A stretch of 62,136 nt of DNA, the filler included. It is 14 parts of 14 records of this genome, joined end to end, with 100 filler letters (N's around TTAATTAATTAA, not from the genome) between each part and the next. Parts side by side here need not be neighbours in the genome. Positions count along the whole stretch, not along the records: positions 57,874 to 62,136 come from SRR7504441_10823; 13 more parts are not named here. The stretch is one strand, 5' to 3'. A program made the translations under genes and the position numbers. The notes under the pieces are model-generated. The model did not search any database and was not told the DNA's origin. It saw only the letters and a list, made by a program, of their open reading frames with translations. Shown one piece after another: positions 1-62,136 of the stretch; the stretch's first letter is position 1; every line of letters starts with the position of its first letter.

Positions 1-215
1 TAGGCTAATGATCATGAAGCTTGCGCGAATCAGGATACGGAACATATACGGAACACGCCTCTTACACGCCTCGACGGTCGCCACACCGTCGATATAGCCC
101 AGGCGCAGGCTACATTGATGTATTTTCTTTCGATCTTACTATTCAAATTCTAAATTTATGAAAGTATTTTTTATGATCTTTCTATGTATTTGAACTTCAT
201 TTAAACTCCGTCGCG

Positions 216-3200
216 TCAAGACTCTTTCTCTAGCTCGGCTGCGAACCAATGTCTGCCGGCGTCGAGTGGTGGATCCTCAGCCAAATCGACACCGGCAACA
301 AGATACCGATTGATCACGCTCAACCTATTGCTTAGATGTTGCACTTGCTCTTGGTCGCCGATGTCCTCGTACAGCTGATGCAATGCTAGTACCACACTCG
401 CTAGCTGCGGGTGGGTTGGGGGCATCTTTTCCTGCAGCAGCTCAAGCGCTTTCTTCAAATGCCACTGCGCCTGCTCCAAGTCGCCACTGTCGTGGAAGAG
501 CTGGCCTAGGTGCATCAGCGTGCCGGGCGCCTCTCCACTCATCCCAAGCTGGTCGCTGTGGCACAAGTGGAGCTTGCACAGAGAGCTCAGCGTGTTGAGG
601 ATATCTGGATGGTGAGGGGCCAGGGCACTCCGCTGCACAAGTAGCGCCTTGCAATACATCTCTTCCGCCTCCTTCACACGTAGCTGGGTGTCGTACAACA
701 GAGCCAGCCCGCTGATGGCCTCCGCTAACGTCAGGCATGCTGGGAGCGCTTCAGCGCTGCTGCACTCGAGCACTTGTATTGCCTTCTTATACGCTTGCTC
801 CGCGTCTCTCACCCGGAGTGCAGTCTCGTTCAGCTTGGCTATGTTCATGTAGCTGTCCGCTAGCTCAGGATGCTGGTTCCCGAGTTCCCTGGTCTCGATC
901 ACCGCAACCTCCTCAAACAACTTGCGGGCTTGCTCGTATTCCCCCATGTCGGCCAGCATGCACGCCATGTTATTGATCGTCTTCCTGCTCCTGCAAGGCC
1001 GCTCCACTTCCTCTATCTGGCGCAAGATCAACAAGCCCTGCCCCGGGTCCCCGTTGGCCCGGTGTGCAGCCGACAGCTCGTGCTTGATTTCGATCAGATC
1101 TGCAGGCGAGCACTCAGCATCCGCAGCGCAACTGTCCAGCACTTGTTCCAGCAGCATCAGCGCCTCCCCTGCCCGATCGAGCTCCATTCGACACCGAGCC
1201 AGCTCGCGCATTGCTGGGCGCCACACCTCCCTCGGCGGCGGCTCGGCGCCCCCAAGTGCCACTCGCGAGAGCAGGGTCTCGGCCTCGACCAACTGGCCTC
1301 TCTTGAGCAAGATCGAGCCGAGTCGGCGCATGGTGTTCACACGCTGCGGCTCTGTGGCCTCTTGCTCGCAGCTCTGCATCTCGAGCACCTTGCGGAAGCA
1401 GAGTTCGGCCTCAGAGTGTCGCTCGAGCCGCACCAGCAGCCGGGCCTCGGCCACCAGCGTGCCAATGCCTACCGTGCCCTCGTCCACCTCGGCTCCACTG
1501 CTTTCTCGAATGCCCATCCACAGAGCCTGCGCCTGCCGGCTGTGCTCGAGAGCCTGCTCCAGCTCGCCCTGCTGCTCCTCGACTGCCGACAGCTCGAGCA
1601 GCGCCGCTGCCAGCCCAAGCTTCTCCGCCGCAGATTCGTGCTGTATCGCCTGCAGCGCGCTCACTGCCTGCGAGCACGCCTTGTGCGCGGCCGTCAGGTC
1701 GCCCTGCAGCCGGAGCACCGAGCCTAGATTGACCAGTGCCTTGGCTGACCGGACAGAGCCGGCCGGCTGCTTGGGCTCGGTTGGGTCGTGCTCGAGCGCC
1801 AACCCGTGCTCGATCTGGTGCTGCGCCTCTAGCAGCTGGCCGAGCCCCTTCTGGGCGGCGGCGAGCTCATAGAGCGCTTCGGGCAACAGCTTCCGGCCGG
1901 TGCTTCCTTCTATCGATCGGAACACTTCGGCGGCCTTGCCGGCAGCATCGTACGCCTGCTGCCACCGCTCTTGCTGCTGATGCAACCTGGCAAGCTTGTT
2001 CCATGTGAGCCCGAGATCGACCGGCCCGAGCTCCTGCACTGCAGCCAGGTAAAGCTTCTCGGCCTCCGCATGCTCCTGCAGCTTGCACAGCGCATCGGCC
2101 AGTAGCACCGTCATCCCAACCCGGTCCAGGCTCACCAAAGTGCGCGACCATAACTCGCCCGCCAAGCTAGCCCTTGGGCTCTTGGAAGGCGTGGACTCTA
2201 TCTTGCGGAGAAGCTCCCTGAGTAGCCTGGCCGCCTGCTCGTAAGCGCCCCAGCTGAACATCAGTTGAGCTAGCTCAGCCTCGGTGCTAAGCACAAGCTC
2301 GCTCTCCAGGCCATCGCAGGCGGACAGCATCTCGAGCGCTCGCCTGAAGAGCTGCTCAATCTTGCCTGGGCTGTCTGGTGCTGCATGTTCGAGCAAGTCT
2401 GCCAAAGCGAGCAGCGCCTGTGCATACTGGACTTTAACCTGCCACCGGAGTCTCAGCCTCCCATTCAGCCCAAGCGCGCGCCTCGTCCGTGGCATGGAAC
2501 TCATAGTGCTTGGGCTCGATTCTCAGACAGTCTTTCAGGAACTTATCATACCTGCCCGGCCGCTCAGCGAGTGCTGTCCCGGCGCTCACCGCTCGATCTG
2601 TCGGCTGTGAATCAACTCCGCCTCAAGGCTGCGCCCAGCGTTAGCCAGCGCCTGGGCGTACGCCATCTCCACTTGCATCAGCTCGTTCGACTGCGGCGCA
2701 ACCTGCCGCGCAAACACTTCGAGCTGCTGCCTGAAGTCGGCTTCAATCGCCGCAATCATCGGCTGGCCTAGCGCGCTGCACGAGCGCATCGCATCCACTT
2801 GGCGCAGCAGCGCCTGGGCGTGCCGCTTTTTGCCCAGGAAATACTCGAGGCACACGTTCATCTCGTGAGAGACCAGCTTACCGAGCTCAGCCTGCAACTC
2901 CGGGTCCGGCTCCCGACTGCACTGCAGCTGGCTGGTCTGGAATTCTGCCATCGATCCAATCATCTGTGCGAGAAGCAGAGCCACGTGGCTGGTGTGTGTG
3001 CAGCAGCCGTGCCCGAGGTCGCTCCTGCAGCACATCTTGCCGGCCTCAAGTGCCTCTTGCATCCTGCCACTGAGCCCTTCCAGCAGCTCCCGGCCCTCCA
3101 TCCGCTTGCTGTTCTCCGGCTGATGAAGCAGAGCCCTCCCGAGGTGCATCGTGGTCCGCATCCACTGCTCAGCAGGGCACTGACACTCTTCTGCCACTTC

Positions 3201-4772
3201 GCTGCTGCAGCACACGGCCTCGAGCAGTTCCGACGCCCTGAGCCTCCCATCGTGCAGCCGCTGCTGCGAGTATCGGAGCAGCAGCTCGGCAGCTTCATAA
3301 TAGCCGTCCTCGAGGTACTCGGGGCCCCGCAGCGCGGCAACACTACCCAGCTGGTCGTCCTTGCTGCCGTAGTGCAGAGGCCCGCGGTTGTCGCAGTCCG
3401 TGAGCATCACATCTGCCCTCAGTTCTAGCAGCGACGAGGCCAGCTCACAGTGCCCATCCGACACCGCAAAGTACAGTGCGCTCCAGCCGTCGTCGTCAGT
3501 CGCATCGATGTCCGCCCTTTCCTTCACCAACAGCCGGACCATCGCTATATCCCCCCGCTTGGCCGCAATACTGAGCGCCCGCACCCCGCCTGGAAGCTTC
3601 CGATTGACGTCAGTCACCGGACTGAGCGCTTGGACGCTCTCCAGGAAGCCTCCGACGGCCGCAAACAGCACTGCGGTCCACCCGGCGGCATTCGGGGTGT
3701 CCATTGGCACACCGGCGGCCAGCAGCCACTCTACCAACTCTATAGAGCCGGCCGCCAGCACGGGCAGCCTCTGGCCGCCGGGCAGTGGCTCGGCTGCCAG
3801 CTCGCACGCCTTCTCGCGTCCGGCCTCCGCAGCCACGTGCTGCAGGATCGCCAGCGCCAGCCCAAAGTGCTTGGCAGCACAAGCCCGACCGAGTGCGCTC
3901 CAACCCTCCTGGTCAGTCCCAGCTATCCAACCTACGGCCTCCTGCCCGAGCTGCTGCTTGGACGCCTCGAGCAGCAGCTGAACCGCCTCGCGCGCCCCCG
4001 CCCTCCCCGCCAACACCAGGGCGTTCTGTCCGAGCTGGTCGCTCGCTGTCAGCCCAGCTCGCGCCCGGAGCAGCAGCCCGACCAACTCGGGCCGCCCCGA
4101 GGCGTGCATGAGCGCAGTCCAGCCATCCGCGTCCGCCGCATCCAGCGGCGAAGTAACCCCCAGAGCACCCGCCGCCGCTGTGTGCCCTCGGCTGCACGCA
4201 AGCAGCAGCGCCGATTCGGCTCGGTCGGTGAATTGGCCTGGGTCAGCGCTGGCCACCAGCAGCAGCCGGATCGCTTGATCGTCGCCCCGGGCGGCCGCGT
4301 GGTGCAGTGCGGTCCACCCGTCCGCCCCTCGCCCCCGCACCGACGCCTTGGCCTGCAGCAGCGTCCGGAGCACCTCCGTGTGACCCGCCCGGGCCGCCAG
4401 CAGCACTGGCGGCGGCCCGGCCGGGTCGACCGCCGCTTTGTGCGCGCAGAGCAATTCGAGCACCTCCTGATGCCCCGCCCCGGCCGCCAAGCCGACCGCA
4501 GTCAGCCCCGACGGCTCCAGCGCGGTCCCAGGGTCGGCCTCGGCCTGGAGTAGCTCCCGGACCACCGCCAGGTTGCCCGCCCGGGCCGCGAGCATCAGCG
4601 CGGTCTCGCCACCGTCTGACGGGTCTAGCTCCGGCAGCCCGGGTGACTTGGGCGCGGCCGGGAGCTGGCCGGGCGAGGTGGGCTGGTCTAGCTCCACACC
4701 GTTCATCAGCGCGATTTGCAATGAGCCCACGTCCGCCTCCAGCACCGAGCCTGGCCAGCCCGGCGGATCCAT
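216..4772 (-). CDS. Ankyrin-repeat + TPR-repeat protein (one spliced gene joining ORFs 2586..4772 and 216..2504)
   Basis: N-terminal ankyrin motifs (GETALMLAARAGN, GWTALHHAAARGD, GWSALYFAVSDGH) and C-terminal kinesin-light-chain-type TPRs (HPELADSYMNIA, HPDILNTLSSL). Removing a GT-AG intron at 2552..2589 (38 nt) and a GC-AG intron at 2439..2481 (43 nt) joins the two ORFs in frame. Confidence 0.8.
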
Positions 4773-4831
4773 GCTGGCGGCCGCTGCGGTCTCGCACCTA
4801 GACTCAGGCCCTGCTACGCGCCGCGCTGCAT

Positions 4832-4931
4832 NNNNNNNNNNNNNNNNNNNNNNNNNNNNNNNNNNNNNNNNNNNNTTAATTAATTAANNNNNNNNNNNNN
4901 NNNNNNNNNNNNNNNNNNNNNNNNNNNNNNN
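4832..4931. other. Artificial contig spacer N44-TTAATTAATTAA-N44. It recurs at 9179, 19433, 22747, 26187, 30964, 35693, 38942, 42489, 46333, 50323, 53945 and 57774 (100 nt each).
   Basis: The identical 100-nt structure occurs 13 times, its core has stops in all six frames, and genes are truncated at these points. Confidence 0.98.
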
Positions 4932-6780
4932 CCGCTCAGACCAGCTCGGATCCTTGCTGTCCGCAGCTGCCGGCTTGCCCGCAGGCTTCAGCTCCACAGA
5001 TTGCCGGAAGAACTCGGCTGCTGGCTTGTGCACTGGTGTCATCGGCCTGAGCTGAGGTCCTGTAGCCCGCTCTGCTGCCGGCTTTTCCACTGGTTCCATC
5101 GGCTTCAGCTGGACAGCCTCGCTTTCGGCCGCCGCAGCCCCGTTTACAGGCTGCCGCTCCCGCCTTGGCCTCTGCAGCTCGTCGGGCTGCACTTGCAGCT
5201 CTGCCTTCTCCTGGTCCGCCAAGCAGGCAGATTCTATATTGGTTCGCAGCTCGGCTGGCTGCACCTGCAAGTCCGGGCTCACCCCCATTGGCTGCGCTGC
5301 TGGCATCACGCTGAGGTGTGCTGTTGGCCGGCCAAGCAGCGCCATCCGGGCCTGCAGCCGGTCACAGTCCGCCTGCACCACAGTGTGCCCGTGTCGCGCC
5401 TGGGCCTCCCTCCAGTGTTCAACCCATTCATGAATGGACACCGGGCGCATCTCGACATCCGCCGGGCAAAGCGTCTCCATCGCCTTCAAATCCAGCCGGC
5501 CGCACAGCGCGCTCAGCTCCACCATGCTCACCACAGGCGCCCCGGCTGTGCAGAGCGCCTCAAACAGTCCGGCTGCCCTCTCATCCACACTCGGCATCAG
5601 CTCGCCATCGCACGAGCGTCGGTGGCGAGCCAGTGCACTACCAGTCAGGAACACCAGCCCGCAGCTGCACTGTTTGCCCGTCCTTACTAGCTCGGCGTGC
5701 AGCGTGGCGGGCTGCGATGCCAGCAGCCTCATCACCGCCTCTTCAGGTCGTGCAAACAGCGGAGCTGTAGGCTCGCGCTCCTCACTAACAGCGCACTGGC
5801 CTGCCGCCTCTGCCTCCTGCTGCACAGGCTGCGCCTCTTCCATGGCGCCGACTCCAGCCGATTGATCAGCCTGGGGATCCGCGGGCTGGAACACTCTCTG
5901 GCTCAAATCCCTCAGCGCCGCCCCCAGCCTCGCCGCTCGTTCTTGCCGGGCCCGAGCCGGCGCCGGCCCGACCGCCCATCGGCTGCTCGACTGTGCTGGA
6001 TTGCCCGGCTCCCGCCGCGGCTGCTGCGGCCTCGCCTTGGCCGTCGGTATCGCCTGCGAGCTCGGTTTAGCCACGCTGCCAACCGGCTGCCGCCCTCCCG
6101 CCGGCCGTATCTTGCCCGCGGGGGGTGGCTTACGAACCGGCACGGCCTCGCCTCTAGCCGGCAGCGAGCCGGACCCACTGGGGGCTGCGGGCGCCGGCTG
6201 GGCAGGCCGACGATGCTTAGCAGGTCTGCCCGGTGGTGCGGCCAAACCGTCGGGCGGGTCGGCCGGCGCACTCCGGCGGGTGGGGCCGTCCTTGCTGGGG
6301 CGCCAGCGGGGGTCTGGCCGCGAGCGGTCGAGGCTGCGGGCTGACCAGTCCCCACACCAGGTCTTCACCATCGATGCATGGCAGTTGTCAGTTGTTGCCA
6401 GTGCCATCTGGCTTGGGTGAGCGTTGGGAAACAGTTGGGAAACATGGGGTGAGTGCCAACGCGAGGGGCGGGCTGAGGCCAGCGGGCAGGTGCTGCTGTC
6501 CGGACGCGACTGGAGTTCACGGGCCGCCCGTCACTCAGACGACCCGCACCGTGGTAGCGGGCCAAACCATTGTGGCGTCTCCGCAAGGTGCCCCCGCCCG
6601 CCGCCCGCCGCGCCAGCTCTGGGGCAGGGGCGGTTGTGACCCAGCCAGCGATGGTCCAGCCGGCCATGACCCAGGCGCCGGTCCAACCGCCGTCTCAGCC
6701 GCCGACCCAGCCGCCGCCCCCGACCCAGCCGCCGCCCCCGTCCCAGCCGCCGCCCCCGCCGCCGCCCAGCAAGGCGACAT
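4932..6780 (-). CDS. Hypothetical Pro/Ala-rich protein with a possible C2HC zinc finger and short C-terminal repeats; 3'-truncated, 5' exons uncertain
   Basis: Long ORF 4932..6407 containing CSCGLVFLTGSALARHRRSC and repeats VQLKPMEPVEKPAAE / PQLRPMTPVHKPAAE / VELKPAGKPAA. The upstream ATG at 6780 is followed by G-rich, intron-like sequence. Confidence 0.5.
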
Positions 6781-6861
6781 AGCTCTAGGAGTAGCTCTAG
6801 GAGCACGCTTACAACCTCACACGCTGGGGGAGGCGATCTAGATATAGAGTTTCATTAGATT

Positions 6862-8055
6862 CTACACAGGTTTGAGATCATCACCCGGTGGGTCGACCAC
6901 CTCGATGCGCGCCGCCTGCTCCAACTCGCAATCACTCCCCGCCCTCACCACCAGCAAGAACACCCCGCACTGCAGCCCGCCGCCCGCAGCCCGCCCAAAG
7001 TGCTTTGCTTTCAGCTGAAACCCGCCGATGGCCTCGCCCCCGGCCGGCAGCCGCCTCGCCTTGTGGAAGTGAATCGGCTGCTTTGAGGGCTCGCGCCCCT
7101 CAGCGACCAGCACTGCCGACACCGATTGGTCGCCCGGGCCGCGCCCCACGTTCCGCAGTGTGTACCGCACCCCGACCCGCTCCCCGCCAGCCAGGCCAGC
7201 CAGGCAGACCCGCTCGGCGGCCAGCTCGAGCTGCAGCCGCCAGCTGGGCACGGCCAGTTTCTGGAGCACCCCAGCTAGTTCAGGGTGGCCCGCTGTCCCG
7301 GCCGGGCGCCTGCTGCCCACGAGCATCCAGTTGCGCTCGGAGAGCATCTCGGGCTCTGGGGCCAGCTGGACCTCGGCGCTGTGGGCCAGCCAGCCGGCCA
7401 GAGTGTCGGCCCAGCGGTTGTACTGCTCGAGCTGCTCCGTAGTCTCAAACAGCCGATCCGGGGTGCTGGGCAGCCCCCGCCGGGGCAGGCAGCACGGGCA
7501 GAGCACCAGCGCCTCCGCGGCCGGAGTCCGCTGGAACAGCTCTATCGCCACGGCCGAGAGCATCCCGCAGAGGTGCATCCCGGCGATCAGGACCGGCCGG
7601 CCCACCCGCTCGACCTGCCGTTGCATGGCCGGCAAGAACTCGGGGTCGAACAGGTCCAGCTGCAGGTACTCGATGTTGGGCTGCAGCTCGTAGTGCGGGG
7701 CCTGTCGCGCTGGCAACCGATCCACCGCCGTGACCACCAACTCCGGCCAGGCCAGCCCGGCGAAGGCGGCCGTCCAGGACCGGCCGGCGCACAGGTCGAT
7801 CAGATGCATCCCGGGCCGGTCCAGCCGGGCCCCGAGTGCCCTGACCACCGCCATCGACTCGCTCAGCTCCTTGCGCAGCCCGGCCGGCTGCTGGTTAAGA
7901 GCGTGGAACTCTGGACGCTCGAGCGCTCGGGCAGCCGGCGATCCGAAGAACTGGCCGAGCAGCCCGCAGCCGGCCCCGGGCGACCGTCGGACGGCGGCCA
8001 GCTTCTGGCTGGGCTTGAGCCGTACACGGCACACCGGACAGCACTCACAGGCCAT
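6862..8055 (-). CDS. SAM-dependent methyltransferase (Methyltransf_32-like) with a C-terminal beta-rich domain
   Basis: Motif I-like LIDLCAGRSWTA, VTAVDR, and GMHLCGMLS...LCPCCLP typical of this family. First ATG at 8055; intronless. Confidence 0.7.
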   Translation of the reverse strand: MACECCPVCRVRLKPSQKLAAVRRSPGAGCGLLGQFFGSPAARALERPEFHALNQQPAGLRKELSESMAVVRALGARLDRPGMHLIDLCAGRSWTAAFAGLAWPELVVTAVDRLPARQAPHYELQPNIEYLQLDLFDPEFLPAMQRQVERVGRPVLIAGMHLCGMLSAVAIELFQRTPAAEALVLCPCCLPRRGLPSTPDRLFETTEQLEQYNRWADTLAGWLAHSAEVQLAPEPEMLSERNWMLVGSRRPAGTAGHPELAGVLQKLAVPSWRLQLELAAERVCLAGLAGGERVGVRYTLRNVGRGPGDQSVSAVLVAEGREPSKQPIHFHKARRLPAGGEAIGGFQLKAKHFGRAAGGGLQCGVFLLVVRAGSDCELEQAARIEVVDPPGDDLKPV

Positions 8056-8384
8056 TGCCGTACCGCGCAGCACCCGGTGCCAGCGCCCCACGAAGTTTTA
8101 ACGGCAAATTACGTATAATTTAGTGATCTGTTCTAGTGTACATTGCTGTGAGCTGGCGGGCGGGCGGGCGGAGCCGTGACTGAGGGCTTGAGGCTTGAGC
8201 TCGATGATCTGATCGGAGCCCATCCATGATGCCCCGAGGCGGAACCGTCCGCCCACCGTCCCGTCCCGTCCAAAGCCCCGCCCCGGGTCCGACCGCCCCG
8301 GGTCCGCCGCGTTTCCAAGTGTTGCCGCCCACCAACCACATCAGGCGTCAGCGGCGGCCTCGTCCGCCGCGCAGCCGCAGCCTC

Positions 8385-9178
8385 TCACCTGCGCGTGCGG
8401 GGCACCTTCTCGCTGAAGAGTGCCATGTGCAGCCGAGGGCCCACGTACGAGGAGCGAGCGTGCGCAAAGCGCAAGTTGTCGGCCACCACCACGTCGCCCG
8501 GCTTGAGCATGAGCCTCAACGTGTTGGCGTGGTCGTGGTAGGCCGCCGCGAGCGCCGCCAGCTCCTCGGCACCAATCTCAGAGCCGTCGCCCCACGTCGC
8601 GTGCATGGGCGCCAGCACGAGCTCGCACGCCGCGTCGTGCGCTGCGACGATGTCCAGCGAGCGATGATAGTCCAAGAGGCTCGTCACCACCAGCTCCTCG
8701 CCACGGCCGCCACCCGGCAGCGGCGCGCGCGCCGTCGCCGGCACATTCCAGCGCTGCAGCACCGTGCCGCTGTCCGATTCGAATTGCAGCGTCGCGTTGG
8801 AGCCGTATTTCTTCTGCACTTCATCTTTGAGCTTATCCTTCTCTTTGTCCAGTGCCTTCACCTTTGCCTCGTCTTTCAGCAGCTTCTTTTCCACTTTCAT
8901 AGGAACAGACTTTTTGGCCTGCTTGGCTTTCTTATTACTGGCCTTTTCGATCTTTTTCAGCATTTTCTTATCCTTTTTAGCCGCCTTCTTCATCTCTTTC
9001 TTTGCCTTCTTCTCAATCTTCTTGATCTTTGCCTTCTCCTTCTTTTTCATCTTTTTCTTTTCATCCTTCTTTGCCTTGGCAACCTTCAACTTTACGTCCT
9101 TTTTTACCTCCTTCTTCTCTTTGGACTTAGCCTTGGCCTTTACCGCCTTCACCTTACTCTTCTCCTTCTTTTTGGCGG
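8385..9178 (-). CDS. Lys-rich segment joined to the C-terminal part of a TauD/TfdA-like Fe(II)/2OG dioxygenase; 5'-truncated, possibly chimeric
   Basis: WGDGSEIG...LKPGDVVVADNLRFAHARSSYVGPR matches the TauD C-terminal His/Arg motifs. The upstream ~120 codons are K/A/E-rich with different base composition. Confidence 0.55.
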
Positions 9179-9278
9179 NNNNNNNNNNNNNNNNNNNNNN
9201 NNNNNNNNNNNNNNNNNNNNNNTTAATTAATTAANNNNNNNNNNNNNNNNNNNNNNNNNNNNNNNNNNNNNNNNNNNN

Positions 9279-12200
9279 AACATGGTTCGGTACCACTTAG
9301 AGATGCAGGTCCTGTGGCCGCAATTGGTGCACGCCATAAATTGATCCTCCTCTTCATCGCCCTTCATCAGCTCACACATGCGAACCATCGACACCTGCGG
9401 CGCAGGCAGTTGACCCATGTCTGTCATCGCCTTCTTCCAGCCATCTTTGCACGGCAGCTGGAGCAGCGAATCCTTGGTCATTGTTTTGCTCGTGTAGTAC
9501 TTGCGGTCGCAGCCACCCTTGTAGGCAGTCGAGGGCACTCCAATGTGCCACTGCACTCCATCGTCGTTTTTCACTCGATATACGTACATCTCCTCAGTCG
9601 TGCCCTGCCGACCATAGATGGAATCCACCGTGGCTTCCCATTTGCCAAACCCATCAGTATCGTACTCTTGAAACACAAATACTGTGTTCAATTTCCTTTG
9701 TCCTGCCCCCTCTACACGCAGACAGATCTCCTGCAGACAGATCTCCTCGGGAACGTCGGGTGAGGACTCCTCCGATGGGTCCTCTACCAAGGATTTAACA
9801 TGACTCAGCAGCTGGAAACACTGTCGAGCCTCGTTTGTGTCCATCCCAGTGATCATGGCCTGATTCCGTGGGTTGGTCTCTACAGCGAGCCATTCGACCG
9901 CCCATATCCAGGCCTGCTCCTCCTCTCTATACCAGTTCAGCTTTCCCAGCTCAGGATCGCCTAGCTCAGGATCCGTCAAGTCTATTGCAGCAGCGCTGTT
10001 GGCCACTTGCAGCAAGAACAGAGCATGGATTGCATTGCTCGGGTTAGGCACTAGGCTCTCGTCACGAGCTCTGACATACATTGGACTCAATAATTTGTGC
10101 AGTCCCACGTACCCAGCACAAGCCAGCAGCGCGTCCTTGCGATGCAGTTGCATCTTGTCCGACACTGAGCTGGCAGTGGCCCCAGGGCCGGGCTTGAGAC
10201 TTGAGAGCAGCAATTGGACCACATCCTCACAGCTCAGCCCAGCTACAGAGAGCATCAGCCGCAACAGAGGCCGGGTATTGTCAGCCAGCTGATCAGGGTC
10301 GGTCTCTACCACCTGCACGCATTCAGCTGAGCAAGCATGCCTCCGCTGACTGCTACCTTGCGGATAAACTCCTTGCATGTGAGCAGCTGGAGGGTCAATG
10401 GTGTGACATCGGACTCGCTCTGCACTGAGGCCAGCAGCTGCTGCACCACGTGCAATGACCGGCTGAACGAGTCATCTTCCTTCTTATCTAGCACCTGGCC
10501 CAGGATTAGGGTTCTCTAGGGCAGGCTCAGCACACCTCGAGCTCCGGCAGCTGGTCTTTAGCAGGCGAGGCCTCCTCCAGGTACAGATGCAGCAAATAGG
10601 CTGCCACATCTTTATCCAGCAGATGCAGCCGCAGTGTTGCTTTATCCACGGCGGCCAAAGTGCCCCAGATGGTGCAGTAGGCTTCGATCCCAATTGCAGT
10701 ACTCGTAGCTACTTGGAACTGCTGAAGCAGCATGCCCACTAGCTCAGCGACTGCTGCCGGAATTTGGCCCTGGTGGTCGAGCAGCACGCGGCTGACACAG
10801 TTGCGCAGTACCGAGCACATCGCATGCCGAACGTTCTTATCGGGATGGTACAAGCCAAGTTTCTCCAACCACATCTTCTCTGGTCCTGATTCCGGTTTGC
10901 CTACAATTTGAGACAAAAACCAGGCAGAAGCAGTGACATCCTTCTCATACAGCTGCAGCAAGGAGTCGCGCCACTCCTTGAGCTGTGGCTGGTTGCGGTG
11001 CCTCAAGCACACGTCAAAGAACAGCAAAGAGCCCATTGTAACAATCTCTGTGTTTGGCTTTAGGTCCCATGACACAGCATCCTGGCAAAGGCCCAACCCA
11101 AGATCTAGCACACCCTCTGAGAACAAAAGGCTTTGCTTTTGTAGGTTTGTACCCCATTGCTCTACTTCATCCTTCATCATCTCTTTTAAGCGGTGGCCTC
11201 GCCAGCTCTCCCACTGAGCCTCTGCCTCTGCAGGTCTTGCCCCTTGCCCTGACGGTGCTGACATAGCACGATCCAGCCCAAATGTTGCAGGCACGGATTG
11301 TGACTGAACATCAGCGTCTGCATCAGGCTCAGCAATGTCTATTGAAATCCCTGGAGAGCTCGGTACACTGAGTGCACGAGCCATTCCATTGCTGCTGTTG
11401 ATGGTGCTGCTACGCGTCCTCTTGAATCCTGCTAGTCCCTCTGGCTCGCCCTCAGTACCTTCACCCTCATCAATGGGTGCACCATCCTCTCCAGTTAGAC
11501 TGCCTGAGCTCCCAGGCTTATCAACATGATACTCCAGTGGCGGCAGGTCAATCCGGCGATAAATCAGCGCGAGTGCTTGAGCATCTTTGTCACGAGTCTC
11601 TGTGTATCCAAAGTTGTCGACATACTCCTCCTGCCCTCCAAAGCACTCGGCATCGAGCCCCTCGGTTGGCGAATGAGGGTCGATCTTGCTTACACGGTCG
11701 TCGTTGAATTTGAGCCAAACATTCTCACCATTTGCGCGGGTAGAGCTCTTGATGAAAGAGTAGTAGTGGCCTCCTCCAGCAGAGTGTCCGCGGTGGACAA
11801 TCACTCCCTGGAGCTTGTACTGGGTTTCGCCCATATCAATCACCTGCCATACAATCCTCAGAACAGAGCATGCAATTGCTCACCTCTGCAACAGCAGGTT
11901 TGACTGCATCGGGCTCGTCGTCTGCTGCATTGGCTCCATCCAGCTCAGTAGTGTCTGCATCTTTCTGCAGGCCTTCGTCATCAAGCTCGTCGGCAACCCA
12001 AGCTTCATCTTCATTGTTCTCGGCGCCCTCAGCAGCCTCATCCACTAGCTCTTCCTGCTGCAGTGCCTTCAGATCTGCTAGCCTTGCAGCCTGGCCAGCT
12101 TTGGTGTATGCCCACATATCCAGCTCATGCTCAAACTCTATCCTATGCATCAGCTTCTTGGGCTGTCAACACCAACACAGTTAGCCAGCACCAATATCTC

Positions 12201-15200
12201 TATGCACCATGAATGTCTCAAGATCAAATGAGAACCGCTTGAGGTGAATCAACAAATTTGGCGGTAGAGTTTCAATCGTATCCATGAATGTTGTGTCGGT
12301 GTTCTTGTTGCAGAAGCCACAGAATACCTGATTATCGCCAGTCATCTCCTCAGAGCTGAAACGCTCATTCAAGCATTCGTCCAGTGTGTTGGTCGGAATC
12401 ATGTTTTGCAGGCATCCAAGTTCCAATCGCAGGAACGGCTCTTTTGAGGAGGTGGTCAAGTTGTGGCATTTGTGGCAGAAGCGCTGCTTCACAATCCCTC
12501 CACCCATGCATTCAGAGATCGACTTCACCTGAGGCGTGCCCTTCATTTGATCCTGCAACACATCCAAGAGATGATCATAGAACTCAGCAAAATCGTTCTG
12601 CGATGTGACAGCAAACTGAAGCGGCAGCACTGAACAAGCTTGCACAAGAGGGTAGGGTTCGTAGCAGCCGGCCTTGCCTCGCAGCAAGTGGTAGAATAGC
12701 CTCTGCACTTCACGCAGCACTGCGCCCTTGTCACGATTCTTCTGTTTGACAGGGTCTGGCGCACTGGTTGCATCTGGTGCTGCAGTGGTCACGTCGGTTC
12801 CCATAGGGTTGCTGCTGATGATTTCACAGTCTGCAGTCTTAGCACTCATGCACATATCGCACTGGTCTAAGAAGCTTTCATTCTGGAAGGTACATGCACT
12901 GCACACCCACAGCTCGCAGACAGGTCCCACTGGCATTGCTGTTGCGGCTGGAATCGAAACGGTCTCCAGCTCCTCAGCTGCTTCAGGCTCTGGAGGTGGC
13001 AAAGGGATTGGAGCTCGGACCTCCAGGAATGCTTGGCGCAATGTTGGAAGGTTGAACAGCTGCTGCAATACTGAGTTCATGTAGCACGTGTTGCCGCGGT
13101 TGATCAGCCCAACACATCCAGTCATGTTCCTGAGCTTGCACACCGAGGTGTTGGTCTCATCCACAGCAGCACAGTACTCCATATCTTCAACAAACCCCCA
13201 GTTGCTCTGATCCTTGATATATTGCCGTTTTAGCGGAGCCGGGGTCACTTCAATCAAATTGATCAACTCGCTCACCACAGATGCCCGTATTGCTAGAACT
13301 GTCGCGTTTTGAGCGTCCTTGGAGGTGCAAAGCAGCTTACGCAACAGCTGGGCTGCACAGGAACGAGACTGAGACGTCTGGCACATCGCCTGGGCAGCAC
13401 ACAGCCGATCAGAAGCGAGCCAGGCAGGGCAGCGCACCTTGCTCTGTCCCTTCTTGATCGGGATCTCAAGCAGGAAGTGGTACAGCATGTACAGTGCAAA
13501 GGCTGAGCCCTCTGGTGCAGGCTGTTGTGGGTTGGAGAAGGCAGGCTGACAGCTGCTGAGCACTGCAGGACTCACTGGGATCCTGAGGGCTTCGAGCTGC
13601 ATCTCTAGGCTGTGGTCCACTAGCTTGCCCATCAGTGTGAGGAGTCCAATAATCAATACGGCGCTATTGGCGTCAGTGGCTGGAACAAGAGATGGTGATG
13701 TAAGGGTTCCAGCCACCATCCCGAGCAGCAAACTGCACTGCTCGTGGTTGACTGATGTCGTGACCAAGCTTGTTATCATGTCAAAAAACTCAAAGCAGCA
13801 GCCACCCTCTGAGTGCGACACCTCGCTGAGCATGCCGCTCAGAAGCTCCAGGATGCGGGCATGTGCGATGTCACTTGATTGTGAAATGTCCAGCAAGGTC
13901 TTGTACACAGCCTTGCGCACAGTCCCGTTTGCACTCAAGAGCAAGGAGCTCATCATCCCTGGCAAGCCCTCCACCTCCAGAAATCCGCCCAGTAGCTGCT
14001 GCTGTGTCCTCAAGATTGCCTGCAGGATTGTTGTTCCAGATACAATTGCTTGACTTAGACGGGCCATTGCCAGAGGCGAAGCTGCTCCGTGAGCCAGGTG
14101 GTGCTCCTGAGATTCGTGAGCTTGCATCATCAGTGAAACCACTGTACGTATGACGGCGCTAAAATCCATGTCGCCAACACAGTCAGAGCTGTTTGATGAA
14201 AAGCAGCGGACCAGCTTAGCCTCCTGCTCGTCCAGGTCATCAGACTTATCGTCGGACTGCGGGGAGAGCGCTTTCTGAAGCATCCCTGTGATGCAGAAGG
14301 TGAAAGTTCGCAGCACGATGCTGAGCCCAAGCTCCCTCATCAATGGGACATTGTCCCAGCCCACGACGCCCTGCAGCTGCATCAGGAAGTCGTAGAGGGT
14401 AGCAAATCCGCCAGAGTGCATGAAACCTTGCCTCCAGCGCTTGGCCTTCTCTAGCTCCTCTGCGCGATTGCCAGCAGGTAGCAGCAAGGAGTCAATGATT
14501 TGCAGCATGTAAACTGAGTGCCAGTACCTGCCAGCCAACATCATAACAACAGCTTACAGCCCATGCACTCACCCTTGGGTAGGTCCAAACACCGAGGTCC
14601 ACTGGCCCTCATCTGGCTGCTGCTCCACCTTAGCTCGGAGGGCGTGGCATGTCGGCAAGATCTGAAGCAGCTCCCATGCTACTCCTCGCATCTCATCGTC
14701 TGCTCCAGCACCAAGCAGATCCATCAATAAATAATGCTTCTTCTCACCGTTCTCTGAAACAAACACATCCATTGGTGAGAAAGTATCCTGGCCAGACTTG
14801 GCTGTGCTATTGATTGTGGCTGAGATCTCGTACTCCTTGCTGCCATCCACAATTCCAAACTCCTCGAGAGTTTGCTGTGAATGGTCTGGGATCAGCACCG
14901 CATTGGGGTCATTGTAATACTTTTTGTTGAGAGTGAGCTCCCAATCCCATACCATGTCAAACAGCTTGCAGCACTCCTGATGCAGCTCTTGAGCAGTCAT
15001 CTTCGAGTGCACCCTCAGCCTTTTCGTGCTTCCATCCATCCGCTTGAACAGCAGGTGGACGCCCTGGCCTCGCGAGTTGCTCCCATGCGAGCACTCCTTG
15101 AGGTGAGACTGGAACGCAACAAAGTGCCTCTTGAGCATCTTGAGACAGCGCAGCGCCATCTCATGCCACCCCTCAGACCGCTGCTGTGATGCCAGCATTA

Positions 15201-18200
15201 GCCTCTCCAATATCTCGGTCTGTAGCTGGCCTCTGCAATCCATTCCCCTCGACTGGTTCACTGCAGGTGGGTCGTACTTGTTGATCCCAGGCAATACCAC
15301 CGAAAAGGTGTCTCTCTCCGCCAGCCGCGGGCCGCGCTTGCTATCTTCAGTAAAGCCATCCAGGTGCTGGGTGGTCAGGTCCACAATCTCGTCAGGATCG
15401 CCATCTTCAATCTCGAGCCGGATCGCTTTGCCGCCATTGAGTACTGCCACCACCCGCGCATTCTTCCACTCAAAGTAATTGCCATGAATGTAGCTGCTCT
15501 TGATCAGCTGCAGATCTATCTCGGCCCCAATCTCGTACTCTGGCACTTCAACTGACTCCTCCACGCCATCAAGAGGCTCGTCATGCGACTCGATTTGACT
15601 CATGCCATGATATACAGCTATCAACAGCTCAGCTGCTGCTGTGGCAACACCCTCCCCATTGGCGCGCATGGCGCATGCCCAGATCCCTTCAAGCCCCTGC
15701 AGGTCCACCTTCTTGGTGGCATCCACAGTGACCGGCCCTGCCAGTGCCTCTTCTTCTTTAGGGAGCAGATGCCACTCTTTTGCTTTAGATAACTCTATCT
15801 GAGTCTCTTCGTTCATCCCAAACCTGATATTGTGCTTCTTCCACCATTGGTTGTACCCGACCACTGTCCCAACCCGAAACCCCTTGTTCTCAATGCTGAC
15901 GGCCACCCGCTGTCCGATCATCAAAGTGCCCCTGAGGTGAGGCGGCGGCGGCACGCCTACAAACTTGTTGGCAGCCGGCACGTCGGCCTCTCCACAGGTA
16001 GCAATCAGGCTTCCCGCTTGGCAATTGGCCTGAACAAACAAAACCTGCAGACAGTGGTATGGCTGTGGCTCCTGCCCGCGCTTGGTTTGGACCGCTAGCA
16101 CAGACATCTTCTCCAGAGCGTGCAGCATCACATCCGTGCTGAATATCGAGACCGACTTAGGGTTGTTGAGCTGCATGCGAAGCCAGCAGTAAAACTGGTC
16201 CTGCACCTCGTCGGTGGTATCCTCAAACAGGCTCCACAGCGCTTCCAGTTGGCTGATGTCAAAAGAGAGCGTCGAATGCAGGTGCACGTATGCAATCAGC
16301 CTTAGTCTCTGCCGATACCCTGTGAGCATGCACAGCAGCTGGGCCTGACTGTGGCCGTTCTTGCAGTATGCCGCCTGTGCATATTGGTGAAACCCGCGCA
16401 GCTCATTCAGCATGGCCGTTACTAAGCCTTTCTCTGCCAGCGCTGAGATTGTCTCTGCCCTCAGCAGTTCCTCTGACGGCAGGAACACAGACTTGTACTT
16501 TGTCATGCCTAGCTCGTCCACATAGCTCTCAGTGTGGTGGAACTTGGGCGGCGGAGGCTTCTCCGGCACTGCATCTAGAATGGCTGTGAACAGCTCGGTG
16601 GTCGCCTCACTTGTGTGCTCTGCCACCACCTCCATCGACGACTCATGCCCCGAATTAGCAGCTAGATCATCCCAGAACTGTTCAGCCTCCTCTACGAGCG
16701 TCACACACTGGTCACATAGGCTCTTCAGGTGCGGCTTGCAGTGGTCCATTTGGAGCGCCGCCGTGATCGCCGCCAGCAGCAGCAGCCGTCGCTCGACCTC
16801 GCGTTGACTCAGCACAGCCTTCCACAGCAGCTGAATAATCGCCCATGCAGCGTGCCCCTGATTCTTGCGAAGCAAGCTCTCCCGGCGGTACTGCACCTGG
16901 GTAGAGCCGTCGGCCAGCAGAGAGTGGGTCAGGGTCAACGCGTGTGTGCCAAGTCCAGGCGCGTGGGGTGAGCCATCGCCTGCGAGGATCTGAGCGAGCC
17001 TCGTGGCGGAGAATTTGAGCAATTCTGCGTCAAACTCGTAGTGCGTCATGATCTCCGTGAGCAGCTTCTGCACGCAAGTCCGCGACATGGCGGCAAACAT
17101 CCGGTCCATCGTCGCTTCGGTCTGCGGTACTTTTTTGAGTAGAGGCGCTGCCACCTGTGCGAGTATTAGCTGGACGGGGAGGCTCGCAGCACACCTCGAC
17201 GAGCTTGTCATTCAGGCGCTCGCCGAACAGCTCCTCGAACACTTTGTTCTCGCTCAGCCATATCGAGAACGCGTCCATGTCGATGAACGTGCCTGCGCGG
17301 GTGAGTAGATTGCCCAGCAATTCGAGCCCGTAGCGACGCAAGATCAACTCATCAGTTCTGAAACAGCGGAGCGACATGTCCTGTCAGGCCAGTCAGCCGG
17401 GCACGGCCGGCCAGGGGGCACCTGCCACATGAGCATAACGGCCTGTTCACAACTCTTGTTCCCGCAGTACCGGAGTGCTGTCAGCGCCGATTCCATACTC
17501 GTCTTCAGCTTCCTAAGCTCGTGTGGCTCTAGCGTCCGGACCCGCTCGGCCAGGATAGTCACCGCCTGCAGCTGCGCATCGGACGATTCGGTGACCTTCC
17601 CCAGGACGGATATGATGTTGGCGCTTTCGCCCAGTCCAATCCACGGGTTAGCATCCAGCAGCTCCAGGCAAGCCTCCGGGCCGCCATGCTGGCCGAACTG
17701 ACGGACCGCCTCCAGCACCAGGTACTGCGCCCCGTTGTTCTGACTCATCACCCCCACGTGCACTGCCGGAGCGTGGTAGAGCAATTTGTTTTTATCAAGC
17801 AGCAGGTTGAGCTGTGCTGTCGCCCACACGTGCGACGCCTGCAGTGCGCGCACGTACAGCTCGACCGCCCCATAGATCAGGTCCTCCACGGTCCGCACCA
17901 TCAGCTCGCACTCCCGCTCCCCGGCGGCCGCCCATTCGAGGTAAGGTTCACCGCGCTGTTGGGCCTTCGCCCTGCCGACCTCCCGCCACTCCACTTGCTG
18001 GTTCTTCCAATTCATCGCCCGCCAGCAAGTGAATGAGGTGGCCATCCGCACCGCGGTGGGCAGGCTGTCCCGGGCGAACCGGAGCACTTTGTCGTGCCCG
18101 ATGCCCAGCGTGAGAGCGGCCCGCACCGCATGTAAAGTGTCGAACTCTGTGGCATCAGACTTGTCGATCCGCTCGGTGGCTGTGGCGATGAGCGCCAGGT

Positions 18201-18405
18201 TGTTCTCCTCGTCCGGGCTCGGGCCCATCGCCTCGACGCCGTCGGCCTCCGGGTCGGCCAGGCTGGGGCACTCCGTGACTTCCCAGGTGGGTGGCCGGCT
18301 CACGCCGCACTTGAGGCATTCGGTGGCGGCCGGCTGGTTGTTCACGGCGCCACAGGCGTGGCACTCCCACGCGGTGTCGGAGTCGTCGAAATGTACTTCC
18401 GGCAT
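9279..18405 (-). CDS. Giant ubiquitin carboxyl-terminal hydrolase (USP9/24/34-like), multi-exon, 3'-truncated
   Basis: Cys box GLINRGNTCYMNSVLQQLF, QNDFAEFY, LIHLKRFSFD, His box VHRGHSAGGGHYYSFIK and WLKFNDDRV. Also two RanBP2-type zinc fingers and a ubiquitin-like segment. Consecutive ORFs are joined by short introns (e.g. near 17380-17420 and 17156-17195). Confidence 0.9.
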
Positions 18406-18687
18406 GCCACGGCGGATGGGACTGCCTGGCCTTTCTCACTCTGACTGGTTGGCCATCTCCGACAGCCGTTGGTGCCGTTGCCGTTACTGCGTGGTGCAGT
18501 ATTAAAAGTACTCGTACGCTGGTAGCTCGACGGTATACAAGTCATGTAGTTTATCAAAGGGGTGCAGGAACCGTCGCTGGATTTACCGCATGAAAATGAG
18601 ATCTGGTGCAAAGAATCATTTTACCTTTAAAATTACATCATCACGAGTCGCGGCAGCCTGCTCACGGCCCGCTCTTCTTATTTACTC

Positions 18688-19432
18688 TCAAATGCACTGT
18701 GGGGCCAAGACCCCTTGCGGTTCGTATGCGCTGGGGTTACTTTTGATATTGTCGTTCAGAATACCCTGCTTGCCCTGCCTGTTGTAGCAATAGTCTGCCG
18801 CCGCCCCATCATGTCCACCAAACAGAAACCGATCGGTCTGGCCGACCGCCTCAGCCACAGCCCAGCGGCGGGCGGACCGTGGAGCCCTCCATCAGCGGGC
18901 AGCCTTGCTCATCGTCGATCTTGAAGATCATGGCAAAGCTCTTATAAGTTACATTGCTCTGCTCGTCCGCGCACAGCCCAGCCAGCGCCTCCAGGTCCCG
19001 GTCCAGCTTGGAGTTGCCCTGGCCCAGATTGACCATCTTCCGCAGGCCGTCCACTACGTGATCCACGTGCGCCACCCCTGCGTCCCGTCCCGCCGGCCCG
19101 CCCGCGGCCACACCGCCGGCCGCCCCGTTGAAGCTCCGGAACACAGCGGTCAAGTTGTAGCTCTTCGCGTAGATCTTGTCACGAATCAGCTTGAGCAGGT
19201 GCAGCTGGGGCGCCGGCAAGCCGTCCGTTGGCCGCTGCTCCCCCACTGGTCAGCCCCGCTGGGCGGGGCCGGGCACCGGGCTCTGCTTGGGCCTGCCGTC
19301 GTGGTCGCGCATCGGCGGCTTGGCCCGCTCGTACGTGACCCCATAGTGGCCCAGCAGGTCGAACGGGCCTGCACAGCCCCCGGTCAGCCCACACCACCCC
19401 CGCCGGGCCCGCGAGGCCGCACTATTGCAAGG
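18688..19432 (-). CDS. Hypothetical protein with a degenerate EF-hand-like region; 5'-truncated, multi-exon
   Basis: LIRDKIYAKSYNLTAVFRSFN...VTYKSFAMIF resembles an EF-hand pair. Short GT-AG introns; stop TGA at 18688. Confidence 0.45.
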
Positions 19433-19877
19433 NNNNNNNNNNNNNNNNNNNNNNNNNNNNNNNNNNNNNNNNNNNNTTAATTAATTAANNNNNNNNNNNN
19501 NNNNNNNNNNNNNNNNNNNNNNNNNNNNNNNNGGCTGAGCCTTGTACTGAACTCCGGGCGTACGTACGTAGAATGATGCATGATAGGGTTAGGGTAGGAG
19601 TTACGCAATGTCCATAAAGTTTACTGTATCATTATGAGCCACCAATGCAATCGACCATTGTATACAAAACTAACGCATTCTATTTAATATTGTTAGTTAG
19701 AACTTTGTAACCGAGTTGTTCCGGGGTGGCGGTCGATCGATAGCGACCGACGGTACATTGAGCGTATGGTTTATTCACCATACGCTCTACCCGGAGTATC
19801 GATCGGGTCGGTCTCGACGGTCTAAAAATAATCTAAAGATCCCAATACCGGAGGATTTCGGCCTGATGGTCGTTCGG

Positions 19878-22598
19878 TCACGTGGTAGATTTGTCACAAT
19901 TGATCACCACTAGCACCACATTGTTGGTAGCGCTCCCTTTAGAGAAGTCCAGTTGCAGCCTCATGCAGTGATCGGTCGAGTTGCGGCCCCAGCCTCCTGC
20001 AGGACCGCACTCTCCACCAGTGCTAATGGTCAACACACGCCCCAGTACAGCCGTGATGTTCCCAGGCTGCAGGTAGTCCACCTTGGCAGAATTCGGGGTG
20101 CAGTCAAGCCCGCGGAGCGTGACTTGCACCGTGCTATCGGCGCGCGCTTGAATGATCGGAGCTGCATAGCCCGCGGGGACGGCAAACAGGTTGGCCAGCG
20201 CATTGTTGCTTGTTACTTCGGCTGGCTGAGCTGCAAGGACCCACGAGCGGCCGCGAATAGCATCAAACAGGTGGCCATAGTCGGCAAACACTGAGTCGTA
20301 CGGGCAGTCTGGCGCACAGTCGCCTCCAATTGCATGATCATTGTTCTTGATGGGCACTGTGGGGAAAACTCCCGCCCACAAATGGGTCTGAAGCCCAGCC
20401 GCCACGTACGCATTGGACATGTTCTTGCCTGGATGGTTCCAAATGTAAGCCACCTTCGGCCCAAGCGTAGCTAGCGCCGTCCCGATGCCGTGGGCATTGA
20501 GTGAGCCGAGCGCCTTGGGGTCTGAGGTGGCCATGTCGCCCATCTCGGCATAAATACCGTCGGCGAATTCCATCATATCGAGCCGGTTCGAGTGGTCGTT
20601 GATGACCACAGCCTGCCCGCCGCTGTGCCATACCTGGCTGAACGCCGCCATTGCCAGCTTCCAACTGTGGATCATCGCCCGCACAGCCATGAACCCGCCA
20701 GCCACGGGGAGCCAGGTTCGGTGGTCGTCGGCGTTGGGGTTGACGGAGCCTAGCCAGTCTTGCCTGTCAATGCACACGCCAGAGGAGGGTACCGTCCGCA
20801 TCGATGTGTTGGCCATGTCCAGCAGATGGTCCAGGTAGGGCAGCTCAGGGTGCGGGTCCATGATGCAGCTGCCCTCCATCCCGCCACACACCAGCTCCCC
20901 GTGATTGGGCGACGGATCCTCCGGGCTGAAGAGCAAGGCCGGGGCGTACTTTTCTCTAATCAGCTGCTGGCTGTGGCAGAGCAGCTTGGTTCGGTTGGAT
21001 GCGGCCACAGCCGCTGCTGAGCAGTTGATCGTCTTGCGCCACGATTGCTTGACGTTCCAGCCAAACTCGAAAAGGTTGCCGTACTGGCAGCTCGAGAAAA
21101 CCGATCCGACTGCCGAGCCCATTCGCCTGATGTGCTCGTACCAGCCCGCAATCTCCTGGTAGCTCACGCCCATACAGCCCTCATTGGTGTGCCCATCCGG
21201 GGGCACATGCGCGAAGCAGGTCAGCCACTGGTCATCAAATCCATCTTTCTTCGTTGGAATCCACTCTCCGTGCCATGGGAACCTCGCTGATGAGTCCCAA
21301 TTCAGGCCCCACCCAAAGGTCTTATACTTTGCAGCGGCCGCGACATCCATGTCGGCCGGCCCGCGCATGTCGGCGTACGATCCGGTCCCGGCGATTCGAT
21401 CCATTGTGGCCGGACTGGCCTTGGGCTCAAAGAACTCCGGATAGCTATCTCTCAGAAACTTCCCCGCTGGCCTCCAGTCAGGCGCATGGGCCAGGATGTT
21501 TGCCGTGAACTCGACTAGCAGTGCATCCGACCCCAGTCGGTGATACAGCCGTGTCCAGTTCACGAACCCGGCCTGGCCGTCTCTGGCCGCAGCTGCAAAG
21601 GCCACTATTGGTGTATCTCTCGGTGAGTGCACCAAAGAGATCCCGAGCTCTGGCTCAATCACGCTCAGCACTGGTAGCACAGCGGCCGGCCCGTCGTTGT
21701 TCTGCTTCGGCCCGCCGATGTCGTTGTCGGTACCCCCGTAGAACAGCTTTGCCGACCCGCCTGGAATCGGGCCGCACGCTGCAACATATGGATTGCCGCT
21801 CGCTGGGTCTGTTCCCAGCCGGCAGCCGGAGGTGGCAGCGTACGAGTGCAGCGTGCCTGAGGCAGCCCAGCGTCCGTCGGTCCGGAACCAGCAGTCATGA
21901 GTCCGTTGGGCCCACGCGTAGATCGAGCAGCTGGCGCTGACCTCACACAGCTGCTGGCAGCCAGCTGCACTCGAAGTACGGCCCTTTGGCTGGCACGGGC
22001 CACTCAAGCAGCCATAGGTGGCGTCATACCCCTCCGCCACATACCACCCGCCCGACGGGCCCGTTGCCAGCCCATCCCCCGATGGATTCGGCAGCAGATA
22101 CGGCGCAAACGGGTCTGCTGCCAAGCTGGGCGGCGCCCCGGACCTCGGACCGCCCAGCCAGACCCTTGCGGTCTGGTTCCACCGCATGAACCGGAGCGCA
22201 GCGGTTATAGGGACGCCCCAGGGCAGCCGGGAGCTGGACCAGACCTTGGTGGCCCATCGGATGGTCCGTCCGTCCACTGAGAATTGGTCAGCCACTGTGG
22301 CGGCCGCACCGGTCAGGTTGTGGTAAGCACCTGGCTGGCAGACGAACTGCCGAGTGAGCACCGCAGACTGGGACCCGGTGGGCTCCAGGACCCCAGTGAC
22401 CAGCGTGCAGCCTTCGAGCTGAGTACCCGAGCCGTCTACCTCGAAGTGCCGCTCGGTGCCGCTCGGTGTCCGCGCCGCGATCTGCGCTATTCCGGCCCCA
22501 GTCAGGGTGACAGCGACCGGCCCAGCGTCGATCGTCAGCCCAGCCGCCCCTGCGAGCCCAAGCAGCAGCGGCAATGCCGCCCCAGCGTTCCCGGCCAT
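19878..22598 (-). CDS. Secreted ~900-aa protein with a PAN/Apple domain and a probable glycoside-hydrolase-like catalytic region
   Basis: Signal peptide MAGNAGAALPLLLGLAGAAG from ATG 22598; PAN-like CQQLCEVSASCSIYAWAQRTHDCWFR; barrel-like segments GVCIDRQDW and DGIYAEMGD. Intronless. Confidence 0.6.
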   Translation of the reverse strand: MAGNAGAALPLLLGLAGAAGLTIDAGPVAVTLTGAGIAQIAARTPSGTERHFEVDGSGTQLEGCTLVTGVLEPTGSQSAVLTRQFVCQPGAYHNLTGAAATVADQFSVDGRTIRWATKVWSSSRLPWGVPITAALRFMRWNQTARVWLGGPRSGAPPSLAADPFAPYLLPNPSGDGLATGPSGGWYVAEGYDATYGCLSGPCQPKGRTSSAAGCQQLCEVSASCSIYAWAQRTHDCWFRTDGRWAASGTLHSYAATSGCRLGTDPASGNPYVAACGPIPGGSAKLFYGGTDNDIGGPKQNNDGPAAVLPVLSVIEPELGISLVHSPRDTPIVAFAAAARDGQAGFVNWTRLYHRLGSDALLVEFTANILAHAPDWRPAGKFLRDSYPEFFEPKASPATMDRIAGTGSYADMRGPADMDVAAAAKYKTFGWGLNWDSSARFPWHGEWIPTKKDGFDDQWLTCFAHVPPDGHTNEGCMGVSYQEIAGWYEHIRRMGSAVGSVFSSCQYGNLFEFGWNVKQSWRKTINCSAAAVAASNRTKLLCHSQQLIREKYAPALLFSPEDPSPNHGELVCGGMEGSCIMDPHPELPYLDHLLDMANTSMRTVPSSGVCIDRQDWLGSVNPNADDHRTWLPVAGGFMAVRAMIHSWKLAMAAFSQVWHSGGQAVVINDHSNRLDMMEFADGIYAEMGDMATSDPKALGSLNAHGIGTALATLGPKVAYIWNHPGKNMSNAYVAAGLQTHLWAGVFPTVPIKNNDHAIGGDCAPDCPYDSVFADYGHLFDAIRGRSWVLAAQPAEVTSNNALANLFAVPAGYAAPIIQARADSTVQVTLRGLDCTPNSAKVDYLQPGNITAVLGRVLTISTGGECGPAGGWGRNSTDHCMRLQLDFSKGSATNNVVLVVINCDKSTT

Positions 22599-22978
22599 CG
22601 CAGCCGACACCCCGGAAGAGCAGACCGAAAGCAGACCAACAGCACTTCTTTTCTGCGTCTGATAGATCAAGGAATAGTGGAATACGGACTACCTGTACTT
22701 GATACCGGTTATCTGGTACATACCCAGACCCAGTTGCGAGCACCAGNNNNNNNNNNNNNNNNNNNNNNNNNNNNNNNNNNNNNNNNNNNNTTAATTAATT
22801 AANNNNNNNNNNNNNNNNNNNNNNNNNNNNNNNNNNNNNNNNNNNNGCAGCAACGCCATTCCCAACGGCGAGAGATATTACTCGACATCATTCATGACAC
22901 AGTTACTACTCCTACAATCATGATTAACTGCCGGAGCCGGTCTTTATACTAGTAAATGACTTGTTAGCTATTATCCCA

Positions 22979-25900
22979 TTATATTATCAAATGATTATCA
23001 AGCTGTCCGCCCACCCGCCACCGAGCTACCAATGCCTCAAAACTGCCACGCAACGCAGCTAGTTCAGCCGCCCCTTGCCCTTGATTGGTGCGTGGGCATG
23101 GGTCTTGACACTCGCTAAGCAGCTTGAGCAACCCCGCCCCTTCTTCGCCGTGCCCAGCCAGTGCGTGTGTCATCGCCTCGCCTAGCTGGCTCCGCAGCGG
23201 CACCACCAGTGGCCCTGGTCACTCATGAATAAACAAAGAAATGGCAATCACCGATCACGTCGGCTACCCGCGGAACGAGCTCCAACGGGAACGATTCGGC
23301 CAGCGCTTGAACTATAGCTGTTGCCAGCTGTGGCAGCGGCAGCGCAGCTGTGAATAGCTCGGCCATCTCGGGGGGACCGGTCCGAATCTTGACCTAAGAC
23401 ACACACAATAGAGCGTTCTGAGCCACACATCTTGTAAGGCTCGTTCTCAGCCACAGTTTTGATGGTTACATTTAGGGTTAGGTTTTTCTGGGTTACTGCA
23501 ATCCAGGCGAGCATTTGGATGGTTATTGCGACTGGCTGCGTCTCGGGGAGAGCCAGGCAGCCACACGCCACCTAAAATCAGCATGTTGTTAGAGAGCCAG
23601 TCAGAAAATCGCTTACCAAGAGCAGAGAGTGGAAGAGTGGGTGCCTCGGCAGGAGCTCTCCAGCGCAAACCTTTGAGAACAGTGGGTGAATAGATAGGTC
23701 ATAATACAGAGTGACCAGGTAAGCCATCGAGAGTTCAAACAATGCAGAGGCGAGCTGCGGCTGGTGCCGGTCGCTTTGGAGCTGTGCCAGTCAGTCACAG
23801 TGCAATGCAGAAAGGATTGGCTGGGGACCTGAGTGAGGATGCCGGTGCACGCTGCAGTGTAAACCTGGCCAAAGTCGGCAGCCAAGCTCGTCACTCCACC
23901 ATAGACGGCGACAGCGCTCGCGACCGCCCGCACCGCGTCTGGGAGCGTCACGGGGCTCTGAAGCTGGAGAGAAAACGCGTTCATAGTTGCTGGGAGCAAC
24001 GGCAGGAACCCAAGCCCAGCCGAACGCATGAGCACTGAGGCGAGCCGCTCAAACTGATGCGCCAGCTGCTCGTCCGGTGGGGCAGCAGCGAGCAGCTGGA
24101 GTAGCCCCGGCCAGAGCGGTCCAAACAGCCTCACCGCCAGGTGGGTCTCCTCTCCGGTCTGCCCGCCCCCGCGCAGTGGCCAACCTCTGACCATGGCCGC
24201 CAGGGCATCAAGAGGCGCACACAGCTGCTTAGGCCCCCTCACCTGTTGCAACCGGCCCAATTCTTGAGCCAACGGCACCAGCAGTCCCTGCAGCAGCGCT
24301 TCGCCCTGTGCTGTCCCACTCGCCATCCGAGACAGCGCTTCAATCACTTGCGCTCGGCTCTCGGGCTCGGGAAGCCGCCAGACAGGCTCAGTGCACGCGT
24401 GCACGAATTGGCTGAGCACTGCCGGCACGGCAGCCAAAGATGCCTTGCAGGTGCGGCTGAGCTGGAGCGCCGAGGCGGCGGCCGCTGTCGAAGCTTGCCC
24501 GCCGACCGCCAGCGCCGATGCCACTAGCCCCATTGCCTGTTGGAACACCTGCAGCTGCTCTGGGGCTTCGAGCTCCAGCGAAGCGAGCAGCCAGCCGTAA
24601 GCACCAACAAACCGCACTGCCGCTGCCGCGTGCCGCTCCCCTCGCAGCGGGGCCAGCGAGCCTATCACTGCGAGCAGAGCGGTGGCCAGCTCAGGCGCCC
24701 GCGGGCTGGCAGCGAGTGGCATCACACTCCCAGCCACCGCACTCAGCCCAAACAGCGCCGAGTCTGCCAGTCTCGGGCTGTCTCCTATCACCCGCTCAGC
24801 CAGCTTTAGAACCAAATCGGCCCCGAGCACGTCAACCGCGTAGCCGAGCACGGAGGCGGCCGTGTTCCGCCGAAATTGCTCGAGCTCAAACAGCTCGTCC
24901 TCGTTCAACTCCCCGTCGGCGCGCGACCGGCAGAGCACCGAGTCAGCGGCCTGCTGCCAGATCTCGGCCAGTTCGGACTGTCCGTCACTCGGCTGTTCGG
25001 CCAACCAATCCCAGAATTGAAGCCCGGCCTCGGCTACTAGTAAGACCGGGTGGCCCAGCGCGTCAGAGAGGAGCCCAGCGATCTGGCTTGACGGCTTGTG
25101 CTGCCCGACCTGCGCCGCCAGCCGGACGATGGCAAGCGCCGCGTCCTCGTCTGCCTCAGGGTCGTCGTGGTGCAGGCACTCAGTGACCGGCCCTAGAGGA
25201 TGCAGCGCCCTCGCAAGCGCCTCACTGGCCTCAGCCGCCAACTCCCCTTTCGAATTGACTACCCCGGCAATGAGCACCTGCCGCCGTTGCTGTTAGGCCC
25301 AGTTGGAATCCCGTTACCTCGGCCGCGTCGGCGCACAGCTCTGGCTGGCTTAGCATTTGGATCAACGGCGCAAGCAGTCCAGCAATGAACAGATGGTCAA
25401 CCGACACGCCGTGCGGCGCCCAGGCACTCAGACAGCGCACCGCCAACCGGATGTCCGTTGTAGATGGGCTGTGCACAGCTGCGACTGATCCGGGCGGGGG
25501 TGTGCCGTTGGTCACAAGCAGGTGCACTGCTAGTTGCAGCACGGCGGCCAGACACTGGTCCAGACATCCTCCCTCCGCTCCTGGAGGCGTCTCAGCCATC
25601 GTTCTCAACAGCCTCAGGGCCCGGTCCGCTTTCAGGCCGGAAAGCCCGTTGGCTATTAGCAACGAATAGCCGTTGGCCTGCCGGCGGGCCATCGCCGCAA
25701 TGATCTGGAGCACCTACACAGCCCCCGGATCAAATCCTCATCCCGGAAGGTTTAACCAACCTTCTCGAGCACCGGGCCGTCCAACTGCCCGGCCGCCGCC
25801 AGCATCCGTTGCGACAGCTCGGCCAGCGCCGGCAGCGACAGCTCGCCCACCCGGCGGAACACTGCGTTTGCCCCGAAGAAGGAGGCCTCGATCGACGGCC

Positions 25901-26036
25901 GGGCCATCAGCTGCATCGCCAGCTCGAGGCGTGCATCGCCGGCCTGGGCCTGCTCCAGGAACTGCTCGGCTTCCGTTGAGCCGGAGCGGTACAGCTCGGC
26001 CAGCGCCGCCTCCACCGCCTCCACTGATACCGACAT
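22979..26036 (-). CDS. Importin-beta family HEAT-repeat protein (importin-13/transportin-3-like), multi-exon
   Basis: N-terminus AVEAALAELYRSG..EAEQFLEQAQ...ASFFGANAV, plus AVRCLSAW, GLQFWDWLAE and LEQFRRN are typical of IPO13/TNPO3. Exons are linked by short introns. Confidence 0.75.
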
Positions 26037-26286
26037 GTCTCGCACAGGGTGGGCGGCGCCCCCCTGCAAAGTCGCGTACCGGTACGCGTACGTGTACAGT
26101 ACGGGTATTGGGGTGGGGCTAGGCCAATGGGATCGGAATATCCCTTTAGAGCCAGTTATCCCTTAAAGGCCTGAGTTCCGGAATTTNNNNNNNNNNNNNN
26201 NNNNNNNNNNNNNNNNNNNNNNNNNNNNNNTTAATTAATTAANNNNNNNNNNNNNNNNNNNNNNNNNNNNNNNNNNNNNNNNNNNN

Positions 26287-29200
26287 GGCCGGCTCTCAGC
26301 CACAGATGAGATGCACGGGGCGGCTCTCAGCCACAAATCACCTGCAGGGTTCATGGAGGCCTCGTCCTTTATCTGAGTCCAAAGCTTCCAGTCCATGGCC
26401 TGCCCAGCGCTCAGCCGGCCACCAGCCGCTGCCTGCCTCGTGCGCCGTGAGCATCTGCAGCTTGTGCAGCGTATTCGTACCCTCCACTTGGCCCATCTGC
26501 CACTCCGCCAGAGCCCCAAGCACCTGCCCCGCCTGCAGCACTCCCAGCACCGACGGGCACCTGCGAACAAGGGTCCTCCGCCCGCGCCGACGCCCCCAGC
26601 TCTGCCATCAATGCTCGCTCCTTGGCGCGCCGCTCCCCCGCTGCAGCCTTCTTACCTCGTGAGACCATGGCACCTGGCTACAGTCAAACCGCCCGTAGCA
26701 ACACAAGCACCGCGCGAGGCCCCCCGGGCTGTGTTGGGCTGGGAGGGCGGTGGGCTGTGGAGCGGCTTGGCAGTGGCTGCAATCACTCAGCTGCAGCAGC
26801 GAGCCGCCTCACCTGGGCCGGTCCCTGCGAGCGCTGGATTTGAGGCGCCGGCATGCACGCCGAGCATGAACAGCTTGGTTGCCAGCCCAGGCAGCAACTC
26901 CGGGGCCTTGCAGAGCAGCGCCTGCCGTTGGAAAGCCGTTAGAATGCCGTTAGAACCCGGTCGAACTGACTTTTGACTCGGCGTTGACTGTCTGAACCAG
27001 CCACCGGAAGATTTTAATTTCGGATTCTGGCCCAACAGCTCGGCCAGCCGCAGCCGCGCGGCCATTTACCAGTGTCTTTCATGTACTGTAGCAGCTTCTG
27101 CTCAGCGTCGGTTGCACGCTGCTGGGCATCCTAGCGCGCCCACTGAGTGCGGAGCCTCACTCACGCCGTGCCTTAGTCTGCTGGAGGAGTCTGAGACACT
27201 CGGCTTCCTTATCACGCACAGTTGCCTTCTCGGCCTCGAGTAACTGCTTGACCGCCTCCACACCTGCCAACATGCCCCGTCAGTCGCTCCCAGCAGCTCC
27301 GCCCGACCTCCGTCTTCCGCCTCTTTCTTCCTTCGCATATCTGCAATCATTTCCTGCAGAGCGGGCTCAAGTTATCGTTACAGGCATCTAGCCCCAGCGT
27401 ATCGCCGCTAGGCGGTTATTATCATCATCAAGAGTTGCCTGCTCCAGTCGCAACCGTTCACTCCTCGCTGGATCGTTCTTAGGGACCGTAGGCCGGCTTT
27501 CCCTCGGTGCAGGCGGTGCGGCCTCAATCGGCTTCCCGTGCCGCACCTGAATGCCGTTAAAACAACGGCATTCCAACCATTAAAAATCTCACCCGATCCG
27601 CATTTGGATCCGAGAACACGACCCTCTCACCAGACCTGAAACAGCCGGTCAAGACCTCGTCAGACACGGTACCAGCACCTGAACCGGGCGTGCTTGGCGT
27701 GTTCTCCCATCATCTTTTTCTCCATCTCAAGCCGAGCGCGCACCTGAGCATGTTCGGACCAGATGCCAGCAGCAACGTCACCTCGGGGTCGTCTTTGCCA
27801 GACCCAAACTCGAGCCCAGAGGCGAGAAGCAGCTGCCAGTCCGTTAAAATGCCGTTAGATTGCCGTTGGAATGCCTGCCCGAGCCCCTCCTCGGCCTCCT
27901 CCGGCGAGGCCTGCCCAAACACAATTGCGACCCACGCCTTGAATTGACTAGACGACATCAGTTCGCCGGTGCACCCTGCGCCCGTACTCAGCCGATCATC
28001 CGTCTACTGGCACTCACCGGCGTTTTTAAAACTAGTCTTGACCCCATCAAGCGGGCAATTCGGGTCGTACTTTTTGAGCATTAAATAAAACTCGTTAAAA
28101 TCGAGGAATCCTGTGGCACCATCCGTCAGCTCCTCGACCTTTGATCGAGTACCGCTCCCGTCCTTGTCGTACGACTCGAATAACCGCTGCGACAGGTCCT
28201 GCAGCCGAGGATTGAGCTTTTTCCCGGCCTGAGCCGCCGGCGAGGTTGCGGCTATCAAATCCTGCACACCGCTTAATCTATCTCGACAGATCTATCGCAG
28301 TGCCTGGATTCCTTCGTTGAATTCGGCCTCGTCTGCTCCGTCAAACGTCATCGCGAGCCACTTGTAAAAGTGCGGCGGGTCCATTTTGCCGTTGAGCACT
28401 CCAACGGACTTGAATCCCATCGAGATCTCGCCCGGCTCGATCCGAGGGTCGTAAGACTTGCACAAGTTGGTAAACTCCTTCAAATCAATGAACCTAAACC
28501 ACAATATGAATAAATAGCGCTAATAAGAATAATCATAATCACCCGGAGCCGTCGGTGTCGTAGGCCACAAACAGCGCGTTGGCCAGTTTATGCCTGCGTA
28601 GCGTTAACTCTCGATTAAACAATTAAATCAAACAATTAACTCACCGTGACGGCTCGAGCTCGTACTCTTTGTGCTCGGGCTCCTGGAAGGCCCAAGGATT
28701 CTCGCCCGGTTTTATTATGACCGGCTGCGGGGCTGGCGGTAACTCGCCCTCCAGTTCTGCCAGGGACGCGGGCCTGTACACAGCACACAGTGGATTAAGC
28801 TGTAATTAATTAATCAGCAGTCGGGACCTGTGGCTTGAAAACATGGCCATTTGATGTACTTGGGTCGAGCAGTCGGCGCAGTACGGGATCTGCCGTTGGA
28901 ACAATCCCGTTAGACAATGCTGCTATATAGACCACCAGTCGTAGGCGTTATGATTATATATACTATGTATGTATATATGGCGGGATTCGCCTTGCCACAC
29001 GCAGCGCAGAACACGACGGCAGGGCCTCCGCAGTTTTTACAGACCGACCGCTCCTTCCGCTGCTGAGCCGCCTCATACTCCTGGATGATCATCCGCTCCG
29101 CTTGCCGCCTGCACCTTAACGCTAACCGACACGTTTAATCCGACAGCGGGCGCCTGTCCATTTGGCCGCGTTTGTTCCGCTCGATTTTCATCGGCTTCAC

Positions 29201-29737
29201 GCCTGAGCCGCTCCGTGACCGATGCCGTTACCCACCCACCGTCCGGCAGCTTCTTCTCCTTAGCCTTTATCAACTCCTCCACCCCGCTAATCTACAACCA
29301 CCACCCATCACACCCGCCGCCGGCCCCAGCCGCACGAATTCGACTTGGTCACAGTCCCCGAACAGCATGAGCAGCCAGCCGTAGAACTGCTCCCGGGTCA
29401 TACTCGGGTTCCCCTCGCTCGCCTGGCCGTTAGATCGTGAGCCGCAGCGGCAGCGGCGCCAGACCATCTCGAAGGTCGTCTGCACCCCGGCCGGGTCGAT
29501 CGTGTGGTCGTACTGCTGGACCTGCCCCGGTGCCGTTAATCTAAAAATAGCACACAGCCGGTCACCAGCACGCAAAACTCCTCGATATCTAGGAAGCCTG
29601 CCCGGGCACCCGGGAGTCAGCGGCTCTGGGCCCGGCCGTCGATAATCACCAGACTCGTCGGTGTCGTAAGTGTCGAACATCTTGTTGGCCATGTGCAGCT
29701 GCGACTTGTTCATCCGCTTCGCGTTCGGGCTCGCCAT
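26287..29737 (-). CDS. Multi-EF-hand protein with a B-box zinc finger and coiled-coil tail; more than 20 short introns, 3'-truncated
   Basis: Spliced EF-hand loops DTDESGFLDIEEF, DTDGSGFIDLKEF and DKDGSGFLDFNEF. B-box CKNCGGPAVVFCAACGKIPYCADCSTQVH...H. The reading frame stays open through successive GT-AG/GC-AG introns, mostly 35-55 nt. Confidence 0.75.
26924..26956 (-). repeat. Intronic tandem 11-mer x3 (consensus ATTCTAACGGC); a second x3 array lies at 27840..27872
   Basis: + strand gccgttggaaa gccgttagaat gccgttagaac, and tccgttaaaat gccgttagatt gccgttggaat. Confidence 0.85.
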
Positions 29738-29835
29738 CCCCACCTCCGCGCAGCCCCCCGCGCTGCCTCACCACACCGCCTCACACAGACACCTGCAACG
29801 CCGCCAGCTCTTGCCGTTAGATCGTCACTGGCGCA

Positions 29836-30605
29836 ATGCTCGGTCGACTTGTGGGCGGGCTCGGGCTCGGGGCTCTGCTCCGGTTGGTGCGGCAACGGAC
29901 GAGTCCGTTGGCGCTGCACATCTACGACCACTGCCCGTTCTGCATCCGGGTAGAGCTCGCGCTCGGCTGGGCCGGGGTGCCTTACCAACGGAAGCTTTAC
30001 GGCTACGGCGACACGCTCGGCGACCCGGACAAGGGGTGCGCCGCCCCAACGGACGCTAACGGAACGCAACGGGCAGGTTGTACTCGACCGGCGTGGCGCT
30101 GACCGGCAAGAAGCAGCTGCCGGTGCTCTCGGGCCCCGGCCGTGAGCCGTTGGCTGAGTCTTCTGCTATCATCGCCGAGCTGGCCCCCGGGCTGCCCGCG
30201 GGGACCGGGCGACACGCCGAGCTGCTGTCGAGCAACGGACAATTCAAGAAGCTCCAACGGCAGCTCTGCCGGCCGCGGGTGGTCCGTATGGAGCAGCTGA
30301 CCGACTGGGCCCGGCCGGAGGATGTGGCCTACGCCACGGCCAAGTACCAGACCCAGGGCTTCGATTACCAAGCGGCGGTGGCGGCCGACGGGCCGAACAA
30401 GACGGCGATGGCGGTTATTCTAACCGAATTGGACGCCCGGCTGGTCCAGGAGGGCGAGCTGGGCTGGGACGATCTAGAGTTGCTGCCAGAGCTCCGAACA
30501 CTCAGCTGTGTGGCTGGGCTGGCGTGGCCGGCCGGGCTGCGCGGATACGTTGAGGCGGCGTTCGGGCGGGCGGGGGTGCCCACATACTTTGACTGCCAGC
30601 TCTGA
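29836..30605 (+). CDS. grxB: Glutaredoxin 2 (GrxB-type, GST fold) with an N-terminal extension; one intron at 30036..30076
   Basis: LHIYDHCPFC resembles E. coli Grx2 LYIYDHCPYC; also TGKKQLPVL, LAESSAII and LRTLSCVAGLAWP. Removing the 41-nt GT-AG intron joins the two ORFs. Confidence 0.85.
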
Positions 30606-31280
30606 GCGCCGAATAACGGTCGTTTTGGTTTGAAATTAGCGATTGGGAAGAGGAAACTCGGCGGACGAGCAGGCTTGATGCAACCAGGGCTTTGGGCGGG
30701 GCGGCGGGGGCGTAATTAATCATTACACGAACTGCGGCCGGTTGAGACGGTGATGAACGATCGATGCTATAAAACTCAGCTACTTTTAATATTAATAGCG
30801 TTGCAACGGTAACGGCATCGACGGCATTTGCACTACGCCAAAAACGGCAGAATGACGCATGACGCACGCTTGAATAAGCCGCCCGAGCGTGTAGATAGTA
30901 TTATTTTTAACCTCACCAAACTCCGGCCACACGCATCCTCGAGCGCAGCATAGAAATCTACGCNNNNNNNNNNNNNNNNNNNNNNNNNNNNNNNNNNNNN
31001 NNNNNNNTTAATTAATTAANNNNNNNNNNNNNNNNNNNNNNNNNNNNNNNNNNNNNNNNNNNNTCTAATTAATTCCGGATATATCGACACCTAATCGTGG
31101 ATTCAAAGGTGGTCGCTTTGTGTCGAGCAAGTAACTCATTACTGGAATCATTCCGTTGGTTACTTGACGATCCTGATGGTAGTGAACGCGTAATCTAAAT
31201 CAGACCCGGTCCTCGGTACGAGTATAATCACGTTCAGGCGCGCGATATCAACCTCGAGGTGTGGTCAGCTCAAGGCAGCT

Positions 31281-32967
31281 TCAAGCAGCGCGGTTCAGGA
31301 GTGGCAAAATCGGCACCAGATCCGACTTGCCACGCTCAATCATTTGAGAGGCGAGCACAGTCAACGATGCGTTCTGGACCCCAGCCTGCGGTAGTGACAG
31401 GGTTTGATGGGCAGTTGCGCCACGGTCCAGCAGGAGCTCCACGGCCTCCAGCCTCATCTCAGGCTGCCCCACCAAGAGCAGCGCGAGCGGTGTCCAGCCG
31501 GGAATCAGTGGCGGCGCGTAGTTGACATCAGCACCGAGCTCGTCCACCAGGAACTCAATTGCCGAGAGCCGATCATGCCCTCCGAGGGTATTGGCCACTT
31601 GACCCAAAGCAGTCATCCTGCCGTCGAACACAGAGTTCGGATCGACTCCGTGAGCGACCAGCATTTCCCAGAGTTCGAAATTGGGCCGATTTTTGACGAC
31701 ATCAACGACGCTCCACAAGAGCGCGTTGTTCAGGCCGGCGGACGGGTCCGCCTTGGCCTCGAGCAATAGCTTGACTGTGTCGGTGTTGTTGAATCCAGCA
31801 GCAGTCGCCACCACAGACTTGTCCTGCAGTCTCACTGCTCAGTCACACATGTGTCTCACGCTGACAACACCTCACAAAAGGTCCGTGCCTGCACATCGGC
31901 GCCTGCTGTCAAGAGTCGACGACAGATCTCGTTGTGCCCAAGGAGGGCGGCCATGGACAAAGATGTTGAACCAACCAAATCTCTCGCATCCACCTCTGCG
32001 GCAACCAGGTCAGACTCGAATCCAGGTGCATTAGAGCAGGCGACCTGCACCAGCGCGGATGAGTGCATCCACACATCCGATGGAGTTCCTCTCGGCGGCA
32101 ATCATCAGGGGAGCACACCCATGTCCTGTCATCACCCTCGGGTCTCGGTGAACCACACTCCAGGGCAATTCCAGCAAGTCGTGGTCACATACAGCATCGG
32201 GCCTGCCCTGGCCGATAGAGGTGATATTTGGATCGGCCCCGTGCTCCAAGAGAAACTCGACCAGCGGCAGGTTGTCATTCTGACACACAAGCTCAGTCGA
32301 CTCCCGGCTCAGCATTGCCTGAGCCGCGATGAATAGGGCAGGCACAGGAACGATGCCCTCGATGAACGTAACACCGTTGATGTTGGCGCCTGCATTGATC
32401 GCGGCGTTGGCGGCCCCGATGTCGAATACACCTGGCCCGTATGAGCTTGGCATCCGCGGCAACGCTGACACCTGTACACGTCTCGACAGGCTGGTCGAGC
32501 CCGCAGGCAGCGAAGAAGTCGGCCTGAGCCGGGGATAGATCGCTGGGGACGAAGTCGAAATTGAACTTGAGCCCGGCGGGATGCAGCTCCACGTCGCCCA
32601 TCTCGGTACCCGAGAAGACGCCCGCAGCCAGCAGCCGAGCAAAGTTGGCATTCCGCTCGCCCACCGGCGAGTACAGGGTGGTCAGGTTTGAGCTCCGGAC
32701 AGACAGCTTGACGGCCCGATCACCGCCCCCGAAAGGGTCGCTCCGGCCCTCGAGCACCATCGACGACATCAGCTTGACTTGCCAGCGCTGAGTGTCCGCC
32801 GGCGCGATGATGTGCGCGGTCAGACCGTTGTACCGGGCAGCCTTGACCAGCCCGTCGATCCGGACCACGTCGCCCATCCAGTATTCGGGCCGTGCGGCCA
32901 GGGCGTCCGCTTGTTGCGGGGTTGCCTCGGGGTTTGCGGTGCTGGGGTGGTTCGCGAGGCTGGGCAT
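31281..32967 (-). CDS. Ankyrin-repeat protein with an N-terminal SH3-like 'VRIDGLVKAARYNG' motif, multi-exon
   Basis: LVEFLLEHGADPN, ICRRLLTAGADV, VKLLLEAKADP and GWTPLALL; short GT-AG and GC-AG introns connect the ORFs. Confidence 0.75.
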
Positions 32968-33231
32968 TTCTTGGGACTGAGATCCCGAGCTGTCCGTTAG
33001 TAATCCGTTGTAATCTGCTGATGTTTACAGGCCGAAGGTGATCCCCACGCTCCCACCGACACGCCCATTGTCATCATACCTCTGCAACCTATCCGCAATA
33101 ATTATAAGAATTTAGATTGGGTAACAATCATCTCAATTGAGTTATCGTATGATGCGTTATCAACTCCACCGTTATCGTATGAAGGAGTTACCGTATGATA
33201 CGTAAGCATCGCATGCATGATTGTGATTGTA

Positions 33232-34768
33232 TTAACCCGAGGACACCGATTGTTGGATGCGGACACAAGCGTCGCCGCCATCACTGGCCGTGGGGACCGG
33301 ATTCACACTAACTATGTCGCCTACAACAGTCGCGTTCACATTGCTCGAAGTACTAACTGAGAAGCCGTGTGGGTAGTTGAACTGAGTGCTTGCAAAGATT
33401 TCTGCCAGCCGGTCAATTTGCCATCAAGCCAGGCTGCAGCACACCTGTCGGTGCCCGGATTTCAAGCTCCAGCTTGAAGCAAAAAACAAAATCTTTTGTC
33501 TGCGGGTCAAATGACATGTTCAGCGGCGCTCCTGCAATTGCGTAGGCATATGTGCGTGCCCACTGCGCAGCCTCTGTGCCATTACCCATGTCGAAATTCC
33601 AATCGATCCACGAAAAAAGCCGTTTGTCCAACGCGTTTCGGTTTATAATGCATTCTGACTCGTCAGGCGAGCACTGCATCCCTTCCGTCTGCATGGCCGC
33701 ACCACCAATCCGGTTAATGTCTGCCTGCACAGCGTTGTACACGAGCGGCGCCAGGCTGTCGTCACACACGACTCGCTGCAGCACTGGGTGGCCATTAAAC
33801 GAAGGCAGGAACGAATGGCAGTAATAATGATAGCTGTATGCGCTCCTATTCCTGTAGGCGTCGCCACCGGGCACATGTGTAAACCCAGCCCCGGAGAGCT
33901 TGCCGCTCCCGATCATCCCCCAGGTGGTCGGCTCATAGAACAGAATGTGCCGATCGTCGTGCTTCCTGATTGCTGCATTAGCCGCGTCGTACATCCGCTG
34001 GAGATTCAGTCTGCCCGCCACTCCAGGCAGCAGCAGTGCCGGGTTCTTGTAAAAGTCTCCCGCGAACGGCTCATTCATGACGTCGTAGCCGATGATCCCC
34101 GGCGTATCTTTGAACTGCTCAGCTGCATGCTCCCAGAAAGCTACAAAGTCGTCCAACATCCCGTTGTTGTTGTCAAAGATGTCCTGGTAAGCAGAGACGG
34201 ACGCCTCCGTGGCGATGTCAGTGCCGTCCCCCCGCGTTTGGCTGCTTGGCTGGCTGCTGCAGGATGCGTTGCCCTTCAACGGCCAGGGGAAGGGGTGCGC
34301 CGGCGGGGTTGCCTTGTTGATCACCCACAGCGGCACGCCGTCATACGCGCAGAACTTACTGCTCAGTCCATCCATCTGTACGTTCAGCAGCGAGTACACC
34401 CCGTGCCGTGCCAGCCTTTCCACCGTGGTCTTGATCACATCGATGTACGTCTGGTTGAACACACCGGGCGCCGGGTTGTAGCCCGGCCACATGAAGCCCA
34501 GCCGGCACACCGTTAAGCCCAAGCTCCGCATGTGGCTCGCCGTGGCGTCGTCGGCCGCCATCTCGGCAATGTACCATGGGGGGGACTTCTGCACGCGGTT
34601 TGAACCGTGGAAGATCCGCCGGCGGCCGAGCTCATCGTAAAAGTGGAAGTCGCCCAGTTGGTTGGACGCCCGAATCCAGCTGGTGGGAGAGGCCGCCGAT
34701 GGGGCAGCCAGCCATACCAACAGGGCACAGCCGACGACTCGCAAGTACGCACCACACGCCGCCATCAT
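33232..34768 (-). CDS. Glycoside hydrolase family 5, endoglycoceramidase-like, secreted
   Basis: GRRRIFHGSN, RLGFMWPGYNPAPGVFNQTY, acid/base GYDVMNEPFAGD, SYHYYC, nucleophile MQTEG and ARTYAYAIAGAP. Signal peptide present; one 3' intron (~33403-33445) leads to TAA at 33232. Confidence 0.85.
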
Positions 34769-34938
34769 TCCTACCCTGTCTGCCTGTGCCGAGGTGCTCT
34801 GCGTTGACGGCGTGGCACACCTGTTGCCCGGACCCAGGCCCAGTGCCGTCGAGGTGTGCAGCTGGCCGCACGTTTTGGCCGTTGGCACCTGTCCGGAGAA
34901 CCGCGCACCTGTCAGCAAGTGACCAGGGCAAGTGACCG

Positions 34939-35640
34939 ATGGGCGGCGGCGACGGGTTGGCCGTGCTGGTCGCTGGGATCGCGGCGCTAGCCAGCGTGCT
35001 TCATTCTGTCCGGCGCCTACGGCTGCCCAAGCGTCTGTGCTGCCCTTGTGGTGCAGTACACCTAGAGTTCGGCAGTGGGCCAGTGCTTGGCAGCGTGGAT
35101 TGCGGCTGCGAGGATTGTAGGGCTAGACTCTCCTGGACGGCCGCGCAGGCCGGTGGATCTCCGGTGCCTGCGCCAGTGCTGAGCTTTGAGCGCGGAGTGA
35201 GGGCGATTTATCTGGCCAACAGCTTCAAAGTGCTTGCCGGATGGGATAGGCTTCAGTTCTGGAGGCTGCGCGAGGGTGGAACCCAGACGATGGCGGTGTG
35301 CAGCAGCTGCTCGGCCATGGTGCTTAGCCACGCCTGGTACTACCAAGGCAATGTAGTGGGCGCTTCGTTGGATTCCGTTGGCTACTCGGGTCCGCCGCTC
35401 CCACCTCAACCTATGGCCCGGGTCAATTATAGGAGCTTCCCTCCGGACAAGATTGGTCCCGGCGCACCGGTGATCTACGGCGACGAGCCCAACGTCAACG
35501 ACCTGCTGTCGGAGTGCTACAACGGCTGGGCCTTCTTAGGGTTGCCGCCCGTCAGAATCAAAGACGGGATCTGCTTTGGGGAACTCCTCGAAATATCCGG
35601 TGGCGAAGAGTCGGTACAAGCATGCTTGCCGCTTGAATAG
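34939..35640 (+). CDS. GFA/Mss4-like (CENP-V-like) zinc-binding protein
   Basis: Cys pattern CPCGAV...CGCEDCR...CSSCS with a hydrophobic N-terminus; intronless. Confidence 0.6.
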   Translation: MGGGDGLAVLVAGIAALASVLHSVRRLRLPKRLCCPCGAVHLEFGSGPVLGSVDCGCEDCRARLSWTAAQAGGSPVPAPVLSFERGVRAIYLANSFKVLAGWDRLQFWRLREGGTQTMAVCSSCSAMVLSHAWYYQGNVVGASLDSVGYSGPPLPPQPMARVNYRSFPPDKIGPGAPVIYGDEPNVNDLLSECYNGWAFLGLPPVRIKDGICFGELLEISGGEESVQACLPLE

Positions 35641-35792
35641 GTTTAGTCAGCTATGAATGGCCTAATTGGCCGTACTTGATGCACTCCTTACCNNNNNNNN
35701 NNNNNNNNNNNNNNNNNNNNNNNNNNNNNNNNNNNNTTAATTAATTAANNNNNNNNNNNNNNNNNNNNNNNNNNNNNNNNNNNNNNNNNNNN

Positions 35793-37927
35793 GTAATACA
35801 TTTTATTGGGTTCGCGGATACCAGCCAGAACGTCGTGAACGACTACTTTGAAAGGCACCTGCCGATGGCAGCCAGGGTGGGGGCGCAACTGCGGGGGATG
35901 CGCGGCAACTTCACAGACCATCGGCTCAACTTTATGTTCCACTCTTGGATCCTTGACATGTTCTTCAACTGCCCTACTGGTATGGGCCTGCACTGTCCTT
36001 CGGTCGCCAGCAAAGCCAACATCTCCAGCGCGATCGATGCCGGCGACATCAGCTGGCACGCTTTCCCGCACAACGCCCAGCCCGCCGTGATGGACCCGGC
36101 TCTCATCCGGGCGGGGCTCGCACTCACCTTTGCGCTCGATAGCAAGTTTGGCCAGCCCTCGAAGCGGGTGCTCTCTCAGCGGGATGTGCCAGGCCTGACA
36201 AGGTCCCTGATTCCTATTCTAAAGAGCCGGGCAGTAGACGGAATCAGCATTGGCGCGCACGAGGACGCTAACCACGCGGCGCGCGTCCCGCCGTGCTTTG
36301 TGTGGCGCGACCCACAGTCCAACCAAAGCCTTATCGTGCTGTATACGTGGCCAGGGTATGGTTCGCTGCCGCTCAGCAACGAACAGGTATGCATTGTGGA
36401 CGGTGTCGCAATAGTATATAATTGGGCCGGCGATAACCACGGTCCTCTTCCTGCCGAAGCGTACGATGCCGCCTGGTACTCGATTGCTCAGTCTTTTCCG
36501 AACGCGGCTGTCTACGCCTCGACGCTGGACAACTTCACACATAAGCTGCTGGCTTTGCAAGAGAGGCTGCCAGTGGTCGATCAGGAGTTGGGTGACGATT
36601 GGATCTACGGTATAGCCTCAGACCCTCACAAAACAAGCCGGATGCGCGTGATTAACCGAGCTTTTAGAGCGGTTGACGCCCGAGCCCCGTTGGAACAGGC
36701 GCTGTCTGCAGATCCGGTGCTCCGTAACGCCACTCGGTTCTTCCTCAAAAATGGCGAGCACACTTGGGGCTTGTGTCCGCTCCAGCACTCATCACGCGAC
36801 AAGACCAATTGGCGGAACAGTCAGTTTGAGTGGGCCCGGTCAGCCTCCAATTGGAGCTCGGAGTATCGAACGATGGAGGACAGCTGGTGGGAGCAGCGCC
36901 ACTGGGGAGTGACACTCGGGATGCAAGCACTCGCTGCAGCCCGCCCGGGCAGCCCTGCGGCGGCACTGCGAGGGATGATCGAGCGAGGGATACAGGAGCT
37001 ACAGCCGGAGCCACCGTCGATTGCTGGATACAGACAGGCAAATGTCACCGAAAAGTTCAGCTGCGGCGCCACTGAGATCGGGTTTGACGGCGCCGGCGCG
37101 ATCAGCCACTTGGTGCGCGATGGGCTTGTCTGGGCAGATCCAGAGCATACGCTGATTCAGCTCAAGTATAGGGCATACACGGCAGCAGAGGTGGGCGCAC
37201 AGCAGTCGTCGGGCGATTACGGCAAGTCCGGCATGCCGAGCGAGATCGAGGGTGGTCTCTGGGCAAGCCAGCTCCGACGTCTGTATGCTAAACAGGGCGA
37301 GCTGTGCTCGTTTGTGCTTGAGACTGGCTTTGATGCAGAGGCGTCCACAGAGTATGGCGCTCCTGGCTCGGTGTGGAGTCAGATCCAAGTTACGAGCAGC
37401 GGGATCAAGACGCAAGTGACTGTGCTAAACAAGACCAGCACTCGGCAGCCGGAGTCGATGTTTGTACAATTTGCGCCGGCGGGCAACACGAGCCAGTGGT
37501 GGGTGGACAAACTGGGATCCTGGGTGGACGTAAATGACGTGGTGGATGGAGGCTCAAAGCACCTGCACGCCAATATGGAGCGAGGTATCCGGGTAGAGAC
37601 GGCTGCAGGCAATTGGATGTCGATAGCTGCCCAGGATGCTGCGATTGCAAGCTTTGGAAACCTAACTGCCTATCCGTATCCGGTGCATGCCGACCCCGAT
37701 ACAAAGGATTATGGGGCCTCTTTTGTGCTTTTTGACAATCTCTGGGGTGCTTGCCCCGGTTGGGAGAGTGCAGTCTGACTGTTGCGATAGGTGTGAACTA
37801 TGTACTGTGGTTCCCATTCTCAAAAGATAACATGGCGCCCCAAGCCTATGCAGCTTCAAACACATATTTCCCTGCAGAATGGAACAAGCACTTGCTTTCT
37901 CGATTCGAAATCACGTTCGCTGGCTAA
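35793..37927 (+). CDS. DUF5054 / GH38-like putative glycosidase; 5'-truncated, one 3' intron
   Basis: HFIGFAD at the contig edge, ISWHAFPHN, QRDVPGLTR, GDNHGP, ELGDDWIYG, EHTWG, SWWEQR and FDNLWG|VNYVLWFP after removing a 44-nt intron. Confidence 0.7.
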
Positions 37928-38310
37928 GCATACTCATAAACCTCGCATAAATTAAAATTCATAGCGGGTGCGCTATTAGGAGGTAGGAGGTCCGTCAATT
38001 GCTCGGTGTCCAGTAATGTGCTGCAATAGTTGAGGTAGAGGCCATCAAGGTGTTGCTTTTTATCATGAATTGTTGCATCATGTGAACAGTGAGCTCGATG
38101 GCCGAAGGGGTGGTGAGCACAATAGAGCACAAGCGCAGTTGTACTTTTACATATGAATTCTCAATTATAGAAGATGGGCTTGCAATTGATGATCTAGCCA
38201 ATTATTACAATGATACAATATCTATTGGAGCGTATCTAATTAGTTAGATTGTTGCGCAACTGCAATACATACACTGTACAGCCTTCTTGTAATACATTTT
38301 ATTCTTAGTT

Positions 38311-38818
38311 TCATCCATGCAGCCAGGCACGCACACCGTCTCCAGAGGTGTCCATCTCCTTGAAAAATAGCGCGGCCAGCAACATCAGCTGCTCGCTGCT
38401 CCTGCACCCACACTGGGAGAACAGGCACCAATCGCCCGCCCTCAGGTGCGGCAGCCGTACGGCAGCCGGGCCTCGACGTTCTCGACCACTCGCCCGTCCA
38501 GAAAACAAACGACAGCCTTGGTCCCAGCCACAGCAAGTTGCAAGCCGGTTCTGAGGAGACTCCTGGATCAGATAGCCATTCAGACTATCCAGCGATGTCA
38601 GCGGCGTGAGGTTCGTGATGACACTCTGCGGCCAGTGCCGTGATGAGCCTCCAAGCGCGGTCTCGAGCACTGCGCGCACTGCGTTGCACTGGGAGATCAG
38701 CTGCCCGACCGAGTCTTACTGTGCACCACCATGGCCACCAGCCTGGGGCCGCACGAGGCCAGCAGGCCACCCACACCACCTCAGGCTCATCTACAGGCTC
38801 ATCGTCTCCACGCGCCAT
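38311..38818 (-). CDS. Small hypothetical multi-exon gene with an EF-hand-like FKEMDTSGDG; boundaries uncertain
   Basis: ATG at 38818, intron-like GT...CAG segments and a single EF-hand loop start. Confidence 0.3.
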
Positions 38819-39284
38819 CCCGGTTTACAAGCACACACCACCAGCCGGTTCCAACCGCACAACCGTTGGATATCTATCTTTTCTGGTTGTGGCCCGTCAC
38901 TGGCCCCGTATGCCAAAACACGCACGCTCGGCTCTCACTCANNNNNNNNNNNNNNNNNNNNNNNNNNNNNNNNNNNNNNNNNNNNTTAATTAATTAANNN
39001 NNNNNNNNNNNNNNNNNNNNNNNNNNNNNNNNNNNNNNNNNAACCTATTTTTCCTTAGGTTCATCTAGAGCACCATTGAATTAAGTAATTAATCTGGGGA
39101 AAATATTTATGTAGAGACAAGCGCTCAATGAACGCAACCACAAGCGCTATGCGTACGGTTAGGCGTACTCGTACGTACTGTACAAGAATGGCATTGATCG
39201 TGTAATGTTTATGATTATACGAGTAGAAGGTTTAATTAATAACGCTCTCTAGCTAACATTACACACATGCCGCAGATGTCATCT

Positions 39285-41206
39285 TTAACTCCGTGCTGTC
39301 ATATGAGATGGCGATCTCGGAGAGAAGAAAACGTCAGCAGAGTTATCAGTTTTCACCTGGGGTCGGAGATAGACACCAGGTGATACCATCTCGACGCCGA
39401 CTGAGCCATCATGCTCATCGTCGTCGTCCGCCTTGTCGACAAGCACGTTGTGCTCCCCGTGCTGAGCCTTCTGCTGAGCCTCGGCCACCGCATGGTGCTC
39501 CTCAAGATCCACCTGAAACCGTTCACCACTCAAGACCGCCCATGCTAGGCTCGAGACTCACATCAAGTCCGCCTCGCACAAGCTCTCGGAAGAACTGCTC
39601 CATCTCCTCCAGACTCTTGCCACGCGTCTCGGGCACATACCGGAGCACAAACAAGAACGAGGCCGTGGCCACCACGCCGAATGCGAAGAAGGCTCCCGCA
39701 TCAGTCAGAAGGGTGCAGATCGAGAGGAATGTACTGGCCACAATTCCGGACATCAGCCTGTTCAAGAAGAGACCGAAGGCCATTGCAGTGGCTCTCAGAT
39801 GATATGGGAAGATCTCTGACATCAGCACCATATTGACAGGGCCGACGCCGACAGCGTACGCCCCCATGAAAATACAGAGCGCCAATATGGCGACCGCGGC
39901 ATGCGCACTGGTCGCGATGCTCAGCGACAGCAGGTAGAGGGCGAAGGCGATTCCCGCGGTGCTGCCGACAAGCAACGGACGCCTGCCGAGCCTGTCCACC
40001 GAGTAGCATCCGACTGCGATGAACGCGGTCCGACAGACTCCGATCAGAATTGTGAGCTTCAACTGTGCGTCGTCCCCCTCGATGCCGGCTGCTTCAAGGA
40101 TCTTCGGAATGTAGTAAACAACAGCCTGGACCAAGCGCAATCAAGCTCAGCCTAGAACTAGAGATCCAACCTCGCTGCCGTTGGCTTGCTGCGATATGGA
40201 CACGCCAAATCCAACAAGCATCATCATCTTGGTCTCCGGTGATGGGTGAAGGAGCAGCTGCTTCCACGCAGGGGTCTCCGCCTTCTCTCTGGCCGCAGCA
40301 GTCGATCTAGGAGAGGCAATGGCGCCGGCAGCCATCTCATCGGCACAGGCTGCGGCCTCTTCTTCGTCCATGACTCGATTCAGCACTTGCATTGCCTGCT
40401 CCTCCTTGCCTTGCGCCCAAAGATAGCGAGGAGACTCCGGCAGGCAGATCAGGAACAGAAGAATGAGCACAGGCGGGATCAGCCCCAGGCCGATCATGAT
40501 TCGCCACTGGTTATCCAGGTCCTTGCAAAAGTATGATCCGGCGTATCCGGCCAAAATGCCCAGCCCAATTGCCACCTGCAGCACGCTCAGCTCAACAGCT
40601 GTCGCTATTGGCAGCGGGGCGGGGAGGAACCTCAAACAGCGAGGCTAGCGCCCCGCGGAATTGGGCGGGGCTCAGCTCGGCCGCGTACAACGGACCGATC
40701 ACGAAGCCGCAGCCTGTGCCCAGTGATGGGCGGCGGGTGGGCGGGCGGACCGATGCCGAACCCCATGATTATGCGACCGAGGAGCAGGAGCCCGAAGGAA
40801 GACGAGATGCACATGGTGAAAGTGCCCACGATGAATATTCCAGTGGCCAGTCCCAAGGTGCCCTTGCGGCCGATCCGGTCAGCAATGAATCCAGACCCGA
40901 GGCCTCCGAACGCCGAGACTAGGTTAAGGCTGCCCACGATCACCTGGGCCGGTCGGTTGCGCGGGCGAGGGCGGACGGGGCACCTCGGCCTGCACCTCTG
41001 TGATATGAAGGTCTTTCTCTATGAATATGATCGCGCCTGAGATGATTCCTGCCCCCCGGTATAGGCGGCGGGGCCGGGCTGGGCCGGACCGATGTCGTAC
41101 CCGAGGAGAGAGCCGACCAAACTGGTGAAGGCGACACTCGCGAGCAGCACCGGCCTGGGGCACGAGCAACCCTCACGGCCGCCGGCGAGCCTAATGATTA
41201 CCGCAT
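39285..41206 (-). CDS. MFS sugar porter (polyol/monosaccharide transporter-like), multi-exon
   Basis: LLGYDIGIISGA, ADRIGRK, PESPRYL, QQANG, DRLGRRPLL, SEIFPYHLRA and VPETRGKSLEEM; ~40-nt GT-AG introns. Confidence 0.92.
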
Positions 41207-41545
41207 GATTACCGCTCCGGTTGTCACGGGTTGTGCCGTTTGGAGCTCGCCGGAGCTTCACTAGACTATCTAACGGCACCAGTATTGTAGGACTCCTGTA
41301 ACGAGTCAACAGCGCCTAGAACGAGAGGAATTTAAGAGGAATCGTGAACAGTGTTTGAGCTTCACAAAGTGTGCCCGAGTTGTTCCACGAACGGTTGGTA
41401 ATCCATCTCGCGCTCGTGATGCAAATGGTCCCGATGGTCCCAACATTACGTTGTCCCTGTCGACGTCGCCTTATTGCACCTACGTGGTTACGATCTTATT
41501 TACGCGATAATTACAATTAATCATTGGACAATGTGTGCTCAAAGT

Positions 41546-42488
41546 TTAGCTCTCAAATTGTACCTCAAACTCCTCCGGCTCTGGGTCTAGTGTGGACAAG
41601 GGCGGGGCTCCAATCGCCGCCTGCTCCATCCCCCTCACCCGGTTTAGCTCGGCGCTATATTGCTCCAACTCGAGATGCGACATGGCCAGCGCCTGCACCC
41701 GCGCGTCTGAGTCAAAGCCGCCAGCCCCGCCCGCCTGCATCAGCAGCTCGTTCTTGTACCGCAGCTTGTTGTTCTCGGCACGTTTCCGGTTCACCTTCTT
41801 GAGAAGGCTATCCCTCACCTGGATCTAACTTTCACAGACGAGCACGGCTCGGGCTGACCGCCACAGTATCCATCTGTTTCTGGTCCACCCACCGCTTCTG
41901 CTCCGACCGGTACTCATACTTGTGCCACTCGCCATTATCGATGCAATCGGTCCCGACCTGCCCCGCCTCAACCCCAGCGCTCGGTTCTCACTCACCGCAA
42001 TATGGCCCGGTGGCTTGGCTCGCCTCTCAAATCTGAAGTTCGCAGGGTAGGCGCCCTGGTAATGCTTGTGTAAGTTGAGTTCTATCTTCCAATCCCGCCC
42101 GGCACACACCTGCCCGCGCTGTCAGCCCGCCCCCGCCTGGCACACCCAAGCGTCTCGTGCCAGACCGGGCTCGTGGGGGCCTGGCGCTGGGCCTTTGTTT
42201 GCCTCTTTGTACGAAGTCCTTCGCTCCTCCCTCGGCTCTGGGCCTCGTCCGCGATCCCGCAGAGAGTCCCTGCTTCCATAGCCACTCTGCTGCGCGCCGT
42301 ACCCCTGTTGCCCGTACCCTTGCTGCGCTCCATATCCTTGTTGTTGCTGAGCCCCATAGTTTTGCTGCACCCCGTATCCTTGCTGTCCGGATACACTCTG
42401 CTGTGCTCCATATCCTTGCCGCTGTAATTGCTGCGCTCCGTACCCTTGTTGCTGCTGCTGTGCTCCATAGCCCGGCTGCTGCTGTTGT
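41546..42488 (-). CDS. Hypothetical protein with Q/G/Y low-complexity repeats; 5'-truncated, multi-exon
   Basis: Repeats of QQQGYGA, a WVCQVC...HKH possible zinc-binding motif and a helical C-terminus. Confidence 0.55.
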
Positions 42489-42633
42489 NNNNNNNNNNNN
42501 NNNNNNNNNNNNNNNNNNNNNNNNNNNNNNNNTTAATTAATTAANNNNNNNNNNNNNNNNNNNNNNNNNNNNNNNNNNNNNNNNNNNNCTAATTCACTAC
42601 ATGTAGAGAGCGACAATCACACGAGTGCTCGGA

Positions 42634-42718
42634 GCAGAGGATTCGTTGGGGCCGTTCTCGCGGCGATCTGGCTGTTTGGATCGCCACGGTCAATCGGCCC
42701 AACGAGTCAGTCCACTGC
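42634..42718 (-). promoter_or_regulatory. Putative SECIS element (form 1) in the 3' UTR of the DsbA-family gene
   Basis: Lower helix TCGTTGGGCCG/CGGCCCCAACGA, core TGAC...AGAA, 10-bp upper helix CGTGGCGATC/GATCGCCGCG, and apical loop CAAACAGCCA with AAA 12 nt after the core TGA. Confidence 0.75.
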
Positions 42719-42735
42719 ACACGTGCGTTCGCTCA

Positions 42736-43911
42736 CTAGAGCAGACTTGCCCTTGACGACTCGGCATTGATGGCCTCAAAGATGGCCATAAACTCATCAG
42801 CATTCGCGCTACCACTCACCACCCTAGGGTCCGGCTTCCGGCCGCTGAGCTTGGGCCTAAACGGGCCGCCGCTGGTGCACGGTCCATTGAACACGAACAG
42901 CGGGATCGAGTGAATCTGATGCTCGTGCACCATAGCGCTGTAGCTCTGCCACACCTCGCTCGTCAGCCGATCGCTCTCCAGGAACCGGAGCGCCTCCGCC
43001 GGATCCAGCCCGGCCCGCTCGGCCGCCTCGAGCACGGTGGCCCGGATGCACGAGCCCTTGTTCTGCGTAAAGTGCAGCTGGGCCAGCTCCTCCGCCAGCT
43101 GCTCGGCCTGCCCACACTCGCCCGCCCACATGATCAGCCGCTGCGCCTCCACCGGGTGCCACGCGAACTGCTGCCGAAACGAGAACTGGATCCCGGCCTG
43201 CCGCCCCAGGCTCGAGAGTCCAGCCTGCGCGAGCTCGCCCAGGTGCTCGTCAAACACACTCAGCCGCTTGCCTCGGGCCGACTTGGGCTCCCGCCCCGGG
43301 CGCCCTTCGGCCTCGGTGATCCTTCGCTTGAGTCCGGCCAGATCGGCAGGCCTGCCGGTCATCTGGGCCATGGCCTCGATCCCCTGGACTAGCCTCGAGT
43401 CCTGCAGCGCCCGCGCCGGGTCGCTCCTGAGCATCTCGGCGTGCGGCAGCAGCGGCCGGAGCTGATTGATCACAGCGTCCCCGGCGTAGATGCACAGCCC
43501 GTCCCCCCACTCCCAGGACTCGTCCCCGGCGCGCTCGCCCCCGTGGAACGAGAACGGCCGGCGGGTCACGTCCAGCTCTATGCCAACCGTCGGGTGCTTG
43601 AGATGGAACCGGTCCAGCGCGGCCTCGATCCAGCGCTTGCCGACAAACCCGTGCGGTCACTGAGTACAGGTCACGAAGTCGGCCTCCACCAGTAGCGATT
43701 TGGCCCGCTGGCCCCGCCGGATCGAGCCCGGGAGGAGGTTGCGGATCGGGCCGGCCGGCGCAGGATCGGGGGCCAGCCAGTAGGCCAGGCTGTCCTCGTC
43801 CGAGTCCTCTGTGGCCGCCGGCTGCACCAGCAGCTCAGTGGCCCGCTCGAGCGCCGGGTCGCCCGGCTTAATGAACGCCAGTGTGCCTGAGTGCTTTCCG
43901 CAGTTGCCGGC
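42736..43911 (-). CDS. DsbA/FrnE-family thioredoxin-fold protein, probable selenoprotein (in-frame TGA at 43657..43659); start codon unresolved
   Basis: DFVTCTQ(TGA)PHGFVGKRWIEAAL aligns with FrnE SDxxCPWCYIGKRRLExAL. Also RRPFSF, EAQRLIMWA, AGLDP, cis-Pro loop IHSIPLFVFN and VSGSA. The frame is open for ~84 codons upstream of the TGA, the gene ends at TAG, and a SECIS-like hairpin follows. Confidence 0.8.
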
Positions 43912-43977
43912 CTACCCGCAGCCTGACCCGCGGCCTGCCTGACAAGCTGAAAAAAAAAAAAGGAGGTGATCACAGTG

Positions 43978-45267
43978 ATGCGGCACAGCGCTGTGTGGCT
44001 GTGGCCTGTGGCTGTCCTGGGCGGGTGTGGGCTGCCCCAGCTGGACGGCCGGTCCGCCAGGCTGCTCTCCGAGTTTGACGCCTTGGGCGACCAGCCTGTG
44101 GTGATCCGGGGGCTGGGGGTCTCCGGCTGGTGGCCGGGGCTCTCGCTGGCCGCACTCCGGCGCCACCGGCAGCCGGTGGAGGTCAGGCTGCCCCAGGGAG
44201 CCAACCTGTTTGGGGCCTTCCGTCGAATGTCCCGGCTGGAGGACTACCTGTCCGCCGGGCAGGCGCAGGACGGTGCGAGCATCGTGTTTACTCCGTGGCC
44301 GACCGGCAACTACACCGGCAGCCTGATGGCCAGAATCGCCCGGGACACCCCCGAACTGATCCTGTCGGTGGCGCTACCCTCCCGCGGCCTGGCGCTGCAC
44401 AACCACGCCCGAGGCTGGCAGGCGGTTGTGTCGGGCCGCAAGCGGTGGTGGCTTCTCCCGCCGGGCGCTCCGCTGGCCGAGTCCGGGCTGCTGCTCCGCC
44501 CGCCGGGGGAGCTGGCGCCGGGGGAGCTGGAGCGGCTGGGGGGCAAGAGCTGCGAGTTGGGTCCCGGGGACTTGCTCCACCTGCCGTGCAATTGGTGGCA
44601 CGCCACGCTGACCATGGGAGACGAACCAGCGGTCGCAGTGGGCGGGCAAGCCAGCCAGGGCACCGGCTGCGCCTACGACCCGTTTGGCGCTGCCAGTGCC
44701 GCCATCAGGCAGGCTGGGTCGACGGCTGACCCGAGCGCGGCACTAGCCAGCCTGGAGCGTGGCTGCAAGATCAACAGATGGCACCACCAGTGCCCGATCC
44801 GGCTGGCAGCGGTGCTGGTCAAACTCGGCCGGCCAGACGAGGCGCTGGCTGAGCTGTCCAGGGGCGAGCAGCGGCTCGAGCGGGCCTTTGGGAGCCGGGA
44901 GCTGCCACGCGAGCCGTTTTTAGCGGCTTTGGGCGCCTGGGTGCTCGAGCTATCGCAGCCCAAGGCAGGGCTGGGCCGGGGTGGGCTCGAGCTGGTGGCC
45001 AGGCTGCTCGATAGAGTTGCCGTACTAGATCCCGGGCGCCAGCAGCGGGAGGCGCACGCGATGCACGCGGTGCTGAAACTGGTGCAAGCCAAGGGCCGCC
45101 CGAATGAGCGGAGTGTGATAGCTGAGGCGCGGCAGATGCTCGGCCAGTGGCAAGCTCAAGGCGCGACCAACATCTTGAATTACTTGCCCATCGGCATTCA
45201 GCATAGCTCATTGTACGCGGCACAGCTCAAATCGTTGCTGCGTCGGCTAGAGAGACCGGAGCTTTGA
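43978..45267 (+). CDS. Secreted JmjC (cupin) domain protein, JMJD8-like, with a TPR-like C-terminus
   Basis: Signal peptide; GLALHNH...VSGRKRWWL...PGDLLHLPCNWWHATL; intronless. Confidence 0.75.
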   Translation: MRHSAVWLWPVAVLGGCGLPQLDGRSARLLSEFDALGDQPVVIRGLGVSGWWPGLSLAALRRHRQPVEVRLPQGANLFGAFRRMSRLEDYLSAGQAQDGASIVFTPWPTGNYTGSLMARIARDTPELILSVALPSRGLALHNHARGWQAVVSGRKRWWLLPPGAPLAESGLLLRPPGELAPGELERLGGKSCELGPGDLLHLPCNWWHATLTMGDEPAVAVGGQASQGTGCAYDPFGAASAAIRQAGSTADPSAALASLERGCKINRWHHQCPIRLAAVLVKLGRPDEALAELSRGEQRLERAFGSRELPREPFLAALGAWVLELSQPKAGLGRGGLELVARLLDRVAVLDPGRQQREAHAMHAVLKLVQAKGRPNERSVIAEARQMLGQWQAQGATNILNYLPIGIQHSSLYAAQLKSLLRRLERPEL

Positions 45268-45408
45268 GTAAATTCATAAAACTTACTGTTTAGATATCTT
45301 CTATTATTACTTTTGATGATTAATTACGTCCTGTCTGACTCGCGGAGTCATCCACTATGTGCATCCAATTCCACAATCATGACGTCCCGTGTGTTGGATT
45401 GGCGGGGG

Positions 45409-46143
45409 CTAGACGCTATCGAGCCCGTTCCTGGCCATGACAGCCCGGAGCGGTTCTAGCCCGACCCCAGCCCGGATGATCCCGTACTTGCCCGGCTGCG
45501 ACAGGTCGACCACAGTCGAGCCAGTCCTCCCCTCAACTGGGATCACTCCGCCGTCCAGCACCAGGTCCAGCTCGGGCCAGAGACTCTCAAAGTCGCCCGG
45601 ACACACCGGGCTGAGCGACCCACTCAAATTGGCGCTGGTGAGCGCCAGCCCGCCGCCGGCCTCTCGGCAGACTTGTCGGATTAGCTGGTGACTTGGCACC
45701 CGCACCCCCACGCTGGTGTGCTCCGGGTTGAGCATCGGGTTGAGCCCGGGCGCCCGGGCGAGCACCAGCGTGTACGGCCCGGGCAGCAGCGCCTCGAGCA
45801 GCCGGTCGGGCAGCTGGTCCACCTGGGCGTACCGGCCGATCTCACGCACGTCGGCCACGCAGACCGCCACCGGCTTGGAATAGTCGCGGCCCTTGATCCG
45901 GTACATCCGGTCCACCCCGGCGTTGTTGTCCACCGCGCAGCCGATCCCGTACAGCGTGTCGGTGGGCAGCCCGACCAGCCCGCCCTGCCTCAGGGTCTCA
46001 CCGCTCAGTCGGACCGCCGCCCTGGCCTCCGCCGGCGATCGGGCAGGCATGACCGTCGAGTGCCCCAGCGGCCGGACCAGTCCCGACGGCCCGGCGCTCG
46101 CGATCGGCTGTCGAGGGCCGGCGGCCGCTAGAAATGCATGCAT
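45409..46143 (-). CDS. YRDC: Threonylcarbamoyl-AMP synthase (YrdC/Sua5/TsaC)
   Basis: LPTDTLYGIGC, YRIKGRDYSKP, LLPGPYTLV, VGVRVP, LTSANLSG and GSTVVDL. The start is inferred at ATG 46143. Confidence 0.92.
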   Translation of the reverse strand: MHAFLAAAGPRQPIASAGPSGLVRPLGHSTVMPARSPAEARAAVRLSGETLRQGGLVGLPTDTLYGIGCAVDNNAGVDRMYRIKGRDYSKPVAVCVADVREIGRYAQVDQLPDRLLEALLPGPYTLVLARAPGLNPMLNPEHTSVGVRVPSHQLIRQVCREAGGGLALTSANLSGSLSPVCPGDFESLWPELDLVLDGGVIPVEGRTGSTVVDLSQPGKYGIIRAGVGLEPLRAVMARNGLDSV

Positions 46144-46435
46144 CCTCCGAATCTCTTCAGGTGCGCGCCCCCGTGGTGTGGCCGCGCCTCGTTGCCGTTG
46201 CTCTTTTTGATTGGCCGCTGCCACGCCCTGCCTGTGTGGGCTGGGCCGCATCTCCGTGCGCCAGTGGCTGGCCGAGCAGGAGCGCGGACACCGGCCTGCC
46301 CCACTGACTGGCGATGGACCGGGATGATGTGCNNNNNNNNNNNNNNNNNNNNNNNNNNNNNNNNNNNNNNNNNNNNTTAATTAATTAANNNNNNNNNNNN
46401 NNNNNNNNNNNNNNNNNNNNNNNNNNNNNNNNAAG

Positions 46436-49400
46436 ATGAGCAAGCCCCAAGCCCCTCCAAGAAGGAGGGCGGCAAGCAGGAGGGGGTTACGGTTGTGGCA
46501 CGGTTCCGACCGCTAAACGAGCAGGAGTCGGTGTCCGCCCTGGCCGGGGACGGCCCCCCGTTTCTGTGCAACCCCAATGGACACGTCGAAGATAAGCGGC
46601 GCGGCACGGTATACCAGCGCTTCGACAGGTCTTCTTCGGCGGGCGCCGCTGCTGAGCGGCGCGTCGGCAGACTGCTGGATCCATCGGCTACACAGCGGAC
46701 GTGCTACGAATCGACCGCCAAGGAGATGGTACACGAGGTGCGCCGGCCAGTGTCGGTGGACTGAGGCGCCGGCAGGTGCTGGACGGTTTCAACGCCGGCA
46801 TGTTTGCCTATGGCCAGAGCGGCGGCGGGAAGGTGAGTGCGTTGTGATGGATAGATCTGATTGACAGTAGCTGAGTTGGTCTGGGGCTGACCGTGCTGCT
46901 GCAGACGTACAGCATGCTGGGTAAGGAAGGAGACTTGATAGGTACCCCCAGCCCAGCGCTTGCAAGAGCTCGCGCAGGCGACTACCGGGGGATCGTGCCA
47001 AGGGCGATGGCTGACCTGTTCTATGAAGCCAAGCGGATGACCGCAGACAGTAATGGGTCTGTGGAGGCGAGCTGTCTGCTTAGAATAGCGCTGTTACTGT
47101 TGGGGCCAGGTGAGTACCTATATTTCATTCTTCGAGATCTACAAAGATGAGCTGTAGCCAACGCATGGCCTGGCAGGGGTGACGGTAGGCCGTGCAGGTA
47201 CGATCTTCTGCACCAGGATCCGTCAGGGAACAATGTCAAACTGGGCGGACGCGAGAACAGGCGCGGCCGGAGTGGAGGCCGACTGAACCGGTTTGCTTTA
47301 GGCACTTGGAAAAACTCAAGGAGTACGCTGTAATTACTGAGGAGGAAGCAAATCAGGTCAGGTGACTCCAAACGCTCGGGTGAGTTGGTGCAGGTGGTCC
47401 AAGTAGGACAGGAGCGCCGCCGGTATGCATGCATGCCGCTCAACCCGGTGACAAGGCTCCAATCAGCAGTCGCTGACGACCCGGTGGTAGGTTTCGAGTC
47501 GCTCGCACGGCGTGTTAATGCTTAAAGTCAAGAAGCGGTATCAAGACACTTCTGTGGCCCAGTCAGCTCTCTATTTTGTTGACCTGATGGGCTCCGAGGC
47601 TCTAGTGGCCAGTCGAGAGGGCAGCTTTGACGAGACGACTACCATCAACCTTGATTTGCTTACACTGGGCAAAGTGATATCGCTGCTTGGTAAGAAGGCC
47701 AACAAAAATGTGGCGCCGCCATATCGAGACTCCACACTCACCTGGGTGCTGCGCGATGTGCTCGGAGGTAACTGCAAGGCAACCGTGCTCATCACCTGCT
47801 CCCCACACCAGATGCAGTACACAGCCACCCAGAACACGCTGGAATTCGGCGACCAGTGCAAGGGGATTCAGCGTCGGATTGCTCAAGTAGAGAAAAAGCT
47901 AAATGTCAAGGAGCTCGAGAGCATGTTGCTACAGCTTCGACAGGAGCTTGCGATGAAAAACCTCGAAGTGTCAACTGCCGGGCCATCAGACGCCACCAAG
48001 GAAATGATCGAGCAGCTGGAGCGATCAAACCATGCGCTCGAGACGGAACTCCGCCAGACCGAAGAGAAGCAGGTGTTTCATCAACAGGAGTACCATAACA
48101 CCCTTCAAAACTTTGAAAAGTGTGTAGCTGAGGCTGAGGCCGACAAGACCAAGGTGAGCCGATTGAGACTGAGAGTAGGCAAGCCAGCATGCTGTGCTGA
48201 GAATGGCCGGTCACAGGCAGAGAGCAAGCTAGCCAGCCAGATTCTGGTGACCTCAACACTCAATGCTGAGGTGTGGCCTGAATTCTTCCTAGTGACTGAT
48301 AGCTGTCTGCAGTTGGATGGGCTGCGCAAAGCTGTGCAAGAGGCGCAAGGCGAGGAGGTGTTGAATGGAATACGGTCCAAGCTGGTGGCTACACTCTCAG
48401 AGTCGCAGCGGGCTGCGATGGGATCTGGATTAGGACGGGACGGGACTGGATTAGAGGCGATGGTCGAGGAGCTGATTGGTGACAGGGAGACAACGGCGCT
48501 CCAGTTGACACATACTGAGTCGCTGCTGAGTCAAGCTAAAGGCGACCTCGAGACCAAAGTGCAGGCAACTCGCAGAATCAAGCCAGGGTTAGGGTAGATG
48601 TGCGAATTCTTGGGCTTAAACCGTAGTCACTTACAGCGTTTGGCAGATCATCCAAGCGCTCAAAGAGAAGCTTTCGCGGAGCAAGGAGGCGCAGGAGCGG
48701 GCGGAGCTGCGCTGGAGTGCCCAACTGGAGCAATCGCATGAGCGCTGCTATGGGCTTGAAGGCCAGATTGCCCAGCTTAGATCGCAGCTGGAAGGCGAAC
48801 AGGCCAGGGCAAGAGAGGAGCGAGAGCAGATGCGGCAGACATTACTTGCTGCAGAACACGATGCAGAGGACGCCGAGGACGCCTTGCTGTGTCTATCGCC
48901 ACGAGGCAAAGCTGCAACACTAGCAGATGCTGCCCAGGCCGAGGATCCAGCCTCGCTGGGCGATGTGCTTGCGAGGCTCAAGGACAGGCTGAATGATGCT
49001 CGCGGGGAGGTTGCTAGTCTCCGGGAGCGGGAGACGCTCCTTGAGTCAACAGTGGCACAGGCCATGGATAGGAACGCTGAGCTTTCAGCTGAGTTGAGCG
49101 AGGCTAAAGCTCGTGAAACGAGCTCACTTAACCAGAAGATTCAAGTGGACAATGAGTTGGTGAAACTGAAGCAGGCGATGGAGAGCCAGGAGCTCGAACA
49201 GAGTAAGGTGATGGCCTCTCTGGATCAGCAGGTGCTATGGCCTCATAGCTTGGGATGCCTTTTGCAATGTATTAATAACATGCAATGCCTTCTAGGTGTT
49301 GGCTGCTCACACCGAGCTTGATGGGCTGCGGAACGAGATGATGGCCTTGAAGCAGGATAAACTCATCTCAGACAGGGCCAAGGTTAGCTTAATTATGCGT

Positions 49401-49768
49401 GAACAACCCTGGCAATCATAACCCGATGCTAAGGTGCGAGCCAACAAACAGCGGGCACACCAGAAGTTTGCAGCAGCTGCGTTTAACATCACCGTTGAGC
49501 CGCAGGCAGAAGTGCCCGATGTGTGCTGCACTGTGGCTCATCAGTGGCCAGGTAGTGCCAGTGCGAAGCAACTCTAGTGAGGAGGATGTATCAAGGGAGG
49601 TGCCCTTGAGGCCCATATAGCCCCATGACAAGTCACTTTGGGGCCGCAGGCGAGCTCCACTTCGAGCAGAGCACCAGAAGGGAAGCGGCTGCTGGCGCAG
49701 GTGTCGGCTGGGGTAGCATCTGCCTGAGGGTCGAGCAGGTGGCAAGAGACTCAAGGGACAGCCTATAA
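46436..49768 (+). CDS. N-terminal kinesin motor protein with a long coiled-coil tail, multi-exon (3' end approximate)
   Basis: VVARFRPLN, FAYGQSGGGK|TYSM, GIVPRA, SFFEIY, NP|VSSRSH, FVDLMGSE, INLDLLTLGKVI and PYRDSTLTWVLRDVLGGNCK; many ~36-50-nt introns. Confidence 0.9.
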
Positions 49769-50035
49769 TAAGACTCAGAGGAGGAGGCCGAGCAGCCAGC
49801 ACAGACATGTTGCGTGGGTCAGTCGCGGGCCAAGTGTTGATACGGTAGCTTACGATGCATATCTCACTTGAGCCATTTACAATTATTGTATGGCTAAGGC
49901 ATGGCATCTAGTACGAGTGCAGACCATGTACATGTAGGGCACTGCTAGCAAACATCGACAATGAATCATTTTAGTGATACTCGTACATGATATTGTAGTC
50001 ATGTACCATTATGCGGAGATGTTGTGTCGACGCCC

Positions 50036-50135
50036 CGGAGTCTTCATCCTGGTCAGAGTTGTGGCCCAGCCGGCCATGCTCGCCATGCCCCCACGGGTAG
50101 AGCTCACCCGAGTCGGTCCATGCCAGTATGTGAGC
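50036..50135 (-). pseudogene. Isolated RCC1-like repeat fragment (gene fragment or terminal exon)
   Basis: HILAWTDSGELYPWGHGEHGRLGH is a clear RCC1 repeat, with no neighbouring repeats before the contig end. Confidence 0.5.
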
Positions 50136-50698
50136 ATGCCGAGCTGTCACACCGGCCGACCTCCGGGCAGCACTTGTTTCAGATTTCAATCATTGGTGTC
50201 GGCTATGGGACCCGTAGCTAACCCGTAGCCCACGCTAGGGACGTGTGATCACGCTCCGGTCACTTTGCACCACTCGCGGTGTGTGTGTCTAAATCACCCC
50301 CCCCCCCCCCCCCCCCCCCCCCNNNNNNNNNNNNNNNNNNNNNNNNNNNNNNNNNNNNNNNNNNNNTTAATTAATTAANNNNNNNNNNNNNNNNNNNNNN
50401 NNNNNNNNNNNNNNNNNNNNNNAATTGCGCAATAAAATACACGTTCCGTATAGCTACATGTGTTGCACTTCAGGTAAAAGTCTCTACGATATAGATTAGA
50501 TAATTATAGATCTATCAGCATAGAGCATACGAGCTCGAGTACGTACGTGTGAAGAACAAACTTGTAACAATCTTATAACAGAAAATGACACTTTAAGCCT
50601 AAACACGCCTAGCCCGGTTGGGTCATGCAAGTCAACATTGTGTGAACATTGTGAATATTAGACAGACGTGAGGGGTGCTAATTAAGTCGCTCCATGGC

Positions 50699-52537
50699 CT
50701 AGCTGTATAAACTCTGGATTTCTGCAACGAGCGCTTTAGCCTTGGGCTCCTCAAGCTCCGGAAGTTCAAACCTGCAGCTGCTAAGCGCCTGACTCGCGCA
50801 CGTGGAGCTCACCCGAAATTCTTAGTGGCATCTATCGCATCCGCGTTGCAGTAGAGTGTATATGCCAGTGCTGCAAGCAACCGTATCTGAGTTTCCTGGT
50901 CCTGGTCGCAATTGATATGCGAGAACAGCCCGGAGACTAGCTGGACAGAGAGCAGCTCCGACATCTGGCCACTCATCGCGAGCGCTTGGTTGTATCTGAC
51001 CCAGCTCAGCCGGGCAGCTGCAGCTGCGGCACATTAACGCTGCTGCAGTCCTGCGCTCGAGCGCTTCTGTGGCCTCCAGGGACTGCAGGCACACGTCGAC
51101 CACAGTGTCCTGCCCGCAGGCTCGGACTGGCGGCCTCGGGCTGTCGCCTGGATCGAGAGGTGTGTGATGGCCGCTTTGCCCTCCGGGTGGGCGGACAAGT
51201 TGGCCAGCAGAGCAAGCGCCATCATCCGGGCAGTCGCGGACATGCTCCCCATCCTGCAGCCAGTCAGCTCGGCCCGATCCCGCACCCGCCTGGATAGCAG
51301 GCTCTGGAGCAGCGTGCTGTGCTGCGCCACCAAGCGGTTCCCGGTCGGCTTGGTCACGACCCAGCGCAGCAGCCAGAGCAGCGCGCCCATTGCGCTGACA
51401 GGCCATCGCTCGTGCGCCTCACAGAGCAGCTCGACCGTCCGTCCAAAGCTTGGGCTCGACGGATCTAGTCCAGCCTCGAGCTCCGCCACCTGTCACGCCT
51501 TGCAGCCCAGCCACAGCCAGCACACCTCCGATTCCGAAAACCTGTTGGGCTCGTCCAGCTTTGCTGAGGCTTGCAGCACCCTCTGCAGCACGACCGCCGG
51601 CTGGTTGTCCGAAGACAGGAGCGGCCTGCACCGGCCGGATCCGGCAGCGGTACCGGAGCAGCTTACTTGTCGTATGTACTGAGGAATCCGAGTTGGCCCT
51701 CCCTGTCCCGGTGCGGGTGTGCAGGCTGGGTCGCAGGCTGGGCCGCAGGCTGGGCCCACGGCTGCACGCAGTCAGGCCCGGCCGGCCAGGCTGGCACGTT
51801 TGAGATTGGCTGCGGGGTGCTGGCTGGAGCTTGGGCGGGAAGCTGGCTGGGTCCGAGTGGGTCTAGCCCGCCCACCATCTGGGCCTGGAACTGCTCGATC
51901 ATAGGGCGCAGCATCGCCCCGAGCGGCGTGCTCAGAAACTCGGCCGGCAGCCCTGCGCCTGGCTGAGCCGGGCCGGCCGGCTGGGTGCCGGTGATGTGCC
52001 CTGGGATCCCGCGCCCGTCCAGCAGGAACTTAGCGCACTCGTCCTGAACCCAAAGGGTGAGCCGGGCGGGTTGGCAGGCACCGTGAAGTTGTTGCAGTTG
52101 TGGCTGAGCAGGTTGTAGCTCGCCTGGGTGTACTGGGGCCGGATAGAGTCCAGGAACCCCCGGAACTCGGCCGGCGTCTTAGTGGTCTCGCCTGGCCGCG
52201 GGTGGGCCCACTCTATTGGTGTGCCCACCGAGCTCCATGATCTGGAGCTGCATCCCCGGCTGGCTGGTCCACATCGGGTTGGGCTCGCCGACCTCCTGGA
52301 CCCCGCCCCCGTAGAAGAACTCGCGGTTGTACACCTGCCGGGCCTCCAGTCTGGTGCGGAGTGTGCCGGGCACCGCGATCCCGGTGTGGTAGATGGCCTG
52401 GATCTCGCGCCCGAGCAGCCCCGGCGAGAGCTGCCGGGCCATCCCCATCGACAGGTCGTAGCAGTACAGCTTGACCTGCCGCCCGCCGTCTAGTGCACCG
52501 CTGGCTTCACCCGGACCTTGAAACGCGGTGCGCTCAT
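50699..52537 (-). CDS. DESI1: PPPDE/DeSI-family desumoylating isopeptidase with a PUL-like helical C-terminus, multi-exon
   Basis: VKLYCYDLSMGMARQLS, catalytic IYHTGI and YNLLSHNCNNF, GIPGHIT|GLPAEFLSTPLGAMLRPMI. Confidence 0.85.
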
Positions 52538-52619
52538 TGTCTCAAGGAAATCGCCGGCTCCCGAGTTCTAACGACTTTTGGCCCTGCCGGGCCGGGGCTT
52601 TCCCACGAGGCCTGAACGG

Positions 52620-53292
52620 ATGGTCAAGCGGAAGAACCCGCCGGGCTCGTCCAAGAGCAAGCCGGAGCCGGCGAGCGACCAGCCGGACATTCGGCAGAGC
52701 TTTAGCCGCACCCGGCACGGCCAGCTGTTCTCGCCGGACGACAGGTCCGAGGACAAGTTCGAGCAGGCGCCCCGCCGGAGGTGGCCGGGTCTAGCGGCGG
52801 CAGGAAATGGCCCGGGCAATGGAGCTCAGCATCGAGCAGGCCGAGCAGGTGGCGGGGGGGGACGGTGCAGCTGGCGGCGAGGTGATAGAAATCGACCCAG
52901 CCGAACCCAGTGAGGTGGCTGCCAGGGCCGGCGGGCTGCTCACAACGGCGCAGGACCAGCCTACCAGCTTCGAGCCGCCGGCAACTGCGATCGGGCCCGC
53001 AGCGTGACGATGGGGTGGCAGGAGCTCAAGCCCTGGCTCGAGTCGCTCGGGTTCGGCTGGGGCGGCCCAACCGGGCGGCCGGACGGGCCAACGCTCAGGC
53101 TGGAGGTGGCGGGGCGGTGCGGCGCTCAACGGGCGGCTCGAACTGGCGAGCGGCAGGAGGTTTGAGCGGGTGGTCTGGGCGAGAGCTCACGAATCGGAGG
53201 GCAAAATTCGGCTGGCAATCCCAGACGAGGCGCGGCTCGGCTCGGAAGTTGGGCTAAGACCTGCGGCAGGCGGAGCCAGACAAATACAATAA
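52620..53292 (+). CDS. Small hypothetical multi-exon protein (3' end uncertain)
   Basis: ATG 52620 MVKRKNPPG...; GC-AG and GT-AG intron-like segments keep a frame open; UIM-like EMARAMELSI. Confidence 0.4.
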
Positions 53293-54317
53293 TTACACCC
53301 TCGGGTTGAGATCTGGGATAATTCATTCAGTCTCGCATCGTGCTCCTTACGAGGTGTGTGGCCCAGGCGTGGCTCCTAATCATGCATTGCAGCTGTCAGG
53401 GCTCTGTGGCCCAAGCCCCAAGACATTATGTAATCACGTCAAGATGATCTTTACACACGACGCGAGCGTGGTCCATGATCCGGGCACTATTTCCGATTGT
53501 TATAGCATGATGCGGGCACTATTGCCACCTAGGCTGCGTGATCATATTTGTCTTCCCCCGGCACCGACGTCCGCTAGTTGACAAGCTCCCGGCATCATAG
53601 CATTAAATTACGATCGGAAGCTAAGCGCTATTTGATTGGTCAATCGATTATCAATCGATGGTCGGCGAGGTCCCCTACTTGTACTTAAGAATAAATGATT
53701 CGGCAACAATCTGATGTGAATCTGATGAACTGTCGCAAAGTCTTACGGCTGTTGATGAGGCGAACTGTCTAAGGATGCTAGGGAGTAGCAGCTTGCCGAC
53801 ATCGGGGGCATCGGGGGCCGGCATCGGTTTCATAGGTCAAGAATGGGGGCAAGGCCAGGACAATGTGAACGTGTTGTCGTCCGTCGAAGCATCACTTCGT
53901 GACAGCAGTCCCGAAGCGCGTATGGACCCAAGGGATCAGCAGCTNNNNNNNNNNNNNNNNNNNNNNNNNNNNNNNNNNNNNNNNNNNNTTAATTAATTAA
54001 NNNNNNNNNNNNNNNNNNNNNNNNNNNNNNNNNNNNNNNNNNNNCGCCATTTAATGTTCATATGAACGCGTAGTCGACATGTCATGGAGAGTGTACCAAA
54101 TGTCTACAGCTCCTTTGCGTATTAAATTATTAAGATTATTGTTGAGCTCCACGCACACCTCAATTGCAACCCGATCAGTCGATCAGTCCGTCAGCCTGAG
54201 TCCGCACTGAAGACGGATCAGGCACCACTGACTGCCGCGGACTGTCAACAACAGCTGCAGGGCGGTTTGGTGCACAGGGCGCAGTGTCCTGCGGAAGAGC
54301 GGCGCAGGCAGGGAGCT

Positions 54318-56856
54318 ATGGATCGGGTTCCGGGGCCGCGAGACAAGCAGGGGTACCTGATGAAGCAGGCCGGGGTCGACGCCCAGGGCGACTCCAAGGG
54401 CTTCTTCGGCGACTCGTGGCAGCAGCGCTACTTTCGGTGCCCTGCCGCAGCCTCGGCAGCAGCCGAGCCCGGGGCAGGCTGTCGGAGGGGCACCTGGCGT
54501 ACATGGAGAAGGAGAGCTCGGCGGCCAGCACGGCCAAGCAGTTCGATCTGACCAGCTGCACCGCCGAGCCGCAGGTGGTTCAGCCGGACAAGCACAAGTC
54601 CGGGCTGCAGCTCCAGGTCCAATTCGCCGACCGGATGCTCAGGGTAAAGACCACCGACTCGTACGCGCCGGACGCGGCCCGGGCGCTGCTGCTCTCGTGG
54701 GCGGCCGCGATCACCAACCACCGGAACCACTTCGTGGCGCTCGAGCAGTTCGGACCGGACAAACTGCACCACGCGCTCAAGCTGAAGAAGGCACTCGACG
54801 CCACCGCCGGCAACGCTGGCAGCCGGTGCGGGCCGTCTGGGCTGGCCGACGGGGGGCAGGCGGCTGGTGGAGGTGTGGAAGTGGCAAATGTGGGACGGGG
54901 AGCGTTCTGCTAAGAGCAAGGCCAAGGACTCGAGCAGGATGCCGTCGCTCGAGGCCGACACCGAGGTGCTCGAGACGCCCGAGTGGGTGCACCGCTCGAT
55001 GGACGAGAGCGGCTGGATAGAGGAGCCGGCCGAGCTGGCCAAAGTGAAGGACGCGCAGGACGGAGAGCGCTGGCTGTCGCGGCTGCAGCGCGAGGAGCAG
55101 CAACTGAGCACGCTGTTCGACTCGGCGGTGCTCCAGCTGGGCCAGGTGCGCGAGGAGCTGGCCGGGCTGCTGGCCGAGCCCAAGAGCCGGCTGGCTGAGC
55201 TCCGGCTGAACCAGCTGGAGCTGAGTCGGGCCGAGCTCGCGATGGCAGTCAGACTCTACCGCAGGGTGCGCACTGCGCTCACACGCCGGCGGGAGGCGCT
55301 GTTCAAGTCGCTGGCCGCGGACGAGAACAGCCCGACCCTGACCGCGGCGGCCGCTTTGGACGAGCCGGAGCCTGCGGTGTCGCTGGGCGGGAGCGAGATG
55401 GCGCGGGAGCGGGCAGCCTCGTTCACGCAGGTTCTGGACACTCAGGTGCTCGAGGAGCTGGCCATGTCGCCCAGGGTAGACAAGGACAAGCTGCGCGAGC
55501 AGCTGCGCGACGCGTTCATAGAAGAGTTCACCCTGTGGGAGAAGGCGCAGCGCGAGGCCGAGAAGATGCTCGCAGACAGCGGGAGCAGGTACGCAGAGCA
55601 GGTGCGCGAGCTCAAGTCAGAGATCTCAGAGCTGCACAAGTCGCACGCCCGGGAGGCAGCCGAGCTAGAGCTCGAGCTCAAGAGCCGGGCCGATCAGATC
55701 CGGGGCGAGGCGCACGGCTCGGCCTCGGCACGGGTGGAGCTGCTGCAGAAGGAGCTGGAGCTGAGCACCCAGAAGCGAGACGAGGAGGTCAAGAAGTGCA
55801 CCGAGCTCAGGCGGAGGCTAGAGCAGGAGGTGGCCGCCAAGGGCGGGCCGGCGGCCGCGGAGTCGCACCAGGCTGAGGCGCGGGAGGAGAAGTCAGAGGA
55901 GAAGAAGGGTTTCTTTGGGGGGCAGCAGGAGCAGCTGACGGATTGTGCGGGCGAAGTGAAGCAGCTGGAGGTGCAATTGGACCAGGCGGTGGTGGCCAGG
56001 GACGCGGCCGAGGCCGAGAGCAAGGCGGCTGAGGTGTGTGCGGGCGGGGCTGGGCTGAGCTGTGCTGCAGGCCAAGATGGGCGCGCTCGATAAGCTGTTC
56101 GAGGAGCTTCGAGCCGAGAATGACGAGTTGCTCGAGGGGATCGCCACCGCCTACCGCCGGCTGAGGGACGAGGAGCAGCTGCGGGCCGACCTTTTGGAGC
56201 AGCTCCGGGAGCAGAAGAGCCTGACCTCTGACGAGCTCTCCGGGATGATCCACCAGATGTCGACAGAGAACCGCCGGCTGAGCATGGAGGTGGCCGACAC
56301 CCAGGCCGGGCTCAAGTCGGCCCAGTCGGCCCACCGGGAGGCGGCGGTCCAGCTCGATCAGTTCGAGCACGGGCACGTCAGGGCGGACGAGGTCCTGTCG
56401 CTGCTCTCTTCACTTGAGGCTCTGGCGGCCGACATGCTGGCGGTCGGAGCAGCCAGAAACTGGCCGGAGGAGATGCTCCTGCCGGCGGCTGGGATTTCGG
56501 AGCTGTGCCAAGTGGCCCAGAACCAGTGGACTCCGTCTGAGTCACCAGCCAGGCAGAACGAGCAGAATCTGCCGACCGAGGTCCTGGCGGCACCACACAA
56601 CAGTGCACCAAAGCTAGAGGCTGGCGGCACTGGTGATGTGGCTGCGCTGTTCAAGAAAGTGGGCGAGCGACTGCATCAGCTGCTCGAGCGCCAAGCCCAA
56701 GGGGAAGAAAGTGCGCCGAGCGAGGCTCAGCCAGATGCCACGAGCTTAGTACCAGAGGGCTTCTCTGGACCTACGAGCCCGGATTTAGATGTCATGTCAT
56801 CCGGGGATAGTAGATTGCTGCCTGGGCAAGGCTCACTAATCAATCAATTCTATTAG
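54318..56856 (+). CDS. PH-domain plus coiled-coil protein, multi-exon
   Basis: KQGYLMKQ...WQQRYFR|LSEGHLAY...LLSWAAAI is a PH signature, followed by a long E/L/A-rich heptad region. Confidence 0.8.
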
Positions 56857-56959
56857 ACAAGCTTGTACTTACTTGTACTTACTTCTATGTCCTCTATAAC
56901 TCACTCTTTATTTGATCGGGCTATGATTATGTCCTGTAGATCTAAAGACCTGTAGGTGC

Positions 56960-57773
56960 TTATGTAAACCAAGGGCGCTGCCGAGCACCAAGTACTAACG
57001 GGATGTTTTCTAGTGTCAGCTCTGGCATCCCATCGAGGAGCTTCAATTGACTTGCGCTGCCTAGGTGAGCAAGCAACTGTGCCTGCTCTTGCGGGGTCAG
57101 CGAGCCGAACTGCTCGATCCTCTGTTCGAGTGGCAGCTCGGCCACTTGTTCTGCTGTCTCTGCAGCCTTGGTTGGATCGAATATCTTGGGGAACATGTCC
57201 TTGGCTTCGAGCTTGAGCCTCTGCTTCTCGGCCTCTATAAGAGCCAGCTCTTGCTCTGAGGCAGCGCGTTGGTCTTGCATCTCTTTCTGGTTGTTCGACA
57301 TCTCCTCTTTGAGTGCTGCGATCTGCTTTTCCTTGAACTGTGTCGCTATGGCGTTGACTGCCATCGCGCTCCCAGCTACCCCGTGCAAGGTCTGCAGCCC
57401 TGCTCCCTTAGTTGCCACCCCAGGCTCCAGCTTGGCTTGACGCTCAATGGTGGACGCCACTGAAAGCTGCTGCTGCAGCATGTCGGTCTTGGCCTGCGCA
57501 GCGGCCAGTTGAGCGGCCAGTTTCTTCTCCTTGAGCTGAGTAGCTATGGAATTGACAGCCATCGCGCTCCCAGTTACCCCATGCATGGTTTGGAGCGCAG
57601 TGCCCTTAGTCGCCACGCCAGGAGGCAGCTTGGCGTGTTGCTCAATCATTGACGCGACTGATAACTGCTGCTCCAGCACGCGCGCCTTCGCCTGGGCATC
57701 AGCCAGCTGCGTCTGATTGGAAGCCGCCTCCTCGGCTAGTCTATCCCTCTCCTCTGCTAGCGCCTCCAGCTGC
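56960..57773 (-). CDS. Coiled-coil protein with two 66-aa tandem repeats; 5'-truncated
   Basis: Open frame to the contig edge; a 198-nt duplication (57512..57709 and 57314..57511). Confidence 0.7.
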
Positions 57774-57939
57774 NNNNNNNNNNNNNNNNNNNNNNNNNNN
57801 NNNNNNNNNNNNNNNNNTTAATTAATTAANNNNNNNNNNNNNNNNNNNNNNNNNNNNNNNNNNNNNNNNNNNNATGAGTTGGCAGTACTCATGAATAAAT
57901 GATCTGCTAGTCTACAATGCCGGACCGACAATTATTAAT

Positions 57940-58881
57940 TCAAGTCGGGCCAGCGGCTGAGCTTAAGTCGGCATCGGTTGACGGCTCGGTTCCGCCGCTT
58001 TGCTTGGGCACCCAGCCCCGCTGGATGAACAGCTCCCGCTGCCTGTGCGCGTCGGTCCGGCCCTGCTGGATCATCTCGAGCGTCCTCTCCATCCCGCTTG
58101 GCCAGACCAGCTCCAGGTACCTCAGCCTAGACCCCGGAGCCGGCCGCACATCTGAGCCCGCCCGCAGGAACGGAAACACGTCCACCCGGACCGTGTCGGC
58201 AGAGCCGCGCGACTGTTGCTCTGAGAACATCCCGTCCGCCATCACCTGAGGCTGCTGGTCTGAGAAGATACCGAGACTGTCCGACCAGAGCAGCCGCCGG
58301 AAGAACACGGCAGGCACGTTCATCGTGGCCAGTAAGGTGCTCACCAGATGCTCGTTGGAGCCAAACGCCGAGACATGCTGGTTGGCCAGCCGGGGCAGCC
58401 ACCCGGACAGATCCATCGCGGTGACAGAGATGGCTAGTCTATCGCTCACCAGCCGGTGGGCGTCGGGCGGCAAAAAGTTGAGCCAAAGCTTTGAAATAAA
58501 CCTCGGCGAGTCCAGCAGGAACCCAAGCCGGCGGGAGCGCCAGTGCGCCAGGCAGCGCGGGTAGTCCGCCCGGCACCAGTCCAGCGGGTCGGTCCCGGTG
58601 AGCATGGCCACTACCGGGAAGGCGGCTCCGGAGGTGCAGTACACCTTGCACTTGTCTGTTTCGAACTCCTCGCACACGTACTGCACCACCCCGGCCATGT
58701 AAGGCCACCAGAATCCGCAGCCGCCCAGCGCGATCGACGGTCCGGCGTGCGGCGGCTCGGGCCGGGCGCGGGGCCGGTGGAGCCGGATCGAGCTGGCCAA
58801 GTGGCCGAGCACCAGCAGCCCGAGGCAGCACAGCGCCTGGAGCGAGTGAGCCAGCGTCTCGAGCACCGCCCCGAGCAGCAT
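57940..58881 (-). CDS. Patatin-like phospholipase (PNPLA-like) with an N-terminal hydrophobic segment
   Basis: SIALGGCGFWWPYMAGV, nucleophile elbow CTSGAA, LPPDAHRLVSDRLAISVT and ADG motif. Confidence 0.75.
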   Translation of the reverse strand: MLLGAVLETLAHSLQALCCLGLLVLGHLASSIRLHRPRARPEPPHAGPSIALGGCGFWWPYMAGVVQYVCEEFETDKCKVYCTSGAAFPVVAMLTGTDPLDWCRADYPRCLAHWRSRRLGFLLDSPRFISKLWLNFLPPDAHRLVSDRLAISVTAMDLSGWLPRLANQHVSAFGSNEHLVSTLLATMNVPAVFFRRLLWSDSLGIFSDQQPQVMADGMFSEQQSRGSADTVRVDVFPFLRAGSDVRPAPGSRLRYLELVWPSGMERTLEMIQQGRTDAHRQRELFIQRGWVPKQSGGTEPSTDADLSSAAGPT

Positions 58882-59016
58882 CGGCCGCCGTCCACAGGCT
58901 GCAGGCCTGCCACTGGAGCCCCGCCAAATGGGTCAAGGTCGTGCCGCCCCGTGCGCCGGTCGTGCTGAGCCGAGCGGGTAGCACGAGTGCGATGTGCCCT
59001 CACGAAAAAATCAGCA

Positions 59017-61768
59017 ATGCAGACCGTGGCCGAGCAGCCGCCGGCGAGGCTGCCCAACTCGGCGGGCGGATACGAGATGGTCGGGCAGATCGGGGTCGGG
59101 GCCACCTCGCAGGTGGGCGGGGCGGGCGGGGCGGGCGGGGGGCGCGGGAGCTGGGGGCAGGTGTGGGCGGCCAAGTGCAGCGAGACGGGCGAGGAGGTGG
59201 CGGTGAAGGTGATCGACCTGGAGCATGTGAATACCAACCTGGAGGAGATCCGGAACGAGATCCGGGTCATGTCGATGAGCAACCACCCGAACGTGGTCCG
59301 TTACCACTGCTCGTTCGTGCACAACAGCCGGTACCTGTGGGTGGTGATGCCGCTGATGCACGGCGGCTCGGTGATGAACGTCATGCAAGCAGCTGAGACC
59401 CCGCTGGACGAGGAGATCATCGCGTACGTACTGCTGCAGGTGCGCCGCGCGGTCGACTGCTTTATAGTATGATAGTGCAGTGCTGTAGTAGTGGCACAGG
59501 CAGGTGGATGACTGGCGGCTGCAGGTGCTGCACGGTATCGAATACTTCCACCAGTCAGGCCACATACACCGGGACATCAAGGCCAGCAACGTGCTGATCG
59601 ACCAGATGGGCCACGTCTTCCTCGGCGACTTCGGCGTTTCGGCCGCGCTCGCCGACGCGTACAACGCAGAGAGTCGCGAGCTGCGCCAGACGTTTGTGGG
59701 CACGCCCTGCTGGATGGCCCCGGAGGTGCGCACGGCGCTGTCGCAGCCGGGCAGCCCTGTCGGCAGGTGATGGAGCAGATGAGTGGGTACGACCAGAAGG
59801 CCGACATTTGGTCGTTTGGGGTCACTGCGATTGAGATGGCACAGGCAGCTCGCCGGACCGTGCCCTCGTGAGCGCCGGGTGCAGGGTAAGGCGCCGTACG
59901 CCGGGTTCGATCCGCTCAAAGTGCTGCTGCTCACGCTCAAGAATCCGTCGCCTACGCTCGCGGGCAAGTTCTCGCCCGAGCTGAACCAGGTGGTCAACTC
60001 GTGCCTCCAGAAGGATCCGGCGCTCCGGCCATCCGCCCAGCAACTGCTGGAGATGCCGTTCTTTGTGAGCGCGGCCGCCAAGCACGAGGTGGGCAAGCTT
60101 GTCAGAATCATACAGAACCTGCCTCCGCTGATTGAGCGGTTCCGGATCATCGAGTCGAGGAACAAGCAGCCGTCCAGCGGAGTGTGGAGCCTCAACAAAA
60201 CCGAGCTTGCCTCCGCACTCGAGCCGCAGGCCCCGGAGGACCCGGCGTCCAAGATCTCGTGGGACTTTGACTCGGTCGACAGCCCATCGCGCCGGGATGG
60301 CGAGGAGGACGAGCCAGAGTCGGATGGACTGGTCCAACTCCTCGAAGAGCTGCCTGCAGAGATCTTGCTCCCAGAGGTGCCCGGGACGATTGTACGGTCG
60401 GAGGGCAGTTTGGAGGGCACCGACCAGACGATCAGCCTGAACGCGCTCGAGCAGACTGGGGCGCTCAAGTCGACCTCGGAGAGTCAAATGCTCACCTGGG
60501 TCCAGTTTGCCGCAGTGGGCACCGCCGAGGAGAGGATTCAGCATGTCACCAGGTGCCCAGCCGAGCGGGCAAGCTGAGCCCCGGGCAGGCTGCGGCAAAT
60601 CGCCACAGTCCAGCAGCCGAACGTGCCAGCGGTCCGGTTGTGTGGGATCAGCCCAGTCTCTGGGGCTGTGGTGCTCATATGTGAGCGAGTCCCATCGACC
60701 ACGGTCTGTCCCACGCTACGGCTGGAACCGAAGCCGGCTGCAGGTGCACTCTCACCTGCTGTCCGAGGCTCCAGCCGGTCTCGAGCTCCCGGTCGCCCAG
60801 GGGTGGTGCGCCCAGGTGCAGGCCGCGGGATTCGGGGGCTGAGCGTCTGCAGGTGCTGGCGGCGCTCGTGGCGCTGCATGCGTGCTCGCCGCCGATAGTC
60901 CACCAGGATCTCTCGTGCCAGAAGATCCACCTGTACAACAACGGTACGATCGACGCGCGTGCCAGCTCACGCCCAGCAGCAGGCAGCTCTCAGCGGACAG
61001 CCAAGCTAGGTGGGATGCTCCTCTCAAGCCCACAAGACGAGACAGTAGCAAATGGAGCGTTCGTGGCGCCCGAAATGTACGACGACGAGCACGCAGCCAC
61101 CCCCAAAGTGCGCCCGGCCCGTCTGGGCTCGATTGGGCTGGGCAGGTGGATGTTTATGCGCTGGGGCTGTGCGCGCTCCAGATGCTCACTGGGCGTGAGC
61201 CTTTCGCCGAGTGTGAGAAGGCGCACCATCTGTACCGCAAGGCGCGGCCCAGCTCACTACCGGCGGCTGAGCGCGCGGGCTAGGTGAGCACGGGGCTGCC
61301 GCCGGACTCGCTAGAGATGGTGGCCGACCCAGCTGCTCGCGACTTCATCCAGAGCTGTCTCGCGACTCTAGATCAGCGGCCAGCGGCGGCAGACCTAGTC
61401 AGTCACCCATTCCTGCAGGTGAGGCTGCTGCAGGCTAGCTGCAGGCTGGTCTGATTGCGGGCGCAGGTCCGGAGGGTTTATGTGGCGGCTGCTGCTGTCA
61501 AGTCGCACGCAGGTGACGGCTGAACGCTGGCCGGTGCTGAGCGGCTGGGTCAGGCAACCGGGTGAATCTGAGCCTAACAATCGCGGTCGGTACCAATAAG
61601 CACAAGGAGATTGCGTTTGACTTTGATATAGAAAAGGACACCTCGCTAGGGATTGCGACCGAGATGGTGGGCAGTGTGCCTGTGCTGGCCAAGGGCGGCC
61701 CGGCCATATCCATGGAGATCAAAGAGAGCATAGATAGATTGATAAGGTCTCTACATGTAGATAAATAA
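59017..61768 (+). CDS. OSR1/SPAK-like STE20 kinase fused to a WNK/NRBP-like pseudokinase and a C-terminal CCT-like domain, multi-exon
   Basis: [23 protein letters not shown] and [30 protein letters not shown]. Then [43 protein letters not shown] and [18 protein letters not shown]. Then [20 protein letters not shown]. The frame is continuous after removing ~12 short introns. Confidence 0.85.
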
Positions 61769-61872
61769 GAGCGATTGATTAATTCATAAGGAATCGGACG
61801 AGTATCGGACGAGTGCTTTTAGAGTATGTACGCGAACTACGTAGGCGAAGTAGTTGTGCCAAGCGTCTGAGT

Positions 61873-62136
61873 TTATTTCAAAGGCTGCCGTTGTGACTCT
61901 TCGGCCGGACCGGAGTTGCACGCGTCCAAAGCGTGAGGACAGCGTCGCCGGATCGAGGAGTTCACCTCAGAGAGCCCGAACCGGGGATGTTGCTCGCGCA
62001 GCTGCTGGGCGCGATCGAGCAGTTGCTCGCGCAGCTGCTGGTCGGGTTTAGAATCGCGTGCGACGCAACTCTGGTGTCGTGGCTCGAGCTGATCGGCCAG
62101 CCGACCGCTACGTCCCTCTATCGCAGCCTGCTCTGG
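61873..62136 (-). CDS. C-terminal fragment of a hypothetical protein running off the window
   Basis: 88 codons open from the window edge to TAA at 61873, with a QQLREQ duplication. Confidence 0.4.
   Translation of the reverse strand, partial: PEQAAIEGRSGRLADQLEPRHQSCVARDSKPDQQLREQLLDRAQQLREQHPRFGLSEVNSSIRRRCPHALDACNSGPAEESQRQPLK

Follow-up and report, generated by a model that had tools for sequence, protein, structure and literature searches.

We found that region 59017-61768 of the window (the whole 62,136-nt stretch of DNA analysed, filler included) holds two kinase folds, and comparison of sequences confirmed it as one gene for a predicted tandem kinase-pseudokinase protein. Judging from its motifs, the N-terminal kinase is of the OSR1/SPAK (Fray) type and catalytically intact, keeping the motif of the T-loop threonine and that of a putative S-motif serine, whereas the second domain is, by its residues, a WNK-derived kinase fold lacking those needed for ATP binding and phosphotransfer. 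We think it probable (roughly 60%) that this dead WNK module acts as a non-catalytic regulatory or docking half for the OSR1 kinase to which it is fused.

Removal of 11 short introns (36-85 nt; nine GT-AG and two GC-AG) left one open frame of 751 aa, bearing out the first-pass annotation, which had described a single frame running through short introns; the intron that it placed at about 60553-60588 was exact, and the motifs that it quoted (51 and 20 residue letters) were all found in the spliced product. The start codon was taken as ATG 59017, the first ATG past the in-frame stop at 58966-58968, and the terminal stop is TAA 61766-61768. The features are as follows.

59017-61768, plus strand: whole coding region, 12 exons, 751 codons and stop; aligned end to end with P0001, a protein from an environmental contig
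59017-59112, plus strand: exon 1, N-terminus and Gly-rich loop GVGATSQ (model, P0001 alignment)
59113-59160: intron 1, 48 nt, in frame
59161-59439, plus strand: exon 2, VAVK, αC and hinge (Pfam Pkinase 50.1 bits)
59440-59524, plus strand: intron 2, 85 nt, GT-AG, spliced in RNA
59525-59725, plus strand: exon 3, with a 13-letter motif and a 14-letter loop motif (Pfam Pkinase 65.1 bits)
59726-59766: intron 3, 41 nt
59767-59844, plus strand: exon 4 (model, P0001 alignment)
59845-59884: intron 4, 40 nt, GC-AG
59885-60552, plus strand: exon 5, from the end of the OSR1-type kinase C-lobe (with a 14-letter motif and the acidic patch SWDFDS) through the acidic linker to the start of the dead kinase (15 letters)
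60553-60588, plus strand: intron 5, the fusion-making junction, 36 nt, GT-AG, enclosing TGA 60575-60577
60589-60703, plus strand: exon 6, αC to β5 of the dead kinase (model, P0001 alignment)
60704-60743: intron 6, 40 nt
60744-60815, plus strand: exon 7 (model, P0001 alignment)
60816-60852: intron 7, 37 nt
60853-61107, plus strand: exon 8, with a 23-letter segment replacing DLG, and FVAPEMY
61108-61145: intron 8, 38 nt
61146-61241, plus strand: exon 9, VDVYALG..PFAEC..HLYRK (Pfam Pkinase 16.4 bits, below cut-off; RNA contig of run X15)
61242-61283, plus strand: intron 9, 42 nt, GC-AG, spliced in RNA
61284-61418, plus strand: exon 10, VSTG..DFIQSCL..HPFLQ, end of the dead kinase (model, P0001 alignment, RNA contig)
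61419-61466: intron 10, 48 nt
61467-61512, plus strand: exon 11, spacer (model, P0001 alignment)
61513-61553: intron 11, 41 nt
61554-61768, plus strand: exon 12, CCT-like domain and stop (Pfam OSR1_C 28.4 bits, cut-off 22.4)
59071-60067, plus strand: OSR1/SPAK-type STE20 kinase domain, aa 19-279, all catalytic motifs present
60068-60274, plus strand: post-kinase extension with S-G-Φ-Φ motif and W-D-F acidic patch, aa 280-348 (alignment with named OSR1s of Drosophila and red algae)
60275-60487, plus strand: acidic, poorly conserved linker, aa 349-419 (42% identity to P0001)
60488-61418, plus strand: WNK-family pseudokinase domain, aa 420-665 (sequence, fold, tree)
61562-61750, plus strand: CCT-like (PF2-like) domain, aa 684-746, putatively for docking (Pfam OSR1_C; WNK3 alignment, fold)

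The window product shared 69% identity with P0001 (752 aa) over 511 of 738 aligned positions, and the alignment was gap-free at all 11 exon junctions. Two of the 11 introns, 2 and 9, were spliced in RNA contigs from two studies. Specifically, intron 2 was skipped with no mismatches by contigs of runs X8 and X12 (one study) and kept in DNA run X1; the 42 nt of intron 9 were skipped in a contig of run X15, in which the exact joint is ambiguous by as much as 3 nt downstream, GC..AG being read only at +2. None of the RNA contigs, from four runs, spans 60011-60818 or most of the other introns, a gap that has no bearing on expression. Two other candidate introns, 60944-60993 and 60681-60743, were dropped because each breaks the frame; at the site of the former, P0001 has an insert just 4 residues shorter. 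An introner origin of the 11 introns was also discarded, as they lack mutual similarity (best local score 12), and neither an Rfam nor a tRNA scan of the window turned up non-coding RNA.

The N-terminal domain was tested for family membership through the N-half of P0001, whose kinase domain is 87% identical to that of the window. Against sequences of solved structures it matched SPAK (7.3e-81) and OSR1 (3.2e-80) ahead of the next family, MST3 (1.9e-64); named OSR1 orthologues were among the best matches, and the nearest named relatives of the OSR1 domain alone were those of red and green algae, in which orthologues carry the name OSR1 in the databases. The intact STE20 kinase announced by the first-pass annotation thus proved to be of OSR1/SPAK type with every catalytic motif in the spliced product (Gly loop, VAxK, HRD, DFG and APE, 28 residue letters in addition to MAPE), and in an exon-by-exon scan exons 2 and 3 each exceeded the Pfam Pkinase cut-off of 31.7 bits. 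The T-loop motif (18 letters, at 59684-59778) is identical to that of SPAK over 16 residues, in keeping with the near-identity to OSR1/SPAK that had been noticed earlier. Its threonine, in a 12-letter context, is presumably the WNK target site, and the serine of SSGVWS is one that we take to be the S-motif phospho-site of OSR1/SPAK; in animals both are phosphorylated by active WNKs. SSGVWS and SWDFDS aligned with the SG(R/I)(L/W/Y) and W-acidic elements of Drosophila and red-algal OSR1, the PDB alignment with SPAK ending earlier. Phosphosite numbers for OSR1/SPAK are given in the available part of PMC12266122.

Identification of the second fold relied on the C-half of P0001, because the window exons taken singly gave nearly no Pfam signal: the sole Pkinase match was that of exon 9, below the cut-off, and exons 6, 7, 8 and 10 scanned singly gave none, whereas the intact C-half of P0001 scored 45.8 bits. 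This C-half matched WNK3 at 1.9e-26, with PAK the next family at 9e-11; the best 15 of the 60 listed PDB sequences were all WNK1 or WNK3, and the alignment to the WNK3 structure 5o2c covered both the kinase and CCT1 (query 53-345 against chain 73-365). A Foldseek search with the predicted model placed WNKs at all listed ranks from 1 to 25, with 5o2c first (1.6e-19 over 385 columns). In the tree, six fused C-domains and 10 WNKs were split from 27 STE20 domains with support of 100/100, so that the second domain, for which a position outside the WNK/NRBP clade had been named as the outcome to watch for, falls with the WNKs. Among 13 matches to the C-half from outside the family, seven were named WNK by their source and none NRBP, and the nearest named relatives of the WNK domain alone were from plants, a diatom and Micromonas. 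The C-lobe signature of WNKs, PY.EC...Y(K/R)(K/R)V..G, is kept.

The catalytic apparatus of this fold has been lost. Substitutions have removed the β3 Lys, the αC Glu, the HRD-K-N set and the DLG Asp from each of the six fused second domains aligned, and the Gly-loop/β2 Lys from five of them. For example, the β3 strand of the window (LTWVQF) has no lysine, and its catalytic loop HQDLSCQK and the segment AKLGGM stand where WNKs have HRDLKCDN and DLG; P0009 has HGALRCDH and no DLG. The absence of the DLG Asp and of a Gly-rich loop had been reported correctly, yet the N-lobe is degenerate rather than missing, with β strands and αC modelled by AlphaFold2 at pLDDT 63-77, and the predicted fold is whole.

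Exon 12 exceeded the OSR1_C cut-off as given above, in agreement with the CCT-like motif proposed for the C-terminus, and four of the seven family members fell below it. The idea of an independent third part was not sustained: the domain starts 18 residues past the pseudokinase and trails the dead kinase as CCTL1 does in WNK3 (5o2c). The CCT alone gave E values of 0.22-0.26 against CCTL1 and CCTL2 of WNK1 and no match to OSR1/SPAK CCT chains at E up to 10, which suggests, by position and weakly by sequence, a CCT of the WNK kind. The linker ahead of the pseudokinase shares 42% identity with that of P0001, compared with 66-87% in the domains, and has pLDDT below 50 in the P0001 model, with about 70 residues predicted to be disordered. 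An RF motif after LPPL.ER was considered as an internal CCT ligand and rejected: it occurs in all five CCT-bearing members but also in five of 110 other OSR1-like proteins, of which 30 have an R-hydrophobic pair.

The fused family has several marine relatives. The window product and P0001 are 66% identical over the pseudokinase and 69% over the CCT; for P0187 the figures are 40% and 55%, with 25% in the linker; KEIAF.F....DT..GIA.EMV is invariant in the four aligned C-halves. A two-kinase form without CCT (none in three proteins) was found in Euglenozoa, namely Diplonema papillatum KAJ9443669.1 ("fray2"), Eutreptiella gymnastica A0A7S1J7P2, which retains a WNK-like GAGSYK loop, and a Rhynchopus euleeides EukProt entry. 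The six C-domains grouped at 94/83, on long branches flagged by the tree program, and the N-domains formed an OSR1 polytomy in which those of the euglenozoans did not group with that of the window. Two-kinase relatives are already present in public databases under generic names. In the published text searched we found no description of the OSR1-kinase/dead-WNK architecture; supplementary kinome tables might list two-kinase Fray proteins.

The fusion of WNK and OSR1 put forward at first pass as a Rosetta-stone case was upheld by the spliced frame, by P0001 and by the domain matches; the regulation or scaffolding in cis attached to it is something that we infer. In the reading that we prefer, the dead WNK module would do for the fused OSR1 what the C-terminal CCT does in animals, and would perhaps play a role like that of NRBP1. 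On this view the ligands of the CCT would be RFx[V/I]-type motifs, both on an active WNK upstream and on substrates such as cation-chloride cotransporters. The pseudokinase would partner either the kinase domain of a WNK or the OSR1 domain of the fusion itself and so gate phosphorylation at the T-loop and S-motif sites; in a marine cell, the protein would then probably control ion and volume homeostasis. CCT docking cannot account for everything, because the euglenozoan forms lack a CCT. A complex prediction between the OSR1 half and the pseudokinase-CCT half of P0001 scored 0.00, which is no verdict either way.

A less probable arrangement, to which we would give about one chance in five, is a direct switch in the style of JAK JH2-JH1 or GCN2, in which the dead WNK fold packs on the OSR1 domain of its own chain or of a dimer partner and no active WNK is needed. 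Regulation by a tandem pseudokinase is established for GCN2 (PMC12867742, as far as the available text goes). The kinase-pseudokinase pairing recurs without a CCT in the three euglenozoan proteins, and the pseudokinase itself therefore appears to be the selected partner; it is also better conserved than the linker. However, the disordered linker does not imply a fixed arrangement of the halves, and the survival of the T-loop and S-motif sites suggests continued action by an upstream kinase.

WNK itself once seemed catalytically dead, and the second domain could likewise be an unconventional active kinase that phosphorylates the OSR1 T-loop in the same chain, making a collapsed two-tier cascade. 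Such activity is favoured by the window's retention of APE and of the HxD aspartate (as HQD), by a lysine near its degenerate β2 (GALKS) and by the loop of the Eutreptiella form, but the lysine is not conserved in P0001 or P0009, and HxD, kept in the window and P0001, is HGA in P0009 and P0187, HRA in P0188 and P0190 and HMA in P0189. With the DLG Asp, the catalytic-loop Lys/Asn and the αC Glu missing in every member, we regard catalysis as improbable. Still more doubtful is that the C-half is a functionless WNK being lost after a chance fusion: every catalytic residue is gone and the C-half evolves faster than the N-half, but relatives with as little as 38-45% identity keep it whole and in frame, and its fold, C-lobe motifs and CCT core are conserved well above the linker.

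The join itself lies at intron 5, for which the evidence comes from relatives because the RNA contigs do not reach 60011-60818. P0001 is one uninterrupted ORF (23-2278) on the 2,284-nt environmental contig L002, bounded by an in-frame stop ahead of the ATG and by a stop codon at the end, and in contig L001 a single frame (ORF 2-1258) reads from the OSR1 C-lobe across the linker and on into the pseudokinase. Intron 5 interrupts the β3-αC part of the second fold, which is a continuous frame in both contigs, and its junction HVTR|LRQIA aligned without gaps with HTQRLRQIG of P0001; P0009 and P0187 likewise extend across the join. We found no sign that the TGA at 60577 ends a transcript ahead of a separate downstream gene, as had been allowed for at first pass. 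An OSR1-like gene ending at that TGA and a WNK-like gene starting at ATG 60488, fused only in silico, would fit the presence of this ATG, the stretch bare of RNA contigs and the called proteins of three relatives that begin near the equivalent position, but is very improbable, since their reading units would overlap, a conserved helix is interrupted by the consensus 36-nt intron in which the TGA falls, and the relatives above carry the join in a single frame. In P0188-P0190 the first Met stands just ahead of the pseudokinase, and a stand-alone pseudokinase form may therefore exist in some relatives.

Set beside known systems, the window protein resembles OSR1/SPAK (GCK-VI) in its best-matching kinase domain, identical T-loop motif, S-G-Φ-Φ motif with acidic W patch and C-terminal CCT-type domain, but OSR1/SPAK have no WNK-like kinase fold between the S-motif region and the CCT. 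Its C-half shares with WNKs (WNK1-4 of animals and plant WNKs) the collinear kinase-CCT1 didomain and the C-lobe signature; unlike them, it lacks the β2 catalytic lysine, the Gly-rich loop and the DLG Asp (and thus the chloride-site context), has no long disordered C-terminus, and is fused behind WNK's own substrate kinase. FRAY usually co-occurs with Wnk across eukaryotes, according to the available part of PMC3218828. NRBP1 is described in the accessible text of PMC12266122 as a WNK-related pseudokinase that binds and activates WNK, NRBPs being without VAIK, HRD and DFG and having a C-terminal CCT-like domain. The window protein is like NRBP1/NRBP2 (Madm) in that the VAIK and DFG equivalents are absent, HRD is degraded (HQD, or HGA in relatives) and a CCT is present, a likeness that speaks to design and not to descent. 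A language-model search (Atlas) ranked an NRBP-homolog cluster first (0.97), which is a lead only; sequences named NRBP numbered 0 of 15 and 0 of 41 among the C-half homologue matches, and NRBP1 was absent from the 60 listed PDB sequences for the C-half or for mammalian WNK4. In contrast to NRBP, the window protein keeps the WNK-type PY.EC, is fused to OSR1 and has its CCT about 20 residues past the fold, a spacing that makes a BC-box (Elongin B/C) region unlikely. The euglenozoan proteins have the same order of an OSR1-type kinase followed by a dead WNK-side fold but no CCT. JAK (JH1-JH2) and GCN2 also combine active and dead kinase folds, the latter presumably regulatory, in one chain; they differ in kinase family and domain order, and the dead fold of the window derives from the active fold's own upstream kinase.

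These results place two tiers of a salt- and volume-sensing cascade within one marine-protist protein. WNK and OSR1/SPAK form an ancient co-occurring pair in the account given in part by PMC3218828, and NRBP1 is a key activator of the WNK pathway in animals in that of PMC12266122; as a Rosetta-stone case, the fusion suggests that a non-catalytic partnership of WNK and OSR1 folds is older than animals and was selected in its own right. A bolder possibility, which we hold only tentatively and consider unlikely, is that the WNK-to-OSR1 cascade has collapsed into one polypeptide whose dead fold keeps the response to ionic strength, chloride or crowding and passes it to OSR1, the coupling having arisen more than once. 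If so, no active WNK would be required, the marine clade with a CCT and the Euglenozoa without one would represent separate origins, and the WNK fold would be at root a sensor and partner of OSR1, not only its kinase. The protein may offer a compact single-chain system in which to study the control of OSR1 by a WNK fold and a CCT domain, and a route into ion and volume control in abundant uncultured marine protists.

The kinase-pseudokinase gene and the other frames annotated in the window were as follows:
59017-61768, plus strand, kinase-pseudokinase gene, 12 exons and 11 introns, boundaries set by frame and homology
216-2519, minus strand, TPR_12 frame (Pfam)
2586-4880, minus strand, ankyrin-repeat frame (Pfam)
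10527-11876 and 12181-14550, minus strand, two adjacent UCH ubiquitin-hydrolase frames, each matching a different part of the UCH profile
33413-35119, minus strand, GH5 cellulase frame (Pfam)
35745-37775, plus strand, DUF5054 frame (Pfam)
42736-43653, minus strand, DSBA-like frame (Pfam)
45409-46377, minus strand, Sua5/YrdC frame (Pfam)
47491-48594, plus strand, C-terminal part of a kinesin motor (Pfam)
The two UCH frames probably belong to a single USP gene that an intron or insert interrupts. Three further minus-strand frames, 14569-17208 (879 codons), 19878-22685 (935 codons) and 23613-25289 (558 codons), were without a Pfam match at a limit of E 1e-5.

After splicing, the kinase gene forms a stop-free frame of 751 codons, from the first ATG downstream of an in-frame stop to the TAA at 61766-61768. 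Its 11 introns are 36-85 nt long with a GC content of 59-92%; nine are GT-AG and two GC-AG, and a G directly follows the acceptor in every one. The TGA that terminates the unspliced frame (60575-60577) lies inside a 36-nt GT-AG intron at 60553-60588, exactly where the first-pass annotation had placed an intron approximately. Both ends of intron 2 (59429-59443 and 59514-59528) carry a common 11-nt direct repeat, GCTGCAGGTGC, so that the exact position of splicing is uncertain within 11 nt. End repeats in the remaining introns are 3-7 nt; the 11 introns were otherwise dissimilar to one another, and no introner family was seen among them. Introns are spread very unevenly over the contig, with 11 in this gene and many neighbouring frames of 400-936 codons uninterrupted. 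An antisense open frame of 490 codons (59011-60483, minus strand) lies opposite the gene and is most likely a by-product of sense-gene composition in such GC-rich DNA.

The earlier proposal that one frame runs from the STE20 kinase into a second kinase fold was upheld by relatives. Exon 5, used as the query in a word-indexed search, led to P0001, a protein of 752 aa on a 2,284-nt contig. This protein aligned end to end with the window product (511 of 738 aligned positions identical), and all 11 exon junctions were free of gaps. The P0001 contig is a single ORF (23-2278) that has an in-frame TGA ahead of its ATG and ends in a stop, and other members of the P0001 cluster, 752 and 770 aa long, came from separate assemblies. 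Similarly, L001, a contig from the organism of relative P0189, carries the OSR1 C-lobe, linker and pseudokinase in one frame (2-1258), its sole interruption being a 46-nt GT-AG intron farther downstream. The join is also crossed by the N-terminally cut relatives P0009 and P0187 (38-45% identity). In the window's organism, intron 59440-59524 was absent, with 0 mismatches, from RNA contigs of two oligo-dT runs of one study and retained in a DNA run, and a different study's poly-A run yielded a contig lacking the 42 nt of the GC-AG intron 61242-61283. Among the runs examined, no RNA contig covered 60011-60818, which includes the fusion junction, and the junction in this organism therefore rests on the relatives. 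In P0188, P0189 and P0190 the called protein (329-349 aa) starts with a Met that precedes the pseudokinase by about 20 residues; in L001 it lies at position 596, inside the longer frame that also includes the OSR1 C-lobe. A stand-alone pseudokinase-CCT isoform might be produced from an internal start in the relatives.

Against all PDB sequences, the N-terminal half matched SPAK (7.3e-81) and OSR1 (3.2e-80) best, followed by MST3 (1.9e-64). It has the full set of catalytic motifs, and its activation segment, previously described as near-identical to OSR1/SPAK, is identical to SPAK over 16 residues. The kinase is followed in order by LPPLIERF, an SSGVWS motif and an SWDFDS acidic patch, the latter two aligning with the SG(R/I)(L/W/Y) and W-acidic stretches of source-named OSR1 (Drosophila, Porphyridium). 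On the basis of this alignment, the serine of SSGVWS is the putative WNK target serine. The R-F pair in ERFRII (60134-60151), which directly follows the LPPL.ER conserved in the OSR1 extension, occurs at this position in five of five CCT-bearing family members versus 5 of 110 other OSR1-like proteins, and could conceivably be an internal CCT ligand. Passages in two sources describe the T-loop threonine and post-kinase serine as WNK target sites (PMC12266122; 10.1101/2024.02.13.579840).

In an exon-by-exon Pfam scan, the second fold gave a sole, weak Pkinase match in exon 9 (16.4 bits), and the C-terminal CCT-type domain that had been proposed was recognized by OSR1_C in exon 12 (28.4 bits versus a cut-off of 22.4). 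The intact C-half of P0001 scored 45.8 bits with Pkinase; its best 15 distinct PDB sequences were all WNK1 or WNK3 (1.9e-26 to 1.2e-22), the first non-WNK match being PAK3 (9.2e-11), and its top alignment, to the WNK3 kinase-CCT1 didomain 5o2c, was continuous across kinase and CCT. P0007, which occurs naturally as a C-terminal fragment of 432 residues, was modelled with AlphaFold2 at a mean pLDDT of 66.7 (C-lobe 80-95, N-lobe 63-77, CCT 66-80, linker and activation segment <50). Foldseek with this model placed 5o2c first (1.6e-19, 385 columns), and ranks 1-25 among the matches listed were WNK1/3 only. Among 43 kinase domains analysed by maximum likelihood, a split with 100/100 support set ten WNKs and the six fused C-domains apart from 27 STE20 domains, placing the second domain on the WNK side, as first suggested. 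Named matches in two homologue searches were WNKs of plants, a mammal, a diatom and green algae, with no NRBP-named protein among them. Searched alone, the CCT gave weak matches to CCTL1 (E 0.22) and CCTL2 (E 0.26) of WNK1, and none to an OSR1/SPAK CCT within an E limit of 10.

Alignment with five WNKs bore out the reported loss of the Gly-rich loop and DLG/DFG Asp. Specifically, the lysine is missing at β3 (LTWVQF) and not reliable at β2, the αC glutamate is missing, HQDLSCQK replaces HRDLKCDN and AKLGGM replaces KIGDLG; P0001 has the same changes. The catalytic loop reads HGALRCDH in P0009, and HGA, HRA, HMA and HRA in P0187 to P0190, respectively, so the one catalytic residue retained in the window is not conserved. 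The fold and the WNK C-lobe signature PY.EC...Y(K/R)(K/R)V..G are retained, and the residues of the CCT core KEIAF.F....DT..GIA.EMV are the same in all four C-halves compared. Judged by aligned sequences, conservation follows the domains: identity to P0001 and P0187, respectively, is 87% and 65% in the kinase, 57% and 44% post-kinase, 42% and 25% in the linker, 66% and 40% in the pseudokinase, 44% and 17% in the spacer, and 69% and 55% in the CCT. A glutamate at aa 565 (61036-61038, DETVANG) in the window and P0001 aligned to the serine of WNK4 AKSVIGTPEF, presumably the activating phospho-site of WNK; if so, the dead fold would have a built-in phosphomimetic.

When 1.84 billion representatives were searched exhaustively with P0001, without a profile, 150 proteins were listed, 18 of them with more than one kinase domain. 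An OSR1-type first and WNK-side second domain were present in four of these (P0009, P0013, P0131 and P0157), the remaining 14 having repeated STE-like domains. For P0157 both query scores were equal, its WNK-side placement relying on the tree, and since it stood at rank 149 among the matches listed, remoter members may rank lower. The source names were Eutreptiella gymnastica (P0013), Diplonema papillatum 'fray2' (P0131) and Rhynchopus euleeides (P0157), and the OSR1_C profile found no CCT domain in these three. In the marine clade, OSR1_C matched all seven members at E up to 0.003, three above the cut-off. The window's organism is itself marine, judged by the runs containing parts of the window, although these held small shares and exact matches were limited to two spliced contigs.

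Full-text searches, judged by titles and the starts of abstracts, turned up no description of an OSR1-WNK fusion among the papers listed. Relatives are already in public databases under generic names, and supplementary kinome tables may already include such proteins. The gene combines known kinds (OSR1, WNK/NRBP and tandem kinase-pseudokinase).

In this protein, an OSR1-type kinase that is intact and keeps its regulatory sites is joined through a disordered, acidic linker to a dead WNK fold, which is followed by a conserved CCT. According to passages in one source, the CCT of canonical OSR1 binds RFx[V/I] motifs on WNKs and substrates, and NRBP1 is reported to pair with a WNK kinase domain (PMC12266122). 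By analogy with NRBP1, the dead fold may bind the kinase domain of a WNK; its partner may also be the OSR1 domain of the fused protein. That Euglenozoa have forms lacking a CCT suggests that the pseudokinase itself is the selected partner, which leaves a direct switch in cis as a live alternative. In the reading we favor, the CCT of the fused protein would replace the C-terminal CCT of canonical OSR1, and the C-half would act as a docking and regulatory module.
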